Positions 1-64,000 of a DNA stretch of 64,000 bases are shown piece by piece. The notes beneath the pieces are model-generated. The model made no database searches, was not told the DNA's origin, and worked only from the letters and a program-made list of their open reading frames with translations. Source of the stretch: Myxococcota bacterium (lineage in GTDB: Bacteria > Myxococcota > XYA12-FULL-58-9 > JABJBS01); assembly GCA_036339465.1 (NCBI GenBank), contig JAYZAY010000067.1, positions 32,001 to 96,000 of the forward strand, read 5' to 3'. The translations under genes and the position numbers were made by a program. How positions within the stretch are numbered: the stretch's first letter is position 1; every line of letters begins with the position of its first letter.

Positions 1-190
1 GGCCAAAACCGCTCCTAGCATTAAAGACGGGATAATTAGTACATGCGTTCCCAAAACTAAACAAGTTCATCGCACCCTGGGCCAAGCCTTTCACCGCCCA
101 ATTAAACACGGCAAAGAAGATCTGATTGTTGCGATTCCCGCGATTTCGATGTCTATACACATAGGCTTCCGACAGAGAAACAACCAAAAC

Positions 191-3100
191 ATGTCCATCA
201 CAATTGAGAACGCTAAACCAAAAAAACGATATCGACGCATTTTCTATGCCGCCCTACTGCTCGAACTCCTCTTACAAAGCCTGCTCCATGGTGGTGTCGC
301 AATCGATGGACTTTATGACCAATTTCGCCTCCGATTAGCGGCAGAAGGAATTAGAGTCGGCGATGTCCAGTGGGATCTCACAAACTATTTGACCATTTCA
401 GATCTTGAATTCAAAAAAGACAACTCCAACCAGAACCTCCACACCATTATACCCAAAATGGAAATCCGCTGGACCCTCTCGAGTCTCTTAGCCGAGAATC
501 CCACCATAGAGAGTATCTCCCTGGATTCTCCCACCCTTCGCTTTATCCAAACAAACACCACTACTAACTTCAACCCCCCGACCACCGACGCACTTCATCC
601 CCAATCAGTGCTAGAAACATTGGCCCTTCCCCTTCAACAGTTACGTCAACTCAAAAAACTCCCAGTAACCTTTGCAATTAAGCAGCTCTCTCTTCGCAAT
701 CTGACCGTCGAAGCCAAAGCCAAAGCGGCTACTTTCACATTAAACTCCGTGGGGGTCGAATCATCTATTCGCATAACCGACCAAGAGAAATTGTTGGACC
801 TCCGAATCTTGCCCACAGGGGACGCCACTGAATCCAAAACCCCCACCATGAGTCTCAAAACCCGCGATGGTTTATTGACCATCAAAGCCCTGCCGCATCT
901 AATGTACCGACATAATATCGCCACCGAATTCGTCCAGATATCCCAAAAACTGGAGGGACAAGTAGCTTACCAAAATGGCGCCAATGTCATTTTCAAAACA
1001 AGCATTGATTCTACAATAAATTACAAAGACAAACTGTCTTTGAAAATCTACCCCAACTTTCAGCTTGGAAACGACTGGATAAATTTTGACGCAAAAGTCG
1101 AAACAGACATAACACCACTACAAATCAAAATTCGAAACCTAGAAATGAGTGCAAAGGCAAACTTAAATCCAGTCATCGAGACTTATCTTCCGAACGCTGG
1201 GCACAAAATGACCGGTCGCGCTCACCTCTCCGTTCAAGGCTCGGGGCACCTCTCACCACTTCTGAAGCCTAGGGCCATAAACCTTGATTTAGCGCTGAAG
1301 TCACCCCAAATCCAGATTGAAGATCCGGAGAAGACTGTACAAGTCAGCAACATTGATTTTGGGATCCACTTTAAAGAAAACCATCTTCAATCGAAACTCA
1401 TGGGCAACCTTGATCGCATCAAAACGCCCGATTTCGAAATCGGCGAAACACAATTTACGACCACCCTAAACCAACATTTTTCTGTTCTTCCCTCGAATAT
1501 CAAAGATTTCCACCCCAACGTAGAAACATCCCTAAGAATAAAACACATACGAACTCAAGACCTTCTCATTCAGAAACTCAATATCGCTCAAAGAGGTTTG
1601 CTTTGGCCCCAAGACACCACCGCCCCCTGGGTACTCACACATCCCCTCAACCATCACATCCAAGTATCCGCTGAAAAAATAGAGAATCCAAAAGCCACAA
1701 TCGGCCCCCTTTTCACCGAAACAAAAATAGAAGGCAAAAAAGGTGGCCAAAAAATCGACATTACTCTAAGCCATCCCCTCACTCATATCCGTACGAAATT
1801 CCTACAAGAGGACCCTCTCAATTTAACATCCGAGATGCGCGCGAGCATTCTCCCTGAGAAGATCTCGGTTACACTACAACTTCACGAACAAACCCTCGTG
1901 GTCAATTCTCGCCTGAATCTCGATATCGCCCACCGAAACTTCAAGCCACACACCATTGGCTCTATGAAGTTTGAATCAACCATGGATAACCTGAGCCTAG
2001 CCGCCTCACATTTTGTTCCCCCCGAAAATGGAATCATTCAAAGCGGCTCTTTAGCTATCCATATGCAACAAAAACATCCCCTAAAACTACAAGCCATCGA
2101 AGCATGGGTCGACAAATCCCCCCCCAATCAAACCACAGAAAAGATCCTTCACGGCACCTCCCTATTACGCGAACTCAGCCGATACTTTACCCTCAACCTT
2201 ACAAGCGACAACCTTGATATAGACCATCCACAAGGTAAAATCGAAGCTCTCACCTTTCGCACCTCCTTCGAAAACGCCACCCTCAAAACGGCGCTCAGCT
2301 TAACCGACATCGAAGTAAAAAAGGTAACCACGACCACCCACAAGCTCAACGCTCTAAGCCTACACTGTGACCTACGCCTCTCACCTTCCAACATTAAACC
2401 AAGTATCACTATCCAAATTGGGAATATAAAAGACCAAGCAAAAAAAGACGACCTCGGTTCTCTCGTGCTCCATTCCGGCTTCACATGGTTCGTCGGGCAA
2501 TTCCTAAACATAGACAGATTTCAACTCGAGCTTCCTGAAATCGAAGCGATGATATCCAGCAAAGGAAAAATTCTGAAGCCCCTGAAAAAGATAGAATCTC
2601 TCCAACATGGAAGGCAAATGGCTGTGCTCCCCATAGCCGATCTGGAATATTTCCTCAGTTACCGCCCTAGAGCATCCCTAAGCTATCTATCAGAACTCGA
2701 ACAATTCCGCGGAGCTCTTGAGCTTCAAGGTTCTCTATTCACCCAAGACCAAGACTTCTTCACAGAAGCCACACTCACCTTCTCTCACCTACATGCTTCG
2801 AGAACCGACATGGACCTAAAAAACCTCCATGGCACCCTTCCGGTTAAGCTCGCTTTTACCCTCGATGCAGCCCAGGGGGCTGTGCCCATCTTTGAATCTG
2901 AAAAAATGACATTATTCATCCCCAACCACACCAACAAGCAAACGAAAAGTCATATTTCCCCCAATAGTCTTTTCACTTCCAACCACCTAAACTCCCTCTC
3001 CGTTGACCACCTCAAGCTCGGCAAACTTGAAGCGAAAAATGGTTCTCTCGTGGCATTGCTCACTTCAAATGGCCTTCAGGTTCCCCAGGCCCGAGTCAGT

Positions 3101-3640
3101 CTACTCGGAGGCGATATCTGGGGGCATTTCAGTACAATCATTCAGTCCCCAGACCTCCTTGAAATCAATCTTGGGGTCCAACTCTCTGGCATTGACGCCA
3201 GTTATTTCAAAACCTTAAATCTCATTCCGGGACCAGAGTCTGCATTGAACGGCAATATGCAAATGAAACTAAGCTTGGGAAGCCACTCTAGAAATCTTGA
3301 GGCAGACTTCAACGTAACCCATATTGGCAGAAAAACCTTAGACCGCTTCTTACAAACCCTTGACCCCGAAAACAAAGACGAGAAAATCCAAAAGACCCGA
3401 AATTACCTGAGCTATCTCAGACTCAACTCCTTAAGCGCATGGATCCGCCACGAACAACTCAATATGGATTTGGATTATGATTCACTCATAGGCATCCCCA
3501 AAACGGCATTAAGCTTTAAACCAGTCCCAAACAAACTCTTGAGGCGCTACGATATTTCGGAGAATATACTCGACCAAGTTCTCCAACCAAAAGTCAATGC
3601 GTATATTGCACCACTATTCGGATGGAAAAATGAATCCTAA
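191..3640 (+). CDS. AsmA-like/YdbH-like bridge-type envelope protein (putative intermembrane lipid transport protein), ~1150 aa
   Basis: Basic N-terminus then a hydrophobic anchor (KKRYRRIFYAALLL..); AsmA/TamB-like N-terminal pattern (MEIRWTLSSLL..IESISLDSPTLRF); long alternating beta-strand character; YdbH-like C-terminal pattern (LHGTLPVKL..LSVDHLKLGKL..SLLGGDIWG). Start uncertain: ATG at 149 or 191, and the frame is open back to the window edge. Confidence 0.6.
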   Translation: MSITIENAKPKKRYRRIFYAALLLELLLQSLLHGGVAIDGLYDQFRLRLAAEGIRVGDVQWDLTNYLTISDLEFKKDNSNQNLHTIIPKMEIRWTLSSLLAENPTIESISLDSPTLRFIQTNTTTNFNPPTTDALHPQSVLETLALPLQQLRQLKKLPVTFAIKQLSLRNLTVEAKAKAATFTLNSVGVESSIRITDQEKLLDLRILPTGDATESKTPTMSLKTRDGLLTIKALPHLMYRHNIATEFVQISQKLEGQVAYQNGANVIFKTSIDSTINYKDKLSLKIYPNFQLGNDWINFDAKVETDITPLQIKIRNLEMSAKANLNPVIETYLPNAGHKMTGRAHLSVQGSGHLSPLLKPRAINLDLALKSPQIQIEDPEKTVQVSNIDFGIHFKENHLQSKLMGNLDRIKTPDFEIGETQFTTTLNQHFSVLPSNIKDFHPNVETSLRIKHIRTQDLLIQKLNIAQRGLLWPQDTTAPWVLTHPLNHHIQVSAEKIENPKATIGPLFTETKIEGKKGGQKIDITLSHPLTHIRTKFLQEDPLNLTSEMRASILPEKISVTLQLHEQTLVVNSRLNLDIAHRNFKPHTIGSMKFESTMDNLSLAASHFVPPENGIIQSGSLAIHMQQKHPLKLQAIEAWVDKSPPNQTTEKILHGTSLLRELSRYFTLNLTSDNLDIDHPQGKIEALTFRTSFENATLKTALSLTDIEVKKVTTTTHKLNALSLHCDLRLSPSNIKPSITIQIGNIKDQAKKDDLGSLVLHSGFTWFVGQFLNIDRFQLELPEIEAMISSKGKILKPLKKIESLQHGRQMAVLPIADLEYFLSYRPRASLSYLSELEQFRGALELQGSLFTQDQDFFTEATLTFSHLHASRTDMDLKNLHGTLPVKLAFTLDAAQGAVPIFESEKMTLFIPNHTNKQTKSHISPNSLFTSNHLNSLSVDHLKLGKLEAKNGSLVALLTSNGLQVPQARVSLLGGDIWGHFSTIIQSPDLLEINLGVQLSGIDASYFKTLNLIPGPESALNGNMQMKLSLGSHSRNLEADFNVTHIGRKTLDRFLQTLDPENKDEKIQKTRNYLSYLRLNSLSAWIRHEQLNMDLDYDSLIGIPKTALSFKPVPNKLLRRYDISENILDQVLQPKVNAYIAPLFGWKNES

Positions 3641-4217
3641 ATACACAATCCTAAGTCTTTTTCTACTCTCTTGCAGCTGTGTCACCATCCAAACAGTCAA
3701 CATTGGACAAAAAACATCTCTCGAGCGCCAACTTATGGGCGACTTTCAAAAACTCAATGAAGAAGAATATTCTGCCATCAGTGTTCGAAGCAAGATAGCC
3801 AAAAAAATGCGAAAGCAATTCGACACGAAATTCCGATTACTACGGGCCCGCCAGAGGCATCTATTTAACCTCGACGACCTAAATCGTTTCCTCCTTGAAG
3901 ACTGTTTAAGAGAGAAGCATGGCTGGCAGTTGGTCACCCATCACTGCGACCTCGCTGAAAAAGAGGCCGGTGCAAAAGAACTCATAGATAAACTCATTCG
4001 AGAAGAAAACACCGATCGAAACGAAATTTTTCTCTTTTTCACCCAGCGCTACAATCTAAACAGTCGCGTCGAGCTCGCCTCTCTAAAAGATGCACTCCAG
4101 AAACTCTACCTCCAGTCCTCTCCTGAGACAACGTGGTTCCAGCCCAAAGAAAACGGGGCCTGGAGACAAAGACAACAATCTCAAAAACACCCCAAACCGT
4201 TGGAAAACAAAACATGA
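3630..4217 (+). CDS. Predicted lipoprotein, DUF1318/YdbL-like
   Basis: ATG 3630 overlaps the upstream stop; lipoprotein signal MNPKYTILSLFLLSC/SC; YdbL-like motifs LREKHGWQL, LIREENTDRNEIF and C-terminal WFQPKENGAW. Confidence 0.6.
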   Translation: MNPKYTILSLFLLSCSCVTIQTVNIGQKTSLERQLMGDFQKLNEEEYSAISVRSKIAKKMRKQFDTKFRLLRARQRHLFNLDDLNRFLLEDCLREKHGWQLVTHHCDLAEKEAGAKELIDKLIREENTDRNEIFLFFTQRYNLNSRVELASLKDALQKLYLQSSPETTWFQPKENGAWRQRQQSQKHPKPLENKT

Positions 4218-7200
4218 AGTGCAACGGTTCTGCTCACTCTCTCTTGAGCATCATACTGGCCCTCTGCGCATTCACTGGATGCAAAGACCGATTGCGCCAC
4301 CCCATTCATTTAGCACCGCCACAAAAGGATGAAAGCATCCTAAAGCACCCCCAACCTCTCCTAGAAGAATTTGGGAATCAATTTCACCCAAACGCCCATC
4401 CCACCACCCAAGATATCGTCTTTGTTTCAGACCAAAGAGGTAACCAAGACATCTATTTCTATGAGGCCCAAAAACAAACCATATCACGCCTCACCCAATC
4501 GACCGCCGATGACTTCATGCCAAGTATAAGTCCCGACGGAAACCGAATCGCTTGGGTCAGTCGCTCTGAAGATGCCAAAGGCGACATTTGGGTCATGGAT
4601 ACCAATGGCAACAACCCCACTAAAATCACAAGTGCTTCCACCAGAGACGCCTCACCTAGTTGGCTGACCAACAACCTCCTAGTCTTCGAAACTCAAAAAG
4701 GCCTAAAATCAACCGATGACACCACCGTCATGCTTTATGACTTAGCAACCCTTAAAGCATCCATCCTAAGCAATAACAGTTTCCACCCCCAGGCACAGGC
4801 ACAATCCAAGCAGGCATTATTCCTCCAAAAAAAACCGGATACAAATCACCTAGAGCTGTGCCTCTATTCCCATACAAACAAGAGAAGACGCATTTTGGGA
4901 GAAGTCCCACAACACTCCACTTCCCCCTTTTTTTTCGAAACCTCTCCTGGATCTCCAATCGCCTATGTCGGCGCCACTGTCTTTAGTTCAGACACCAACA
5001 ACGATCACAAAGTGAACACCGATGATCTGCCATCCATTTATCGTTTCACACTAAAAGAAAACAAGCTCGGAATTCCCACATTAGGACACCCCGAACCCCT
5101 AACACTTCCAACCCAAGGACTCCGAAAAGTAACAATAAGAGACACACATCTCCTCTTTTCCGTTTTTAACGGCCAAAATCTCGACATCTACCAACTACCC
5201 ATCACGGGGATTAAGTCCCCTACTGCAACCTCAACCACCCTTCTAGAGCTTTATCATCAATCGTCCGATGTTCACATACGCACCTTTATTCTGAGAAATC
5301 TCATCATAGAGCGAACCACTCAACAAACAGATGCATACCGAGAACTCGCGTGGAGCCTAGCCCAACAAGGACTCTACCTTGCAGCCAAAGAGGAAATCCA
5401 GGCCGCAATTAAACAAGTCCCGGCAACTGACCAAGACTTATTAGAACTCGCAAAAATAGACCTTAGTCTAGAGCAAGAGAAGTCGATTTCTTCTAAGACC
5501 GATGAATCCAGTCAGCGCCAAAAAGAGCATAAGCGAATGACCTTGAGCAGAGCGATCCTCGCACGTAATCAAGATTCCCCAAGAGTCACTTGCGCTGCAA
5601 AACTGGTCATAGCGAGACTTTATCATCACCAAAAAATGTTTGGAGAAACATGGGACGAGCTTCACACCCTTAGAAAAGAGAGCAAATGCTCAGACTTGCA
5701 AAGGGCGCGGGCTACAGTCCATGCCCTCGATGTCTTATTCGAAATGGGCCAAGAGATCGCCAGGTCGACACTTCTAACTGAATTAGAAAAAACCACAGGA
5801 ACTGGAGTTGATAAAGCAATCCAAGGGGAATTCAAAAAATGGGTCGACCGTTTTCTAGACAGTCATTCTGTCTTAGAGCAACTTGATTTTCTAGCTGACA
5901 GTCTGAATCACTATTTTAAGAAAGGTGATTTGCGCGCTACCCTGCTCTATCGTCGGTCGCTTATTCTCGAGGACATCAACGACCACCCACGTGCACTAAA
6001 AGACCTGGATGAAATCATAAAAATAACCAACGACAGAGAGCTCTTTTCTCGGGCTGCTATGAGACGCTTGAAACTTCACGATACAGCCAATCAAGACAAG
6101 GACCAAACCAAGGAACTCCTACGAATAATTCGAGATCCACGTCTTCTATTGGAACAACGCGGAAAGATGCTTCAGGCCATCGACAAGATCATAGGCTCGA
6201 AAGCACTAAAACTCGAACGTATTGGAAAACCCCTTGAGGCAGTTCGAGTTTATCGCTCGCTTCTCAAGGCCAACCCCCAAGATTCGAAGACCCTTCGAAG
6301 AATTCTCACATTAAGCCATACACTTGGAAAAGGGCTTCAATACACCTGGAAATCCTTGTCGCCATCGACTCTGTCCCAAGGAGTCTACCACTATGGCCAA
6401 GCCCTCATGGACTCCTTTGGGAAATTACCAAAACTCGATGGCATCGAAAAGAATATTCGAATTGCACTCGAACTCAATCCTCGAAATTTTTCCGCGCGGC
6501 TACTGCTTGGCTGGGTCTACGAGAAACGGGAAACACAAAGCCCCAATAAAGGCTGGCTCGAAAAAGCAATCGATATATACGAAACACTTCTCGAGAATGT
6601 ATCTGAAGCCAAGGCGCCCTTTATCTACGCCGCCGTCCACCAAAATCTCGGCATGGCATTTCACAGACTTGGAAAACTAGATAGGGCCTTCAAGTTTTGG
6701 CTAAAGCGTTATCAAACAGAGATTCCCTTCGACGGCCCCGAACAAAATTTGGGTTTCCTATTTACGCTAGCTCAGACCTCTCTTTCCACCGGCGAGCTTG
6801 ACGTTGGCTTGGAAATATCAAGAACGATCTTTAGAAAATCATGGTCAATCAATTCAGCCTCCTACATTCATCGAGCCGCCCTACTACAAGCCTCTCTCTA
6901 TTATGTGCAAACAGACTATGAAGCCGCTCGTTATTGGTATCGCTTTCTAGGAAATATGCTGTCGGTAAATCCTCCAATCATTGTCCTACGGGGACTTGCA
7001 CTCACAGAACAAATGCTCGGAAATTACATGGAGTCAATGCAATATTGGCGTCAACTCTATGACCGAATCGCCGAACGAAAATCCGACAAGAAAGACCCCT
7101 TGGATTCTTTTTTCGTGGTCCTCCAACCAGCGAACCCTGCAAATATCACCGCCGCTCCCTTCGGGTTTCGATCCACACACGAAAAAGCGAATGCACTTGA

Positions 7201-10200
7201 GGGCTTGTTCAGGGTGAGCAATGCCACCGATAAACAGTTAAATATTCTCAAGGAACGTCAGGCCATACTCGAGAAGATGCTTAGGGATTCACCACTGCCC
7301 GCAACGTTTATTCCCGAATTGAGCCAGACACTCGAAGCCATCTACAAAACCCTAAAAACATCAAAACAGCATCTTTCCCTTAGAACGTCCGTCGAAAAAA
7401 CACTAAAAATGGCCATCAACCTACGGGTATTTGGAAGCATCATCCAATTAACACAACTTTATCTCGATGGTTTTGCTCTCGCCGCTCCGCCCATCATTCC
7501 TCCCTGGATCAGAGCCGGGCTCGATTTATTACCCAACGAGATTCCGACCATATACCAAGATGAGTTAAAGAGACTCAAAATAGAAATAGCAAGTTTAAAT
7601 TCTGCCACCACACTCGTTCTCGCTCATGCTGAAGCGAAGTCCCCCCTTGCAATCAAATCAGGTCTATTGAAAGCCGATCTCTCTGCGATCGATAAAACCC
7701 TCACTCTCGCCGGTACCGCGGATCTCTCGGAATTATGCTGGCAAACTCCAGAAACCGAAGAAACGTTAGAAACTTGGGGTAAAGCACTCGCTCAATACGA
7801 AGCAACCTATTTATGCTCAGAGCTAGAAGATAAGGGTTACCTAAATCAAGCCTGGTCTCGGTTTAGGATGAAGAGACATTCTACACTTGGTCCGAAGGCT
7901 ATGCTTTTGATGGAGGAGGTACTAGACCACGCCTTTGCCCATCAAGACGCCAACAGGATCTGGGAGGTCATTGAAAAGAGAACACTGATTGAACTTTACC
8001 CCCTCAAATTGGGAAAATCCTTTCCCATAAACCACCATGCCCTCGACAGCACCTTCCTAAAAGGTCTCGCCCAAGATGCGCCAAAACAAGAGCTACTCGA
8101 CCGACAAAAGCTCGCTGCCTACATTCCCAAGGGAAGCGCGCTGTTGCAATCTATCCAGATAAAAGGACTGCATTACTTTGTCATCTCCACTTCAAACGCC
8201 ATTGAGCAAATGAAATTATCAAATCCATCTTCCGTGGCTGAAAAAAGGATCTTCATCCAGAAACTTTCCAGATGGATTTCAGAGCAAAAAGTCAAACATC
8301 TCTTCTTTGGTGCCACACTCCACCAGCAACTTGGGCAGGAATTCATCCACAAAGCGCTTCGCAGTGCGACGCCCAAATTACGACAATTCAACCAGCTTTC
8401 CTTAACCCATCTGGCCTGGGCAGAGGCACTCTCTCCTTCTGGGATCCGCCGCCAAAAGAAAAATCCACCAAATCAGGAAAGCGCTAAAATCAATGCCGCG
8501 CTTGTTCAAGGCCTCTTGATGCGTAAGCATGGGTTCACTCCTCCCCACCTCGGGAAAACCCTGACGGACCCCAACCTTTATCAGCGTGGCTCTCCACTCA
8601 TTCTACTGGCCTCCCAACTCAGCGCCAGCTCCAGCAATGACCTCAACGCTAAAGCTCAGATGTTTTTGCATTGCATTCATCGGGGAATCCCCACCCTAGC
8701 GTTCCTCCCAACGCCCCCACAGACAATTGAGGGCATGGAACTAAACAGTGAACTCCTCAGAGAACTCGACAGGGTTGCCCTCGGTTCCCACAATACTGCA
8801 GACGGTATTTATTTCGGGCGCCCCTTAGCAGACAGCGCTACCCTATTCCGAGAAAGCCTAACCCGCTTTCTCGCTTCCTTTCGCCAGGCGGCGGTAGCGG
8901 CTCTTCCGCTCAAGAAAACCCGTGCAAAATTGGATGAGAGTACACTTGAACATGCGGAAATCCTTCTTCGCAAGGTTTTAATTACATTGGATTTTCTTTC
9001 CTACCACCCAATCTTTGCGGGACTTCGGAAAGATTTTGCCACAACCCAAGCATCACTCCCAAAAACAATCAGAAAGTGGGGCGCCATGCTCTTAAGCGGT
9101 GGAGAAGCTATCAGGCAGATGCTCATGGTCCCACTGAGCAAAGCCTTATCCCTAAATGGGAGACAGCGAGAAGCCATCGAGATTTTCGAGCGGATAGCGC
9201 AAAGTAGTCCGAAGAAATCATTGAGACTGCAGGCCCTGTTGAATCAGGCCAAGCGCCACATGGAGAGCCATTCCTACCCCCAAGCCGCCGAAACATTGAA
9301 GCGATGTATTAAAATAGGTAAGGGGCACGAATTGGATGCAGCTTACCCTTGCTACGTCACCCTGCCCAATGCGCTAAAGAAATCCGGCCGTATCAGTGAA
9401 GCGGGCCGGGTTTACAGTGATTTACTCAAGCTCTTAGGGACAAATGACCCTAGGCGTATTCGAATTGTCAGAGAATTTGCGCTTTTGGTAGAACAACCCC
9501 TAAACGCCTACGACAAGGCACTCAAACTCATTCGTGAGGCGATTTCAATGTCTGGAGAAATTGAAATCGATGGCGCTCTCAAAACGAACTTGCTCATAGA
9601 CGAGGCACGGCTTCTTCGAAAGATGGGCATGTTTCAATTGGCGCTCAAGCGGATCGAGCGCGCCAAAGTCCAGGCTCTGCATATGCCTATCGCACTCGCG
9701 AATGTCTGGTTGGAGCATGCCAGGATCCATTGGTACCAAGGTCGCTACGCCGACGCTTTGAAATCACAAAAGCAAGCCCTTCTTATCGCTGACCAATTGG
9801 GAAGTTCTTTTCTACAAATCCAGTGTTTTAGTTTAGAGGGACTCATTTTACTCAACCAAGGAGAGCTCGAAGCCGCGAAACAGCGGATCGAAGCTGCACT
9901 TCTATTGGCCAGAAAAACCAATCGCAAACAAGAAGAGGCCATTCAACTCAACAATCTTGGTACCGTATACCGAGCTCTCGGTGAACTTGAGGACTCAGTT
10001 GTCGCGTTTCGAAAAGCTGAAACCATTGATAGAAAATATCGAGACCATTATGGCCTCGCCTACGATCTCCGCAATTTGGCCACAACCAAAATAAAGCAGA
10101 ACAAACCTAGAGAGGCTAAAAAACTATTCCTTCAAGCCATCGAAATAAGCGAGAAGCTTAAGGACCCGTACAACCTGGCTCAATCGCTTTTGAGTCTGGC

Positions 10201-11656
10201 TTCACTTCCCAATCTAAAAAAAGGAAAAATACTCGCCTGCCTCAACAAAGCCACTCAATTATCAAGTAAATACGGGCTGCGTAGTATCCTATGGAAATCT
10301 CTCTATGGGTTAGCCCAACTCTACGAACAAAAGGAAGCCATTCCAAAAGCACGGCACTTGTACAACCTATCATCCAAGGTCGCTTCACAAACCCAGGAAC
10401 AATCCACAGCCGGGCAAATAGAATTAACACCTGAAGCCCTTCGAAAGTCCGCCATTGATTTTATGCTTAAACATGGTCACGTCGCGGATGCCCTCGACCT
10501 GGAGGACGGATTTCGCCAAACCAAAATAGACCTCACCCTAAAGGCGCTCGGCAAAGAAGTTCAACAGCAATCCCAAGGTGCTTGGGCGGCCCTCCATAAA
10601 CAGATTCAGCAAGCGATTTCCAAGGAAACCGAAAAGCCCTCTGAATCGACAAACCCTGGCCACTGGCTGACTCACCTACAAACGAACTTGGCTCCCACCT
10701 CAGCAATCTTCTATTTGATTGGTACGGAGCACTATTTACACCGCATCTTGGTGACCCGGGAAGACCTGACTGCGACGTCGCTCCCAATGGCACCAAACCA
10801 GAAACATATCCTTCGCGCTCTCGCCACCAACGTGCACTGGAATTTGCCTCCGAAAAAGTACCACAAGATTGCTTCGGATATGATTTTCAAAGATCTCCTA
10901 ACTCAGGTTGGAGACAAAACTCATTTGCACCTCGTTGTTGAGGGGTGGTGGCTCAACATTCCTTTTGCTGCGCTACACATAGCCCCGGAAAAACCGCTCA
11001 TCGAAGGCTTCGAGCTCTCTTTTTCCAGACGACTCTCAAAAAACCCACAGGCCATGTCCTCCAAAAGACATAGCCAAGAGAAGCAACCCAGAATTCTCGC
11101 CGCTGCCCCGTCCAAAGATCTACCTTACGCCAAACTGGAGGTTGAAAGCCTAGATAAGGCAGTTCGCCTCTATGACTCCACCACCCTAGCGCAGGAAATT
11201 CGGGCGGGCACCTACGACATCGTTCATCTAACTGGGCACAGTGATCTCAACACCAAAATTTCCCCAGAAACCGGTTTGTGGTTCACGACAGACAGCGAGC
11301 GAATTGATTATTTAAACCTAGGAGACTGGACCCAGGCTACCAGTCTTCCAAGTCTCGTTATATTAAACTCGTGTCATAGCGGTGAATTCTCGAAAAAAAG
11401 TCAAAATGCGTCACTTGCACAAGCCCTCCGAGCCATTGGGGTGCAATCTGTCATCGCGAATACCAACGGAGTGTCGGATTTTGATGCAGCCATTCTAATG
11501 AAACATTTTCACAGATACCTACCAACAGATGGCGCCCGCAAGGCGTTGCAAAAAGCAATGCTCCGACTAAGGCAGTTAGAGCCATCTGAATTGGCATGGG
11601 CGCAAACAAAGATTTTTCAGGGCCTTATCCCTAGCAAAATCATGCGCGACGAGTAA
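4214..11656 (+). CDS. Giant predicted lipoprotein: TolB-like (PD40) propeller + TPR arrays + C-terminal CHAT (caspase-like) protease, ~2480 aa
   Basis: ATGA overlap with the upstream stop (4214-4217); signal peptide II MKCNGSAHSLLSIILALCAFTG-C; PD40 repeats (PSISPDGNRIAWVS, GDIWVMDTNGNNPTKIT, SPSW); TPRs (AIQLNNLGTVYRALGELEDS, AYDLRNLA); CHAT motifs DIVHLTGHS (His 11237-11239) and LVILNSCHSG (Cys 11372-11374). Confidence 0.85.
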   Translation: MKCNGSAHSLLSIILALCAFTGCKDRLRHPIHLAPPQKDESILKHPQPLLEEFGNQFHPNAHPTTQDIVFVSDQRGNQDIYFYEAQKQTISRLTQSTADDFMPSISPDGNRIAWVSRSEDAKGDIWVMDTNGNNPTKITSASTRDASPSWLTNNLLVFETQKGLKSTDDTTVMLYDLATLKASILSNNSFHPQAQAQSKQALFLQKKPDTNHLELCLYSHTNKRRRILGEVPQHSTSPFFFETSPGSPIAYVGATVFSSDTNNDHKVNTDDLPSIYRFTLKENKLGIPTLGHPEPLTLPTQGLRKVTIRDTHLLFSVFNGQNLDIYQLPITGIKSPTATSTTLLELYHQSSDVHIRTFILRNLIIERTTQQTDAYRELAWSLAQQGLYLAAKEEIQAAIKQVPATDQDLLELAKIDLSLEQEKSISSKTDESSQRQKEHKRMTLSRAILARNQDSPRVTCAAKLVIARLYHHQKMFGETWDELHTLRKESKCSDLQRARATVHALDVLFEMGQEIARSTLLTELEKTTGTGVDKAIQGEFKKWVDRFLDSHSVLEQLDFLADSLNHYFKKGDLRATLLYRRSLILEDINDHPRALKDLDEIIKITNDRELFSRAAMRRLKLHDTANQDKDQTKELLRIIRDPRLLLEQRGKMLQAIDKIIGSKALKLERIGKPLEAVRVYRSLLKANPQDSKTLRRILTLSHTLGKGLQYTWKSLSPSTLSQGVYHYGQALMDSFGKLPKLDGIEKNIRIALELNPRNFSARLLLGWVYEKRETQSPNKGWLEKAIDIYETLLENVSEAKAPFIYAAVHQNLGMAFHRLGKLDRAFKFWLKRYQTEIPFDGPEQNLGFLFTLAQTSLSTGELDVGLEISRTIFRKSWSINSASYIHRAALLQASLYYVQTDYEAARYWYRFLGNMLSVNPPIIVLRGLALTEQMLGNYMESMQYWRQLYDRIAERKSDKKDPLDSFFVVLQPANPANITAAPFGFRSTHEKANALEGLFRVSNATDKQLNILKERQAILEKMLRDSPLPATFIPELSQTLEAIYKTLKTSKQHLSLRTSVEKTLKMAINLRVFGSIIQLTQLYLDGFALAAPPIIPPWIRAGLDLLPNEIPTIYQDELKRLKIEIASLNSATTLVLAHAEAKSPLAIKSGLLKADLSAIDKTLTLAGTADLSELCWQTPETEETLETWGKALAQYEATYLCSELEDKGYLNQAWSRFRMKRHSTLGPKAMLLMEEVLDHAFAHQDANRIWEVIEKRTLIELYPLKLGKSFPINHHALDSTFLKGLAQDAPKQELLDRQKLAAYIPKGSALLQSIQIKGLHYFVISTSNAIEQMKLSNPSSVAEKRIFIQKLSRWISEQKVKHLFFGATLHQQLGQEFIHKALRSATPKLRQFNQLSLTHLAWAEALSPSGIRRQKKNPPNQESAKINAALVQGLLMRKHGFTPPHLGKTLTDPNLYQRGSPLILLASQLSASSSNDLNAKAQMFLHCIHRGIPTLAFLPTPPQTIEGMELNSELLRELDRVALGSHNTADGIYFGRPLADSATLFRESLTRFLASFRQAAVAALPLKKTRAKLDESTLEHAEILLRKVLITLDFLSYHPIFAGLRKDFATTQASLPKTIRKWGAMLLSGGEAIRQMLMVPLSKALSLNGRQREAIEIFERIAQSSPKKSLRLQALLNQAKRHMESHSYPQAAETLKRCIKIGKGHELDAAYPCYVTLPNALKKSGRISEAGRVYSDLLKLLGTNDPRRIRIVREFALLVEQPLNAYDKALKLIREAISMSGEIEIDGALKTNLLIDEARLLRKMGMFQLALKRIERAKVQALHMPIALANVWLEHARIHWYQGRYADALKSQKQALLIADQLGSSFLQIQCFSLEGLILLNQGELEAAKQRIEAALLLARKTNRKQEEAIQLNNLGTVYRALGELEDSVVAFRKAETIDRKYRDHYGLAYDLRNLATTKIKQNKPREAKKLFLQAIEISEKLKDPYNLAQSLLSLASLPNLKKGKILACLNKATQLSSKYGLRSILWKSLYGLAQLYEQKEAIPKARHLYNLSSKVASQTQEQSTAGQIELTPEALRKSAIDFMLKHGHVADALDLEDGFRQTKIDLTLKALGKEVQQQSQGAWAALHKQIQQAISKETEKPSESTNPGHWLTHLQTNLAPTSAIFYLIGTEHYLHRILVTREDLTATSLPMAPNQKHILRALATNVHWNLPPKKYHKIASDMIFKDLLTQVGDKTHLHLVVEGWWLNIPFAALHIAPEKPLIEGFELSFSRRLSKNPQAMSSKRHSQEKQPRILAAAPSKDLPYAKLEVESLDKAVRLYDSTTLAQEIRAGTYDIVHLTGHSDLNTKISPETGLWFTTDSERIDYLNLGDWTQATSLPSLVILNSCHSGEFSKKSQNASLAQALRAIGVQSVIANTNGVSDFDAAILMKHFHRYLPTDGARKALQKAMLRLRQLEPSELAWAQTKIFQGLIPSKIMRDE

Positions 11657-12085
11657 AAAGCACTAAAATAGAGTAGAGCTCTAAACGCCCTACGAGTCTT
11701 AAAAAGCTCATAGGCCATTTATCCCAAGCAAGAAGACGGGACCAATTGGCAATTGGCCCAAGGGCACCAAAACCTCACCTCATCTTACTTAAACCGAAAA
11801 TCTCTGCACTTAGGGATGTTTCTATGTCATCACCGCACGCAGCCATCACCAAAGTGCCCCAGGGCCACGCCCAACGCATAGAGGAATCCGAAAGTAAGAA
11901 TATTGTTCATCACAACTTGACTAATACTACGATGACGAATTCGAATAAGTTTTACACCATGGGAACAAACAAGTCGCTAAGCTCACGCCCAAGGGACTCC
12001 CCAAGAAAACCAACCTCATCACTTTGATTCCCCTCCTGTGGAACCCATACCTCCCCCCACCAAATACGGGCTTCAGTTTGCTCAT
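11640..12085 (-). pseudogene. trkH: TrkH potassium uptake permease remnant (internally deleted, frameshifted)
   Basis: Manual translation across frames: MSKLKPVFG / LVGGGMGSTGG / GIKVMRLVFLG / GRELSDLFVP / HGVKLIRIRHRSISQVVMNNILTFGFLYALG / TLVMAACGDDIETSLSAEIFGLSKMR*GFGALGPIANWSRLLAWDKWPMSFLRLVGRLELYSILVLFTRR. This matches the TrkH hallmarks GSTGGGIK and GRLE. Several frameshifts and an in-frame TGA at 11775-11777. Confidence 0.8.
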
Positions 12086-12086
12086 A

Positions 12087-12240
12087 TCATCGCCGCAAAG
12101 AAAGTTTTTCGAACGCTTTAATTGCGCTCGGTTTCACATAGGCAAAGACGCGTTCATCCGAGAAAATCAGGCTTGAACCATTGGGCATGATAACGTCGCC
12201 ATTTCTCGTGAAAATACGGCCATGACCCTCATAACAACTC
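12087..12240 (-). pseudogene. trkA: TrkA C-terminal (RCK_C) remnant
   Basis: Translation TRNGDVIMPNGSSLIFSDERVFAYVKPSAIKAFEKL resembles the TrkA C-terminus (RxGxVIIPxGxxxIxxGDRV...VEKLF); its stop lies directly before the trkH-remnant ATG; no intact N-terminal portion. Confidence 0.55.
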
Positions 12241-12357
12241 AATGGTTAGGGGGGGGGAGTACGGTGTCCTAATCCCGAAGGATCTCTCGGATAGGCCCAG
12301 AACAAAGTTTCTCAAAAATTCTCAAACAATGACCGATGCAGAGGGAAAGGTTGGCGT

Positions 12358-13536
12358 CTAGAAAAAGGCATTCAACCCCGTTAGAGCGCGTCCAATTGCT
12401 AAAGTATGAACTTCGTGGGTGCCTTCATAAGTATAGACACTTTCGATGTTCATCAGGTGCCGAATAACCGGATAAGCGTCGGTAATCCCTATTCCTCCCA
12501 GCATACCACGGGCCATGCTAGCAATCTTTCGGGTACACTCAACATTGTGCCGCTTGTGCATGCTCACTTGAACAGGGGAGAGCTTGCCCTCATCTTTTAG
12601 CCGGCCGAAGTGCAGTGACATCAGCTGAGAATTCACGATCATCGTCGCCATTTCGGCCAGCTTTGCCTGATAGAGCTGGAATTGAGCAATGGGTTTACCA
12701 AACGCGATTCGCTCTTTCCCATAATTCAAAACTGTCTCATAACAGTCCAATGCCGGGCCGGTTACCCCCCATGCAATCCCTTCCCGAGCCTGGGTCAAAC
12801 ACATAAGTGGACTCTTCAAACCGTTAGAATCCGGGAGAATATTCGCCGCAGGGATCCGACAGTCGGTTAAATGAATCTCCCCCGTCGGGGATGCCCTCAA
12901 GGAAAATTTTCCTTCAATATAAGGTGTGTCATAACCTTTCGCTCCGCGTTCAATAACAAAACCTCGAATGCGATTGTCATCATCTAGATCCTTAGCCCAA
13001 ACAACAGCCACATGAGAAATCGGGGAATTCGTAATCCAGCTCTTGATACCATTCAAAACATAGGTATCTCCATCCCGCTTCGCAGTGGTCGTCATAGCGG
13101 CTGGATCCGAACCGGCACCTGGTTCAGTAAGGCCGAAACAACCAATCATTTCTCCACTGGCAAGTTTCGGCAACCATTTATTACGCTGACCATCGTTGCC
13201 AAACGCCAGAATCGGATACATCACCAGAGACCCTTGAACACTGGTCAGCGACCTCAAACCAGAATCGCCACGCTCAAGCTCTTGTAAGACCAAGCCGTAG
13301 GCCACGTTGTTTAAGCCTGCACATCCGTAACCATCAATACTCGCCCCAAAAGCACCTAATTCAGCAATCTCGGGAATCAATTCCATTGGAAAAGTTCCTT
13401 CGCGGTGAGCCGGGGTCAAAGCAGGCAGAAATCGCTCTTTGATCCAGCTGCGAACGGAGTCGCGAATGGCTTTTTCTTCATCGGTAAATAGATGCTCAAT
13501 GGCTAGGAGATCTTCTAGGCTCTGGGGTTTGGACAT
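12358..13536 (-). CDS. gcdH: Acyl-CoA dehydrogenase, glutaryl-CoA dehydrogenase-like
   Basis: ELERGDSGLRS, GCFGLTEPGAGSDP, WITNSP, MNIESVYTYEGTHEVH motifs. Confidence 0.85.
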   Translation of the reverse strand: MSKPQSLEDLLAIEHLFTDEEKAIRDSVRSWIKERFLPALTPAHREGTFPMELIPEIAELGAFGASIDGYGCAGLNNVAYGLVLQELERGDSGLRSLTSVQGSLVMYPILAFGNDGQRNKWLPKLASGEMIGCFGLTEPGAGSDPAAMTTTAKRDGDTYVLNGIKSWITNSPISHVAVVWAKDLDDDNRIRGFVIERGAKGYDTPYIEGKFSLRASPTGEIHLTDCRIPAANILPDSNGLKSPLMCLTQAREGIAWGVTGPALDCYETVLNYGKERIAFGKPIAQFQLYQAKLAEMATMIVNSQLMSLHFGRLKDEGKLSPVQVSMHKRHNVECTRKIASMARGMLGGIGITDAYPVIRHLMNIESVYTYEGTHEVHTLAIGRALTGLNAFF

Positions 13537-13563
13537 GTTGAGTATCCTCTTATCTGCTGCAAT

Positions 13564-13800
13564 TTAATGAGATTCACTGATTATTTTTGGAGCTCTACAT
13601 TCGAAAATCACCCCGATCAAGAGGCCAACGACGATGAGAACATGTATCCATATATTGGAGCGCCACTGCCGCTGTGTCAAAGAGCTCGACAACCTCGTAA
13701 GTCACCGGAAACGACAAGATCCATACCCGTAGAATATCAGATCTTTGAGTGACCAGGAGGGGCAAAAGTACAAGCAGATACAGGGGAAGCAGATAGGCAC
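13564..13800 (-). pseudogene. Possible C-terminal remnant of a GT-C (GT87/DUF2029-like) membrane glycosyltransferase
   Basis: Restoring one base (CCC TG[G] TAT) gives PICFPWYLLVLLPLL..VWILSFPVTYEVV, then after a shift QWRSNIWIHVLIVVGLLIGVIF. PWY motif plus hydrophobic segments; adjoins the GT2 remnant. Confidence 0.4.
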
Positions 13801-13817
13801 TTCCAAACCCCGCAGAG

Positions 13818-14171
13818 CCTCAAACCAGCCACTAAATCCGCTTCCCCTCGGAACATGGGCTCCAGTAAACGCAGAAGCAGCAATAGCTCATCGCTCCCAT
13901 CTGTATCCGCAAAAACAAGCGTCTCAGGCTCTGGCGATAGAGCCTCAATGCCCCCCTGACGCGCAGCTCCATAGGCCGCCCTGCTTTTCTGCCACGACCA
14001 TTGCCCCGGCAGTCTTGGTCACTTCGGCAGTCAGCTCCGTAATCCCATTGTCCACCACGATAACCCGAGAAACTCCTAAAGCGGCAAGCATTCCAAAACC
14101 ACCAGCCCCACAACATTCTCTCCATTGCGTGCTGGAATAATGGCCTCAACCATTTCCATCGCCATATTCAT
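13818..14171 (-). pseudogene. Family 2 glycosyltransferase (DPM1-like) pseudogene, N-terminal half
   Basis: VEAIIPARNGENVVGLVV / (shift) RVIVVDNGITELTAEVTKTAGAMVVAEKQ / (shift back) YGAARQGGIEALSPEPETLVFADTDGSD..LLEPMFRGEADLVAGLR. Canonical GT2 motifs (IIPARN, VVDNG, YGAA, DxD) with two compensating indels and truncation. Confidence 0.8.
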
Positions 14172-14278
14172 GGTATTTGCCCCATAGGAAAACAATTAAA
14201 AGAAGACCGGTTTCTACTAAGATTGCGGTTTTATCTTGATCTGATAGAGAAAAATCGAGGAGCTAAGAAAAATTTCTA

Positions 14279-15376
14279 GTGAATACTTTTGAACGATATT
14301 TCGCAAAACAAATCACAAGTCCTCTGCTAAGTGGGCTCGTTTTTTTCTTCATCATCATCCTATTTGGACAAATGGTTCAATTGAGTGATGCGGTAACTGG
14401 ACTCGGCCTGGATCCACAAAGTCTTTTGAATGCAATTCTATTTTCGGCTGCCCCATTGTTGGGAATTCTTCTGCCAATCTCAGCCCTCTTTGCCACCATG
14501 CTCGGGGTATCTAAGCTGGCTGCAGACGGTGAATTACTCGCTTATCAAGCCACAGGAGGCCAACCGAGAAAGCTCCTCAAAATCCCAATCATCTTCAGCC
14601 TCTTGTTGTGTTCAACCTCCTCACTCTTTCTCGTCTATGGGGAGCCCTGGGGGCTTAAAAGCCTGCAGACTTTAATGACCGAAAATGCAACAACCACCAT
14701 TGTCGAGGGCATTCACAGCAAAAAGATGATCGATTGGATTAAAGGCATCACATTTTATGCCGCCGACGAAGATGCAACGGGTTTGACGAGGGTCTTATTG
14801 GTTGAAAATCGCTCCGAAAAAGCCTCATATGTGGTCGCCGCCGAACATGCAGAAATCTCCCCCAGCCCCTTGGATAGCAGTGTGCTTTTCTCCCTTTCAA
14901 ATGGGCAAATTCTTCTCTCAGACCAGGACGACAATCCAAGAAACGTGATCCACTTCGAAAAACTCGATTACCGGCTAGGTGTAAAACAATTGGTGGGAAA
15001 TAGGCTCCATACAGTCACCCATGCCCAAATGATGACCCTGAATGAACTCTGGGAAAACATCCAAAATCCAGAAACAAATGTAAACACAAACGCACTCTAC
15101 ATTGTAACCTTGAATCGAAAATTCGCACTGCCAGTAGCGGCGGTTGTTTTTAGCTTACTTGCATTCGCCATCGGTTTCCGAACATCCAAAGCCCCTCAAG
15201 CTCAAGCGTATATTAACTGTATCTTGATTATCGCTGGCTATTATTACTTAGGTCGCGCTTTGGAACTCTCGGCAAGACGAGGCGATTTCCCCCCCTGGTT
15301 GGCCGCCTGGGTCCCCAACATCCTCGGACTCTTGTGGGGGTGGATACTTCTCTGGCGGCGAGGCTTACTTAGATGA
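14279..15376 (+). CDS. lptF: LPS export ABC transporter permease LptF
   Basis: YjgP/YjgQ family: LLPISALFATMLGVSKLAADGELLA, 3 TM + periplasmic domain + 3 TM, WLAAWVPNI. Confidence 0.85.
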   Translation: MNTFERYFAKQITSPLLSGLVFFFIIILFGQMVQLSDAVTGLGLDPQSLLNAILFSAAPLLGILLPISALFATMLGVSKLAADGELLAYQATGGQPRKLLKIPIIFSLLLCSTSSLFLVYGEPWGLKSLQTLMTENATTTIVEGIHSKKMIDWIKGITFYAADEDATGLTRVLLVENRSEKASYVVAAEHAEISPSPLDSSVLFSLSNGQILLSDQDDNPRNVIHFEKLDYRLGVKQLVGNRLHTVTHAQMMTLNELWENIQNPETNVNTNALYIVTLNRKFALPVAAVVFSLLAFAIGFRTSKAPQAQAYINCILIIAGYYYLGRALELSARRGDFPPWLAAWVPNILGLLWGWILLWRRGLLR

Positions 15377-16464
15377 GCATCATTCAACGTTACGTCAGTC
15401 AAAAATTTCTATTCCACTGGGTCATGCTCACCACAGGCCTGGGGCTCTTTGTGGGCGTCATAAGCCTGGTTGAAAACGCGGACCGACTCTCAGTTGAAAA
15501 CACAGCCGACCTCTCTAGCTCTCTAGCCTATTTTCTCAATGTCAGTGCCCAATTTGCATATTCTCTGATACCACTCTCAAGCTTTGTGGCTGCGGCATTG
15601 ACGGGGGCATTATTTGCTCGAAGTGGCGAAAACCTGGCGATTTTGGTCGGAGGGTATCGCCCCCAAACACTATTCAACTCTTATCTGAAAACTGCCATGT
15701 GCATCGCGGTCTTAACTGCCCTGCTCGGGGAATTTATCATGCCGACTGTACTACAAGACATTGACCGCAGTCCCTTCAAGCAGCTTGACAGAACCGTCCA
15801 GCAATACCGCAATTTACTGGAAGCCCGAAGCCACTGGTATCATTTTGAGAATAACATATTCCACCTCCCAAGCTATAATGAAGAGACAAAAGTATTCAAT
15901 AACCCTGTTATTTATCGACTCAAAGCGAAGGGGGGCTTAAAGGAAATTATTAAAGCGGAGAAACTCCTCCACCAAAACTCTTTCTGGCTCTTAACGGAAG
16001 TCAGTAGACTTCAAGTCTTTCCTGAAATGAAATGGAAGCTCAAAGAATTACCCCTAAAGCTCCACCTAGCCCCCCATGAGCTGCTAGACGTTGCGGGAAA
16101 CCCCCGACACCTCCGGAGTATGCCCCTCTCTCAAATCATCTCTCGACGTAAAAATGCTGGCTTCGACACGGGCTGGCATGAACAAACTCTCTACACGCGC
16201 TGGTTTCAACCCATCCTCGTCATCTTAATGCTCATTGTTGCCTATCCCTGGATCACGCGCCCCAATCGATTGCATTCCGTACTCTCGAGCTTGGCAGGAA
16301 TATGCGTCGTCACAGCTATTTGGTTTGGAGGCTCCTACGCCATACAAAGTATTCTCACAATCCTTAGGGTACCTGTCATCTGGCAAACAAGCGCATCCTC
16401 GTGGGCGGCCCTACTTCTGATAACAATGGGAAATCGGTGGCTGTATCGCCTCTCCAGAGCTTGA
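15373..16464 (+). CDS. lptG: LPS export ABC transporter permease LptG
   Basis: Second YjgP/YjgQ paralogue, ATGA-coupled to lptF; ARSGENLAI motif; same topology. Confidence 0.8.
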   Translation: MSIIQRYVSQKFLFHWVMLTTGLGLFVGVISLVENADRLSVENTADLSSSLAYFLNVSAQFAYSLIPLSSFVAAALTGALFARSGENLAILVGGYRPQTLFNSYLKTAMCIAVLTALLGEFIMPTVLQDIDRSPFKQLDRTVQQYRNLLEARSHWYHFENNIFHLPSYNEETKVFNNPVIYRLKAKGGLKEIIKAEKLLHQNSFWLLTEVSRLQVFPEMKWKLKELPLKLHLAPHELLDVAGNPRHLRSMPLSQIISRRKNAGFDTGWHEQTLYTRWFQPILVILMLIVAYPWITRPNRLHSVLSSLAGICVVTAIWFGGSYAIQSILTILRVPVIWQTSASSWAALLLITMGNRWLYRLSRA

Positions 16465-16479
16465 AGGGGCCTTGCCCCT
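16465..16479. terminator. Short GC hairpin between convergent lptG and PAP2 genes
   Basis: AGGGGC-CTT-GCCCCT inverted repeat; no clear U-tract. Confidence 0.35.
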
Positions 16480-16492
16480 CACTCAGCGATCT

Positions 16493-17161
16493 CTAAAGTG
16501 AAAAAGTGCTGCGTTCCCGACGACATGCCCAACCCAAGGGGAAACCAAAAAAGACACCGAACATCATACCCGCCGCGACATCACTCGGATGATGCCATCG
16601 TAAACTTACCCGCGACCAACTCACCCCCAAAGCTCCAATGAAAAGAGGCACCCCCACGAAAGGGGCTGCCACCAATACTGGTATCGCCGTCCCCATAGAA
16701 GTTGCGGCATGGGCAGAAGGAAAACCATGAAAGCGATAATCCAAACTAGGCCCATAGAGGCCGTCTTCCACATTCGCCAATGGACGGGCTCTCCCCAGAG
16801 TTGGCCTCAAGGTGTTTGCAGCCAATCCCGCCAAAGATCCCGCCAACAAACAAGCCAATCCCAGCCGAACCCAACAGATTCGCTTAAGGCCGTAACCCAG
16901 TCCGATTAAAGCGGATGCCAACCCCAAGGTTGCAATGGGGTAGTCCCCATAGAGAGAAAATTGCCGGGCCAACAAGACCACATTTCCAGAAATTGCCTCG
17001 GAAAGTCGAGCCAGCAAAACTTTGTCGAAGATGCCAAAAACCGCCACCACAAAAACGGCCATCGCCGGAAAACCCATCTGATAGATGCGATTCCCCTTAA
17101 ACCACTGAAATGACTGCCTAAGGAGCTCCCAAGTGAGGGACCTCAATACCTTAACGTTCAT
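16493..17161 (-). CDS. PAP2 family membrane phosphatase
   Basis: C1 RPTLGRARP, C2 FPSAH, C3 SRVSLRWHHPSDV; multiple TM segments. Start uncertain (ATG 17161 chosen; ORF extends to 17242). Confidence 0.85.
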   Translation of the reverse strand: MNVKVLRSLTWELLRQSFQWFKGNRIYQMGFPAMAVFVVAVFGIFDKVLLARLSEAISGNVVLLARQFSLYGDYPIATLGLASALIGLGYGLKRICWVRLGLACLLAGSLAGLAANTLRPTLGRARPLANVEDGLYGPSLDYRFHGFPSAHAATSMGTAIPVLVAAPFVGVPLFIGALGVSWSRVSLRWHHPSDVAAGMMFGVFFGFPLGWACRRERSTFSL

Positions 17162-17613
17162 GGGAGCCCACTCCCACCTTTCCCTGGAAACAGCAACTAT
17201 CGAAGCGGAAAAACCGTGATCCCCACCATTGGTGGTGGTCAAATATCCAACCAGTGGTTAAGGCTTCCAATAGAGTGGGAACTTCAATGGGGAAAACTTG
17301 AGTCCCCTCGAAACCCTCGAGACCAATGACAATCGAAGTCTGCCACATCCAGACAGTTCAAATTCTAAACTTACCTTGAATAACTCAGGATACGATAAGA
17401 TTTAGACTCGAAATACCCGGTGGAGAATCGAAGGGCTTCACGGCCCGTATCATCCCCATTGTTCAACCAAGTATCTACTCGGCATAATCCGCACGTTGCA
17501 ACTCAACCCACTCTCCTATCTGGAGCACTTTAAGCGTCCTAGAAGGAGGGCAAAAACCAAAACGCGGAAAATTGCTACATTCGTCAGAATCGGCGTATAA
17601 GTCGTGGGAAGCT

Positions 17614-18309
17614 ATGATTGAGTTTTTCCATGTCTACAAAGCCTATAAGGATGAACAGCCTGTTCTCGAAGACGTCACCTTGTCTATTAACAAGGGAGAC
17701 TTTGTTTTCATTTCCGGGCCATCGGGGGCCGGAAAGTCAACCCTCTTAAAGCTTATCTTTTATGCTGAAAAGGCATCTAGAGGTCAGCTTTACGTCAGCG
17801 GTTTTAATCTGAGTCAGCTCAAGCGCTCTTCAATTCCCTGCCTAAGAAGAAATATTGGGGTCGTCTTTCAGGACTTTCAATTACTTCCCCGACGAACTGT
17901 TCAAGACAACGTCGGGCTTACCCTGGAAATCTTGGGACTCGCTCGAAAAGAGAGACGCCGCCGAACATTCGAAATGCTTCAACAGGTAGGGCTTGGCCAC
18001 AGAATCAACCACTACCCACCGGAACTTTCTGGCGGAGAACAACAACGTGTCGCCCTAGCCAGGGCTATGATCAACGAACCACAAATCCTCATTGCCGACG
18101 AACCCACCGGAAACCTCGATTCCCAGAGAGCCAAAGAAACAATGGAGCTCCTCCGAAGCGCAAATATAAGAGGCACCACCGTACTTTGTGCCACCCACAA
18201 TGAAGCGCTGATGAAAACAATTCCAGCAAAACGAATCCAAATCGATAGAGGGCGTACCAAACTTTCCCACAATATGCCCTTGCGCTTCAACCGAATGAAG
18301 ACTGGCTAA
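17614..18309 (+). CDS. ftsE: Cell division ATP-binding protein FtsE
   Basis: GPSGAGKST, LRRNIGVVFQDF, LSGGEQQRV, ADEPTGNLD; followed by ftsX. Confidence 0.92.
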   Translation: MIEFFHVYKAYKDEQPVLEDVTLSINKGDFVFISGPSGAGKSTLLKLIFYAEKASRGQLYVSGFNLSQLKRSSIPCLRRNIGVVFQDFQLLPRRTVQDNVGLTLEILGLARKERRRRTFEMLQQVGLGHRINHYPPELSGGEQQRVALARAMINEPQILIADEPTGNLDSQRAKETMELLRSANIRGTTVLCATHNEALMKTIPAKRIQIDRGRTKLSHNMPLRFNRMKTG

Positions 18310-18311
18310 TC

Positions 18312-19226
18312 ATGATGATTGCCTCCACCGTACACTCCTTCCTAAACGGCGTTAAGTCCTTGAGGGCCTCCTGGGGTTTGGCTCTCCTAACCAGCACCAG
18401 CTTGGGTATCGCCGCATGCATGCTCGTCTGTGCCTATCAAGCCACCAATCAAATCCAAGCAACGCTTTCTGGATGGGCACAAGACATCCCGCTCTTAGTA
18501 GAACTCGCTCCAGAAACGACCCTCGGCAACAGGGATCTGGTTAGAGAAAAGATAGCATCTCTGCCAACGGTCACTCGGATCACTTACCATTCCCCGCAAG
18601 ACCTACTCACTGAACTCCGAGCTCACAGTACTCGATTAGAAGGTTTGGTCGAAAATGTCGATGCAACATCCATCCCTCCCCTGGTGGAGGTTTACACAAA
18701 CCTTCAACCTTCCGACCAAACCAACCACCAAAAGCTTAAAGAGAAACTCCATGAGATATCGTCGGTAGAATCCGTTGAAGACAGCTCAGAAACATGGAGA
18801 GAGCTCGAACAATTGTCTGAAGTGGTTTCCGGGGGGGGCATCCTTCTCTGTATCGCCCTAACAATCGCCCTGGGTTTCATGGTGTCCAACACCATACGTC
18901 TATCAATGATGAGTCGCCAAGATGAGATACATATCCAAAGCTTGGTCGGCGGCACTCCCCTTTTCATTGCCGCCCCTTATCTCTGGGAGGCCTTTATATG
19001 GAGCCTATTGGGCAGTGCAATTGCCTGCATGTTTCTTTTTGGCATAGAGTCTTTGCACATCGAGAATACCGCACTCATAAAAAATTATTTCTCTCAAGAA
19101 AAACCGTTTCAACTCCTCACAGTTTTCCACATCACCTTAGTTTTTATCTTTTGTCTCTCCCTTAGCTCCTGTGGGGCAGTAGCCACGATTGTTCGGGTGT
19201 TAAACCAAGAAATGGCACAGTCATGA
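18312..19226 (+). CDS. ftsX: Cell division permease FtsX
   Basis: VSNTIRLSMMSRQDEIHIQSLVGGT..FIAAPYLWE motif; 4-TM topology; position after ftsE. Confidence 0.88.
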   Translation: MMIASTVHSFLNGVKSLRASWGLALLTSTSLGIAACMLVCAYQATNQIQATLSGWAQDIPLLVELAPETTLGNRDLVREKIASLPTVTRITYHSPQDLLTELRAHSTRLEGLVENVDATSIPPLVEVYTNLQPSDQTNHQKLKEKLHEISSVESVEDSSETWRELEQLSEVVSGGGILLCIALTIALGFMVSNTIRLSMMSRQDEIHIQSLVGGTPLFIAAPYLWEAFIWSLLGSAIACMFLFGIESLHIENTALIKNYFSQEKPFQLLTVFHITLVFIFCLSLSSCGAVATIVRVLNQEMAQS

Positions 19227-20221
19227 CACTGCTTACAGTCTTGCTCATCGCTTGGCCCATCGCCACACCTGCCGAAAATATTTCTGACCTGTCGGAGGTT
19301 GAACGACGATTGGCCGAGCAATTAACACAAATTGAGTTCCTTGATAATAAGCTCACTTCCATCAACGAAAAACTCGCTTGGAATCTCGCCAACGACAGTA
19401 GGCTTCAGCTCGAACACAAAAATTTGCAGAAAAACTTGGGTAAACGCGCCATGGGGCTCTTTAAGGCTCCGAAACCCTCAGCACTTCTAATACTGGGCCA
19501 GAGCAAGTCATTCCATAAATTCCTGAGAACTCGTTACGTTCTGCATCACGCCAAGCGTCATGATCTAGAACAAGTTCGAGTGTTAAATCATAAGGGCGCC
19601 CAACTAAAAGAAGCCCGAAACTCCCAGGCAAAGTATCTGAAAAGAGTAAGAAGGATTCACACAAAACGCACCAGCCAAAGAAACCGTTTGGCACACATTC
19701 GTGAAATGAAACTAGAGAAAATGCGACAACTAGCCCCCGAGCAACGTGAAAAAGACTGGCAGACAAACGCCTCTAATCTCGCCGAAACATTTTCCTTCTT
19801 CCCCATATCCTCCCCCAGTGAACCGGACTCATCCCCAAAATACATCTATCCCCAACCCGTGGCCGGAACTGTTTCGTACAAAGTTGGGACTCCCCTTCTA
19901 TCCTCTCAAAACAAAAAGATAAAAAGCGACGGCACCTATTTTGACGTCCTATTTGGAAGTCCCGTTTATGCTATCTGCGCGGGTCAAGTCGAATACGCAA
20001 AGTGGCTTGATGGATACGGTTACACGGTGGTCGTGAAGTGTGGAAAACGGTACATCCTGTACGCTCATCTACGCAAACTCGATGTTTCTAACACAATGGT
20101 CATCAGCACGGGAGACAAAATCGGGGTTGTTGGAGAATCGTCTTCGCTACCCAACGGAGCATTTTACCTCGCAATTTGGTCAGAGAATCAATGGCTGCAA
20201 CCACACTTTGAAGAAAATTAA
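19223..20221 (+). CDS. envC: EnvC-like murein hydrolase activator (coiled coil + degenerate M23 domain)
   Basis: Signal peptide, coiled coil, C-terminal M23 fold (PVYAICAGQVEYAKWLDGYGYTVVV, YAHL) lacking the HxxxD and HxH zinc ligands; ftsEX context. Confidence 0.75.
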   Translation: MTLLTVLLIAWPIATPAENISDLSEVERRLAEQLTQIEFLDNKLTSINEKLAWNLANDSRLQLEHKNLQKNLGKRAMGLFKAPKPSALLILGQSKSFHKFLRTRYVLHHAKRHDLEQVRVLNHKGAQLKEARNSQAKYLKRVRRIHTKRTSQRNRLAHIREMKLEKMRQLAPEQREKDWQTNASNLAETFSFFPISSPSEPDSSPKYIYPQPVAGTVSYKVGTPLLSSQNKKIKSDGTYFDVLFGSPVYAICAGQVEYAKWLDGYGYTVVVKCGKRYILYAHLRKLDVSNTMVISTGDKIGVVGESSSLPNGAFYLAIWSENQWLQPHFEEN

Positions 20222-20226
20222 ACTTC

Positions 20227-21348
20227 ATGAATTCACCGCTCAACAAACCCGTAGCCATAACCGTTACCCTCATATTTTCAGCCCTATTCATCGGTGCCAA
20301 AAAAGCGACACCAGATTCTTTATTTGTTGGCTTGGAAGCTTTTACGGACTCAATCGCATTAATTGAAAATCATTATATTTCACCCATAGCCGGTGAAAAA
20401 CTCATCGAAGCTGCTCTGAAGGGTATCACCAAGAAACTGGACCCCTACTCAGAATACATTACGGCAGATGAGCTGAAATCCAGAAAAAAAGTGTCGTCTG
20501 GCTTTATTTATCAGGTGGGACTCGAAATAAAAAACGAAGGGAAATCCTTCTCAATCGAATCCGTTTGGCCGAATTCTTCAGCAAAAGAAGCTGGTCTAGA
20601 AATAGGTGACGAGGTGCGAGCCATCGGCGATTGCTCTCTTACTCCAGAAACATTCGAGCAATGCATTCTTGCACTAGAAGGCCCACCAAAGAGTAAGGTA
20701 ACGCTACATATACGCCCCAAGCACAGGGAACAAGCCTGGCCTTTTACCCTGAATAGACATCCGTTCTTGCGGCCCGCGGTAAAGCGGAGCCAATGCAGTA
20801 ATACCATTCCCATAATACGAATCAATGCATTTCGAGCCGGCATGGCCAATGAGCTAGCAGTAGAGCTCAATAAGCTTAGGCAATCGCCACTTCTGATCGT
20901 GGATCTTAGGGGCAATCCCGGCGGACTCCTCGACGAAGCCGTCAGGGCGGCAGACCTATTCATCGATGAAGGCACCCTCGTACGGGTTATAAGTAAACAA
21001 GGTCACCAAAAAGAAGAATATGTTGCCCATATAACCCCAACCCTTTTCAGGGGTAGGGTCGTCGTTGTGGCCGATCGAGAAACGGCATCTGCCGCTGAGG
21101 TCTTCGCGTCGGCCCTCCAGACCCACAGCTCTGGAACTCTCTTTGGCCAGCCAACCTTCGGTAAAGCGTTGGTCCAAACATTTTTTCCCCTGGTTAATGG
21201 TGGCGCACTTAAGTTATCGGTGGCTCGATATCTCACCTCTGACGACAAAGACCTATCCCAACAAGGACTCAACCCCGATGTGCTTATCGCAACCCATAAT
21301 GAAGACAGCTACTGTGATTTAATCGATGACTGGTGGAAAAATCTCTGA
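20227..21348 (+). CDS. ctpA: S41 family C-terminal processing protease (PDZ + peptidase)
   Basis: LDPYSEY, PDZ region, DLRGNPGGLL, TASAAEV (catalytic Ser), TFGKALVQ (catalytic Lys). Confidence 0.9.
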   Translation: MNSPLNKPVAITVTLIFSALFIGAKKATPDSLFVGLEAFTDSIALIENHYISPIAGEKLIEAALKGITKKLDPYSEYITADELKSRKKVSSGFIYQVGLEIKNEGKSFSIESVWPNSSAKEAGLEIGDEVRAIGDCSLTPETFEQCILALEGPPKSKVTLHIRPKHREQAWPFTLNRHPFLRPAVKRSQCSNTIPIIRINAFRAGMANELAVELNKLRQSPLLIVDLRGNPGGLLDEAVRAADLFIDEGTLVRVISKQGHQKEEYVAHITPTLFRGRVVVVADRETASAAEVFASALQTHSSGTLFGQPTFGKALVQTFFPLVNGGALKLSVARYLTSDDKDLSQQGLNPDVLIATHNEDSYCDLIDDWWKNL

Positions 21349-21388
21349 ACAGACAAAAAAGGAAATTTAGAAGCCCAAAACATTCAAT

Positions 21389-23035
21389 TCAGTTATTCGG
21401 AAGAAATCCATGGGTTAACTTGGGGCCTTGGGGCTGCGATAAACTACCATGGGGACCAAAAGCTTCTACGGAAGCTTTAAGGGAATCTAAGTCTTTATTT
21501 GTGGCCACGGTTCCCTCCTCTCTCGAGAGATGGAGAGTCTGAGTTGGAAAAGCGAATTCAACGCCCAATTCTGCCCCCAAGCGCTTGATTTCAATCAAGA
21601 CTTGATGCCTTGCCTTGAGCTCATCGGTCCAACTTGAGACTTCGAAAAAACAATAAACCATGATCTCGAGAGCAAAATCTCCAAATCCTTTAAAGTGGAC
21701 TTCATAGTAATCCTGACGAACCGCTGAATTCGCCTGAAAAATAGCCCGTACTCCCTCAACAAAAGCCTGAATTTGCTCTGCACTGGTATCATAAGTAAGC
21801 CCAAGAGTTGCAGAATAGCGCCGATACTGTCGCGCACCAAGATTGTCGATTGCTGAATCTGCAACCTTAGAATTTGGAATAGTGATAAGAGAGTTGTAGA
21901 AAGTCCTAATCTGAGTAGAGCGAAAACCGACACTTTCCACCACGCCCTCAACCCCAACAGCCTTGACCCAATCCCCAATCTGGAAAGGTCTCCCCGCAAA
22001 GATCGTCGCCGAACCAAAAAGGTTGGCAATGGTATTTTGAGCAGCCAGTGCAACGGCCAAACTCCCCACACCTAAAGTCGCAATTAAGGAATCTACATCA
22101 TAATTCAAATTCTGAAGGATAAAAACGCCCCCCACAGAGAGGATGAAAATTTTTAACGCTCGGTCAATCAGCGGCACGAACTGGTCATCGAGTTTTGTCT
22201 CAGTACTGCTGGCTCGTTCGGTAAGCCAACCAGTGACAAGATCCGTAAATCGATAAAGGGCAAGAATACCGTAAAAGGCCAATAGGAGTCTCGCCACAGA
22301 GAGAACGACCTGGTTAAACCGAACCGTAAACCCCAACCCTGGTAGCACATAAATAAAAAGGCTAAGCCCTAGAAACATTCCCAGGGGTCTTGCGCCTCTC
22401 TCAAGGATTTCTTCTGAGAAACTGAATTTCAATTTGGTCATGATGAATTTTGCTTGACCAAATATGAATCTCAAAGTGATGAACCGAACCATAAAGATTC
22501 CCAGGAGCAACAAAAGAAGGCCACTCCACTGCCATAGGGCAAACCCCATAAAGTGATTTTGCACCCATGGGGGCAACCAATGATTCCATTTGGTCATATC
22601 AAAGATCAGGATCTTCTGATGGAGGGCCGGAATATCATGAATCGTCCTACGCCCCCAAACCCATTGTTCTCCAACCATTTCCACAAAAACTTGTGGGAGG
22701 AGTGGAGAAAGGACATATTTCCCCTCGCCTTTCACGTTCTTGTACTCGAAATCCCCAGGCAAAGAGTCGACTTGGATGAAAAGTCCTTTGGCATCCAAAA
22801 CCTGAATAATTTGAGCCGCGCGTTGCGCTGCGATTTCCTCGGAAATACTTCCTTCCTTCAGAATGCAGGTCGCAGCCACCCTCGGCTCGTAATTTTCGGG
22901 CTGCAACCAATTCAGCAACGTCGTAATTGCCGCTTTAGGGGAATGGCAGGCCCCAGAGCCAGACGACGCAAAGCTTTCGGACGACGTACCAAGAGTCACA
23001 ATCATCGTGGTTAGGACAAGTACTAATCTCTTCAT
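21389..23035 (-). CDS. MscS family mechanosensitive channel with N-terminal periplasmic domain
   Basis: LAVALAAQNTIANLFGS, RPFQIGDWV, GFRSTQIRT, TIPNS, FAFPTQTL; signal peptide from ATG 23035. Confidence 0.9.
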   Translation of the reverse strand: MKRLVLVLTTMIVTLGTSSESFASSGSGACHSPKAAITTLLNWLQPENYEPRVAATCILKEGSISEEIAAQRAAQIIQVLDAKGLFIQVDSLPGDFEYKNVKGEGKYVLSPLLPQVFVEMVGEQWVWGRRTIHDIPALHQKILIFDMTKWNHWLPPWVQNHFMGFALWQWSGLLLLLLGIFMVRFITLRFIFGQAKFIMTKLKFSFSEEILERGARPLGMFLGLSLFIYVLPGLGFTVRFNQVVLSVARLLLAFYGILALYRFTDLVTGWLTERASSTETKLDDQFVPLIDRALKIFILSVGGVFILQNLNYDVDSLIATLGVGSLAVALAAQNTIANLFGSATIFAGRPFQIGDWVKAVGVEGVVESVGFRSTQIRTFYNSLITIPNSKVADSAIDNLGARQYRRYSATLGLTYDTSAEQIQAFVEGVRAIFQANSAVRQDYYEVHFKGFGDFALEIMVYCFFEVSSWTDELKARHQVLIEIKRLGAELGVEFAFPTQTLHLSREEGTVATNKDLDSLKASVEAFGPHGSLSQPQGPKLTHGFLPNN

Positions 23036-23132
23036 GGGTGAACGTGTACAACGCTCGTAAAGAGAGGGCAACGGCTACATTGAAATTGGATGAGAGGCGC
23101 TGGAGAATAGCCGTACGAGAATTGAGGGTCTC

Positions 23133-24413
23133 TTAAAACTGAACTGATTCAGTGGACTCTTCGAGGGCCAACGTTGAAGAATCGCCCGCCGAAATCACCG
23201 TGCTGACTGCATCAAAATATCCCGTTCCCACTTCGCGTTGATGCCGAGTGGCTGTATAGCCATCAACCTCAGCAGCAAATTCCTTTTCTTGTAATCTGGA
23301 ATATGCGGCCATCCCACTTTCCTTATAGCCTCTAGCAAGATCAAACATGCTCATGTTCAACGCATGAAAACCCGCGAGAGTTACAAACTGAAACTTATAG
23401 CCCATAGCCCCCAGTTCTCTCTGAAACTTCGCAATGGTCGCATCATCTAAATTCCGCTTCCAATTGAAGGATGGAGAGCAATTATAGGAAAGCATTTTAC
23501 CGGGAAATTGAGCGTGAATACCTTCAGCGAATTGTTTCGCTTCCTTCAAGCATGGTGTCGAAGTTTCACACCAGATCAAATCGCAATAGGGTGCGTAGGC
23601 CAATCCACGAGAAATCGCTTGCTCAATGCCACCCTTGATTCCAAAGAATCCCTCAGACGTGCGCTGCCCCGTTAAGAACTCGTGATCTCGCTCGTCGACG
23701 TCTGAAGTCAAGAGACGAGCGCTATCGGCATCGGTTCGCGCCATCAACAACGTTGGAACGTCGCAGACATCAGCAGCAAGTCTCGCAGCAATCAACGTAC
23801 GAACAAACTGCTTAACCGGCACCAAAACCTTGCCACCCAAGTGACCACACTTTTTCTCACTTGAAAGTTGATCTTCAAAATGCACACCCGAAGCCCCCGC
23901 TTCAATCATGCTCTTCATTAGTTCAAAAGCATTGAGGGAACCGCCAAATCCAGCCTCCGCATCTGCGACAATCGGGGCAAACCATTCTCTCGAAAGTTCA
24001 CCTTCGGCTTGTTCAATTTGGTCTGCTCGCTGAAGCGCCTGGTTAATTCGTTTAACCAGCATCGGCACACTATTGGCAGGATATAAGCTCTGGTCGGGAT
24101 ACATGTTGCCCGAAATATTTGCATCTGCCGCTACCTGCCATCCACTACAATAGATCGCTTTTAGACCCGCTCGCACTTGCTGCATTGCCTGATTGCCTGT
24201 CAAGGCTCCGAGTGCATTCACATACGCTTCGTTATGAAGAAGTTCCCACAATCGCCGAGCGCCAACATTTGCCAGGGTATATTCAATTTTCAAAGAGCCA
24301 CAAAGACTTTCCACATCCTCTTGCGAATATGGGCGTTGCACCCCAATCCAGCGCTCTACTTGGAAGGTTTGTTCATCCGTTGTGAAATCTGGGGTCGTTT
24401 TGGGCATCTGCAT
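23133..24413 (-). CDS. aceA: Isocitrate lyase
   Basis: KKCGH catalytic motif, [28 protein letters not shown]. Confidence 0.97.
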
Positions 24414-24427
24414 ATTCTATTAATCTC

Positions 24428-26062
24428 CTAGTGCAATTGCTCACCGGCTATATTGACCAGTTGCTCGTAAGCAGGAATCGTTAGGAATTCTACAAACTCG
24501 GGGGAGGTGGACAAATTTTCGAATAGTTCTGTGGCCTCTCGAAATTTTCCTGCTCTAAAATGCTCTTCACCTAGATAGCAGGATAACTTCGACAATTCCT
24601 CTTGGAGAATGGTCCGAAAAAAGTCGCGCGTAATCGGGCGCCCATCTGTCAATGAAACACCGTGGTTTAACCATTGCCAGAGTTGGGCCCTAGAAATCTC
24701 TGCAGTCGCAGCATCTTCCATAAGATTGTTCAGTGGCACACATCCGATTCCGCGGAGCCAAGACTCTAGGTACTGAAGCCCAATCGAAATATTCTCCCGA
24801 AAACCCGACTCCGTTAGAGTCCCTGTGGGTGGTTCCAAAAGGTCTTTTTCCGTAATCTCTAGATCATCTGGCCGGTACTCCAGCTGATTTGGACCCTTCA
24901 TATGTGCATCAAAAATCTCTTTTGCCACCGACACTAAACCCGGATGTGCAACCCAGGTGCCATCATGGCCTTTTTGAACCTCTCGAAGTTTATCACTGCG
25001 AACTTTGTCAAGGGCCGTCGTATTGGCACCTGGATCGTTCTTAATGGGAATTTGTGCTGCCATACCACCCATGGCATGGACCCCTCGGCGATGGCAGGTT
25101 TTAATCACCAGTTGCGTGTAGGAGTCCATGAAATGTTGGCTCATACCCACTTGAGACCGGTCGGGAATAACTCGCTCCTTGTCAGTCCGAATGGTCTTAA
25201 TATAGCTAAATATATAATCCCAACGCCCACAATTTAGACCAGAAGAGTGCCATCGTAACTCATAGAGGATTTCATCCATCTCGAAGGCAGCTGGTAAGGT
25301 CTCAATAAGAACGGTCGCGTTAATCGTGCCCTTTGGTATACTTACATACTTTTGGCTAAAGAGAAAAACATCGTTCCACAAGCGAGCCTCAAGATGACTC
25401 TCCAGCTTGGGTAAATAGAAGTAAGGACCCGTTCCATTTTGGAGAAGCCCAACAGCATTGTGAAAGAAATAGAGGCCAAAATCGAATAGGCACCCCGGGA
25501 TAGCTTGACCATCAACTCGAAAATGCTTTTCCCATAAATGTAATCCTCGCGGCCGAACCAAGAGTGTGGCTGTCTGCTCATTCAGCTTATAGTCTTTCGC
25601 CTTCACCGGATCATGGAAATCGATCTGACGAGCAACGGCGTCGAAGAGATTAATCTGACCATCCAGCATATTTTTCCAAGTGGGGGCAGAGGAATCCTCG
25701 AAGTCCGCCATAAAACAATTCGCACCTGAATTCAGCGCGTTGATAATCATCTTACGTTCAACTGGACCGGTGATCTCAACTCTGCGATCGAGTAGGTCTT
25801 CCGGTAATTTACCCACTTTCCAATCACGCTCCCGGACAGAACACGTCTGCTCCAAAAACATGGGCCGCTCCCCTGCATCAAACCTTTCCTGCCGTTTTTT
25901 ACGAGCCTCAAGCAACTCTTCGAGACGACTGGTGTAGGTACGCGCCAGTTCAGTTAAGAACTGGAGTGCTCCAGGAGTCAGGATCTCCTGGTAGCGTTCT
26001 TCCAACTCACCCAAAATTTCGACCCCTTCAGGAGCAGGTAAAGATTCCATTGTATAGCCCAT
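24428..26062 (-). CDS. aceB: Malate synthase A
   Basis: DRRVEITGP, MADFEDS, GLNCGRWDYIFS, LMEDAATAEISR. Confidence 0.97.
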   Translation of the reverse strand: MGYTMESLPAPEGVEILGELEERYQEILTPGALQFLTELARTYTSRLEELLEARKKRQERFDAGERPMFLEQTCSVRERDWKVGKLPEDLLDRRVEITGPVERKMIINALNSGANCFMADFEDSSAPTWKNMLDGQINLFDAVARQIDFHDPVKAKDYKLNEQTATLLVRPRGLHLWEKHFRVDGQAIPGCLFDFGLYFFHNAVGLLQNGTGPYFYLPKLESHLEARLWNDVFLFSQKYVSIPKGTINATVLIETLPAAFEMDEILYELRWHSSGLNCGRWDYIFSYIKTIRTDKERVIPDRSQVGMSQHFMDSYTQLVIKTCHRRGVHAMGGMAAQIPIKNDPGANTTALDKVRSDKLREVQKGHDGTWVAHPGLVSVAKEIFDAHMKGPNQLEYRPDDLEITEKDLLEPPTGTLTESGFRENISIGLQYLESWLRGIGCVPLNNLMEDAATAEISRAQLWQWLNHGVSLTDGRPITRDFFRTILQEELSKLSCYLGEEHFRAGKFREATELFENLSTSPEFVEFLTIPAYEQLVNIAGEQLH

Positions 26063-26155
26063 TGCGTTTCCTCCAATTCAAATTGACGCGGAGCGAGGTA
26101 AAACTACTGCGAATACAAGATTAATCAAGAACTCTTTTAAATACAATGCGTTATA

Positions 26156-26206
26156 GGTGTTGACACCTGTAAATGTAAAAGTGTAAAGCTGTAAATGGTT
26201 TACAAA
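26156..26206. promoter_or_regulatory. Putative RamB/ScfR operator array overlapping a TTGACA -35 element
   Basis: TGTAAA at 26168, 26174, 26182, 26190 and inverted TTTACA(AA) at 26199-26206; palindrome AGGTGT-TG-ACACCT containing TTGACA (26160-26165); lies in the divergent aceB/ramB spacer. Confidence 0.55.
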
Positions 26207-26223
26207 TCACACAGGAATTCAAT

Positions 26224-27657
26224 ATGGATGTCTCTCCTCTTGGTACGCGCCTCCGCTCTCTTCGCCGGCGACAGGGGTGGACTCAGACTAAGTTGGCAAA
26301 GACGCTCGGGATTTCTAACAGTTACCTGAATCTCATTGAGAACAATAAACGACCACTCAGTGCCCCGCTGTTGATTAAGGCGGCCCAAATCTTCCAAGTT
26401 GACCTTCAAAGCTTTGCCGCAGAAAGTGAAGGATCGCTGCTGGCAGACATCATGGAAGTCTTTGGTGACCCTGTTTTCGATGCCTATGAACTCGCTGGAG
26501 CCGAGGTACGTGAATTGGTTAATACCAACTCAAATCTCGCCCGTGCGGTGATGGGGCTTTATAGGGCCTACAGGGAAACGGTGGAATCGGCAGAGTCATT
26601 GGTATCCCAACTTACACATTCCTCCCCTGGAGTACCGGCGATACAAACCTCTCGTCTCCCCACTGAAGAAGTAAGTGATCTGATTCAACGAAATCAAAAC
26701 TTTTTTCCCGATCTTGAAGCGAGTGCCGAAGATCTACGGAAAAGAGCGCGCCTCGAAGACGAGGACCTCTTCCGAGGTTTGGTCTCATACCTACACGATG
26801 ACCATGGTATTGAAGTTCGGATTGAAAAAGTAAGCTTCATGCAAGAAGCCGTTCGACGTTTCGAGCCGAAAAAAAGAGTCCTTTATCTCTCAGAGGTTCT
26901 CCGCCGGGGTTCACGTAATTTTCAACTGGCACATCAAATAGGATTACTAACGCAAAATGAGATCTATAATAAAATATGCAAAGATGAATCCCTAACCACT
27001 GACGACTCGCGAGCCCTAGCCCGCGTCGCCTTAGCCAACTACACCGCCGGCGCAATATTGATGCCTTATCAGCCATTTATCGAGGCTGCACGGGTTGAAC
27101 GTTACGACCTTGAACTCCTTGGGCACCGCTTTCGAACCTCTTTTGAACAAGTTTGCCATCGGCTGACAAGTCTCCGTAAGAAGGGAAATGAGGGTATCCC
27201 CTTTCACCTCGTTCGCATCGATATTGCCGGTAATATATCTAAGCAATTCTCTGCATCAGGGCTGAGGTTCTCGCGCTTCAACGCCACCTGCCCTCGCTGG
27301 AATGTGCACAAGGCATTCATGACACCCGGCCTCATTCGCGTTCAAATCTCGGAGATGCCCAACAGCCAAAAGTTCTTTTGTGTGGCTCGATCACTCTCTA
27401 AAGGAGGCGGCGGGTATAAATCACAACACCACGTCCAGGCCATCGGTCTCGGATGTGAAATACGTTTCGCCCAAGAGATTGTGTATTCCGATGGCGTAGC
27501 GATCCAAAGCGAGGACGCCCAAGTTCCAGTTGGCGTCACTTGCCGGTTATGCGAACGAACCGATTGTGGGCAAAGAGCATTTCCTGCACTACTGCATCCG
27601 CTCATTATCAACGAAGATATACGAGGAGAGTCATTCTTCACCCCAGTACATTGTTAG
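26224..27657 (+). CDS. ramB: Short-chain fatty acyl-CoA regulator (ScfR/RamB family): XRE HTH + IrrE/M78-like + C-terminal Cys cluster
   Basis: LGISNSYLNLIENNKRPLS HTH, SFEQVCHRLTSL, RIDIAGNISK, CPRWNVH, CRLCERTDCGQRAFP; divergent from aceBA. Confidence 0.88.
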   Translation: MDVSPLGTRLRSLRRRQGWTQTKLAKTLGISNSYLNLIENNKRPLSAPLLIKAAQIFQVDLQSFAAESEGSLLADIMEVFGDPVFDAYELAGAEVRELVNTNSNLARAVMGLYRAYRETVESAESLVSQLTHSSPGVPAIQTSRLPTEEVSDLIQRNQNFFPDLEASAEDLRKRARLEDEDLFRGLVSYLHDDHGIEVRIEKVSFMQEAVRRFEPKKRVLYLSEVLRRGSRNFQLAHQIGLLTQNEIYNKICKDESLTTDDSRALARVALANYTAGAILMPYQPFIEAARVERYDLELLGHRFRTSFEQVCHRLTSLRKKGNEGIPFHLVRIDIAGNISKQFSASGLRFSRFNATCPRWNVHKAFMTPGLIRVQISEMPNSQKFFCVARSLSKGGGGYKSQHHVQAIGLGCEIRFAQEIVYSDGVAIQSEDAQVPVGVTCRLCERTDCGQRAFPALLHPLIINEDIRGESFFTPVHC

Positions 27658-27685
27658 ATGCCCTCGCCCCCAGCACGAAACCCAC

Positions 27686-27775
27686 CACAAAAAGTTTCTG
27701 CACAAAAAGTCTCTGTACAAAAAGTCTCTGTACAAAAAGTCTCTGCACAAAAAGTTTCTGCACAAAAAGTCTCTG
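27686..27775. repeat. 15-bp tandem repeat x6 (YACAAAAAGTYTCTG)
   Basis: Six contiguous units starting at 27686, 27701, 27716, 27731, 27746, 27761; no spacers. Confidence 0.95.
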
Positions 27776-27779
27776 GGAA

Positions 27780-30044
27780 CTATCCCCAGCCAGTGGCACT
27801 CACAACTGTGTATGCTGCCATATTATAAATTTCCTCGGCAGTAGAGCCCCTTGAGAGCACATTGACAGGACGATTCATCCCCAAAAGTATTGGCCCGACA
27901 GCCTCCGCTCCTCCAATCCTCGCCATCAACTTGTAAGCCGCATTCGCTGACTCAAGAGACGGGAAAATCAAAACATTCGCATCACCCTGAATCTCGGAAA
28001 ACGGAAATTCCGTGGCGGCAATGTCGGGATCTACCGCAACCTCAACTTGCATCTCGCCATCAATGGCCAAATCCGGTGCCTTTGATTTCACAATTTCTAC
28101 CGCTTTTCGTACCTTCGTAGCCAAAGGGTGAGGATTTGAACCAAAGTTCCCAAATGAAATCATCGCAACTCTAGGTTCAACATCGAAACGCCGCACTTCC
28201 CTGGCCGTCAAAATCGCGATTTCTGCCAAAGTCTCTGCATCTGGCTCAATATTAACCGTGGTATCCGCGAAAAAGAGGGTTCGCTCCTTCTGCAGAATCA
28301 TATACATACCTGCGGTGATATTATTTTCAGGTCTCAGCCCAATAATCTTTAGAGCCGGACGAATTGTTTCAGGATAATTCATGGAAGCACCGGAAACCAA
28401 GCCATCCACTTTACCAAGCTTCAGCATCATCATCCCATAGGATACCGGGTTAAGCATTTCCTGCTCCGCCTTCCGGTAGGTCACTCCCTTGCGCTGCCTT
28501 AGTTTATAGTACTCCTCGACAAATTCGTGATAATGTTTGGAGGATTCTGGCTCCAGAATATCAATTCCCGCGAGATTGATTCCTCCCAATTCTGCTTTTT
28601 CTTCAATGACTTTAGGGAGCCCCAGTACGATGGGTTTACAAATTCCCGTCTGCACCAAATCCTGACAAGCTCTAAGCACTCTAATCTTATCGCCTTCGGG
28701 AAATACGATTTTCCTCGGATTCAACCGAGCCTTCGTGCTAATTTGCGACATCACTTCGTAACGGCGACCCAAAAACGAAGATAGATACTGACGATATTCA
28801 TCCAGATTTTCGATGGGTCGTTCTGCTGAACCTGATTTGGCGGCTGCTTCAGCAACCGCCGGAGCGACCCATAATAAAACCCGGGGGTCCACGGGTTTTG
28901 GAATAATATAGTCGCGACCAAACTTGATTTCAGCTTCACCATAAGCACTCCGAACAGAGTCGGGCACATCTTCTCGCGCCAGCAGGGCAATGGCCTTCGC
29001 CGCAGCCATTTCCATTTCCTCGGTGACGGTTGTCGCACCACAATCCAAGGCTCCGCGAAAGATGTAGGGAAAGCCCAAAACATTGTTGACCTGATTCGGA
29101 AAATCAGAGCGGCCTGTCGCTACAATGATATCATCGCGACTCGCTTTAGCTTCTTCATAGCCTATTTCTGGGGTGGGATTGGCCAGGGCGAACACAATGG
29201 GGTTATTCGCCATCGCCTGAACCATCTCAACTTGGACCACATTTCCCACCGAAAGACCTACAAAAATGTCTGCACCAACCATGGCCTCAGCCAAAGTTCG
29301 GTGCTTTGTCTCATTCGCGACTTCCTGGCAGGACTCATTTAAATCGGGGCGACCTTTATAAACCACACCACCGCTGTCACAAAAGATGATATGTTTTTGT
29401 TTCGCTCCGAAAGATGTAAGTAGACGACCACAAGCAATGGCCGCTGCCCCTGCACCAGAAAAGACAATTCGACATTCCTCTAATTTCTTGCCTGCAAGTT
29501 CGGTGGCATTGAGCAGTCCTGCACTGGTGATAATTGCTGTTCCATGCTGATCATCATGGAAAACGGGAATCTTCATCTGTTCCCGCAAACGTCGCTCAAT
29601 TTCAAAACACTCAGGAGCCTTAATATCTTCTAGGTTGATTCCGCCAAAGGTGGGCTCTAGGGCTTTCACTATTCTGACAAATTCGTCCGGATCTTGAGCA
29701 TCGATTTCAATATCAAAAACATCGATACCTGCAAATCGCTTAAATAAAACGGCCTTCCCTTCCATGACAGGCTTTCCTGCCAGGGGACCAATATTCCCTA
29801 AACCAAGAACAGCCGTGCCATTGGTCACGACCGCGACCAAGTTCGCTCGAGAGGTATAGAGCGCCGCCTTCTTCGGGTCCTTTTGGATCTCTAGACACGG
29901 TACTGCGACCCCAGGAGTATAGGCTAAAGATAAATCCCGTTGAGACATGCACGGTTTGGTCGGGACAACCTCGATTTTCCCCGCTGGTTGACGCTCGTGA
30001 TATTCAAGCGCCAAAAGTCTCCGTTCTTCCTCTATATCTATCAT
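27780..30044 (-). CDS. maeB: NADP-dependent malic enzyme with C-terminal PTA-like domain
   Basis: [40 protein letters not shown], then PTA-like IVFPEG..DGEMQ..GPILLG. Confidence 0.96.
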
Positions 30045-31495
30045 CCGCTTGCCCTCCTCAAAACCAATAGTTTCTCACGCGTTAGATCCTTCATTGCCTC
30101 TCCGACTCCCCCCAAAGAAAGGCCTGATTCCTCATGACCTCCAAAGGGCATCCAGTCGACCCGAAACGCGGAGTGGTCGTTCAAAAAGAGCGCCGAAACG
30201 TTGAGACCTTCTGTCAACATCAAACTCCTATCTAACGATTCAGAATAGAAACCTGCCTGAAAACAGCTCTTCGGGGCATTTACTGCCTCGATCAGTGCAT
30301 TGAAGTCTGAAAATCGATTGACGGCTAGAACCGGCCCAAAAATTTCCTCGCGCATCAACTTACAATCTTCAGGTACGTCCACAACCACAGTAGGGGCATA
30401 AGACTGGTGCTTTAAAGGTCGCCCCCCACATAAAATCCTCGCCCCTGCGGTATCTGCTTGTTCAACCCATGCTCGAACCCTCTCGACCGCCTCGGGACGA
30501 ATGAGCGGACCAACATCGGTAGCAATAGAAGTGGGATCACCAACAACCAGCTCGTTTACCCTGGCAACAAGTGCCTCGGTAAATTCTCTGAAAATATTCT
30601 CATGAACGTAAACCCGTTGCACACTCACGCAGACCTGCCCCGCATGATAAAAGGCGCCTTTCGTAATCCCCTCAATGGCCATAGAAAGGTAGGCCGAATC
30701 GTCGACAATGACAGGAGCAACACCACCGTGCTCTAAGACACAACGAACACCCGGTGCCAAGTGAGACCTTAATTTCCAACCAATTTTGCTGCTCCCAACA
30801 AAACTGAGCAGAGCAATTCGTGAATCTCGAGCCAAAAGCTCCGCGTCCTCATTGGAGCAAGGAATAGGAATCACAAAATTATCTGGCAAGCCCGACTCCG
30901 CCAACAGTGCCATCATCCGCATGCACGAGAGGGGAGTTGTTGGGGCAGGTTTCACCAAAACCGGGCAACCTGCTGCAATAGCGGGACAAACCTGGTGCGC
31001 AATCAAGTTGAGAGGGTGATTAAAAGCACTATAAGCCAAGACCACGCCAATCGGCTCACGAATAGTCATGGCCAATCGGTCTTCACTGCTCGCCGTAGCC
31101 CCCATGGGAACCGTACGTCCTCGAAGACGCTTCGCCTCCTCCGCAGCCAAAAGAGAGGTTTGAGCTGCTCTATCAACCTCGATCAAAGCATCCTTGTAGG
31201 GCTTACCCCCTTCGTCTGAAATACCATATGCCAATCCTTCCCGGTGCTCTTGAATCTTCGCCGCCAGGGTCGTCAAGACCCGTGCCCTCTCATGACAGGG
31301 CCAACGCTTCACCCGCTCAATATTCGCCTCAGCGAAATCAAGTGCCTGGTTAAGCTCGTCGCGGCCTAGGAATGCTACTTCTCCGATGGTTTGAGCACTG
31401 TAGGGAGATACAATCTCCCGCTTCGAACCCAGCTCTGGACCCTCCGGTCTGAAGCGAATACAAAACTTTGTTTTTACTTCAATCCCCATCTTCAA
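30041..31495 (-). CDS. Aldehyde dehydrogenase family protein (LEHGG variant)
   Basis: AFNHPLN, KPAPTTP, FVGS, LEHGG, GQVCVS (catalytic Cys), EEIFGP, MPFGG; stop overlaps the maeB ATG. Confidence 0.9.
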   Translation of the reverse strand: MKMGIEVKTKFCIRFRPEGPELGSKREIVSPYSAQTIGEVAFLGRDELNQALDFAEANIERVKRWPCHERARVLTTLAAKIQEHREGLAYGISDEGGKPYKDALIEVDRAAQTSLLAAEEAKRLRGRTVPMGATASSEDRLAMTIREPIGVVLAYSAFNHPLNLIAHQVCPAIAAGCPVLVKPAPTTPLSCMRMMALLAESGLPDNFVIPIPCSNEDAELLARDSRIALLSFVGSSKIGWKLRSHLAPGVRCVLEHGGVAPVIVDDSAYLSMAIEGITKGAFYHAGQVCVSVQRVYVHENIFREFTEALVARVNELVVGDPTSIATDVGPLIRPEAVERVRAWVEQADTAGARILCGGRPLKHQSYAPTVVVDVPEDCKLMREEIFGPVLAVNRFSDFNALIEAVNAPKSCFQAGFYSESLDRSLMLTEGLNVSALFLNDHSAFRVDWMPFGGHEESGLSLGGVGEAMKDLTREKLLVLRRASG

Positions 31496-31812
31496 AACCC
31501 TTCCAAGAAAAGCCTACAATGATGTTCGAGTGGAAGCGAGATTCTTGGCCATGCTCCCCTCCACATATTCAACAAAGTTCTTCGATGAGGGATGATTGCG
31601 AGCACCTTTTGACTTCTCTATGGGCCAACCGAGGCACTATCGGCGCTATTGGCCCAAAACAAAGCGCTCCTGAACCACACCGAAAACAATTCGAAATGTT
31701 CGGTACTTGACTGATGGGTAAGGATCTCGTAAACGCTCGCCGTAAGCCGATTATCTCCACCGCGCCGGGGATAACCATTTCAGAAAGAACAAAGTTGATT
31801 CAGGAGTTAAAA

Positions 31813-32082
31813 ATGGCGTTGGCTAAGGAAAAAAAAGAAGAACTGGTTGGTAAGTTTAAGAGAGCCGAGCAAGATACCGGTTCACCGGAAGTACAAGTTG
31901 CGCTCCTAACAGAGCGAATCACCACACTTACCCAACATTTCAAGACCCACCACAAAGACCACCACAGTCGGCAAGGCTTATTCGTGCTGGTTAGTAAGCG
32001 AAAGAAGTTGCTGGGATACTTGAAAAACAAGGATCATGGCCGCTATCGAAGTTTGATCAAAGAACTTGGTCTCAGAAAGTAA
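31813..32082 (+). CDS. rpsO: 30S ribosomal protein S15
   Basis: [38 protein letters not shown] before ATG 31813; 89 aa. Confidence 0.97.
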
Positions 32083-32116
32083 ATCATTCCGGATCGCCGA
32101 ATAGCTCGACCCAATA

Positions 32117-32178
32117 AAACCGACCTCTTGGAGTTGTTATTTTGTTTCAAGTGAATCCGGGTCGGGTTTGTTTTTTAT
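32117..32178 (+). terminator. Long stem-loop plus U-tract in the rpsO-pnp spacer (terminator and/or processing stem)
   Basis: AAACCGACC (32117-32125) pairs imperfectly with GGTCGGGTTT (32160-32169), with an inner CTTGGA/TTCAAG stem, followed by GTTTTTTAT. Confidence 0.5.
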
Positions 32179-32250
32179 GTCTTCTCTCTTCATTTCCAGA
32201 TAGAAATCGGTCAAGCACACGAGTGAAAAGAACAAATTAGTGAGGAAAAT

Positions 32251-34377
32251 ATGAATATTGTTGAAAAATCTATAGATATTGGGGGAGCAACACTCACCCT
32301 ACAAACAGGTAAAATAGCGAAACAAGCCTCAGGAGCCATCCTTATTTCAGCTGGAGGCACCAGCGTTTTGGTCACAGCCCAAGGCGCCAAAGAAAAGAAA
32401 GAGGGAATTGACTTCCTACCACTCACCGTAGACTACCAAGAAAAAATGTCCGCCGCAGGACGAATCCCGGGTGGTTTCTTCAAACGAGAGGGTCGGTTAC
32501 GGGAAAGCGAAACTTTGATTTCTCGAATTATCGACCGATCTATCCGACCACTCTTCGCCGAGGGCTGGGGTGCGGAGACTCAGGTTATCGCCACTGTATT
32601 CTCAGCTGATCCAGAACATCCAGCAGATACGCTGGCCATGACCGGAGCTTCAACCGCTCTGACCATCTCCGACATGCCATTTCTAGGCCCTATCGCCGGT
32701 ATTCGAGTATGTCGCGTTGACGGAGAATTCTTGGTCAACCCGAGCTACGCTCTCCAAGGTGAAGCAGACCTCAATCTCTTTATCGCTTCCAGTAAAGAAG
32801 CAATTATCATGGTCGAAGGTGGTGCAGATCAAGTCTCTGAAGAGGTCATGATCGATGCTCTACTCTTTGCCCATGAGCAAGCTCAGCCGCTGATTGAATT
32901 ACAATTAGAAATGCAAAAGGAAGCGGGACTCACCAAGCGGGAAGTGTCCCCCGACAAAGTCGATGAAGAACTGGCAAAACGAGTGGAAGCGCTCTGCATG
33001 AGCGGAATCCAAGCCGCTTACGATATCAAGGAAAAACTTCCTCGCTATGCTGCTCTCGATGACGTGAAGAAAAATCTCAAGAAGGCGCTTATAACTGAGG
33101 CTCCTGAGCTAGCAGATCGCTCCGGAGAGATTTCAGCTATCTTCGGTGACCTCAAGTACAAATACGTTCGTCAACGTATCGTTAAGGACAATTATCGAAT
33201 CGATGGTCGAGGTCCCGCCGATATTCGTGGTATTACCACGGAAACCGGTGTTCTCGAGAGAACACACGGTTCGTCTCTATTCACCCGCGGCGAAACCCAG
33301 GCGATTGTTACGACAACCTTGGGAACCCGGCAGGATGAGCAGCGAATTGATGGACTCCGCGGCGATACGTTCGAAAATTTCATGCTCCACTATAACTTCC
33401 CCCCCTACAGTGTCGGTGAAACTCGTTTTCTCCGCGGACCCGGGCGGCGGGAAATTGGACATGGCTCATTGGCCCATAGAGCCCTCAAGCCATTGGTCCA
33501 GTTCGGGGAAGACTTCCCATACACAATTCGAATCGTGAGCGACATTACTGAATCCAACGGAAGTTCATCCATGGCAACGGTGTGTGGTGGCTCTATGGCA
33601 TTGATGGATGCCGGTGTTCCAATGCAAGCATCCTGCGCTGGTATTGCCATGGGTCTGATTCAAGAAGGGGATGATATGGTCATCCTCTCCGACATCCTCG
33701 GTGACGAAGACCATCTCGGTGATATGGATTTCAAAGTGGCTGGCAGTGAGAAGGGTATTACCGCCATTCAGATGGATATCAAAATCACTGGGGTTACTCG
33801 TGAAGTTCTCGAAACCGCATTGTCGCAAGCCCGAGATGGTCGTCTACATATCCTCAAGGAAATGTCGAAGACTCTAGGTGAAACACGAGACGATCTCTCT
33901 GCATTTGCGCCTCGAATCACAACCTTAAGAATTAGCACCGACCGCATCCGAGACGTCATTGGACCTGGCGGTAAAGTGATCAAAGACATCATTGCACGAA
34001 CCGGCTGCCAGGTTGAGGTTCTTGATGATGGAACGGTCAACGTCGCAAGTTCAGACGGGGAATCCGGTGGTAGAGCCATCCAAATGATAAAAGACCTGAC
34101 CCGCGAGGCAGAAATAGGAAAAACCTACCTAGGCACCGTGCGCAAAGTTGCTGACTTTGGCGCTTTTGTTGAGATTTTCCCTGGGACCGAAGGACTTTGT
34201 CACATTTCCGAATTGGCAGATCGACACATCAAAAATGTTGAAGATGTCGTGCAAGAGGGAGATGAAGTGGTGGTTAAATGCATCGGTCTAGATAAGGGGC
34301 GGATTCGTTTATCTCGTAAAGAGGCCCAAGCTGACGAAAAGAAAGCCCAAGCCGCAAAAGAAGCCGAAGCAGAATAA
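32251..34377 (+). CDS. pnp: Polyribonucleotide nucleotidyltransferase (PNPase)
   Basis: [38 protein letters not shown] and S1 domains. Confidence 0.98.
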
Positions 34378-34401
34378 AAATCCAGCTACGAAAAATTCTA
34401 A

Positions 34402-34436
34402 GTTCCCCTGGTCGCCACCAAGCGCTCTAGGGGAAC
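34402..34436 (+). terminator. Hairpin downstream of pnp
   Basis: GTTCCCCTGG..CTAGGGGAAC 10-bp stem (one G-U pair); no U-tract. Confidence 0.4.
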
Positions 34437-34457
34437 ACCTACCCCCATATCCAATAC

Positions 34458-35840
34458 ATGAAGAAATCGACCATCGACCGTCAGCTCGCCAATGAGGTGC
34501 TTCTGCGGCAAATACGGGACAAAGCATACCCAGAACATGTTCTCCAAGGACTTTTTCGTAAAGCAAGTTATCCTGGTGAAATTAAGGCTCGAGCAACCTC
34601 TTTAGTGTTCGGAATTCTAAGAGAGCAAGGCTATGTGGATTTCATCCTCAAGCACTTCATCCATCGTAATTTCAAAAAACTTGAACACCAAGTATTGGTA
34701 TCACTTAGGCTGGGAACCTATGAACTGGTTATTAATGAGAGCCACAGCCATTCTTCTGTTGATCAAGCAGTATCCTTACTGCACCCCAAGCAGAGAAAAC
34801 AAAGAGGCCTCGTCAATGCCGTTTTACGCAAGGTCGCTCAAGCTCAAAATAAGAATGAACTACCAAGCCCTTCTAGAGACAATCTCGAACCTTCCGAATA
34901 TCGCGAAAATCGTTGGTCGCTACCGCGGTGGGTTCAGACCAAAATAAGTCCACTCCTAAGTGATGAAGAACTTGACCGATGGGCACAGTTCCAATTGACG
35001 ATTCCCAAACCCGTCCTGAGAATCAACACAAATAAAACCACTGAAGAAACAATGATGAAACACTGGGAGCAGGCGGAGATTGCCCTAAAGCCCCATGCCT
35101 GTATCCCCAACGCTTTTAATCTTGTTTCCGGTGGCTTCATCCAAGAATTGCCGGGATACCATAACGGCCTATGGGCAATTCAGGACCCAGCAGCTCAATT
35201 GGTAAGCCTGATGGCCCCCCTAGAGGAAGTAAAATTTGCACTCGATATGTGCGCGGCTCCAGGCGGAAAAACCTGCCATCTTGCTGAGCTTCTCAAGCCT
35301 GAATCGAAAGTCTTGGCGCTCGACATCCACGAAAACAAACTTGGACTCATCCAGAAAAATGTAGAGCGATTGTCTCTCAGCAATATCCTCGTCGAATCCG
35401 TAGATTCACGAGAATACGACGAGGTTTCACAGCGCCTAAAAAAGCATCATTTTCCCAGTCAAGTTGATCTCATTGTCCTGGATGCACCTTGCTCGGGACT
35501 GGGTACTCTGAGGCGCAACCCCGACATAAAATGGAAACATCCCCCCCAAGGACTACCGACATTACAACGGGAACTTCTTTCTAGCGCCCATCACCTACTG
35601 CGACCTGGGGGCCACCTAATCTATGCTGTCTGCACGCCCGCGCTGGAAGAGACCGATGAGGTGGTGGGTCATTTTCTAGAAGAGTTCAAAAATTATCGAA
35701 TTATCAAGCCACAAACAACGTTGCTGCGTCCATTCGTAGAAAGCTCCTCACGGTTAAATCAGCAACCGGTTGTGCGAACTTGGAGCCACCGCGATCATTG
35801 TGACTCGTTCTTCGCTGTGCTGCTCCAAAAGCTGCCATAA
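34458..35840 (+). CDS. rsmB: 16S rRNA m5C967 methyltransferase RsmB/Sun
   Basis: NusB-like N-terminus; IQDPAAQL, DMCAAPGGKT, LDAPCSGLGTLRRNPDIKW. Confidence 0.9.
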   Translation: MKKSTIDRQLANEVLLRQIRDKAYPEHVLQGLFRKASYPGEIKARATSLVFGILREQGYVDFILKHFIHRNFKKLEHQVLVSLRLGTYELVINESHSHSSVDQAVSLLHPKQRKQRGLVNAVLRKVAQAQNKNELPSPSRDNLEPSEYRENRWSLPRWVQTKISPLLSDEELDRWAQFQLTIPKPVLRINTNKTTEETMMKHWEQAEIALKPHACIPNAFNLVSGGFIQELPGYHNGLWAIQDPAAQLVSLMAPLEEVKFALDMCAAPGGKTCHLAELLKPESKVLALDIHENKLGLIQKNVERLSLSNILVESVDSREYDEVSQRLKKHHFPSQVDLIVLDAPCSGLGTLRRNPDIKWKHPPQGLPTLQRELLSSAHHLLRPGGHLIYAVCTPALEETDEVVGHFLEEFKNYRIIKPQTTLLRPFVESSSRLNQQPVVRTWSHRDHCDSFFAVLLQKLP

Positions 35841-35899
35841 TTTTGCGCACACTTCCCCTCCCGGTTACAAATCAATATTGAGCGACCTTAGGTGAGAAT

Positions 35900-37369
35900 T
35901 TGAAAGAGAAAACAACATTAGGCATAGCGGGTGTGATTGTCACCCTTCTCGTTTTTCTCTGCTCTGGCCGCCAAGCAGAGGCTTGGACAGTCGTTCACAA
36001 CGCTGATGAAATCCTTCTCCCTCCTGCTCACGGGGCCAGGGTCTCATTAGAAACGCTTCGACTCAATGAACTCCTAAGACAACAAAAAGAAATCCCTCAG
36101 ACGAAGCATTGGGTTCAGGCTCTTCGGACCGAGCGATATCAGAAAAGAAGTCGAGTTCATGGGGCGCTCAACAGAGCCAAGATCAACACTGAAAGCCTGC
36201 GCCATAGCCGACTATTGGACGAAACGTCCTTCGACAAGAATCTAGACAGCCTCCGAAAATACGATATCCCCATGACAAAGCACCCATGGGTCCAAAACTT
36301 CATTCGATACTTTACCGGTCCGGCGCGTAAGCATTTTCAGATTTGGTTAAATCGCTTAGCCGTTTACGCTCCAATTATGCAACCCATACTCCAAAAGCAT
36401 GGATTACCAAAAGACACCATCTACCTCGCAATGATTGAAAGTGGATTAAGCTCCAGGGCCACATCCAGAGTTGGCGCGGGCGGTTTCTGGCAGTTCATGC
36501 CCTCAACCGGAAAAGAGTTCGGCCTAAAAAGAGACAAATGGCGTGATCAACGAAGAGATTTTCTGCGCTCCACTGAAGCATCGTCGAAATTCCTGAAAAA
36601 ATTAAAAAGAGATTTTGGTGAATGGTATCTCGCGTGGGCCGCTTATAATGCAGGGCCTGGTAGAGTTAGAAGAGCCCTGAAACGAACCAAAACCAAGACA
36701 TTCTGGAAACTGGCGGAACACCCCAAAGGACTGCCGCGAGAAACTCGTCACTATGTTCCGAAACTCCTTGCGGCTGCCATGATTGCCAAAGACCCAACGA
36801 AATATGGATTCAAGGTCAATCCACTCCCACCATTACCTAAATATGAAACATTCGAAACCCATTATAGTATTGGCCTCACAGACATGGCCCGCTGGACAGG
36901 CTACTCCCACCAAACTCTGAAACGCCTCAACCCCGAACTCAAGACAGATCAAACGCCACCCTATCGGTATAAATTAAGACTCCCACTTAACTCAAAGCAT
37001 CTGGCGAGCGCGGGTCTAGAGAAATGGGAAGCCCTACGAATCGGTAATTACCGGGTAAAACGGGGAGATTCTTTATTTAAAATTGCACGAAAATTTAAGA
37101 CCACAATATCGGAACTTCGAGAATTAAACCCTCGTCTGCCGAAGAAACTGCTACACGTATCGACCTCTCTCAGAGTCCCAAATTACCATATCACTAAAAA
37201 CCGCGTTACGAAGTCTAAGGCTAATCGAATCAAATTTTACAACGTACGAAGCGGAGATACCTTCTGGTCAATTGCCAAACGTTTCGCCACCACAGTTAGA
37301 AGCCTCAAGGAACTAAACCGACGAAAATCCAGCAGCCTCCGGATCGGCGAACAGCTTCGACTCTTCTAG
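35900..37369 (+). CDS. mltD: Lytic murein transglycosylase MltD-like (SLT + LysM repeats)
   Basis: YLAMIESG, AGGFWQFMPSTG, LAWAAYNAGPG, ETRHYVPK; C-terminal LysM repeats (YRVKRGDSL, YNVRSGDTFW). Confidence 0.85.
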   Translation: MKEKTTLGIAGVIVTLLVFLCSGRQAEAWTVVHNADEILLPPAHGARVSLETLRLNELLRQQKEIPQTKHWVQALRTERYQKRSRVHGALNRAKINTESLRHSRLLDETSFDKNLDSLRKYDIPMTKHPWVQNFIRYFTGPARKHFQIWLNRLAVYAPIMQPILQKHGLPKDTIYLAMIESGLSSRATSRVGAGGFWQFMPSTGKEFGLKRDKWRDQRRDFLRSTEASSKFLKKLKRDFGEWYLAWAAYNAGPGRVRRALKRTKTKTFWKLAEHPKGLPRETRHYVPKLLAAAMIAKDPTKYGFKVNPLPPLPKYETFETHYSIGLTDMARWTGYSHQTLKRLNPELKTDQTPPYRYKLRLPLNSKHLASAGLEKWEALRIGNYRVKRGDSLFKIARKFKTTISELRELNPRLPKKLLHVSTSLRVPNYHITKNRVTKSKANRIKFYNVRSGDTFWSIAKRFATTVRSLKELNRRKSSSLRIGEQLRLF

Positions 37370-37478
37370 CAAAAACGATTGCACATCTTACCACAAGCCG
37401 TTAACTCTATGCTCCCAATGTTTTCCACTGCCAAATGTGAAACGAATATTGGAATGTACCGAGTCTAAGGAGCATAGC

Positions 37479-39188
37479 ATGGCATCACCGGTTTTCCCTG
37501 AACCGCCCGAATCCGTCCCCCCTACGCCCATCGATAAGGTGGAAATGATTGTTCAAGATATGGCCCCTCAAAAAACCGTTTGGGTTCATCTCTCGGTTGG
37601 CGAGCGGATCCGGCTCCTAGAGCAATGTATTGAGAATACCCGACAAGTGGCCAAGGAATGGGTGGAGGCTGTATGCGATGCCAAAGGACTGGCCCAAGGG
37701 GATGCAATTACAGGAGAGGCCTGGTTTTCTGGCCCCGTAACGACAATCCGAAACATGCGGCTACTGATTGATACCCTGAAGCACAACGGCCAACCACAAG
37801 CGCCGGGTTCTTGGTTCCGTCCAAATGGCCAACATGTAGCACAGGTATTTCCCTACGAAGTTTATGATAAGATACTCTTCAGCGGTATCACTGCTGAAGT
37901 ATGGCTTAAACCGGGGCATCCAAGTACCCAGGGAAAAATATACAGAGAAAAACTTCAAGGTATCTTCGGAGAGGGTGGGCTGAGTCTCGTTTTAGGAGCA
38001 GGAAATATAACGTCCATTGGCCCCATGGATGCCTTGCATAAACTGTACGTAGAAGACAAAATTGTTATTCTCAAAACAAATCCGGTTAACGCTTATGTTG
38101 GCGAAATAATAGAACGAGCATTCGCCCCTCTGGTAGCACGGAAGTTTTTCGCTGTGGTTCACGGCGGAGCTGATGTTGGGCAATATCTTTGCCGTCACAA
38201 AGAGATATCAAGTATCCATGTCACCGGTTCCGATAAAACCCATGATGCCATCGTTTGGGGCCCTGACGACAAAAAACAACAGGAGCGCAAGCAAAAGAAA
38301 AAACCGGTTCTCGATAAACCAATTACCTCTGAATTAGGCTGCGTGACTCCCGTATTTGTCGTTCCGGGACCTTGGACCCAAAAGGAACTTCACTACCAAG
38401 CCCAGCACGTGGTCTCCATGGTAACGCACAATGCGTCATTCAATTGCAATGCCGCAAAGATCCTAGTCACAGCTTCTGGGTGGGAACTACGGGATTCATT
38501 TCTTCACTTAGTGCAGGAGTATCTCGCGGACGCGCCTGCCCGTAAAGCATATTACCCTGGAGCACAAGACCGCTTCGAAGGATTCCTCAAAGCGTATCCA
38601 GAGGCTCGGAAGCTCGGAAAAGAATATGAACATGTCGTTCCTTGGACATTCATCCCCGACGTCTCACCCAGGAAAGGTGAGTACGCACTCACCAATGAGG
38701 CGTTCTGTGGAGTGGTTGCACAAATGGACATTGATGCGACGTCCGCCGATGACTTCCTCGAAAAAGCAACCCAATTCGCAAATGAAGGCATTTGGGGAAC
38801 GCTATCCTGCTCCATGCTAATCCACCCAGAAACAGAAAAACGTTATCCCCACGCCTTCGACCAGGCAGTTTCCCATCTAAAATACGGTGGCATCGGGATC
38901 AATGTGTGGCCCGGTCTGATTTATGGCTTGGTCGTAACAACCTGGGGCGCCTATCCTTGCCATTCACTCGACGACGTCGGTTCCGGCATCGGTGTCGTTC
39001 ACAACTCGTTTCTCTTTGACCACCCTGAAAAATCAGTTGTTCGAGCACCCTTTCAGATTAAACCCAAACCGGTATGGTTCTATAACCACCGGACCTTGTC
39101 TCATGTTGCAGAGGCAATGATGCATTTCGAAAGCGCCCCTTCTCCAATAAAACTACCAAAAATTATTATTCCTGCACTGGCTGGTTAA
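37479..39188 (+). CDS. Aldehyde dehydrogenase family protein (atypical)
   Basis: LGAGN, LKTNPVN, HVTGS, TSELGCVTP, HNASFNC, NEAFC; RBS AAGGAG before ATG 37479. Confidence 0.8.
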   Translation: MASPVFPEPPESVPPTPIDKVEMIVQDMAPQKTVWVHLSVGERIRLLEQCIENTRQVAKEWVEAVCDAKGLAQGDAITGEAWFSGPVTTIRNMRLLIDTLKHNGQPQAPGSWFRPNGQHVAQVFPYEVYDKILFSGITAEVWLKPGHPSTQGKIYREKLQGIFGEGGLSLVLGAGNITSIGPMDALHKLYVEDKIVILKTNPVNAYVGEIIERAFAPLVARKFFAVVHGGADVGQYLCRHKEISSIHVTGSDKTHDAIVWGPDDKKQQERKQKKKPVLDKPITSELGCVTPVFVVPGPWTQKELHYQAQHVVSMVTHNASFNCNAAKILVTASGWELRDSFLHLVQEYLADAPARKAYYPGAQDRFEGFLKAYPEARKLGKEYEHVVPWTFIPDVSPRKGEYALTNEAFCGVVAQMDIDATSADDFLEKATQFANEGIWGTLSCSMLIHPETEKRYPHAFDQAVSHLKYGGIGINVWPGLIYGLVVTTWGAYPCHSLDDVGSGIGVVHNSFLFDHPEKSVVRAPFQIKPKPVWFYNHRTLSHVAEAMMHFESAPSPIKLPKIIIPALAG

Positions 39189-39199
39189 TTGGCCATGAG

Positions 39200-39223
39200 G
39201 CATCAGGGCATCAGGGCATTAGG
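39200..39223. repeat. 8-bp tandem repeat x3 (GCATYAGG)
   Basis: GCATCAGG GCATCAGG GCATTAGG between convergent genes. Confidence 0.7.
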
Positions 39224-39250
39224 GAAAAGAGAAATTAGAATAATGTCTAA

Positions 39251-40369
39251 TCAGTGCCCATCCCCAAGAAAATCTTTGATCGAGTCGCAGATGGCGTCCT
39301 TGTTCGGAATTTCGCTCGTGACCACTTTTTCACTGTCGCGGAATCTCTCTCTGAGATCTTTGATAAATTGGCCTGAGCCGTAGGGGCTCTCCACTTGACC
39401 GTAGCAAAACATATTTGACACCGGCATAAGTCGATCGCGCAATAAGTCGAGGCAGATTCTCGTATCATCTGCGGACCAATTGTCGCCATCGGAAAAATGA
39501 AATGGATAAATGTTCCAGTCTTCTACCGGATAATCTGCAGATACCATATCAGCACACAGTCGATACGCACTTGAGATCATCGTCCCGCCCGATTCCCGCG
39601 TCCGAAAGAATGTATCCCGGTCCACCTCTTTGGCCATGGCATCGTGAATAATAAAGCGAGTCTCAAGGCCTTTATACTGGGAGCGTAGCCAGGTATCTAT
39701 CCAGAAGGATTCAATACGTACAATCTCCTTTTGCTCTTCTCCCATACTCCCAGAAACATCCATCATATAAATAATAACAGCGTTGGTTTGGGGGTTGTCG
39801 ATCACTTTCCAGGAACGATAGCGTTTGTCTTCCCTACTCGGTATGATGATAGGATTGTCTGCGTTATAATTACCGGTGGCAATTTGCCGTCGTAAGGCCC
39901 GCTTGTACGTTCGTTTAAAATGTCTAAGGGATTCTGGGCCTGCAGTCTGAATTCCCGTGTAACGGATATTCGACGAACTGATTTTATCCATCCCTTTGGG
40001 CTCAATCCTTGGAAGCTCCAGGGTCTCGCCAAGCATCTGCGCCAGTTCTTCAAAGGTAACCTCGACTTCGAGACCGTGGTCATCACTGGGATCACCCCCA
40101 GCCTCGTGTCCATGGCCATCCCCTTGCCCAACATTGCCCGGCTGCAAAACATCTCCGATTTCACCGGGTCCTTGCCCGACCCCACCGGTATCTCGATGGT
40201 CAAATTGAAAATGCGGCAATTCAATTTGAGGAACAGGAATGGAAATCGTGTCCTTACCTTGTTTACCAAGCATCTCCCCTTCACTGATATACTTCTTAAG
40301 ATTGTCGCGAATCTTCCCTCGAATAATCTCGCGAAAACGCCCGTGGTCTTTATGGATCTTCAATGCCAT
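39251..40369 (-). CDS. DUF444 family protein (YeaH/YhbH-like, vWA-type MIDAS)
   Basis: [43 protein letters not shown]. Confidence 0.92.
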
Positions 40370-40384
40370 TCTCCCCTCATCTTA

Positions 40385-41059
40385 TCATACTCGATGGTAA
40401 CTCATCCAGACACCAACCCTCTCTAATACCTCCAAAAGAACTTCATCATCCTCAGTCAGAACGTGCTGATTGGCAACCGCCCTTGCTAAAAGTCCCACTT
40501 CTCCACGTCCTAGGTGCTCAGAAAGCGCTGACTCTTTCAATAATCGTTCAAATTCACTCGGCAGCAGCGACAAAAGTAGGGCGAGAACGAATGGAGCACC
40601 TAAACTCTCCCCTGCACCAAGATTTCTATACGCCGCTTGTGCTTGCTCGATTCCCTCCTCGATTGAGATGCCCAGAGGCTGCGTATCAACTTCGTCACTA
40701 TCCTCGTACTTTCCTCCTAAAAGTGTTTCGGGTAGCTCAGGCCAGGCAGGTAGGGGTGGTAAATGTAATTGTTGGCCCAAACGATCAAGATCGCGGTGCA
40801 GAGCCAAACTTGCTTCTTTTCTAAGGCGCGGCTTCGGCAATCGGGCGACCCGCACAAAAACCTTCCAGAGGTGAAAGCCATCTTTGGCCGCCAACGATTC
40901 AGGGGGAACCAATTCCTCACCCAAATTCACGAGGGTCTTGGTTACCGACACGACTGAGTCGGGTGATGCACAAACCACCCTGGAAGCAATGGCATAGAGC
41001 TTCAAGACCTCAAAAGCATCATCTGGACGCTTCGGCTTAAACAGTTCCGTTGCCATCAT
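40385..41059 (-). CDS. Hypothetical protein (224 aa) in the prkA-DUF444 operon
   Basis: Co-oriented ORF filling the gap; GGAG RBS; 15 nt from the DUF444 start; no family recognised. Confidence 0.7.
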   Translation of the reverse strand: MMATELFKPKRPDDAFEVLKLYAIASRVVCASPDSVVSVTKTLVNLGEELVPPESLAAKDGFHLWKVFVRVARLPKPRLRKEASLALHRDLDRLGQQLHLPPLPAWPELPETLLGGKYEDSDEVDTQPLGISIEEGIEQAQAAYRNLGAGESLGAPFVLALLLSLLPSEFERLLKESALSEHLGRGEVGLLARAVANQHVLTEDDEVLLEVLERVGVWMSYHRV

Positions 41060-41151
41060 GCTCCATCAACAATGCCTGCCCCACAACCGAGAGCTTAAAA
41101 GGAAAACAGAATCAGATTTTCCATAAATCAACCCAGACGTCCAATTCTATT

Positions 41152-43185
41152 TTACGACTCCTTGGCATCTCCACGCGCAAATATCGATGCCACAAAATTC
41201 AAAACATCGGTGGCCGAAACGTCGTCATAACCGTAATTGCGAATCATCCTTTGTTTAACAACATCGATTTTCTCTTGAGTCTCACGATCAACGACATTCG
41301 AAACAAGGGTACTCAGTTTGATAGAATCCTTTTGGTCCTCAAAAAGCTTTAACTCCAGTGCTCGATGCAGACGTTCGTTCGTTCGATAATCAAAGGTTTT
41401 ACCTTCAACCGCGAGTGCACCGATATAGTTCATTATCTCACGCCGAAAATCATCTTTACGGCTTTCTGCAACGTCTATCTTGGCTTCGATTGACCGCATC
41501 AATCTTTCATCGGGTTCTTCGAATTGACCGGTGTATTTATTCTTGACACGCTCTTTTTGGGTATAGGCCTTTACGTTATCAATATAATTCGCGCAAAGTT
41601 TACTGAGTGCTTCTTCATCGGCACTAATGGCACGCTGAACCTCACTCTTAACGATCTCTTCGTACTCTTGCTTAACTTCCGATACAATTTCTTTATAACG
41701 GTCACGATCCTTATCATTCGTCACCAGCGAATGTGAAAACAGGCCAGACTCCAATTCATTTAAGAGAAGAAATGGATTGATACACCCCTCTGCTTTATCC
41801 GATACCAATGCATTTGAGATTTTGTCCTGAATATATCGAGGACTCACGCCATGCATACCCTCATTCGAGCCTTCCTTACGCAGCTCAATAATACTGTCTT
41901 CAGTGAAACCCGGTAACGTCTTCCCGTTATAAAGCTTAAGCTTCTGAACTAAGGTTAGATTGTGTCTTGTGGGTTGTTCAAGCCGCGTAGCCACCGCCCA
42001 CATTGCCGCCATCTCAAGGGTGTGGGGAGCAATGTGGATTCCGCCCTTAACCCGCTTTTGTGCAAAGCTCTTCTCATAAATTTTCTGTTCCTCAGACAAA
42101 CGCGTGATATAGGGAATATCTATTTTGACTGTCCGGTCACGAAGGGCCTCCATAAATTCATTGTTGAGAAGCTTCTGATATTCCGCCTCATTCGTATGAC
42201 CAATAATCACTTCATCGATATCGGTTTGAGCGAATTTCTTCGGTTTAATCTTGTGCTCTTGAGAAGCTCCCAGAAGGTCATAAAGAAACGCCACATCGAG
42301 TTTCAACATCTCGATAAACTCGATAATTCCACGATTCGCAACTTGAAACTCACCGTCGAAATTAAACGCCCTAGGATCTGACTCCGAGCCATAAACGGCA
42401 ATTTTTCGATAATTAATGTCGCCAGTAAGCTCAGTTGAATCCTGGTTTTTCTCGTCTTTCGGTTGAAAAGTTCCAATTCCAATGCGGTCTTTTTCAGACA
42501 AGATCAGTCTCTTAACCCTCACGTGTTGAAGAACCTTGGCAAGCTCACCGCCATAAACTTCCATCAACTTCCGCATGACAAAACGGCAAGATGGATTGAG
42601 CTCACCCTCAACATTCACGGTGTCGGGATCGATACCAATTCCCTTCAAAGCCTCGATACGGAAGGCCAATGGGATCACATGCAGGGGTTCGCCGTTTAGT
42701 GGCGAATGGATGGTCTGATCATCTTCGAAGGGTAAATCAATCCACTCATAGGTGTAGAGCGCACCTTCCGGTTTTTTAGAGTAAGCTTCGAGTCCTTTCT
42801 TGAGTAACCTCGCTATGGTTGACTTGGAACTACCAACAGGACCGTGTAGTAGAATGACACGCTTCTCAGTTCCATACCCATAGGCAGCACTCTTAAAAAC
42901 ATTCACCAATCTCATCAATGGAATATCAAGGCCATAAACACTATCCACTCCAGCGTTCGTTGGATCATCAAAGAACGGGTAATGCACAAGCTTCTTTTTC
43001 GCATCGATGTATTCTTCCCGGCCATACGACATAATCATATCGTAAATCCGCTGATATGCATTCCGGGTAATTTTCGGATTCTCTTTTACGAGATCGAGAT
43101 ACTCCTCAAAAGTCCCCGTCCAATGGTGATCTAGGAATTCTTCCTGGTTGTGGTACGAAGCCAGCTTTTCAATAACCGAACTCAT
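41152..43185 (-). CDS. prkA: PrkA/YeaG family AAA+ serine protein kinase
   Basis: [12 protein letters not shown]alker [44 protein letters not shown]. Confidence 0.93.
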
Positions 43186-43406
43186 TTTAAGCCTCCATTT
43201 GCGCAGGCTTTAAAGCTACCACCGGCCCGAGTTAGGAACAAGTCACCTTCGTGAGCCCCTATTCTCGTCCCCAACAATTACGGTTACTTAGTAAAATATG
43301 ATAACCCAAAAATTCACTGTCTTCCCCGTGCATCAAAACCGCCAGTGAAACCCAAGTCGATCAAAGCCCCATTTTATTAGCCCACGAGCTTTTTACTGCG
43401 GAGAAA

Positions 43407-45509
43407 TCAGTAACGAGCGAGAGTCTGAATTCCGTGTAAAACATCGTAGACTTGAGGAAGAATCTCGGCTTCCAAAACAGGATGATAACCAACGAAGGTA
43501 TCCTTGGAAGCAACCCTCTGTACCGGGCCATCTAAATACTCAAAAAGCTCATCACCAATTCGGGCCGCTATCTCCGAGCCAGATCCCCAGCTAAGAGAGT
43601 CTTCATACACCACCAGCGCCTTCCCTGTTTTCTTCACACTTTCAGCAATCGCTTCCCAGTCGTATGGACTAATCGTCCTAAGATCTAAGACCTCAACGTC
43701 GATACCTTCCTTGGCTGCTTGAACGACTGCATCCATACTCCGCTTCACCAGTGCTCCATAGGTAATCAAAGTTAAATCCGTTCCCTCCTTGATACGACTT
43801 GCCTGGCCGAACGGAATCATAAAGTCTGCCCCTGGATATGGAGCGCGGTTGTAGGTTTGGCGATACAGATGCTTGTGCTCTAAAAAGAGAACTGGATCCT
43901 CGCACCTTATTGCTGTTCTCAAAAGCCCATTGGCATCCAAAGCATTTGAAGGTAAGCAAACGCGTAAGCCTGGAATGTGCGTAAAGATCGATTCTCCGGT
44001 TTGGGAATGGTAAATAGCCCCTCCCTTGAGATAACCACCATAGGTGGTTCGAATCACAACCGGACAGGAAAACGCATTGTTCGAACGCCACCGCATCAGA
44101 GCCAATTCGCTGCGGATCTGCATCATCGCGGGGTAAATATAATCAAAGAACTGGATTTCAACCACCGGCTTGATTCCCAAAACCGCCATGCCCACAGCCC
44201 GCCCAATAATATTGGCCTCCGCCAGAGGTGAATTGAAAACGCGCTCGGCACCAAACCGTTTCTGTAGACCATGTGTTACTTTGAAAACTCCACCCTTTCC
44301 CTTGACCTCCTTGAGACTCTCCTCACGAGACGCATCCGCAATATCTTCCCCAAAAACCACAATTCGTGGATTTCGCTCCATTTCGTCCCGTATACAGTCG
44401 TTGATAAGCTCAACCACCGTCCTGGGTTCTCCTTCAAATTCAGCCTCAGTTGAAAAGGCATCTGATGTTGGATCAACATCGGGAGAATACACAAAAAGCT
44501 CCGCGCTCTCTCGTTTTGGAGGTTCGGCGGCTAAGGCCACTTCTTTCGCTTCTTGTAACAAGCGACTCACTCTTTGTTCAGTCTCCACGAGTTCTGTTTC
44601 GCTAACACCATGTTCTTCTTTCAGGCGTTGACGATAAACGCGAATTGGGTCGTCTTTCGCCTGCTGGGCAAGTTCTTCTTTCGTACGATAAAGTCGTTCG
44701 TCATCTGACATCGAATGAGAATAAGGACGTACAACGTGCGCATGAAGCAACACTGGCCCCTTTCGAGCTCGAGCATACGCTACAGCCCTGTGCCAATTTT
44801 CGAGACTTTCTTCAGGATCGCAGCCATCAAATTCTAGAATCAGTAAGTTCGGAAATGAGGCGACCATTTTCGAAATAGAGCCGCCCGCAGTCTGAACCTC
44901 CACTGGCACTGAAATCGCATAACCATTATCTTGAATATGAAAGAGAACTGGGAGCTTCTCATTACAAGCCGTTTTTAATGCTTCGTAAAACTCGCCTTGG
45001 CTTGTTGTCCCATCACCGGCGGAAACATAAACAACTGCATCATCAGACGTCACCGGTTGTGACTCTAATTTCTGCATTTTTACACAAGCTTCAGCACAGC
45101 CAACTGCATTTAAAAACTGAGTGCCCGTCGGGCTTGAAGAGGAAACAATGTTATAGGATTTATGTCCCCAATGAGAAGGCATCTGACGCCCTCCCGAGGC
45201 AGGATCCGCAGCCGCTCCGACCGACTGAAGTAACATTTCAGTCGGTGTTACCCCGAGACCAAGACACAAAGCACGGTCGCGATAGTATGTAAAAGACCAA
45301 TCATATCCCGGCCTCAATAATCTTGAGGCGGCAACTTGAGTCGCTTCGTGACCAGCGCCAGAAATCTGAAAAAAGACGTGATTCTGTCGCTTAAGTTGAA
45401 TTTCTAAGTCATCCAACCCGCGGCTTTGAACCATTAATTGAAAAATTTCCAGACGGTCTGCGAGGGTTAATCCCGCTGGCGATTCATTTAGTCTCTCGAT
45501 ACTTGCCAT
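43407..45509 (-). CDS. Fused 2-oxoacid (branched-chain type) dehydrogenase E1 alpha/beta
   Basis: [27 protein letters not shown] ThDP motif, [32 protein letters not shown] before ATG 45509. Confidence 0.92.
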
Positions 45510-45750
45510 GGCCACTCCGTAACAATCAATGGAAAATTGTACCAGGGAAAAGCCTTCGAAATAAGGGGCATTTCTGTGACACAGTGCGGAAACAATGGCC
45601 AAAATTGGACAGTCCTCGCTGCCAGAACCCATTTATTCCAGTGGCTTCGGTGAGAGCAATAAACGTACTTATCGCGATCAACTTCTGCGCATTCTGGCAA
45701 AAAGTCCTTAAAACGAGCCTATTGGAACCGACCCTCCCTGGGGTTCCAGA

Positions 45751-45985
45751 GGGCAAGCGCACAAGAAAGCGAGTCCCCTCAGCTACGGTACTTTTGCAGG
45801 CAACCATTCCGTCATGAAAATTCACAAAAATCTAAACGACTGCCAAACCTAAACCTCTTTCTCCACAAACGAAATGCTGGTGATTTTCAACCAGGTAAAA
45901 CATTTGAAAAACAGGCCCTTGCTCCACTCGAAGCGATTCCAATTCCCATAATCGACGACCAAGGATTCGGTCCAATGGTCATCTA
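45751..45985 (-). pseudogene. Sensor histidine kinase HATPase_c remnant
   Basis: VVDYG / IGIAS / VEQGPVFQMFYLVENHQHFVCGERGLGLAVV*IFVNFHDGMVACKSTVAEGTRFLVRLP: G1, F and G2 boxes and terminal GTxFxVxLP, with frameshifts and an in-frame TAG at 45832-45834. Confidence 0.75.
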
Positions 45986-46684
45986 AACCTTCGAAGCCCC
46001 CACCAACATCCCTAAAATCAAGAGCTGCCCGGTAGCCTGCATGCCCCCCCGTCCAAAAACATGAACGGCAGCACCAAAACGAGCAGAAAAATTGTTGCAC
46101 GTTTCTCTCACGCCCTCAGTTGACAACCCCCAGACCCAAACCGCTCATCTGAGCGCCCCCAAGCATTATCTCATCGAACCAGCCCATCCTCATTTCGCGA
46201 AACTAACGTCTGAAATTGACACGAAATATCATCACACAAAATACAATATTTAATCGTCATACTCGGGACCTCTTCTAGGTGGAAAAAGGTGCTAAAAGAA
46301 TCGACACAGCGACTCTAAGACCCAAGCTCCTTGAATCACAACAGCCTTGAACAATGGCTCAAGACCAACCGCCGAGCCGCAGGATGAATGACCACCCTCG
46401 GAACAGTGAATCATTTAAGTTTTAAGTGAAAGATTGTATCAAAATACACTGCTAAGGGGAGCAAATCGAAAACAGAGTTCGGTCCTCACGAGTATTAAGC
46501 GTGGTTAATCTCCACAACGCTTGGGCCCCTACAAATGGTGATAAACTGCTTCAAGACTGATCGTCTTCACTAAGCGGTGAACCGTATTACACTACCCTTA
46601 GGTGCTATTTCACGCTGATTGGCGTGAAGAGCCGCATTAGAGCATTCGCGTATACACGAGAAAAACTCACGCGTTTGTTGGTCA

Positions 46685-48139
46685 TCAATCAACAATTCCC
46701 CCAACGAGGTCGTAGTCACTGGAGTCTTCGATTTGTACTTTCACCACTTGCCCCACCGTGGCCTGGCCATCATTGATAAGCGTGATCCCATCAATCTCAG
46801 GAGCTTGTCCCTTGTGACGCCCCTGTAAAAGAAGGTCGGTTTCATCGCTTACCCCCTCCACGAGAACCTCTAGGGTTTTTCCATGCAGCGACTCCTGATA
46901 GCCCCTTGAAATATCTTGCTGAATTGCCAACAGTCTCGCCCTTCGGTTATCCGCCAACTCCCTAGGAACCTGGTCTGCAAAATCCGCTGCTGGTGTGTCC
47001 GCTTCAGGGGAGTAAGAAAAGACACCCATTTGCTCAAATCGAAGCTCTTCCACCAAACGGCACAATTCACCAAAATCTGCCTCAGTTTCACCGGGCAAAC
47101 CGGTAATGAAAGTCGTTCGTAGCGTGAGCTCGGGTATCCGCTGACGCAGTTTTCGCAAAAGCTGCCAAGTTGCATCGCCTCCCTTTCCGCGGCGCATCGC
47201 ACGTAAAATACGATCCGAAATATGCTGAAGAGGCATATCAAGGTAGGGTAGGATGTATTGTGATTCCCCCATGACCTTAATGACTTCATCCGTTAGTCCC
47301 TTAGGGTAGGCGTAAAGACACCGAATCCACAAGGGTCCTTGAGATTCTTCCCCCACGCGATTGAGCTCTCGCAAAAGCCGGCCCAATGACTCCCCATCAT
47401 CTCGATCCCTGCCAAACGCACAAAGATCCTGAGCAATCAAATTGAGCTCTACTGCCCCCGCTTCGCGAAGCCTCCATGCTTCTTCCACAATATCCGCAAT
47501 AGTGCGAGAACGTTGGGGCCCTCGAAGCTTGGGAATAATACAAAAAGCGCAGGTATTTGAACAACCTTCGGAAATCTTAAGGTACTGAGAATAGGATGCC
47601 TGCGTGGGAAGCCGCGGTGATTTCGAATTAAGCTGGTAGGTTGGATCCGGAATATAGATCTCTTTACCATCCACCCGTTCAGTGTAACGATAAGGAACCA
47701 ACTTATTCGCACCCCGCAACCGCGGGTGGTCCTTAAGAATGGGCAATGAACGTATTCCCGTCGCCGGCATTTCTCGTTGCTCAGTCGCCCCCAAAACCTG
47801 GGCAATCTCTTGAAAATTCCCGGTGCCGAGAAAATGGTCAACACTGGGAATTTCCTTCGCCAGGTCAGGCGCATACCTCTGACTCAAACATCCCGTTACA
47901 ACCAACTTTTGGCACCGACCATTGGCCTTGTAGTCTTCCATCTCCAAAATCGTGTCGATTGATTCTTCCTTGGCCGCGTCAATAAATCCACACGTATTTA
48001 CAACGATAACATCTGCATCTTCCGGACTCGTGGTGTGCTCATAACCCGCCGCGCGCATCTGCCCAAGCATCACTTCACTGTCCACCCTATTTTTCGGACA
48101 CCCCAGAGAGATAAGATGAACCTTTTCTTGTTGGGCCAT
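46685..48139 (-). CDS. rimO: Ribosomal protein S12 methylthiotransferase RimO
   Basis: SLGCPKNRVDSE, NTCGFI, KISEGCSNTCAFCIIP radical SAM motif, APEIDG, TRAM domain; ATG 48139 (the longer ORF runs into a tRNA). Confidence 0.95.
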   Translation of the reverse strand: MAQQEKVHLISLGCPKNRVDSEVMLGQMRAAGYEHTTSPEDADVIVVNTCGFIDAAKEESIDTILEMEDYKANGRCQKLVVTGCLSQRYAPDLAKEIPSVDHFLGTGNFQEIAQVLGATEQREMPATGIRSLPILKDHPRLRGANKLVPYRYTERVDGKEIYIPDPTYQLNSKSPRLPTQASYSQYLKISEGCSNTCAFCIIPKLRGPQRSRTIADIVEEAWRLREAGAVELNLIAQDLCAFGRDRDDGESLGRLLRELNRVGEESQGPLWIRCLYAYPKGLTDEVIKVMGESQYILPYLDMPLQHISDRILRAMRRGKGGDATWQLLRKLRQRIPELTLRTTFITGLPGETEADFGELCRLVEELRFEQMGVFSYSPEADTPAADFADQVPRELADNRRARLLAIQQDISRGYQESLHGKTLEVLVEGVSDETDLLLQGRHKGQAPEIDGITLINDGQATVGQVVKVQIEDSSDYDLVGGIVD

Positions 48140-48267
48140 GAAATCTTGCCTTCCCGATACGACTTTTACGCATCGGCGATTGAGAATCACGCCTCTAATA
48201 ATGAACACGTTCGGAGGTTTCTGATTCGTTCTTGAGATAGAGTCACCACCCATGTCGTTAGCATGAA

Positions 48268-48352
<85 letters not shown>

Positions 48353-48387
48353 AGCGTTACGGGGCTACTTATCCAATTCTAAACGGA

Positions 48388-48393
48388 TGTCAA
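48388..48393 (-). promoter_or_regulatory. Consensus -35 (TTGACA) upstream of tRNA-Leu
   Basis: Perfect TTGACA on the minus strand ~35 nt upstream of the tRNA 5' end; -10 element imperfect. Confidence 0.5.
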
Positions 48394-48615
48394 CGGAATT
48401 TCAGTGTGGAAATAGCTGGAAAAATCATTGACCCTTCGAAGAAAATGCAAGATTTCATTTGGCATGAGATTGTTGCCCCCTATCCTACTATCATGTTTAC
48501 TGATTTCCACGAACTGTTGGTGTGGGGCCGATGGCCCACCAAAGCCGGCTCCACAGATAAAAGAGTCGCTCACCAGTCATTCTGTCGAACAAAAATCTAA
48601 CCCTGAGGAGTCATA

Positions 48616-49323
48616 ATGCAGGGCGGTCCAATGAGTTTTTTAGAACAACTTCCTCCAACTGGCCCAGTCACAAAATGGCTTTGCGGTCTAAGCCTAGCCG
48701 TGTCTTTAGTGGGCTCTGTCACTCAGCGAAAACTGGGCATCGGAGTCAATGAACTGATCTTCTCGGCTCCCCATATCTTGGATTTGGAATTGTGGCGCCT
48801 TTTTACTTTCCCACTCATTGAGAGAAGTCCATTGGGACTGCTCATCGGTCTTTTGATCTTTTGGCTTTTTGGAAGAAGCTTCGAAGCCAAATGGGGCAGC
48901 CAGCATTTCTTGAAATTCATTGCCCTCAGCTCAATAGGGGCAGCCATCATCGCTGTACCCATGAGTTATCTGATCTCGGCTATCTTACCCTTTCGAGATC
49001 CGGGGGTCGCCGAAGGATTCACTCCAGCCATCGATGCAATCTTAATGCATCTAGCTCTGGTTCTACCCGGTGGAAAGATCCTCATGGGATTCGTATTACC
49101 CATGAACATTCGCACCACAATCTATCTGTTGCTTGGCATTCAATTGATCTTCGGCATTCAAACTGGCGCCGCATCTCTCAGCACGACCGTTGGGGGAATT
49201 GCAATGGGGTACCTACTGACCACTGGTAACTGGCGGCCGAGGCGATGGTTCCGCAAGCCACAGAGAAAGACAAAGCCTGATTTATACGTTGTTCGTCCCC
49301 CAAACGATCATACTCTTCACTAA
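48616..49323 (+). CDS. Rhomboid-superfamily membrane protein, probably catalytically inactive
   Basis: LELWRLFT (WR motif), FWLFGRSFEAKWGSQHFL, ~6 TM segments; GxS and His motifs replaced by GFTP and STTVGG. Confidence 0.7.
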   Translation: MQGGPMSFLEQLPPTGPVTKWLCGLSLAVSLVGSVTQRKLGIGVNELIFSAPHILDLELWRLFTFPLIERSPLGLLIGLLIFWLFGRSFEAKWGSQHFLKFIALSSIGAAIIAVPMSYLISAILPFRDPGVAEGFTPAIDAILMHLALVLPGGKILMGFVLPMNIRTTIYLLLGIQLIFGIQTGAASLSTTVGGIAMGYLLTTGNWRPRRWFRKPQRKTKPDLYVVRPPNDHTLH

Positions 49324-49341
49324 ACCCTATTCCCCAAAACG

Positions 49342-50508
49342 CTACTTCGTGAGGTGGCAACCTATATTTTCGCGGATATCATAATAAAGCTCGGAAGTTC
49401 CAAACCGCACCAAATCAGCCATTTCGGCCTCAAGCTCTGCCTCCAACATCACGTCGCTATCTTCAACTCTCGCCGAATCATAATATAACTTCAGAGCCTG
49501 TTTGGCCTCCTCAATGTCGCCGGTAAATACGAGTGAAAGTTTATTCGCGCGACTAAGTTCTTGGCGAATCCATTTTCGAACATCGTCAAGTGAAATCACC
49601 TCCAAAAACCTATTGGCTGAATCAATTAAATCCTGTGGGTGCGTTTGCTCATAAACACCTCTTAAGCGACCAAGCCAATCCTGAACGACAACATCTTCCT
49701 CCGACTCTAATTGACCAGAAATCAATCCCGCCAACGTATGTAGAGCATTGTGGAGATCCCGACTTGTAATTCCTTGTAAATACCCCCGTTTTAGGCGATT
49801 TAAGGCAATCGCTCTCCCCGCGAGAAAGAGAACACGACCCAATTCGGGCTCACGATAACTTGTAGCCCCCAGTAATATGCGCCGATCATCACCACAAATT
49901 GCCCGAACTTCGTAAGTCCCTGCGCGCCAAAGATAAATGGGCACACCGCCTTCACTCATCAAGATATCATTGGCAAAAGATATTCCCTGGGCGATCGGTT
50001 CCACCGGCTCGAGCATATCCCGTTCTCCAATGCTCTTGCGAACCAAACCGAATACAAACTGACAAAGTTCAGATTCACCTGAATCAGCGAGCAAGCCTAT
50101 GTCTGGGTACGCATCCTTTCCGCAAATCAATTGAAAATCGGAGAGATTCAAGGAACTCGTTCCCTTCCAAGATCTCGATTTTCTGTGTGTCTGCAGATAA
50201 CCTTTTGCCTCATTATCGTCTGCGCTCACACTCAATATCGCCGAATAGTATGAATATGCCCGCTCCCGTTTGCCCATATTCTCTGAAATTCGTCCCAAAA
50301 ACCTGAGCACTTCGAAACTCTCTGGCTCCAAAAGTAACAAACTCTCATAAATACCCATCGCAATCAGGTCATTATTTTCGTCCTGAGCTAATTTACTGGC
50401 AATTTCCCTAAAACGATTCGGTTCAGTCCAAATCCAGTCATGAACCCGTGCCTTCCACCGCCGCGCGCTTTCCAAATCCCTAAGCTCATTGCGATAAATA
50501 TCAATCAT
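49342..50508 (-). CDS. C-terminal segment of the giant TPR protein (myxobacterial giant-TPR-type C-terminal domain)
   Basis: TPRs followed by LFLAGRAIA, RANKLSLVFTGD, DLVRFGTSELYYDIRENIG; same frame as 50536-61920 and separated from it by one TGA. Confidence 0.7.
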   Translation of the reverse strand: MIDIYRNELRDLESARRWKARVHDWIWTEPNRFREIASKLAQDENNDLIAMGIYESLLLLEPESFEVLRFLGRISENMGKRERAYSYYSAILSVSADDNEAKGYLQTHRKSRSWKGTSSLNLSDFQLICGKDAYPDIGLLADSGESELCQFVFGLVRKSIGERDMLEPVEPIAQGISFANDILMSEGGVPIYLWRAGTYEVRAICGDDRRILLGATSYREPELGRVLFLAGRAIALNRLKRGYLQGITSRDLHNALHTLAGLISGQLESEEDVVVQDWLGRLRGVYEQTHPQDLIDSANRFLEVISLDDVRKWIRQELSRANKLSLVFTGDIEEAKQALKLYYDSARVEDSDVMLEAELEAEMADLVRFGTSELYYDIRENIGCHLTK

Positions 50509-50535
50509 CTTCAGAGCGGTTTCTATTCCTTCGCT

Positions 50536-53500
50536 TCAACTTTCATACCTCTCAAGAAGCTTCTCTCCATAAGCAACAACTCTTCCATGCTGTCCCAAAA
50601 CCTCAGCGGCCTTGAATCCATATTCATAAATCGAATGATTTAAAGCTAAGATTTCTTGGGAAAGCTCGATGACCTCCACAACAAGCTCGTAGTCTTCAAG
50701 TTCTATCGCAGCAATCTGAACCACTCGCTCAATCAGATTCGCATCAATCGAAGAAAAGTCACGACAGATTCTTAGGAATGGAATAGCAGAATAGACAAAG
50801 TCCAGATGGAGCCCTGCTTCGTCGTAACGCTTCATCCTGGTGTGATGGATCCTTGCACTCTCTGGTAATTTTCGAAGAGCTTCGTTCATACCAACAATCG
50901 CAATTTCTAACTCTCCCATCTCATCCGCAGCAAGGCGATCGAGCAACAGATATAGCTCCTCTAGGCGCCCTAAATCTTGGGTTAGAGGGATCTCACGACT
51001 CACGACTTCGAGTGCAGATTCCCAACGGCCCTCTTCCAAATAGATACGGCGCAAATGACCTAAAATTTCCAAGTCAGAAGAGCCTTCTCCTGAATTCTCG
51101 ACAGCATCTTTAAGGATTCCCTCTGCCGAAACAAGATCCCCATCATCGAGATACAAACACGCAAGCTGCTTGATTCGATAAACCGGGCGACCACCGGTTA
51201 CGCTATCGCCTTCCCAAAATGACAAGTAAGCGATAAGAGTCTCCACGAGCGCTTTCCTCAGCCCCAAGGCCTCTTCTGCAGAGGCCCGTAATTCTAGGAT
51301 ACGAGCCGTGGCCTTAAAGCGGCCCATAAATTCGTCTACCACCTCAATCGCATCAGCAAACATCTCCATAGAAACATAACACTCACAAAGACTGCAAAGG
51401 AGGGTTGCGTCCATCAAGCCTGGAGCATCCTTCCTCAAGGGCTCTAACCAGAAAATCGCGTCAATATGGATGCCTTCAGCAAAAGAAATCTCCCCCAGCC
51501 ACCTTCGAAGCTCAATATTCGATGGGTCTTGCTCAAACGCTTTGTTTAAGTGCTTCCTCGCATTCCGTGCATCCCCAAATCTCTCCCAATAAAGCTGGCC
51601 TATTTCAACGGAAAGCGCATGGCCTTCTGTTACTTGGTCAAAAGAGTCCACGATATACTCTAATAGCTCTAGATATCTCTCAAAATTCGCCGTTTCGAGA
51701 TAATAGTTCCGCAGGAACTTGAGGGCCTCATCATAGAGTAACACACCACTTGGCGCTCGGATTGCGAATTCATAAGCGGCGGCGGCTTCCCTGAGATTTC
51801 CACAAAACTGCTGCACATAAGCAAGAACATAGAAATAGCGAGAGTGACCAGAACTCGGCTGAGAATTGACCCACCCCCTGAGATGCTCAAGTTGCAAGGC
51901 CAATTGATCAATTAGTTCTGTTGAGTCTTCAACATCCTCCAATCGTATTGAAAGAAAAACCTCATTCAACCTGAGCTCAAAGCCCTCATCGGAAAGACTC
52001 TTATTTGACCGGCAAAGCCCACGAGCCCTCAAATAATTGTGACGCTTGATCTCATACTCAACCAATTCAACAGAAAAGAAATAGTGCTCAGTGCGCGTCA
52101 AGCCAATGGGAGAATCAATCAACCGATTTAACAACCCATAACGTTCATCAGGAGATAAATTATCATAATCGTAATGATAGCGGTCCGCGTAAGCAGGGGC
52201 TGAATTTGGAAAACGGGCGCCAATAAAAGTTCTCACTTCAACCAATAACTCATCGGACAAAGCCTGAGAGTTTCTGATATCGCAGACCAAACTCAATTCA
52301 CTATCCAAAAAAGTTCTCCCCTCCTTAATTAATTGTAACCCTTCCGCAATTCGATTCATCGCAATGAGCCGCGTCGCAAGCTTAGTCCCTGCCTCCGAAG
52401 GCTCACCCGCAATTTTCATCGCCTTCTCAAGAAAATCCTGAACAAGTTCAAAGGATTCTATTTGTTCGTCTGCAATATCGGCCGCCAGCAAAAAAGAGTG
52501 GTACTGTTCTTCTGGAGCTTCGAACCGAACAGCTCGGAGCTCCAAAAGTCGGACCATTTCCCCAAAATCTGCCTGACGAGAGGCGACAGAGAGACACTCA
52601 TTGACCAACTCTAGTGTCCCATAAGGACCGTTTACGAGATCCCAATAATACGGTAAAGAATCTGCTTCTCTGTCCAAGCGACCCAGTAAATCAAAAAGAG
52701 CATCGGCCAACTGAACCGAGGGATAAGAGGCAAACAGGCCCTCTAATAGAGCAACCGCTTCAGTTGTATTGCCAAAGACCTCTTCCCAAACCTGAGCATA
52801 ATAAAGACCAACCTGCTCTCGGTCGTAGTTATCAAAGGCAAGATTCATGCGTTCCAAAAGAAGAGCCTTGAACATTTCATTGCTCTTTAAATTTACCGCA
52901 AAACCTAAGCCCCTATCGACAAACTCAATAGAAACAAAACCGAGCGCGAACAAAGCTTCCAGATGCCTCTTCGCGTCACCAAACAACTGCCTGGATTCAT
53001 AATAATCAAAGAGCCATCGGCTTTTTTCTCTCTTTTCATCGTCGTCCCACACTGACTCTAGATTCAGGATTTCATGGTGACGCAATTGCGCAAGTTCAAA
53101 CCATTGCTGGCGTTTGATGAGGATATCCTGGCGATAAGCCACCAACTCTCTCGACCTTTGAAGCAACTCGATCCTATCCAGGATTTCCCAAGCGCTATCG
53201 TAATCAGGTTTTTGGAGCTTTAACTTCACAAGTTCCAGATAGCGCTCCATCGCCTCATCAAGGTCACCCTCGTGTCTGTCACCAACTTTCAAGTACGATT
53301 CCAAGATCTGCTCGCGGTCTGCCCCCTCAAGTAAGCGAAACCCCAAATCGTAAAAATCTGAACTTCGATTTCCTTTGTCCCAAGCAATCAAAATAGCGGC
53401 GCGGGCTTCGGCCAACAGTCCAACTTCCTCAAAAATCCTCCCAGCTTCAAAAGCAAATTCCGACCACACCAATACATCGGGATGCTCTTGAGCCACAAGA

Positions 53501-56500
53501 AGCTGAATCTCCGCACTTAAAGTGGGCTCTTCTGCTTCCAATAGCATTCCCAAGCGCATCTTATCCTCGATACTACTCGCCCCCACGCTGTTCAAAGCCA
53601 GAAGACCATCAACAACCAAGCTTAGACGACCTTCATACTCAACCTGACAAATAAAATCCCTGATAAGATTGGTAGGAAGAAGCGCAAGAGCGTCTTGGAG
53701 TTGACTACCCTCTAAACCATCGGTCAAGTCGGTCAACTCCCCAGCCTCTAAACCGGCCGCCAGTATCACCTGTTGAAGGCTTGCTGGTAGCTCTGTAAAT
53801 AACAATCCTTCCACCAGCCCCAACACCTTGGTCGGCTCATGTAACCGTTCCAAATACAAATGCCCTAACCGTTCGGCTATCTCAGCCGAAACACGATTCT
53901 CACCAAGAGCTCTGACCCGTACCAATTCCTTCTCAAGAATTTCGGCCGATTCCCTCCACGCATTGAAGCTCTCTAAAGACTCGAGCACTAAATCGACAGA
54001 GTCGTCGGAAGTCTCGTAGACCCTTCGCCAAGATTGAATGGCATAACCTGGTTCGCCGATTTCTGTAAAAGTGAAAGCCACTTCTTGCCAAAAATCTGCG
54101 TCGCATTCAGGCCAATGAGACGCCAGATCAAAACACCGCCCTCGAATATCACTTGCCGGTTCCGAAGCTTCCAAGAGAGGTACAATCCAATGGCGAGCTT
54201 CTGCCCCCAAAATTTCAATTGCTTCTCTCCGGAGATTCTCTCGCTCATACTCCCCTCGACTGATTTCATTTTCGAAATCCGTAACACAGGCTGGAGCGAT
54301 TCGATGGGCTTGTTGGAGTAATGAGAGTCCCTCATCAAAGCGCCCCAGGGTCCACCACATCAATCGGCCCGCAACGCGGAACCAATAAGCTGCCCTGACC
54401 TCCTTGTCCCCCTCTGCCAGTAATTTCGCGTCTGCTACCGCCCGTTCAAAGTCATCTCCGGCCAAAGACAACGTATAACTAAGTTCTATCCAGCTGGTTG
54501 ACCGCTCATTTGGAGGGATCTGCTCGAGTTCATCGCGTGCTGCCGTGAGACGCCCGAGATGCGTCAAGATTTCCACTCGCTCCATGTGCAAGGAAGTGTG
54601 ATCTTCCCCCACTACCTCTAAAAGCTCGGACAATACCTCCAGTAATTGTTCAAACCACTCATATTTCTTGTAGATCCGGTGACGCCACCGCGTCCCTCTG
54701 GCAAGATCTTGGCGGGTAAGTGCCCAGGCGTAACTCAAAACTTTCTCAAACAAGCCAGCATCGTCGATTTGACTTTGAATTCCAACCTCTAAAATATGCT
54801 TGCTGAACTTCGTCTCCAGATTATATTCCAGTACGATATCGGCTAAGCGCGAGAACCAGTCTTCGATATTAAAATGGGACACAATCGTGTGCATGGAGTC
54901 GAGATTATCCGAGTTCAGCAAATTGATATTCGCAAAATCACGTTCTAATTCGGAAATAGACTCGGGTGCTTCAAATGCGTCCGGACACCCCAAGGCAATC
55001 CAGCGCGCCAGCCCCTGGAGACGAATCACTGATGCATTCGACCGAGAGATCTTGCCTCCCCAGCTCCACTGCCATATCGCAAGTTCGAGTTCTAAGTTCG
55101 CGCCGGTCCAACATTGAGAAATTTCCGCCCAATCACGCAAAGTATCCGTGGAATTCTCTAACCCTGCCCCATAGCATTCTCGGGCACTCGAATAATTCTT
55201 ACGACGAATTGCCGCCCTCGCTGCATCAATCCAGCGGTTGGCCGGAAGCTCCAAAGAAAATTCACGTAATCTAAATAGGTTCCCAAAATGCGCTTCCTCA
55301 ATACTTCTTCCCAAGAAAATATCTAATTCCTCGATGGAAATTTCGTCAAGATGCTCTAAGCATTCATAGACAACTTGCGCATGTTCAAGATCACCCGCAG
55401 CCAATTCCAAGACTCGCCGCCAAGCCATCTCTGAGCTTTCCGAACGCGCTAACAATAAGGCCCAGCGAACAGAGTCTCCAATGAATCCATCATTCAAGGC
55501 GTGTGCTAAAAGTAGATTCAGGGTGTTTTCACTCGGCGTTACTTCAGTGGCAATTTCAGAAGCTCGCCCGTAGCGACCGATTTCAAGAGCTAGGCGGATC
55601 ATAACGTCACGGGTCGCTCTATAATCGTCCTGTTGCTCTAGAAGGGTGGGCAGCGCCCGCTCATACCAAAATAGACTGCGGGAATTTTCTCCAAGATCTG
55701 CCAAAGCCAAGGCATATCTCGACAGGATGGTTCCGGGATCGCTATGTAGCGGAAAAAATCTTTCCAAAACATCAAAATCTCGATTCACAACCAAGGCATA
55801 ATCGAAAAACCTTTCAATCAAGACATCCCGCTCAGCTCCAAGGGCGCGTTTGATCGCTCCAGAGAGGATCTCCTTCAAACCCGCCGTATGTCCGACCTGC
55901 ATCAGGAATTCAAAAGTATAGAGGGTAAGCTCAAAATCAAAGTTCGCCGTTTTTAGAAGGCCAAGAACCTGACCAACCCCGCCGGCACAAGAAAGGATTT
56001 TTTCTAAAGAAAATTGAAAGAGTTCACGTGAAATTGACTCTTCATTGTCTTGTTGGCCTCGCGAGAGAAAAGAAAGTCCCTCCGTCACCTCACACAGCTT
56101 AAATGCCTGCTTGGCCAAAATCTCAAAATCGACTTTATCCCGAGCACAGTGTTTGGAGAATTGTTGTAATTCCTCTTTCGTGGCTGCTTGCTCTCCACCC
56201 CATTCTAGAATTGGTTTCGCAACAGAGGCAGGTATGGGGCTTTCGCAATCAGGAGATAAACTCAGAAAAGCCTGCCAAGCTTTACCGGGCTCATCCTTAA
56301 CCAACCAGTACTCCAAAAATTGCAAATACTGAGATGATTTTCTGGGTAGCTTTGCCTCAAATTGTTCAGCATAGACTACGTTCTCAATTTGTAATGCCGT
56401 GGAGATTCCTTGAATCAGGAGAGCTGGGTCGCATAAGATATTGTCCTGCATAAGAGAGGAGATAAGGGCCAGATAGAGCTCTGTTGAGGCAGATTCCTTA

Positions 56501-59500
56501 AGTCGAGCCATGAATCTTCCGACCCAATAAGGTGAACTTTCACAAAGACCCAACAATAATTTAGCACTTTCAAAGTCGAAAGGATAAGCAGCAGAAGCAT
56601 CAAAAAGAGAGCCAAATAGCCGCTCCCTGACGGGAAAGTGCGCGATCAAACCCGCCGCAAAATCAAGTGTTGAAGCAAAGTTATGCTTCGCAGAAGCAAT
56701 TTTCAGAAAATCTTCCGCAAGGGCTGGGTCGTCGAGCTCTACCAGCCACTCAGCAACGAATGGTAAATGCTGTTCCCTGCTCAGCAACGGCTCGCTGTAG
56801 TCGCGCACCAATTTCGTAACCTGCACCTTCGATGCTTTGGCTGTGACCACCTGAAAAAATGGCAGAAAATCATCGGCCTTAGAAAGAGCCTCAACCATGG
56901 CATCTTGGCCAAGAATCTCATTGAGGGATGCATTGTCGACATAATCGTTGGCGATGGGCATTAAAGGTGAATCGGATACCAAAATCCAATTCAAGAGCTT
57001 TGAGAGCCATCGATTGCGCTCCGCCCCCAGCGGCAACTCTCGGATCAACCAGCGGGTCCATAATATCGCCAGACCGTATTTTTGGTGTTGGTCTAGGTGC
57101 TCCAAAAACCGTTTAACCCGAGGCACTGGGGAATGGCTCAACTCGATCGCTTTTTCGGCTTGAACCCAATCATTCAGCGGATCAATGCAAAAATTAAAAT
57201 ACCTATCGAGTGTCAATTCCCGCGCTACGCCTGATTGACAACGGGCCAATCTTTCAAACCAATATAAGGCGCGGCTATGCTGCCCAGAATTCTCAAAGTG
57301 CTCACACAAAGGACTGATTAGGGCGGCAGTTGGGCAAAGCTCCACGAGATCCTCAGCTAAACCAAGAAACTCGACTTTCGCCAATGCTCCCTCGAAAGTT
57401 CCCGTCAATAAACCGCGATACCTTTCAATTCCACCCTTTGAAATCAATCGACGTAGCCAAAGTGAGGCTTCTAATAACTTCCCGCACTCACGATAAGCAG
57501 CCACCACAGTTTCTAGTAGCTCAGAGGTCTCTTTCGTTTGACTGACAATCTGATTGAGCAAAGCAGGATCGAGATCTTCAGTAATCGTTACTCGAGCAGC
57601 CTCAAGCAAGAGAACATGGCATCGTTCATCTTCGTGCACAACATTCGCAATGTGTAAAATCCAACCCACCAACTGCTCGGGCGATCCGGATTTGCGTAAT
57701 CGAGCGGTAACTTCCTCATGAAACTCCGCCTGATATTCAAGAGAACTCGCAAGTCGAAGTAAGACGAGAAGGGCTTCCTGTTCTAGACCGGAGCCGTCGA
57801 GCCACCGTAAATATTCAAAAAGGATTTCCCCTCTTTCACCACCTTCTCGGAGTGCTGCCCATCGAGTATATGCTCTTTGAAGCTTTTCCTTTTCGGCTTG
57901 TTCTCTTAAGATGCCAACCAATCTTCGGTGGGGAAGATCCAAATACGGAAATTCCTCAATGGCCAAGTCGAGAGTCCTAATTGCCCTCCCAGGATCGGAC
58001 AAGGGGCCAAGATAAAGCGAAATCAGTTCACTAAAGCGTCCATCCTCCAAATTAGGACGACGTCTTAAGGATTCTTCCAAGACCTCCGCAAAAAGGGCAA
58101 CTCCGTTTAGTCTCTGGGACCAAATCCGAAAGTCATCAATATGCTCTGAAGCTTGTTCATGCTTGGCGAGATGCCGCAGCAGCGATAGCCAATCATCTGC
58201 AGTTCGTTGGCCATTAGAAGCAGTATAAATAGACGCTAAATATCGAAAATGCTCAGCGAGTTTGCCTGGTTCAAAAAACCACCCCCATGCCAAGGTCAGG
58301 TACTCATTCTCTTGCCCTGAGGCTCGCAGCTCCTCCTCCAACTCACGCCTCGCCTCAGACCTAAGAGAGGTTTCTTCCCCAGAACAAGCAAAAACATAAT
58401 ACTGCTTCGCACGATCTAGGTCGCCAATATGGCTGGAAAGTAGCCGGGCCAAACCCAAAGCTATCCTTGGTCGCTCCGAAGGCTCACTCGCCTCCAAATG
58501 ACATGCTTTGAGCTTTGCCAGATTCTCATGGGATTGTTGCGACCGCAAAATATCGCTATAGGTTTGGCCGCTTAAAGCCAATTCAAAGGCATCGCCATAT
58601 TGCCGCTTCAATCCCCCGAAATCCGCTTCACCTATTCCTGGAAACTCAATCAAAAACCCCACAAGCTGAGAAAGATGTGCGGTGGGCTCTGTTGTCAATG
58701 AGGCAGGTAAAAGAGGATCGCCCCTAAGCCATTCAAGCCAGTGCTCATATGCCTCCGTATAATTCGATAACTCTTGCGAACAAAGCCCCAAATAAAAAGT
58801 GAGGTGCTTCAGCGTTTGGTCCTGCTTGAGTAGGGTTCCACACAGACTCTCAGCTTCCTTCCACGATTTTTGTTCAACGAATAGACCGGCAAGTCTCTCG
58901 CCATGGGCTAATTTACGGGAGTCGGGCGCAAGCTCCCACTCCCACCGAATGGCCTGGCACCGAAGAACTTCATCTCCTATTGTTTCTGCAAGCGATTCAA
59001 CTCTATGAGCGGCCTCGTATGAACCAAAGCTCCTTCTAGAAACCACCTGCTTTAAAAGTCGAAGGGCTTTCTCGGATGCATTGGCCCGCTCATAGTAGTC
59101 GACGGCAGTGAGAAGCGCCCCTCCGCTCGCGGGGCCATCATCATTCAAGGCCCACAACTCTATCCGTCGTGCCGCCTCTTCAAATCGCTCACCCTTCAAT
59201 AAAAGCTCTAGGATTTCGTGGTGGATGGCCTCTGAGTTGATCTCTGGCCCTCTTAACTCTGAAAGGTGACCGATGGCTTCAGTCCAAGATTCAAGCTCCT
59301 TGTGGGAATCGGCAAGAGATCGGTGAATCCGATTCTGAAGCTCGACCAATTCATTCGATTTTAGGAGCACTTTCAGATATTTGTTTTTTCGGGTCTCATT
59401 CTCATCTAGACGCAACCAGTCTAGAACACGCTCCGTTTGTTCTAGATCTTTTGGGTTGGCCTTTAGATACTGCAGCCCTAAAGGTATCGCTCGTTCGTAA

Positions 59501-61920
59501 TCAACGGTTTCTGCATAAGCGGTCGATAGTTCCTTTTTGTATCTATTCCCTGGTTCTGGTCCTTGCTGTTGCCCAATTAATAGCTCTAGGAGTTCGATAC
59601 GGGTGCGAATATCGGAGGATTCTCTGACCCACAAATAGATACGCTCTTCTATTTCCGACGAAGGCGCTAGTTCATAGAGCCGCTGAAGTGCCCGGAGCTC
59701 CAATTCATCTTCAAGCTGCGGAGCGTCCTTGTATAGATCTGCCAATTGTCCCAATAACTGTACAACTCGATCACGGCGGGTTTCTCGTGAACACGCATCT
59801 TCTAGAATTTGGGCTAGCCTCGGTGCATCCCCGTTGAGAGAAACCACAGAACAGAGAAGCTCAAAGAGCTCAATGTCATCCCTGTCTTCCTCTCTCAATT
59901 TTTCGATATTCTCTTGCGCTGCTTGAGGATTATGAAGCCTCTCCATTTGGATCGAAATGAGTAAGCGCATAAGCTCTTGGTAAACATTTCGTTCGTCGCA
60001 TCGTTGAGCATACACTTCAATAAGCCTAGCTGCGCGGTCCCAAGCTTCTTGCTCAACTAGAATTTCGACCACAATCGGAAGAATTTCAGAAACAGAGTCG
60101 CCGAGTCGTAGAGATTCCTCTAAATGAAAAAGGGCTTTCTCTAACTCACCCTCTTTTCTCTGCTCTAGGCCATAAATTTCGTGTGCCCAAACCACAACCT
60201 TGCGATGTTCTACCTTAAGACGCTCTCTAGGAAGCTCAAAGAACTTTTCAAAGAGTGTCTTAGCTGCCTCACTACCTTCATGTTCCCGGGCCAAGGTAAG
60301 TCGCTGAAACCAAGCAGAAAAATGGTCTGGCACAGCCTCAATCGCACGCTCAAAATACTCTGCAGCAGTTCTCGCTTCTTTTAGATGGTGAGCCCAAACC
60401 AGACCCATCTCGTACCATCCCCGCGCCATTGAATCCTGATTGCCGGCCTCCATTGCCCTATCCGCCAACTGGACAAGATAGGTTAAAGCTCTTTGGGGCT
60501 CTCCCCTCGAGCAAAAAACGCGCGCCAAACCGGTCAGAGCATTTTCCGAAGCTGGTGCAAAACGCAATACCCGTTCCAAGCATACCCTTGCTTTACGCGG
60601 CTGACTCAATTCCTCGGTATATACTTTAGCCAGTTGCGTTAGGATCTCTTCACGTTCCCCATCATCGCGAACCAGCCGAGACAATTTCTCCCCGATTCCT
60701 GCTACTTCGGCCCACTCCCCCAATCGGAGCAGCGTCCTAAAACAGCCATGTAATCCCAACAGTGAATCGGGCTCACTCACCAGAATTGAACGGTATTTCT
60801 CTAACCCTTCTTGGGGCTGCCTTTGCTCGGCAAGCTGAGCTGCCAAAAGTCGAAAATGAAGGGAACCGCGACTAAAACTCTGCTCCGCCGCCCGTTCTGC
60901 CATCCCAAAAAGAAGGGCTTCGGCCTCATCCCAATCTTGGCTTCTTAGTAAACCCTGCAATACGTAGTATCGCCCGCAATCCCCAGAAAAACCCTCCTCC
61001 AATCCCCGTAGAACCTGGTCATTAAGCCATTGCCCCAGAGCTTCTGTCGGTGGCCCAATTTGCAACATTCGAAAGAGTGACCACCGTTGTGATTCACCAC
61101 GTTCAAACAAATGCCGATAAGCACTAAACACCTCATCGGCATTACTACAAAGCCTGGATTCTATATGCCCATATCGTCTCGATTGCTCCAAAACATAGTA
61201 AGCTTGTGGATTCGTTCCAACCTTAGCCCGAGGCATAGAAACTGATGCAGAGGGTTGCCGAACAACAAAAGTAATGTCAGTAGCAGTAACAAAAAGTTCC
61301 GCAACGTCAGCCTCTTCCAAACTGGGTATTTTCCAGCCAGAAACGGGAAGAACTTCGCGCAAAACTTTTTCGCAAGCTCCACTCAAGAACGGAATTCCCG
61401 CGTCCAACTGCAACTCTGGCGCAAGAGACGCCATGAGCTTCATGAGTACGGACTGCGGAAAGACACTTGGGTTCGCCGTAAACAGAAAAAGGTCAAAAGG
61501 GACAAAATCTATCCGGCCGAGTGCATTGGCAATTAATCCTAATCTAAAATGAAATTCTATTTCGGAGTCATTCTCGCAAAAATGGCCTTGAAGCCCCACA
61601 AATCCAGCATCTAGATAGACCCTTACACGCTCAAAGCCTTGAGCGCGTAGGGCCGGTGCTCGGCTTACAACCCAACGTTCAATTGTCGCTGTATCGGTTC
61701 GGAAAACAAATTGTCTCAGTTGACATTTATAGGATTTTAGATGCTCGCCCCCACTGCGCAGGTCCAAGTGAGCCGGCAATGCCTTGGTGATCATTTGAAG
61801 AAGTTCAAGTGAACCGTAGGGTAATTTCAGATCGCGGGAACTCAGCAACGCTTTTCCGTCCCGAAACGAAAGATCTATGCCAAGAGTGGGGGTTGCTAAA
61901 CCGGGTCCTCGTTCAAACAA
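50536..61920 (-). CDS. Giant TPR/alpha-solenoid protein, 3794 aa (4192 codons if the in-frame TGA is bypassed)
   Basis: Non-repeat N-terminal ~230 aa, then TPR-like helices (ARVCLERVLRFAP, AAEYFERAIEAVP, ARKHLNKAFEQDP); no signal peptide seen; TTG start uncertain. Confidence 0.85.
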   Translation of the reverse strand: MFERGPGLATPTLGIDLSFRDGKALLSSRDLKLPYGSLELLQMITKALPAHLDLRSGGEHLKSYKCQLRQFVFRTDTATIERWVVSRAPALRAQGFERVRVYLDAGFVGLQGHFCENDSEIEFHFRLGLIANALGRIDFVPFDLFLFTANPSVFPQSVLMKLMASLAPELQLDAGIPFLSGACEKVLREVLPVSGWKIPSLEEADVAELFVTATDITFVVRQPSASVSMPRAKVGTNPQAYYVLEQSRRYGHIESRLCSNADEVFSAYRHLFERGESQRWSLFRMLQIGPPTEALGQWLNDQVLRGLEEGFSGDCGRYYVLQGLLRSQDWDEAEALLFGMAERAAEQSFSRGSLHFRLLAAQLAEQRQPQEGLEKYRSILVSEPDSLLGLHGCFRTLLRLGEWAEVAGIGEKLSRLVRDDGEREEILTQLAKVYTEELSQPRKARVCLERVLRFAPASENALTGLARVFCSRGEPQRALTYLVQLADRAMEAGNQDSMARGWYEMGLVWAHHLKEARTAAEYFERAIEAVPDHFSAWFQRLTLAREHEGSEAAKTLFEKFFELPRERLKVEHRKVVVWAHEIYGLEQRKEGELEKALFHLEESLRLGDSVSEILPIVVEILVEQEAWDRAARLIEVYAQRCDERNVYQELMRLLISIQMERLHNPQAAQENIEKLREEDRDDIELFELLCSVVSLNGDAPRLAQILEDACSRETRRDRVVQLLGQLADLYKDAPQLEDELELRALQRLYELAPSSEIEERIYLWVRESSDIRTRIELLELLIGQQQGPEPGNRYKKELSTAYAETVDYERAIPLGLQYLKANPKDLEQTERVLDWLRLDENETRKNKYLKVLLKSNELVELQNRIHRSLADSHKELESWTEAIGHLSELRGPEINSEAIHHEILELLLKGERFEEAARRIELWALNDDGPASGGALLTAVDYYERANASEKALRLLKQVVSRRSFGSYEAAHRVESLAETIGDEVLRCQAIRWEWELAPDSRKLAHGERLAGLFVEQKSWKEAESLCGTLLKQDQTLKHLTFYLGLCSQELSNYTEAYEHWLEWLRGDPLLPASLTTEPTAHLSQLVGFLIEFPGIGEADFGGLKRQYGDAFELALSGQTYSDILRSQQSHENLAKLKACHLEASEPSERPRIALGLARLLSSHIGDLDRAKQYYVFACSGEETSLRSEARRELEEELRASGQENEYLTLAWGWFFEPGKLAEHFRYLASIYTASNGQRTADDWLSLLRHLAKHEQASEHIDDFRIWSQRLNGVALFAEVLEESLRRRPNLEDGRFSELISLYLGPLSDPGRAIRTLDLAIEEFPYLDLPHRRLVGILREQAEKEKLQRAYTRWAALREGGERGEILFEYLRWLDGSGLEQEALLVLLRLASSLEYQAEFHEEVTARLRKSGSPEQLVGWILHIANVVHEDERCHVLLLEAARVTITEDLDPALLNQIVSQTKETSELLETVVAAYRECGKLLEASLWLRRLISKGGIERYRGLLTGTFEGALAKVEFLGLAEDLVELCPTAALISPLCEHFENSGQHSRALYWFERLARCQSGVARELTLDRYFNFCIDPLNDWVQAEKAIELSHSPVPRVKRFLEHLDQHQKYGLAILWTRWLIRELPLGAERNRWLSKLLNWILVSDSPLMPIANDYVDNASLNEILGQDAMVEALSKADDFLPFFQVVTAKASKVQVTKLVRDYSEPLLSREQHLPFVAEWLVELDDPALAEDFLKIASAKHNFASTLDFAAGLIAHFPVRERLFGSLFDASAAYPFDFESAKLLLGLCESSPYWVGRFMARLKESASTELYLALISSLMQDNILCDPALLIQGISTALQIENVVYAEQFEAKLPRKSSQYLQFLEYWLVKDEPGKAWQAFLSLSPDCESPIPASVAKPILEWGGEQAATKEELQQFSKHCARDKVDFEILAKQAFKLCEVTEGLSFLSRGQQDNEESISRELFQFSLEKILSCAGGVGQVLGLLKTANFDFELTLYTFEFLMQVGHTAGLKEILSGAIKRALGAERDVLIERFFDYALVVNRDFDVLERFFPLHSDPGTILSRYALALADLGENSRSLFWYERALPTLLEQQDDYRATRDVMIRLALEIGRYGRASEIATEVTPSENTLNLLLAHALNDGFIGDSVRWALLLARSESSEMAWRRVLELAAGDLEHAQVVYECLEHLDEISIEELDIFLGRSIEEAHFGNLFRLREFSLELPANRWIDAARAAIRRKNYSSARECYGAGLENSTDTLRDWAEISQCWTGANLELELAIWQWSWGGKISRSNASVIRLQGLARWIALGCPDAFEAPESISELERDFANINLLNSDNLDSMHTIVSHFNIEDWFSRLADIVLEYNLETKFSKHILEVGIQSQIDDAGLFEKVLSYAWALTRQDLARGTRWRHRIYKKYEWFEQLLEVLSELLEVVGEDHTSLHMERVEILTHLGRLTAARDELEQIPPNERSTSWIELSYTLSLAGDDFERAVADAKLLAEGDKEVRAAYWFRVAGRLMWWTLGRFDEGLSLLQQAHRIAPACVTDFENEISRGEYERENLRREAIEILGAEARHWIVPLLEASEPASDIRGRCFDLASHWPECDADFWQEVAFTFTEIGEPGYAIQSWRRVYETSDDSVDLVLESLESFNAWRESAEILEKELVRVRALGENRVSAEIAERLGHLYLERLHEPTKVLGLVEGLLFTELPASLQQVILAAGLEAGELTDLTDGLEGSQLQDALALLPTNLIRDFICQVEYEGRLSLVVDGLLALNSVGASSIEDKMRLGMLLEAEEPTLSAEIQLLVAQEHPDVLVWSEFAFEAGRIFEEVGLLAEARAAILIAWDKGNRSSDFYDLGFRLLEGADREQILESYLKVGDRHEGDLDEAMERYLELVKLKLQKPDYDSAWEILDRIELLQRSRELVAYRQDILIKRQQWFELAQLRHHEILNLESVWDDDEKREKSRWLFDYYESRQLFGDAKRHLEALFALGFVSIEFVDRGLGFAVNLKSNEMFKALLLERMNLAFDNYDREQVGLYYAQVWEEVFGNTTEAVALLEGLFASYPSVQLADALFDLLGRLDREADSLPYYWDLVNGPYGTLELVNECLSVASRQADFGEMVRLLELRAVRFEAPEEQYHSFLLAADIADEQIESFELVQDFLEKAMKIAGEPSEAGTKLATRLIAMNRIAEGLQLIKEGRTFLDSELSLVCDIRNSQALSDELLVEVRTFIGARFPNSAPAYADRYHYDYDNLSPDERYGLLNRLIDSPIGLTRTEHYFFSVELVEYEIKRHNYLRARGLCRSNKSLSDEGFELRLNEVFLSIRLEDVEDSTELIDQLALQLEHLRGWVNSQPSSGHSRYFYVLAYVQQFCGNLREAAAAYEFAIRAPSGVLLYDEALKFLRNYYLETANFERYLELLEYIVDSFDQVTEGHALSVEIGQLYWERFGDARNARKHLNKAFEQDPSNIELRRWLGEISFAEGIHIDAIFWLEPLRKDAPGLMDATLLCSLCECYVSMEMFADAIEVVDEFMGRFKATARILELRASAEEALGLRKALVETLIAYLSFWEGDSVTGGRPVYRIKQLACLYLDDGDLVSAEGILKDAVENSGEGSSDLEILGHLRRIYLEEGRWESALEVVSREIPLTQDLGRLEELYLLLDRLAADEMGELEIAIVGMNEALRKLPESARIHHTRMKRYDEAGLHLDFVYSAIPFLRICRDFSSIDANLIERVVQIAAIELEDYELVVEVIELSQEILALNHSIYEYGFKAAEVLGQHGRVVAYGEKLLERYES

Positions 61921-62017
61921 TGAATGCCTCTCAATCTAGGTTGGTTCGTGCGCTTGGCCGTCGAAATAGACGAACCCAACGGCGCACCCATTCGCACCCC
62001 TTACAATTTAATGATTT

Positions 62018-62989
62018 CTAGACTTTTGGCGAATTTTCGGCCATTGCAGCTTCGCTGGCAGGATCAACAGAGAACCGATTTCGGCCTGAAGCCTTCGAAC
62101 AATACAAAGCTGCATCCGCTAATTTAATAAGACTAGCAAGACTCTCAATTTGCTGAACCGCACTACCCGGGTAGTATGTGGCCACACCGATACTCATCGT
62201 ACAAGATATGGTGATTTCACCATACTCAAACTCCGCCATCTCAACGGCCTTTCGGGTCCGCTCAGCTACAATCAATGCTCCCTCAAGCCCCGTATCTGGT
62301 AAAAGTATTGAAAATTCTTCACCACCGTACCTACCAGGAAGATCGTAAGGCCTCAGAGTATCCCTGAGTGTATCTGCCACCATGATCAAAGCATGATCCC
62401 CACCAACGTGGCCATAATCATCATTAAGTTTCTTGAAGTGGTCAAGATCCCCCATGAGATAACTTAGAGGAGAGTTAGTCCGTTTCGCACGCTCAAACTC
62501 TCGCTCAAAAACAGTCATGAAATGACGGCGATTCGGAAGTTTGGTGAGAGGGTCCTGTTGACTTAGCTCTTCAAGGCGATCGTTTTTTTCTCTTAACTCA
62601 TCCTGCAAAAGCTTAATTTTCATATGAATATTGAGCCGAGCAGCCAATTCTTCCGGATGAAAAGGTTTCGTCAAATAATCGGAAGCACCTGCGGTAAGAG
62701 TCTTAACCTTGGTCTCAAGGTCATCCTGAGCCGTAAGCATAATAACGGGAATCTCTTGAAACTCGGGCTTCGATTTCTTCAAACTCAGAAACTTAAAACC
62801 ATCACAACCCGGCATAACCACGTCACAGAGAATAAGGTCTACCTTTTCATGCACTAGAACCTTAAAGCCAGCCATCCCATCACTGCTCATCAGATAACGG
62901 TCAAAAATCTCCGTTTCTTCAACAGCCTTCTTGACGTTAAGCCGCACCGTTTCTGAGTCGTCTATGATTAAAATAGTAGTTTCAGTCAC
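62018..62989 (-). CDS. Response-regulator diguanylate cyclase (REC + GGDEF, WspR/PleD-like)
   Basis: ILIIDDS, LILCDVVMPG, YLTKPF; DPLTKLPNRR, DLDHFKKLND, I-site RPYD, GGEEF. Confidence 0.95.
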   Translation of the reverse strand: MTETTILIIDDSETVRLNVKKAVEETEIFDRYLMSSDGMAGFKVLVHEKVDLILCDVVMPGCDGFKFLSLKKSKPEFQEIPVIMLTAQDDLETKVKTLTAGASDYLTKPFHPEELAARLNIHMKIKLLQDELREKNDRLEELSQQDPLTKLPNRRHFMTVFEREFERAKRTNSPLSYLMGDLDHFKKLNDDYGHVGGDHALIMVADTLRDTLRPYDLPGRYGGEEFSILLPDTGLEGALIVAERTRKAVEMAEFEYGEITISCTMSIGVATYYPGSAVQQIESLASLIKLADAALYCSKASGRNRFSVDPASEAAMAENSPKV

Positions 62990-63107
62990 AAAATCCTACT
63001 CTGCTATTCCTCTAAGCTTCGCACAATACCCAAGGCTGTACCCACAAATATTTTATTAAATATTTCATCATTTATGTTTACCTACGCCTCATTCCTCAAA
63101 CTGCCTC

Positions 63108-63137
63108 TTGACAATATCCTGCCTGTTTCAGTATAGG
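63108..63137 (+). promoter_or_regulatory. Sigma70-like promoter for tRNA-fMet
   Basis: TTGACA (63108-63113), 18-bp spacer, TATAGG (63132-63137), 13 nt before the tRNA. Confidence 0.6.
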
Positions 63138-63150
63138 TTGCTCTCAATGG

Positions 63151-63227
<77 letters not shown>

Positions 63228-63302
63228 TTTGACGATACATCACCTTCCTTCAATAATATCGTTCTTCCCATTTAAGTTGTTCTCCTTCGGTTTTAAATGA
63301 AA

Positions 63303-64000
63303 CTAGGCCGAAAATTTAACAATTTCACCGCTTAGCTCGTCAGTTTGGGTCTGTAGGGATAGAATCGCCTGATCTAATTCCCGAACAGATGCGTCTTGAT
63401 CTTCACATACCTCATGAATGAGCTGCACTGCTTGTAAAACATTCTCCGAAGATCGAGTTTGTTTCTGCTGGGCCGTGCACAATTGACCAACCATTTCGTT
63501 GATTTCTTCGATTGCCTGAATCACCTGCTTTGAGCCCTGAGATTGTTCTGTGCTTGAGCGGTGAACCAACTCGGTCAGTGCGTTCATTCTTCTCGTGCCT
63601 TCCTTAATTTCACGCGCCCCATCCGCTTGCTCAATTGAAACCCTAGTGATTTGCTTGGCAGTCATCGAGACTCGCTGGATAGAAGCTGCAATAAGTTTTG
63701 TTTGCTGCGCCTGCTTTTTCGTCGAAACTGCAATGTCTTGAACCATCTTTTGACTGGAATCTGTCGAATGTAAAATCCTTTCAAAAGCTTCATCAGCCTC
63801 GCGACCAAGCTTAACCCCTTGGTCGACATTCTCTATCCCTCTCTCCATCGCACTAATCGCATGTAGAGACTCTTGCTGAATCTTATCAATAAGACGAGCA
63901 ATCTCTGCGGTCGCAATTCTCGTCCTTTCTGCTAGATTCTTAATTTCGTCTGCAACCACTCCAAAGCCCTTACCATATTCCCCCGCCTGCGAAGCAATAA
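63303..64000 (-). CDS. Methyl-accepting chemotaxis protein (C-terminal part; 5' end outside window)
   Basis: Frame open to the window edge: IASQAGEYGKGFGVVADEIKNLAERT hairpin-tip motif followed by heptad coiled coil. Confidence 0.93.
   Translation of the reverse strand, partial: IASQAGEYGKGFGVVADEIKNLAERTRIATAEIARLIDKIQQESLHAISAMERGIENVDQGVKLGREADEAFERILHSTDSSQKMVQDIAVSTKKQAQQTKLIAASIQRVSMTAKQITRVSIEQADGAREIKEGTRRMNALTELVHRSSTEQSQGSKQVIQAIEEINEMVGQLCTAQQKQTRSSENVLQAVQLIHEVCEDQDASVRELDQAILSLQTQTDELSGEIVKFSA

Follow-up and report, generated by a model that had tools for sequence, protein, structure and literature searches.

The window analyzed here, a stretch of 64,000 nucleotides from a Myxococcota genome, contains three genes (ORF1 to ORF3) for predicted envelope proteins, together with the 5′ end of a gene on the other strand (Table 1). 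The preliminary description reported that the three genes are co-oriented with overlapping junctions, and this holds: the ORF2 ATG (3630–3632) precedes the ORF1 TAA (3638–3640), giving an 11-nt overlap, and the ORF3 ATG and ORF2 TGA share an ATGA at 4214–4217. An alternative start for ORF1 is possible at 149. The divergent 281-aa gene adjoins ORF1 in 12 loci and is separated from it here by 136 nt (55–190), where divergent promoters would presumably lie; scans for promoters and terminators yielded neither above the shuffle expectation. All three products also have the envelope-targeting N-termini attributed to them. ORF1 begins with a basic stretch (KPKKRYRR) that is followed by a hydrophobic helix, modeled by AF2 as an N-terminal membrane anchor of the AsmA type, and both ORF2 (LLSCSC) and ORF3 (AFTGC) contain lipoboxes.

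Table 1. Positions of the three genes, their domains and the neighboring gene in the window
Feature	Position	Strand	Description
ORF1 (predicted AsmA-like, inner-membrane-anchored)	191..3640	+	1149 aa; TM helix residues 19–51, then β-rich to C-terminus
ORF1 N-terminal transmembrane helix (residues 19–51)	245..343	+	DSSP of AF2 model; preceded by KPKKRYRR
ORF2 (lipoprotein)	3630..4217	+	195 aa; lipobox Cys17, conserved N-terminal segment VNIGQKTSLERQLMG, C-terminal YdbL/DUF1318 domain
ORF2 YdbL-fold domain (residues 82–182)	3873..4175	+	VIA, hhalign
ORF3 (lipoprotein, Cys23)	4214..11656	+	2480 aa; PD40 propeller repeats, long helical/TPR regions, C-terminal CHAT
ORF3 N-terminal propeller-plus-helical region (residues ~24–1030)	4283..7303	+	common to CHAT-less ~1150-aa third proteins elsewhere
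ORF3 TPR array (residues ~1641–2073)	9134..10432	+	TPR_12 E 5.3e-24, other TPR families
ORF3 CHAT caspase-like domain (residues 2222–2457)	10877..11584	+	PF12770; His2342 = 11237–11239, Cys2387 = 11372–11374
Divergent 281-aa gene, 5′ end	1..54	-	no family assignment; remainder upstream of window

The assignment of ORF1 to the AsmA-like proteins rests on orthology, by way of family profiles and models, as the protein of the window has no Pfam match at E ≤ 0.1. AsmA or DUF748 profiles matched 11 of the 16 family members (best AsmA E value 3e-13) and the YhdP profile matched six, in every case within the N-terminal ~190 residues of these relatives; when relatives were scanned singly, 2/6 passed the AsmA cut-off of 29.8 bits. 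The best-conserved stretch of ORF1 is residues ~935–1149. The AF2 model (mean pLDDT 72, alignment depth 16 sequences) is 55% β-strand after the transmembrane helix, with about 1,100 residues of amphipathic strands, 46 of them at least seven residues long, and a hydrophobic/polar alternation of z 3.6 versus shuffles. The best matches of the model were open lipid-binding β-sheets, namely the β-belt of ApoB100 (probability 0.97–1.0; Z 11.4) and LPD-3, a lipid-transfer protein of the bridge-like type (E 1.1e-6; Z 8.0, residues 53–320). TM-scores were low throughout, and β-barrels scored nearly equally (Z 8–10). The matches listed included neither TamB nor any other bacterial AsmA-like protein of solved structure.

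Although ORF1 was initially described as a YdbH-like bridge, only the broader part of that description stands. The YdbH family profile (PF11739) matched none of the 16 family members, and comparison of the ORF1 profile with E. coli YdbH gave an hhalign probability of 0.2. The sole lead toward YdbH comes from language-model neighbors, in which "AsmA family" appeared at 0.98 and YdbH-family clusters made up 19 of 30 matches at 0.96. We therefore describe ORF1 as a predicted AsmA-like protein that is not detectably a member of the YdbH family.

The lipobox cysteine of ORF2, Cys17, aligns with a conserved cysteine of 14 orthologs. ORF2 of the window has no direct Pfam match; DUF1318 (PF07027) was matched by 13 of the 16 rows of the ORF2 alignment (best 9.5e-9, C-terminal half), and four orthologs exceed the 27-bit cut-off for this family (32.3, 34.7, 33.8 and 27.3 bits). 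The ORF2 family profile aligned with E. coli YdbL at an hhalign probability of 93.4% (E 2.5e-7), covering all of mature YdbL. In the structural model, where pLDDT exceeds 90 over residues ~65–180, the top Foldseek match was the crystal structure of E. coli YdbL (28oj; probability 1.00, TM 0.77), and VIA aligned 87/87 residues of the same structure with Z 11.2 and an rmsd of 2.4 Å, the next match having Z 6.8. By profile and predicted fold, residues 82–182 are thus a DUF1318/YdbL domain, so that the proposed DUF1318 identity is correct for the C-terminal half of the protein. Within this domain, D129-R130 align with YdbL E60-R61, and R130 is invariant (15/15 sequences). In a recent preprint, YdbL E60 and R61 are described as contacts to the YnbE helix (bioRxiv 10.64898/2026.03.16.712125).

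Besides the YdbL domain, ORF2 carries an extra conserved N-terminal segment of ~65 residues. By eye, the part of this segment that follows the lipobox (ITIxTVNIG, then a helix) resembles the strand-plus-helix of YnbE. We considered whether ORF2 might be a YnbE-YdbL fusion, and homology did not support this: in comparisons with E. coli YnbE and with a 13-sequence enterobacterial alignment (75–100% identical to the E. coli sequence), hhalign matched the signal peptide only, with probabilities of 1.1 and 3.6.

ORF3 was originally viewed as a TolB-TPR-CHAT protein. Among the 12 orthologs shown, 10 have a comparable L-x-x-C motif at the N-terminus, and the frames of the other two start upstream of the real start. 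PD40/TolB-type repeats match at residues ~51–182 (78–209 in the longer ORF frame). Although TolB models (TIGR02800) were the best NCBIfam matches of the N-terminus (E 8.2e-18), the score of 64.5 bits lies far below the cut-off of 343 and the match covers only about 120 residues (78–200), indicating that ORF3 shares repeats with TolB and is not a member of that family. The remainder of the original domain assignment is sound. The TPR region matches TPR proteins among solved structures, and the CHAT domain (PF12770; 2249–2484 in the longer frame) reaches 96 bits (cut-off 24; E 3.5e-27). The CHAT His-Cys dyad (His2342, Cys2387) is intact and is kept in all 19 long forms, comprising 13/13 orthologs of the same order and 6/6 from families f12 and f13; protease activity is predicted from these residues. 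A further segment, ORF3 ~1297–1600, was evaluated as a second, degenerate CHAT domain. Its language-model neighbors are TPR-CHAT clusters at 0.92 and an internal hhalign comparison gave 53% over 31 columns, but the CHAT Pfam family matched 0/11 orthologous segments, leaving a weak lead.

The three genes are conserved together, as the preliminary description had anticipated. Of 20 loci retrieved from relatives at amino-acid identities of only 20–45%, 17 have the trio in the same order on one strand, which argues that the arrangement is not due to chance. Across 301 Myxococcota genomes, which contain 106 ORF2-type loci in 103 genomes, an ORF3-type gene lies immediately downstream of the ORF2-type gene in 88/106 loci and an ORF1-type gene is no more than 4.6 kb away in at least 74/106, a lower bound. 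A strong match to the ORF3 N-terminus is present in 99 of the 103 ORF2-bearing genomes. Linkage persists at 20–30% protein identity in at least 10 families. Within the order, flanking genes are syntenic too, the 281-aa gene being found in 12 loci and a TPR gene in nine; beyond the order and family f13 they are not retained. The trio is split in two families: in f10, ORF1 and ORF2 are tail to tail with ORF3 elsewhere, and in f12, ORF1 is 35–141 kb away. Every part is still present in these genomes, but the splits show that the link is not that of a fixed operon. A scan of the genome collection by family alignment found 13 loci, and word-based homolog searches with ORF1 and ORF2 returned near-identical copies only (1 and 2 matches, respectively). 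The three genes are also present, unlinked, in one MAG labeled Nitrospinae.

A new finding of our analysis is that the trio also exists in a short form. In five families (f17, f21, f27, f30 and f33), the third protein lacks CHAT. Trios with a CHAT-less third protein of ~1,150 residues are found in large-genome families whose proteins are named Myxococcus/Corallococcus, among them proteins with Myxococcus xanthus and Corallococcus annotations. Matches of these short forms to the ORF3 profile are confined to positions 34–1036, and in the families examined the short forms have a Sec signal without a lipobox. Since the trio is kept where CHAT is absent, the propeller-TPR part appears to be the core partner and the protease a lineage-specific addition, with proteolysis not essential to the core function. 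The idea that the bridge-like module is hard-wired to a protease thus applies to this order and some others; it does not extend to the five CHAT-less families, and in two families the trio itself is split.

Within the genome, which is 92.8% complete, we found no match to the YdbH family (PF11739) at E ≤ 1, no match to YnbE (PF13617) and no second DUF1318 gene, making the trio the only system of its kind there. A separate TamB-family gene is located on another contig.

In E. coli, YdbH, YnbE and YdbL are described as forming an intermembrane bridge (PMC11126948; bioRxiv 10.64898/2026.03.16.712125). The trio shares with this system the gene order, in which a gene for an inner-membrane-anchored AsmA-like protein, with a predicted β-groove in the case of ORF1, directly precedes one for a protein of the DUF1318/YdbL fold. 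The ORF2 domain superposes on the full YdbL crystal structure and keeps the acidic residue and the arginine of the site that binds YnbE. It differs in that ORF1 is not detectably YdbH-family, the genome has no YnbE gene, and a very large propeller-TPR(-CHAT) protein belongs to the unit. Moreover, whereas E. coli YdbL is soluble and periplasmic, the YdbL domain of ORF2 is lipid-anchored and is preceded by a segment unrelated to YnbE. ORF1 resembles TamB, YhdP and AsmA in its N-terminal anchor and long β-rich periplasmic body, and its orthologs match AsmA, DUF748 and YhdP N-terminally. The trio, which recurs across Myxococcota, has the look of a variant of the YdbH-YnbE-YdbL envelope system that is not yet described; a literature search covering non-subscription journals found no account of it.

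How might the three proteins work together? At slightly better than even confidence, we favor the view that the trio is a Myxococcota version of the YdbH-YnbE-YdbL-type intermembrane bridge, made of three proteins from one translationally coupled operon. AsmA-like proteins are thought to carry phospholipids. ORF1 would be held in the inner membrane by its single helix and would span the periplasm with its long amphipathic β-sheet groove. ORF2, a lipoprotein that probably resides in the outer membrane, may cap or organize the far end of ORF1, and its YdbL-fold domain retains the pair of an acidic residue and an arginine with which E. coli YdbL grips a helix of YnbE. ORF3 could serve as an exported propeller-TPR scaffold that binds the ORF1-ORF2 end. 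In the present lineage, ORF3 also carries additional TPRs and a CHAT caspase-like protease domain with an intact dyad; this protease may trim or remove components of the bridge, or envelope proteins close to it, once a ligand is sensed by the TPR/propeller part. A more elaborate version of this bridge, which we regard as distinctly unlikely, is that lipid flow is gated by proteolysis. Here, the propeller-TPR region of ORF3 would replace YnbE at the outer-membrane side, the lipidated YdbL domain would act as an adaptor, and CHAT would cut ORF2 or the tip of ORF1 in response to a signal from the envelope, so that the bridge could be joined or severed as needed. Such gating, if true, would amount to a new principle in the regulation of AsmA-like transport.

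It is possible, though unlikely, that ORF3 is instead a periplasmic sensor-protease, primarily a signaling or defense device whose propeller/TPR part would detect a damaged envelope, phage or molecules from predators and whose CHAT domain would then cleave a target to trigger a response, with ORF1 and ORF2 being targets or a platform and not a lipid transporter served by ORF3. The intact dyad beneath long TPR arrays would suit such a role, and there is a precedent in the same phylum: DdvA of M. xanthus is described as an anti-sigma factor whose periplasmic TPR-CHAT module has the canonical His-Cys dyad, and it is proposed to act by signal-induced cleavage (PMC11506125). E. coli YdbL is itself reported to be controlled by a periplasmic protease, DegP (bioRxiv 10.64898/2026.03.16.712125). 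However, DdvA crosses the membrane once, has its zinc anti-sigma domain in the cytoplasm and is partnered by an ECF sigma factor (PMC11506125). ORF3, by contrast, is a lipoprotein 2.5 times longer than DdvA that has a PD40 propeller at its N-terminus and no transmembrane anti-sigma module, and its gene is linked to those for the AsmA-like and YdbL-like proteins. There is no sigma factor or regulator gene in the conserved trio and no sigma gene in the neighborhood, and a comparison of the ORF3 C-terminus with solved chains matched TPR proteins only and not DdvA. As the CHAT-less short form keeps the same linkage, proteolytic sensing cannot explain the core association.

TamB is an AsmA-like protein that works in outer-membrane protein assembly, and ORF1, with ORF2, could likewise be a periplasmic chaperone-conduit that helps to deliver ORF3 to the outer membrane or across it, or to insert it there, making this lipoprotein cargo and not a partner. 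The great size and lipidation of ORF3 and its tight adjacency to ORF2 (88/106) would fit this idea, which we nonetheless consider quite improbable: the genome already contains its TamB-family gene elsewhere, no Omp85/TamA-type gene is found within the trio or nearby, and the TamB C-terminal domain matched none of the 16 ORF1 family members. In addition, in the short-form families examined the third protein stays linked despite its Sec signal without lipobox, which implies a soluble periplasmic protein with no need of an assembly path. Finally, the genes could be neighbors by descent only, with no joint function. The splits in f10 and f12 are in keeping with this, as is the synteny of flanking genes within the order, which points to generally slow rearrangement there. 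We view simple inheritance of gene order as highly improbable given the overlapping stop and start codons, linkage at 20–30% identity in at least 10 families while flanking genes are retained only in the order and f13, co-occurrence in 99/103 genomes, and the E. coli precedent of an AsmA-like gene adjoining a DUF1318 gene.

For the route that takes phospholipids to the outer membrane, the leading candidates are the AsmA-like bridges YdbH, YhdP and TamB of E. coli. To our knowledge, YdbH is the only one of the E. coli AsmA-like bridges with defined helpers. The trio shows that a large bacterial phylum pairs AsmA-like and YdbL-fold proteins with a different and much larger third component, to which some lineages have added a caspase-like protease. 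Lineages with the long form would allow the substrates of a CHAT protease outside the cytoplasm to be sought. Since the CHAT-less form is present in M. xanthus and Corallococcus proteins, the core association should be testable in an organism that is genetically tractable and non-pathogenic.

At the start of the window, three ORFs lie on the + strand and overlap at both junctions, as had been described from the DNA: the ORF2 ATG falls within the final 11 nt of ORF1, and an ATGA is common to the ORF3 ATG and the ORF2 stop. All three have envelope-targeting N-termini, with a basic stretch and hydrophobic helix in ORF1 and lipoboxes in ORF2 (Cys17) and ORF3 (Cys23).

The preliminary description had treated these genes as one system, and they are co-conserved. 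A search with the ORF2 protein alone found relatives in 23 of 40 related genomes. The trio lies in the order ORF1-ORF2-ORF3 on one strand in 17 of 20 loci fetched from the order to which the window organism belongs; of the others, one ends at a contig edge after ORF2, and in two, from family f10, ORF1 and ORF2 converge with no ORF3 nearby. Across the phylum, profiles of ORF1, ORF2 and the ORF3 N-terminal region were scanned against 301 Myxococcota genomes, one of which (G195, unpublished) was counted in denominators only. ORF2-type genes occupy 106 loci in 103 of the 301 genomes, and ORF1-type matches (E ≤ 1e-12) occur in 130. For the ORF3 N-terminal type, a threshold of E ≤ 1e-45 was used because weaker matches are generic PD40 proteins; it is found at 121 places in 117 genomes. 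An ORF3-type match lies immediately 3′ on the same strand at 88/106 ORF2 loci and somewhere in the genome in 99 of the 103 ORF2-bearing genomes. Among the matches listed, an ORF1-type match lies within 4.6 kb of at least 74/106 ORF2 loci, sharing the strand in 60 and converging in 14; this is a lower bound, also because weak ORF1 matches fall under the threshold. Eighteen genomes, all of one family, have an ORF3-type match but no ORF2 match at threshold, their ORF2 scores being borderline. As relatives are not independent, these counts describe a pattern and are not a test.

Positions of the trio, its neighbors and the additional short-form pairs
Feature	Position	Strand	Remark
281-aa divergent gene	window 1-54, continuing to L002:17209-18054 (fetched locus)	-	hydrophobic N-terminus, no family match
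ORF1	window 191-3640	+	alternative in-frame ATG at 149
ORF2	window 3630-4217	+	
ORF3	window 4214-11656	+	
lptF, lptG, PAP2 phosphatase, ftsE, ftsX, M23 peptidase, S41 (CtpA-type) protease	window 14279-21348	+	PAP2 phosphatase on opposite strand
Second ORF2-type gene, short (~1,150-1,390 aa) ORF3-type directly 3′	G070:C144:3792-5845; G098:C224:13209-15037; G074:C353:5726-7818		f10 genomes

ORF1 is read as an AsmA-like protein. The window's copy has no Pfam match itself, and NCBIfam gives it only a weak one (LIC_12586 family, E = 0.0045). In an alignment of 16 sequences, the window copy and 15 full-length relatives from related genomes, AsmA was matched by 11 (best 3e-13), DUF748 by 11 and YhdP by 6, with these matches confined to the initial ~190 residues. 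In an AlphaFold2 model built from the 16 sequences, with a mean pLDDT of 72.1, residues 19–51 are helical and what follows is 55% strand and 13% helix; the hydrophobic/polar alternation in the model's 46 strands of at least 7 residues exceeds that of shuffles (z = 3.6). Foldseek placed the ApoB100 lipid-binding belt (E = 2.7e-7, probability up to 1.00) among its best matches to solved structures, together with LptD and LPD-3, a bridge-like lipid-transfer protein (E = 1.1e-6, probability 0.77). A second structural aligner gave ApoB Z = 11.4 and LPD-3 Z = 8.0 across residues 53–320, although many β-barrels also scored Z = 8–10. Language-model neighbors were "AsmA family" clusters (0.98), with YdbH-family clusters contributing 19 of 30 hits (0.96). 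The AsmA-type profiles in relatives and the β-rich model are compatible with the YdbH-like bridge proposed earlier, but membership in the YdbH family itself was not supported: none of the 16 sequences matched YdbH-like or TamB profiles, and a profile-to-sequence comparison of the ORF1 profile with E. coli YdbH found no similarity (probability 0.2).

That ORF2 is DUF1318-like was confirmed through its orthologues. The window's copy is without a direct family match; DUF1318 was matched across the C-terminal half by 13 of 16 alignment rows (best 9.5e-9), a set that included one wrong-frame row and was later replaced by an alignment of 15 sequences, and four orthologues passed the 27-bit cut-off. 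Aligned with E. coli YdbL, the family profile spans the mature protein in full (probability 93.4%, E = 2.5e-7). The model has pLDDT >90 at residues ~65–180, and its top hit in both structure searches is 28oj, the 2026 YdbL crystal structure (Foldseek probability 1.00, TM 0.77; unfiltered aligner Z = 11.2, rmsd 2.4 Å, 87/87 residues, next hit Z = 6.8). In the profile alignment to E. coli YdbL, N58-x-E60-R61 is aligned with ORF2 N-x-D129-R130, and R130 is invariant across the 15 sequences; the YdbL study reports E60 and R61 among contacts to the YnbE C-terminal helix (bioRxiv 10.64898/2026.03.16.712125). The initial ~65 mature residues of ORF2 contain a strongly conserved VNIGQKTxLERQLMG, then AARRRQLFNRDD; no family covers this segment, and no YnbE similarity was found in it. 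Searched against 1.84 billion cluster representatives, the ORF2 profile found 739 relatives at E ≤ 0.001 (313 at E ≤ 1e-10), and since the best 150 of the 739 are mostly 170–230 residues with near-full profile coverage, the lipidated long form of YdbL is a sizeable family.

ORF3 also proved to be the exported PD40-TPR-CHAT protein described earlier. In Pfam it matches CHAT (96 bits) as well as PD40 repeats and numerous TPR families; TolB models are its best NCBIfam matches, at scores far under cut-offs. Of 13 CHAT-containing long forms of the order, 11 show a lipobox, the other two printed frames beginning 5′ of the real start, and CHAT His2342 and Cys2387 are invariant (13/13 in the order, 6/6 long forms from two other families). 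Against solved chains, the C-terminal 831 residues matched TPR proteins only, and DdvA was not among the matches. No family matched residues ~1000–1650. Residues ~1297–1600 (window ~8100–9000) have TPR-CHAT clusters as language-model neighbors (0.92) and, in an internal profile comparison, align with the beginning of the C-terminal CHAT (53% over 31 columns), a weak lead to a degenerate second CHAT-like module; Pfam CHAT matched 0/11 of the corresponding orthologue segments.

Is the protease an integral part of the system? Twenty further loci were scored with profiles built in this analysis. In f10, ORF1 and ORF2 are convergent (5/5), with an ORF3 of 2,650–3,160 residues elsewhere in the genome in 4/5 and an open frame of 1,329 aa in the fifth (G070). 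In f12 (5/5), ORF2 adjoins ORF3 and ORF1 is 35–141 kb off on the same contig, and f13 has the complete trio. In f17, f21, f27 and f33 (8/8 loci), ORF1–ORF2 are followed by a third gene whose open frame spans ~1,160–1,510 residues, and the one f30 locus has ORF2 and a short third protein, an ORF1 match being absent. The short protein matches the ORF3 profile at positions 34–1036 only; in the one scanned, PD40 was the sole Pfam match, with no CHAT and a Sec-type signal instead of a lipobox. As these CHAT-less short forms are linked, the conserved core consists of the AsmA-like, lipidated YdbL and propeller-TPR proteins, and the additional TPRs and CHAT are a lineage-specific extension. The joining of a bridge module to a protease, as first proposed, thus stands for this order and some other lineages only, whereas short-form families keep the linkage without CHAT. 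Long and short systems also coexist as paralogues, since three f10 genomes have an extra ORF2–short ORF3 pair beside an unlinked long form. By exact-sequence look-up, proteins of the short-form families carry the labels "hypothetical", "DUF1318 domain-containing protein" or "lipoprotein" in entries from Corallococcus and Myxococcus, M. xanthus DK1622 among them. In a Nitrospinae-labelled MAG (L042, genome G301), the three genes are spread over different contigs: an ORF2-type lipoprotein between ketoacyl-synthase and formyltransferase genes and, on other contigs, ORF1-type (1,383 aa) and ORF3-type (2,263 aa) frames.

Given the observed folds, families and gene linkage, a mechanism can be envisioned by analogy with the E. 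coli bridge (PMC11126948). ORF1 would form a lipid-shielding groove across the periplasm, ORF2 would be tethered to the outer membrane and organize the far end of ORF1 through its YdbL pocket and conserved N-terminal segment, the ORF3 propeller-TPR region would join there, and CHAT, where present, could exert proteolytic control. We infer the contacts, location, lipid transport and protease substrates of the trio from this analogy. Precedents for proteolytic control are the action of DegP on YdbL (bioRxiv 10.64898/2026.03.16.712125) and the periplasmic TPR-CHAT of M. xanthus DdvA (PMC11506125). A literature search for an AsmA-like, YdbL and propeller-TPR(-CHAT) trio found no description. This analysis adds figures for ORF2–ORF3 linkage within a single phylum, a short third protein lacking CHAT in tractable myxobacteria, loci in which the trio is split, and the negative YnbE and YdbH tests.

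A search of the whole source assembly (4.17 Mb, 92.8% complete; the window is C67:32001-96000) gave no match to the YdbH family or YnbE and no second one to DUF1318, and a TamB-family gene is present on a different contig. The trio is followed 3′ by an acyl-CoA dehydrogenase gene, lptF/lptG, a PAP2 phosphatase gene and an ftsE/ftsX-M23-S41 cluster. On its 5′ side are the divergent 281-aa gene, a TPR gene, efp and a type IV pilus pilMNOPQ cluster. The 281-aa gene adjoins ORF1 in 12 loci of the order and is likewise conserved there in f13, whereas the remaining families examined lack this arrangement; it may be a fourth, order-specific component. In the pilus cluster (L002:3576-11611), pilM-pilN-pilO-pilP precede a secretin of 1,720 residues that has four AMIN-domain stretches.

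Further along the window, isocitrate lyase and malate synthase genes lie beside a divergent HTH-M78-ScfR-type regulator gene (23133-27657), and a DUF444 gene adjoins a PrkA-type kinase gene (39251-43185, -), a pairing familiar from stress and sporulation loci. A 3,794-residue ORF (50536-61920, -), with Pfam matches only to TPR families near its ends, is a second giant helical-repeat protein. GC skew of the + strand is negative in 31 of 32 2-kb windows, reaching its lowest value (-0.29) over ORF1, and AT skew is positive along most of the sequence, a strong strand bias that spans genes of either orientation.
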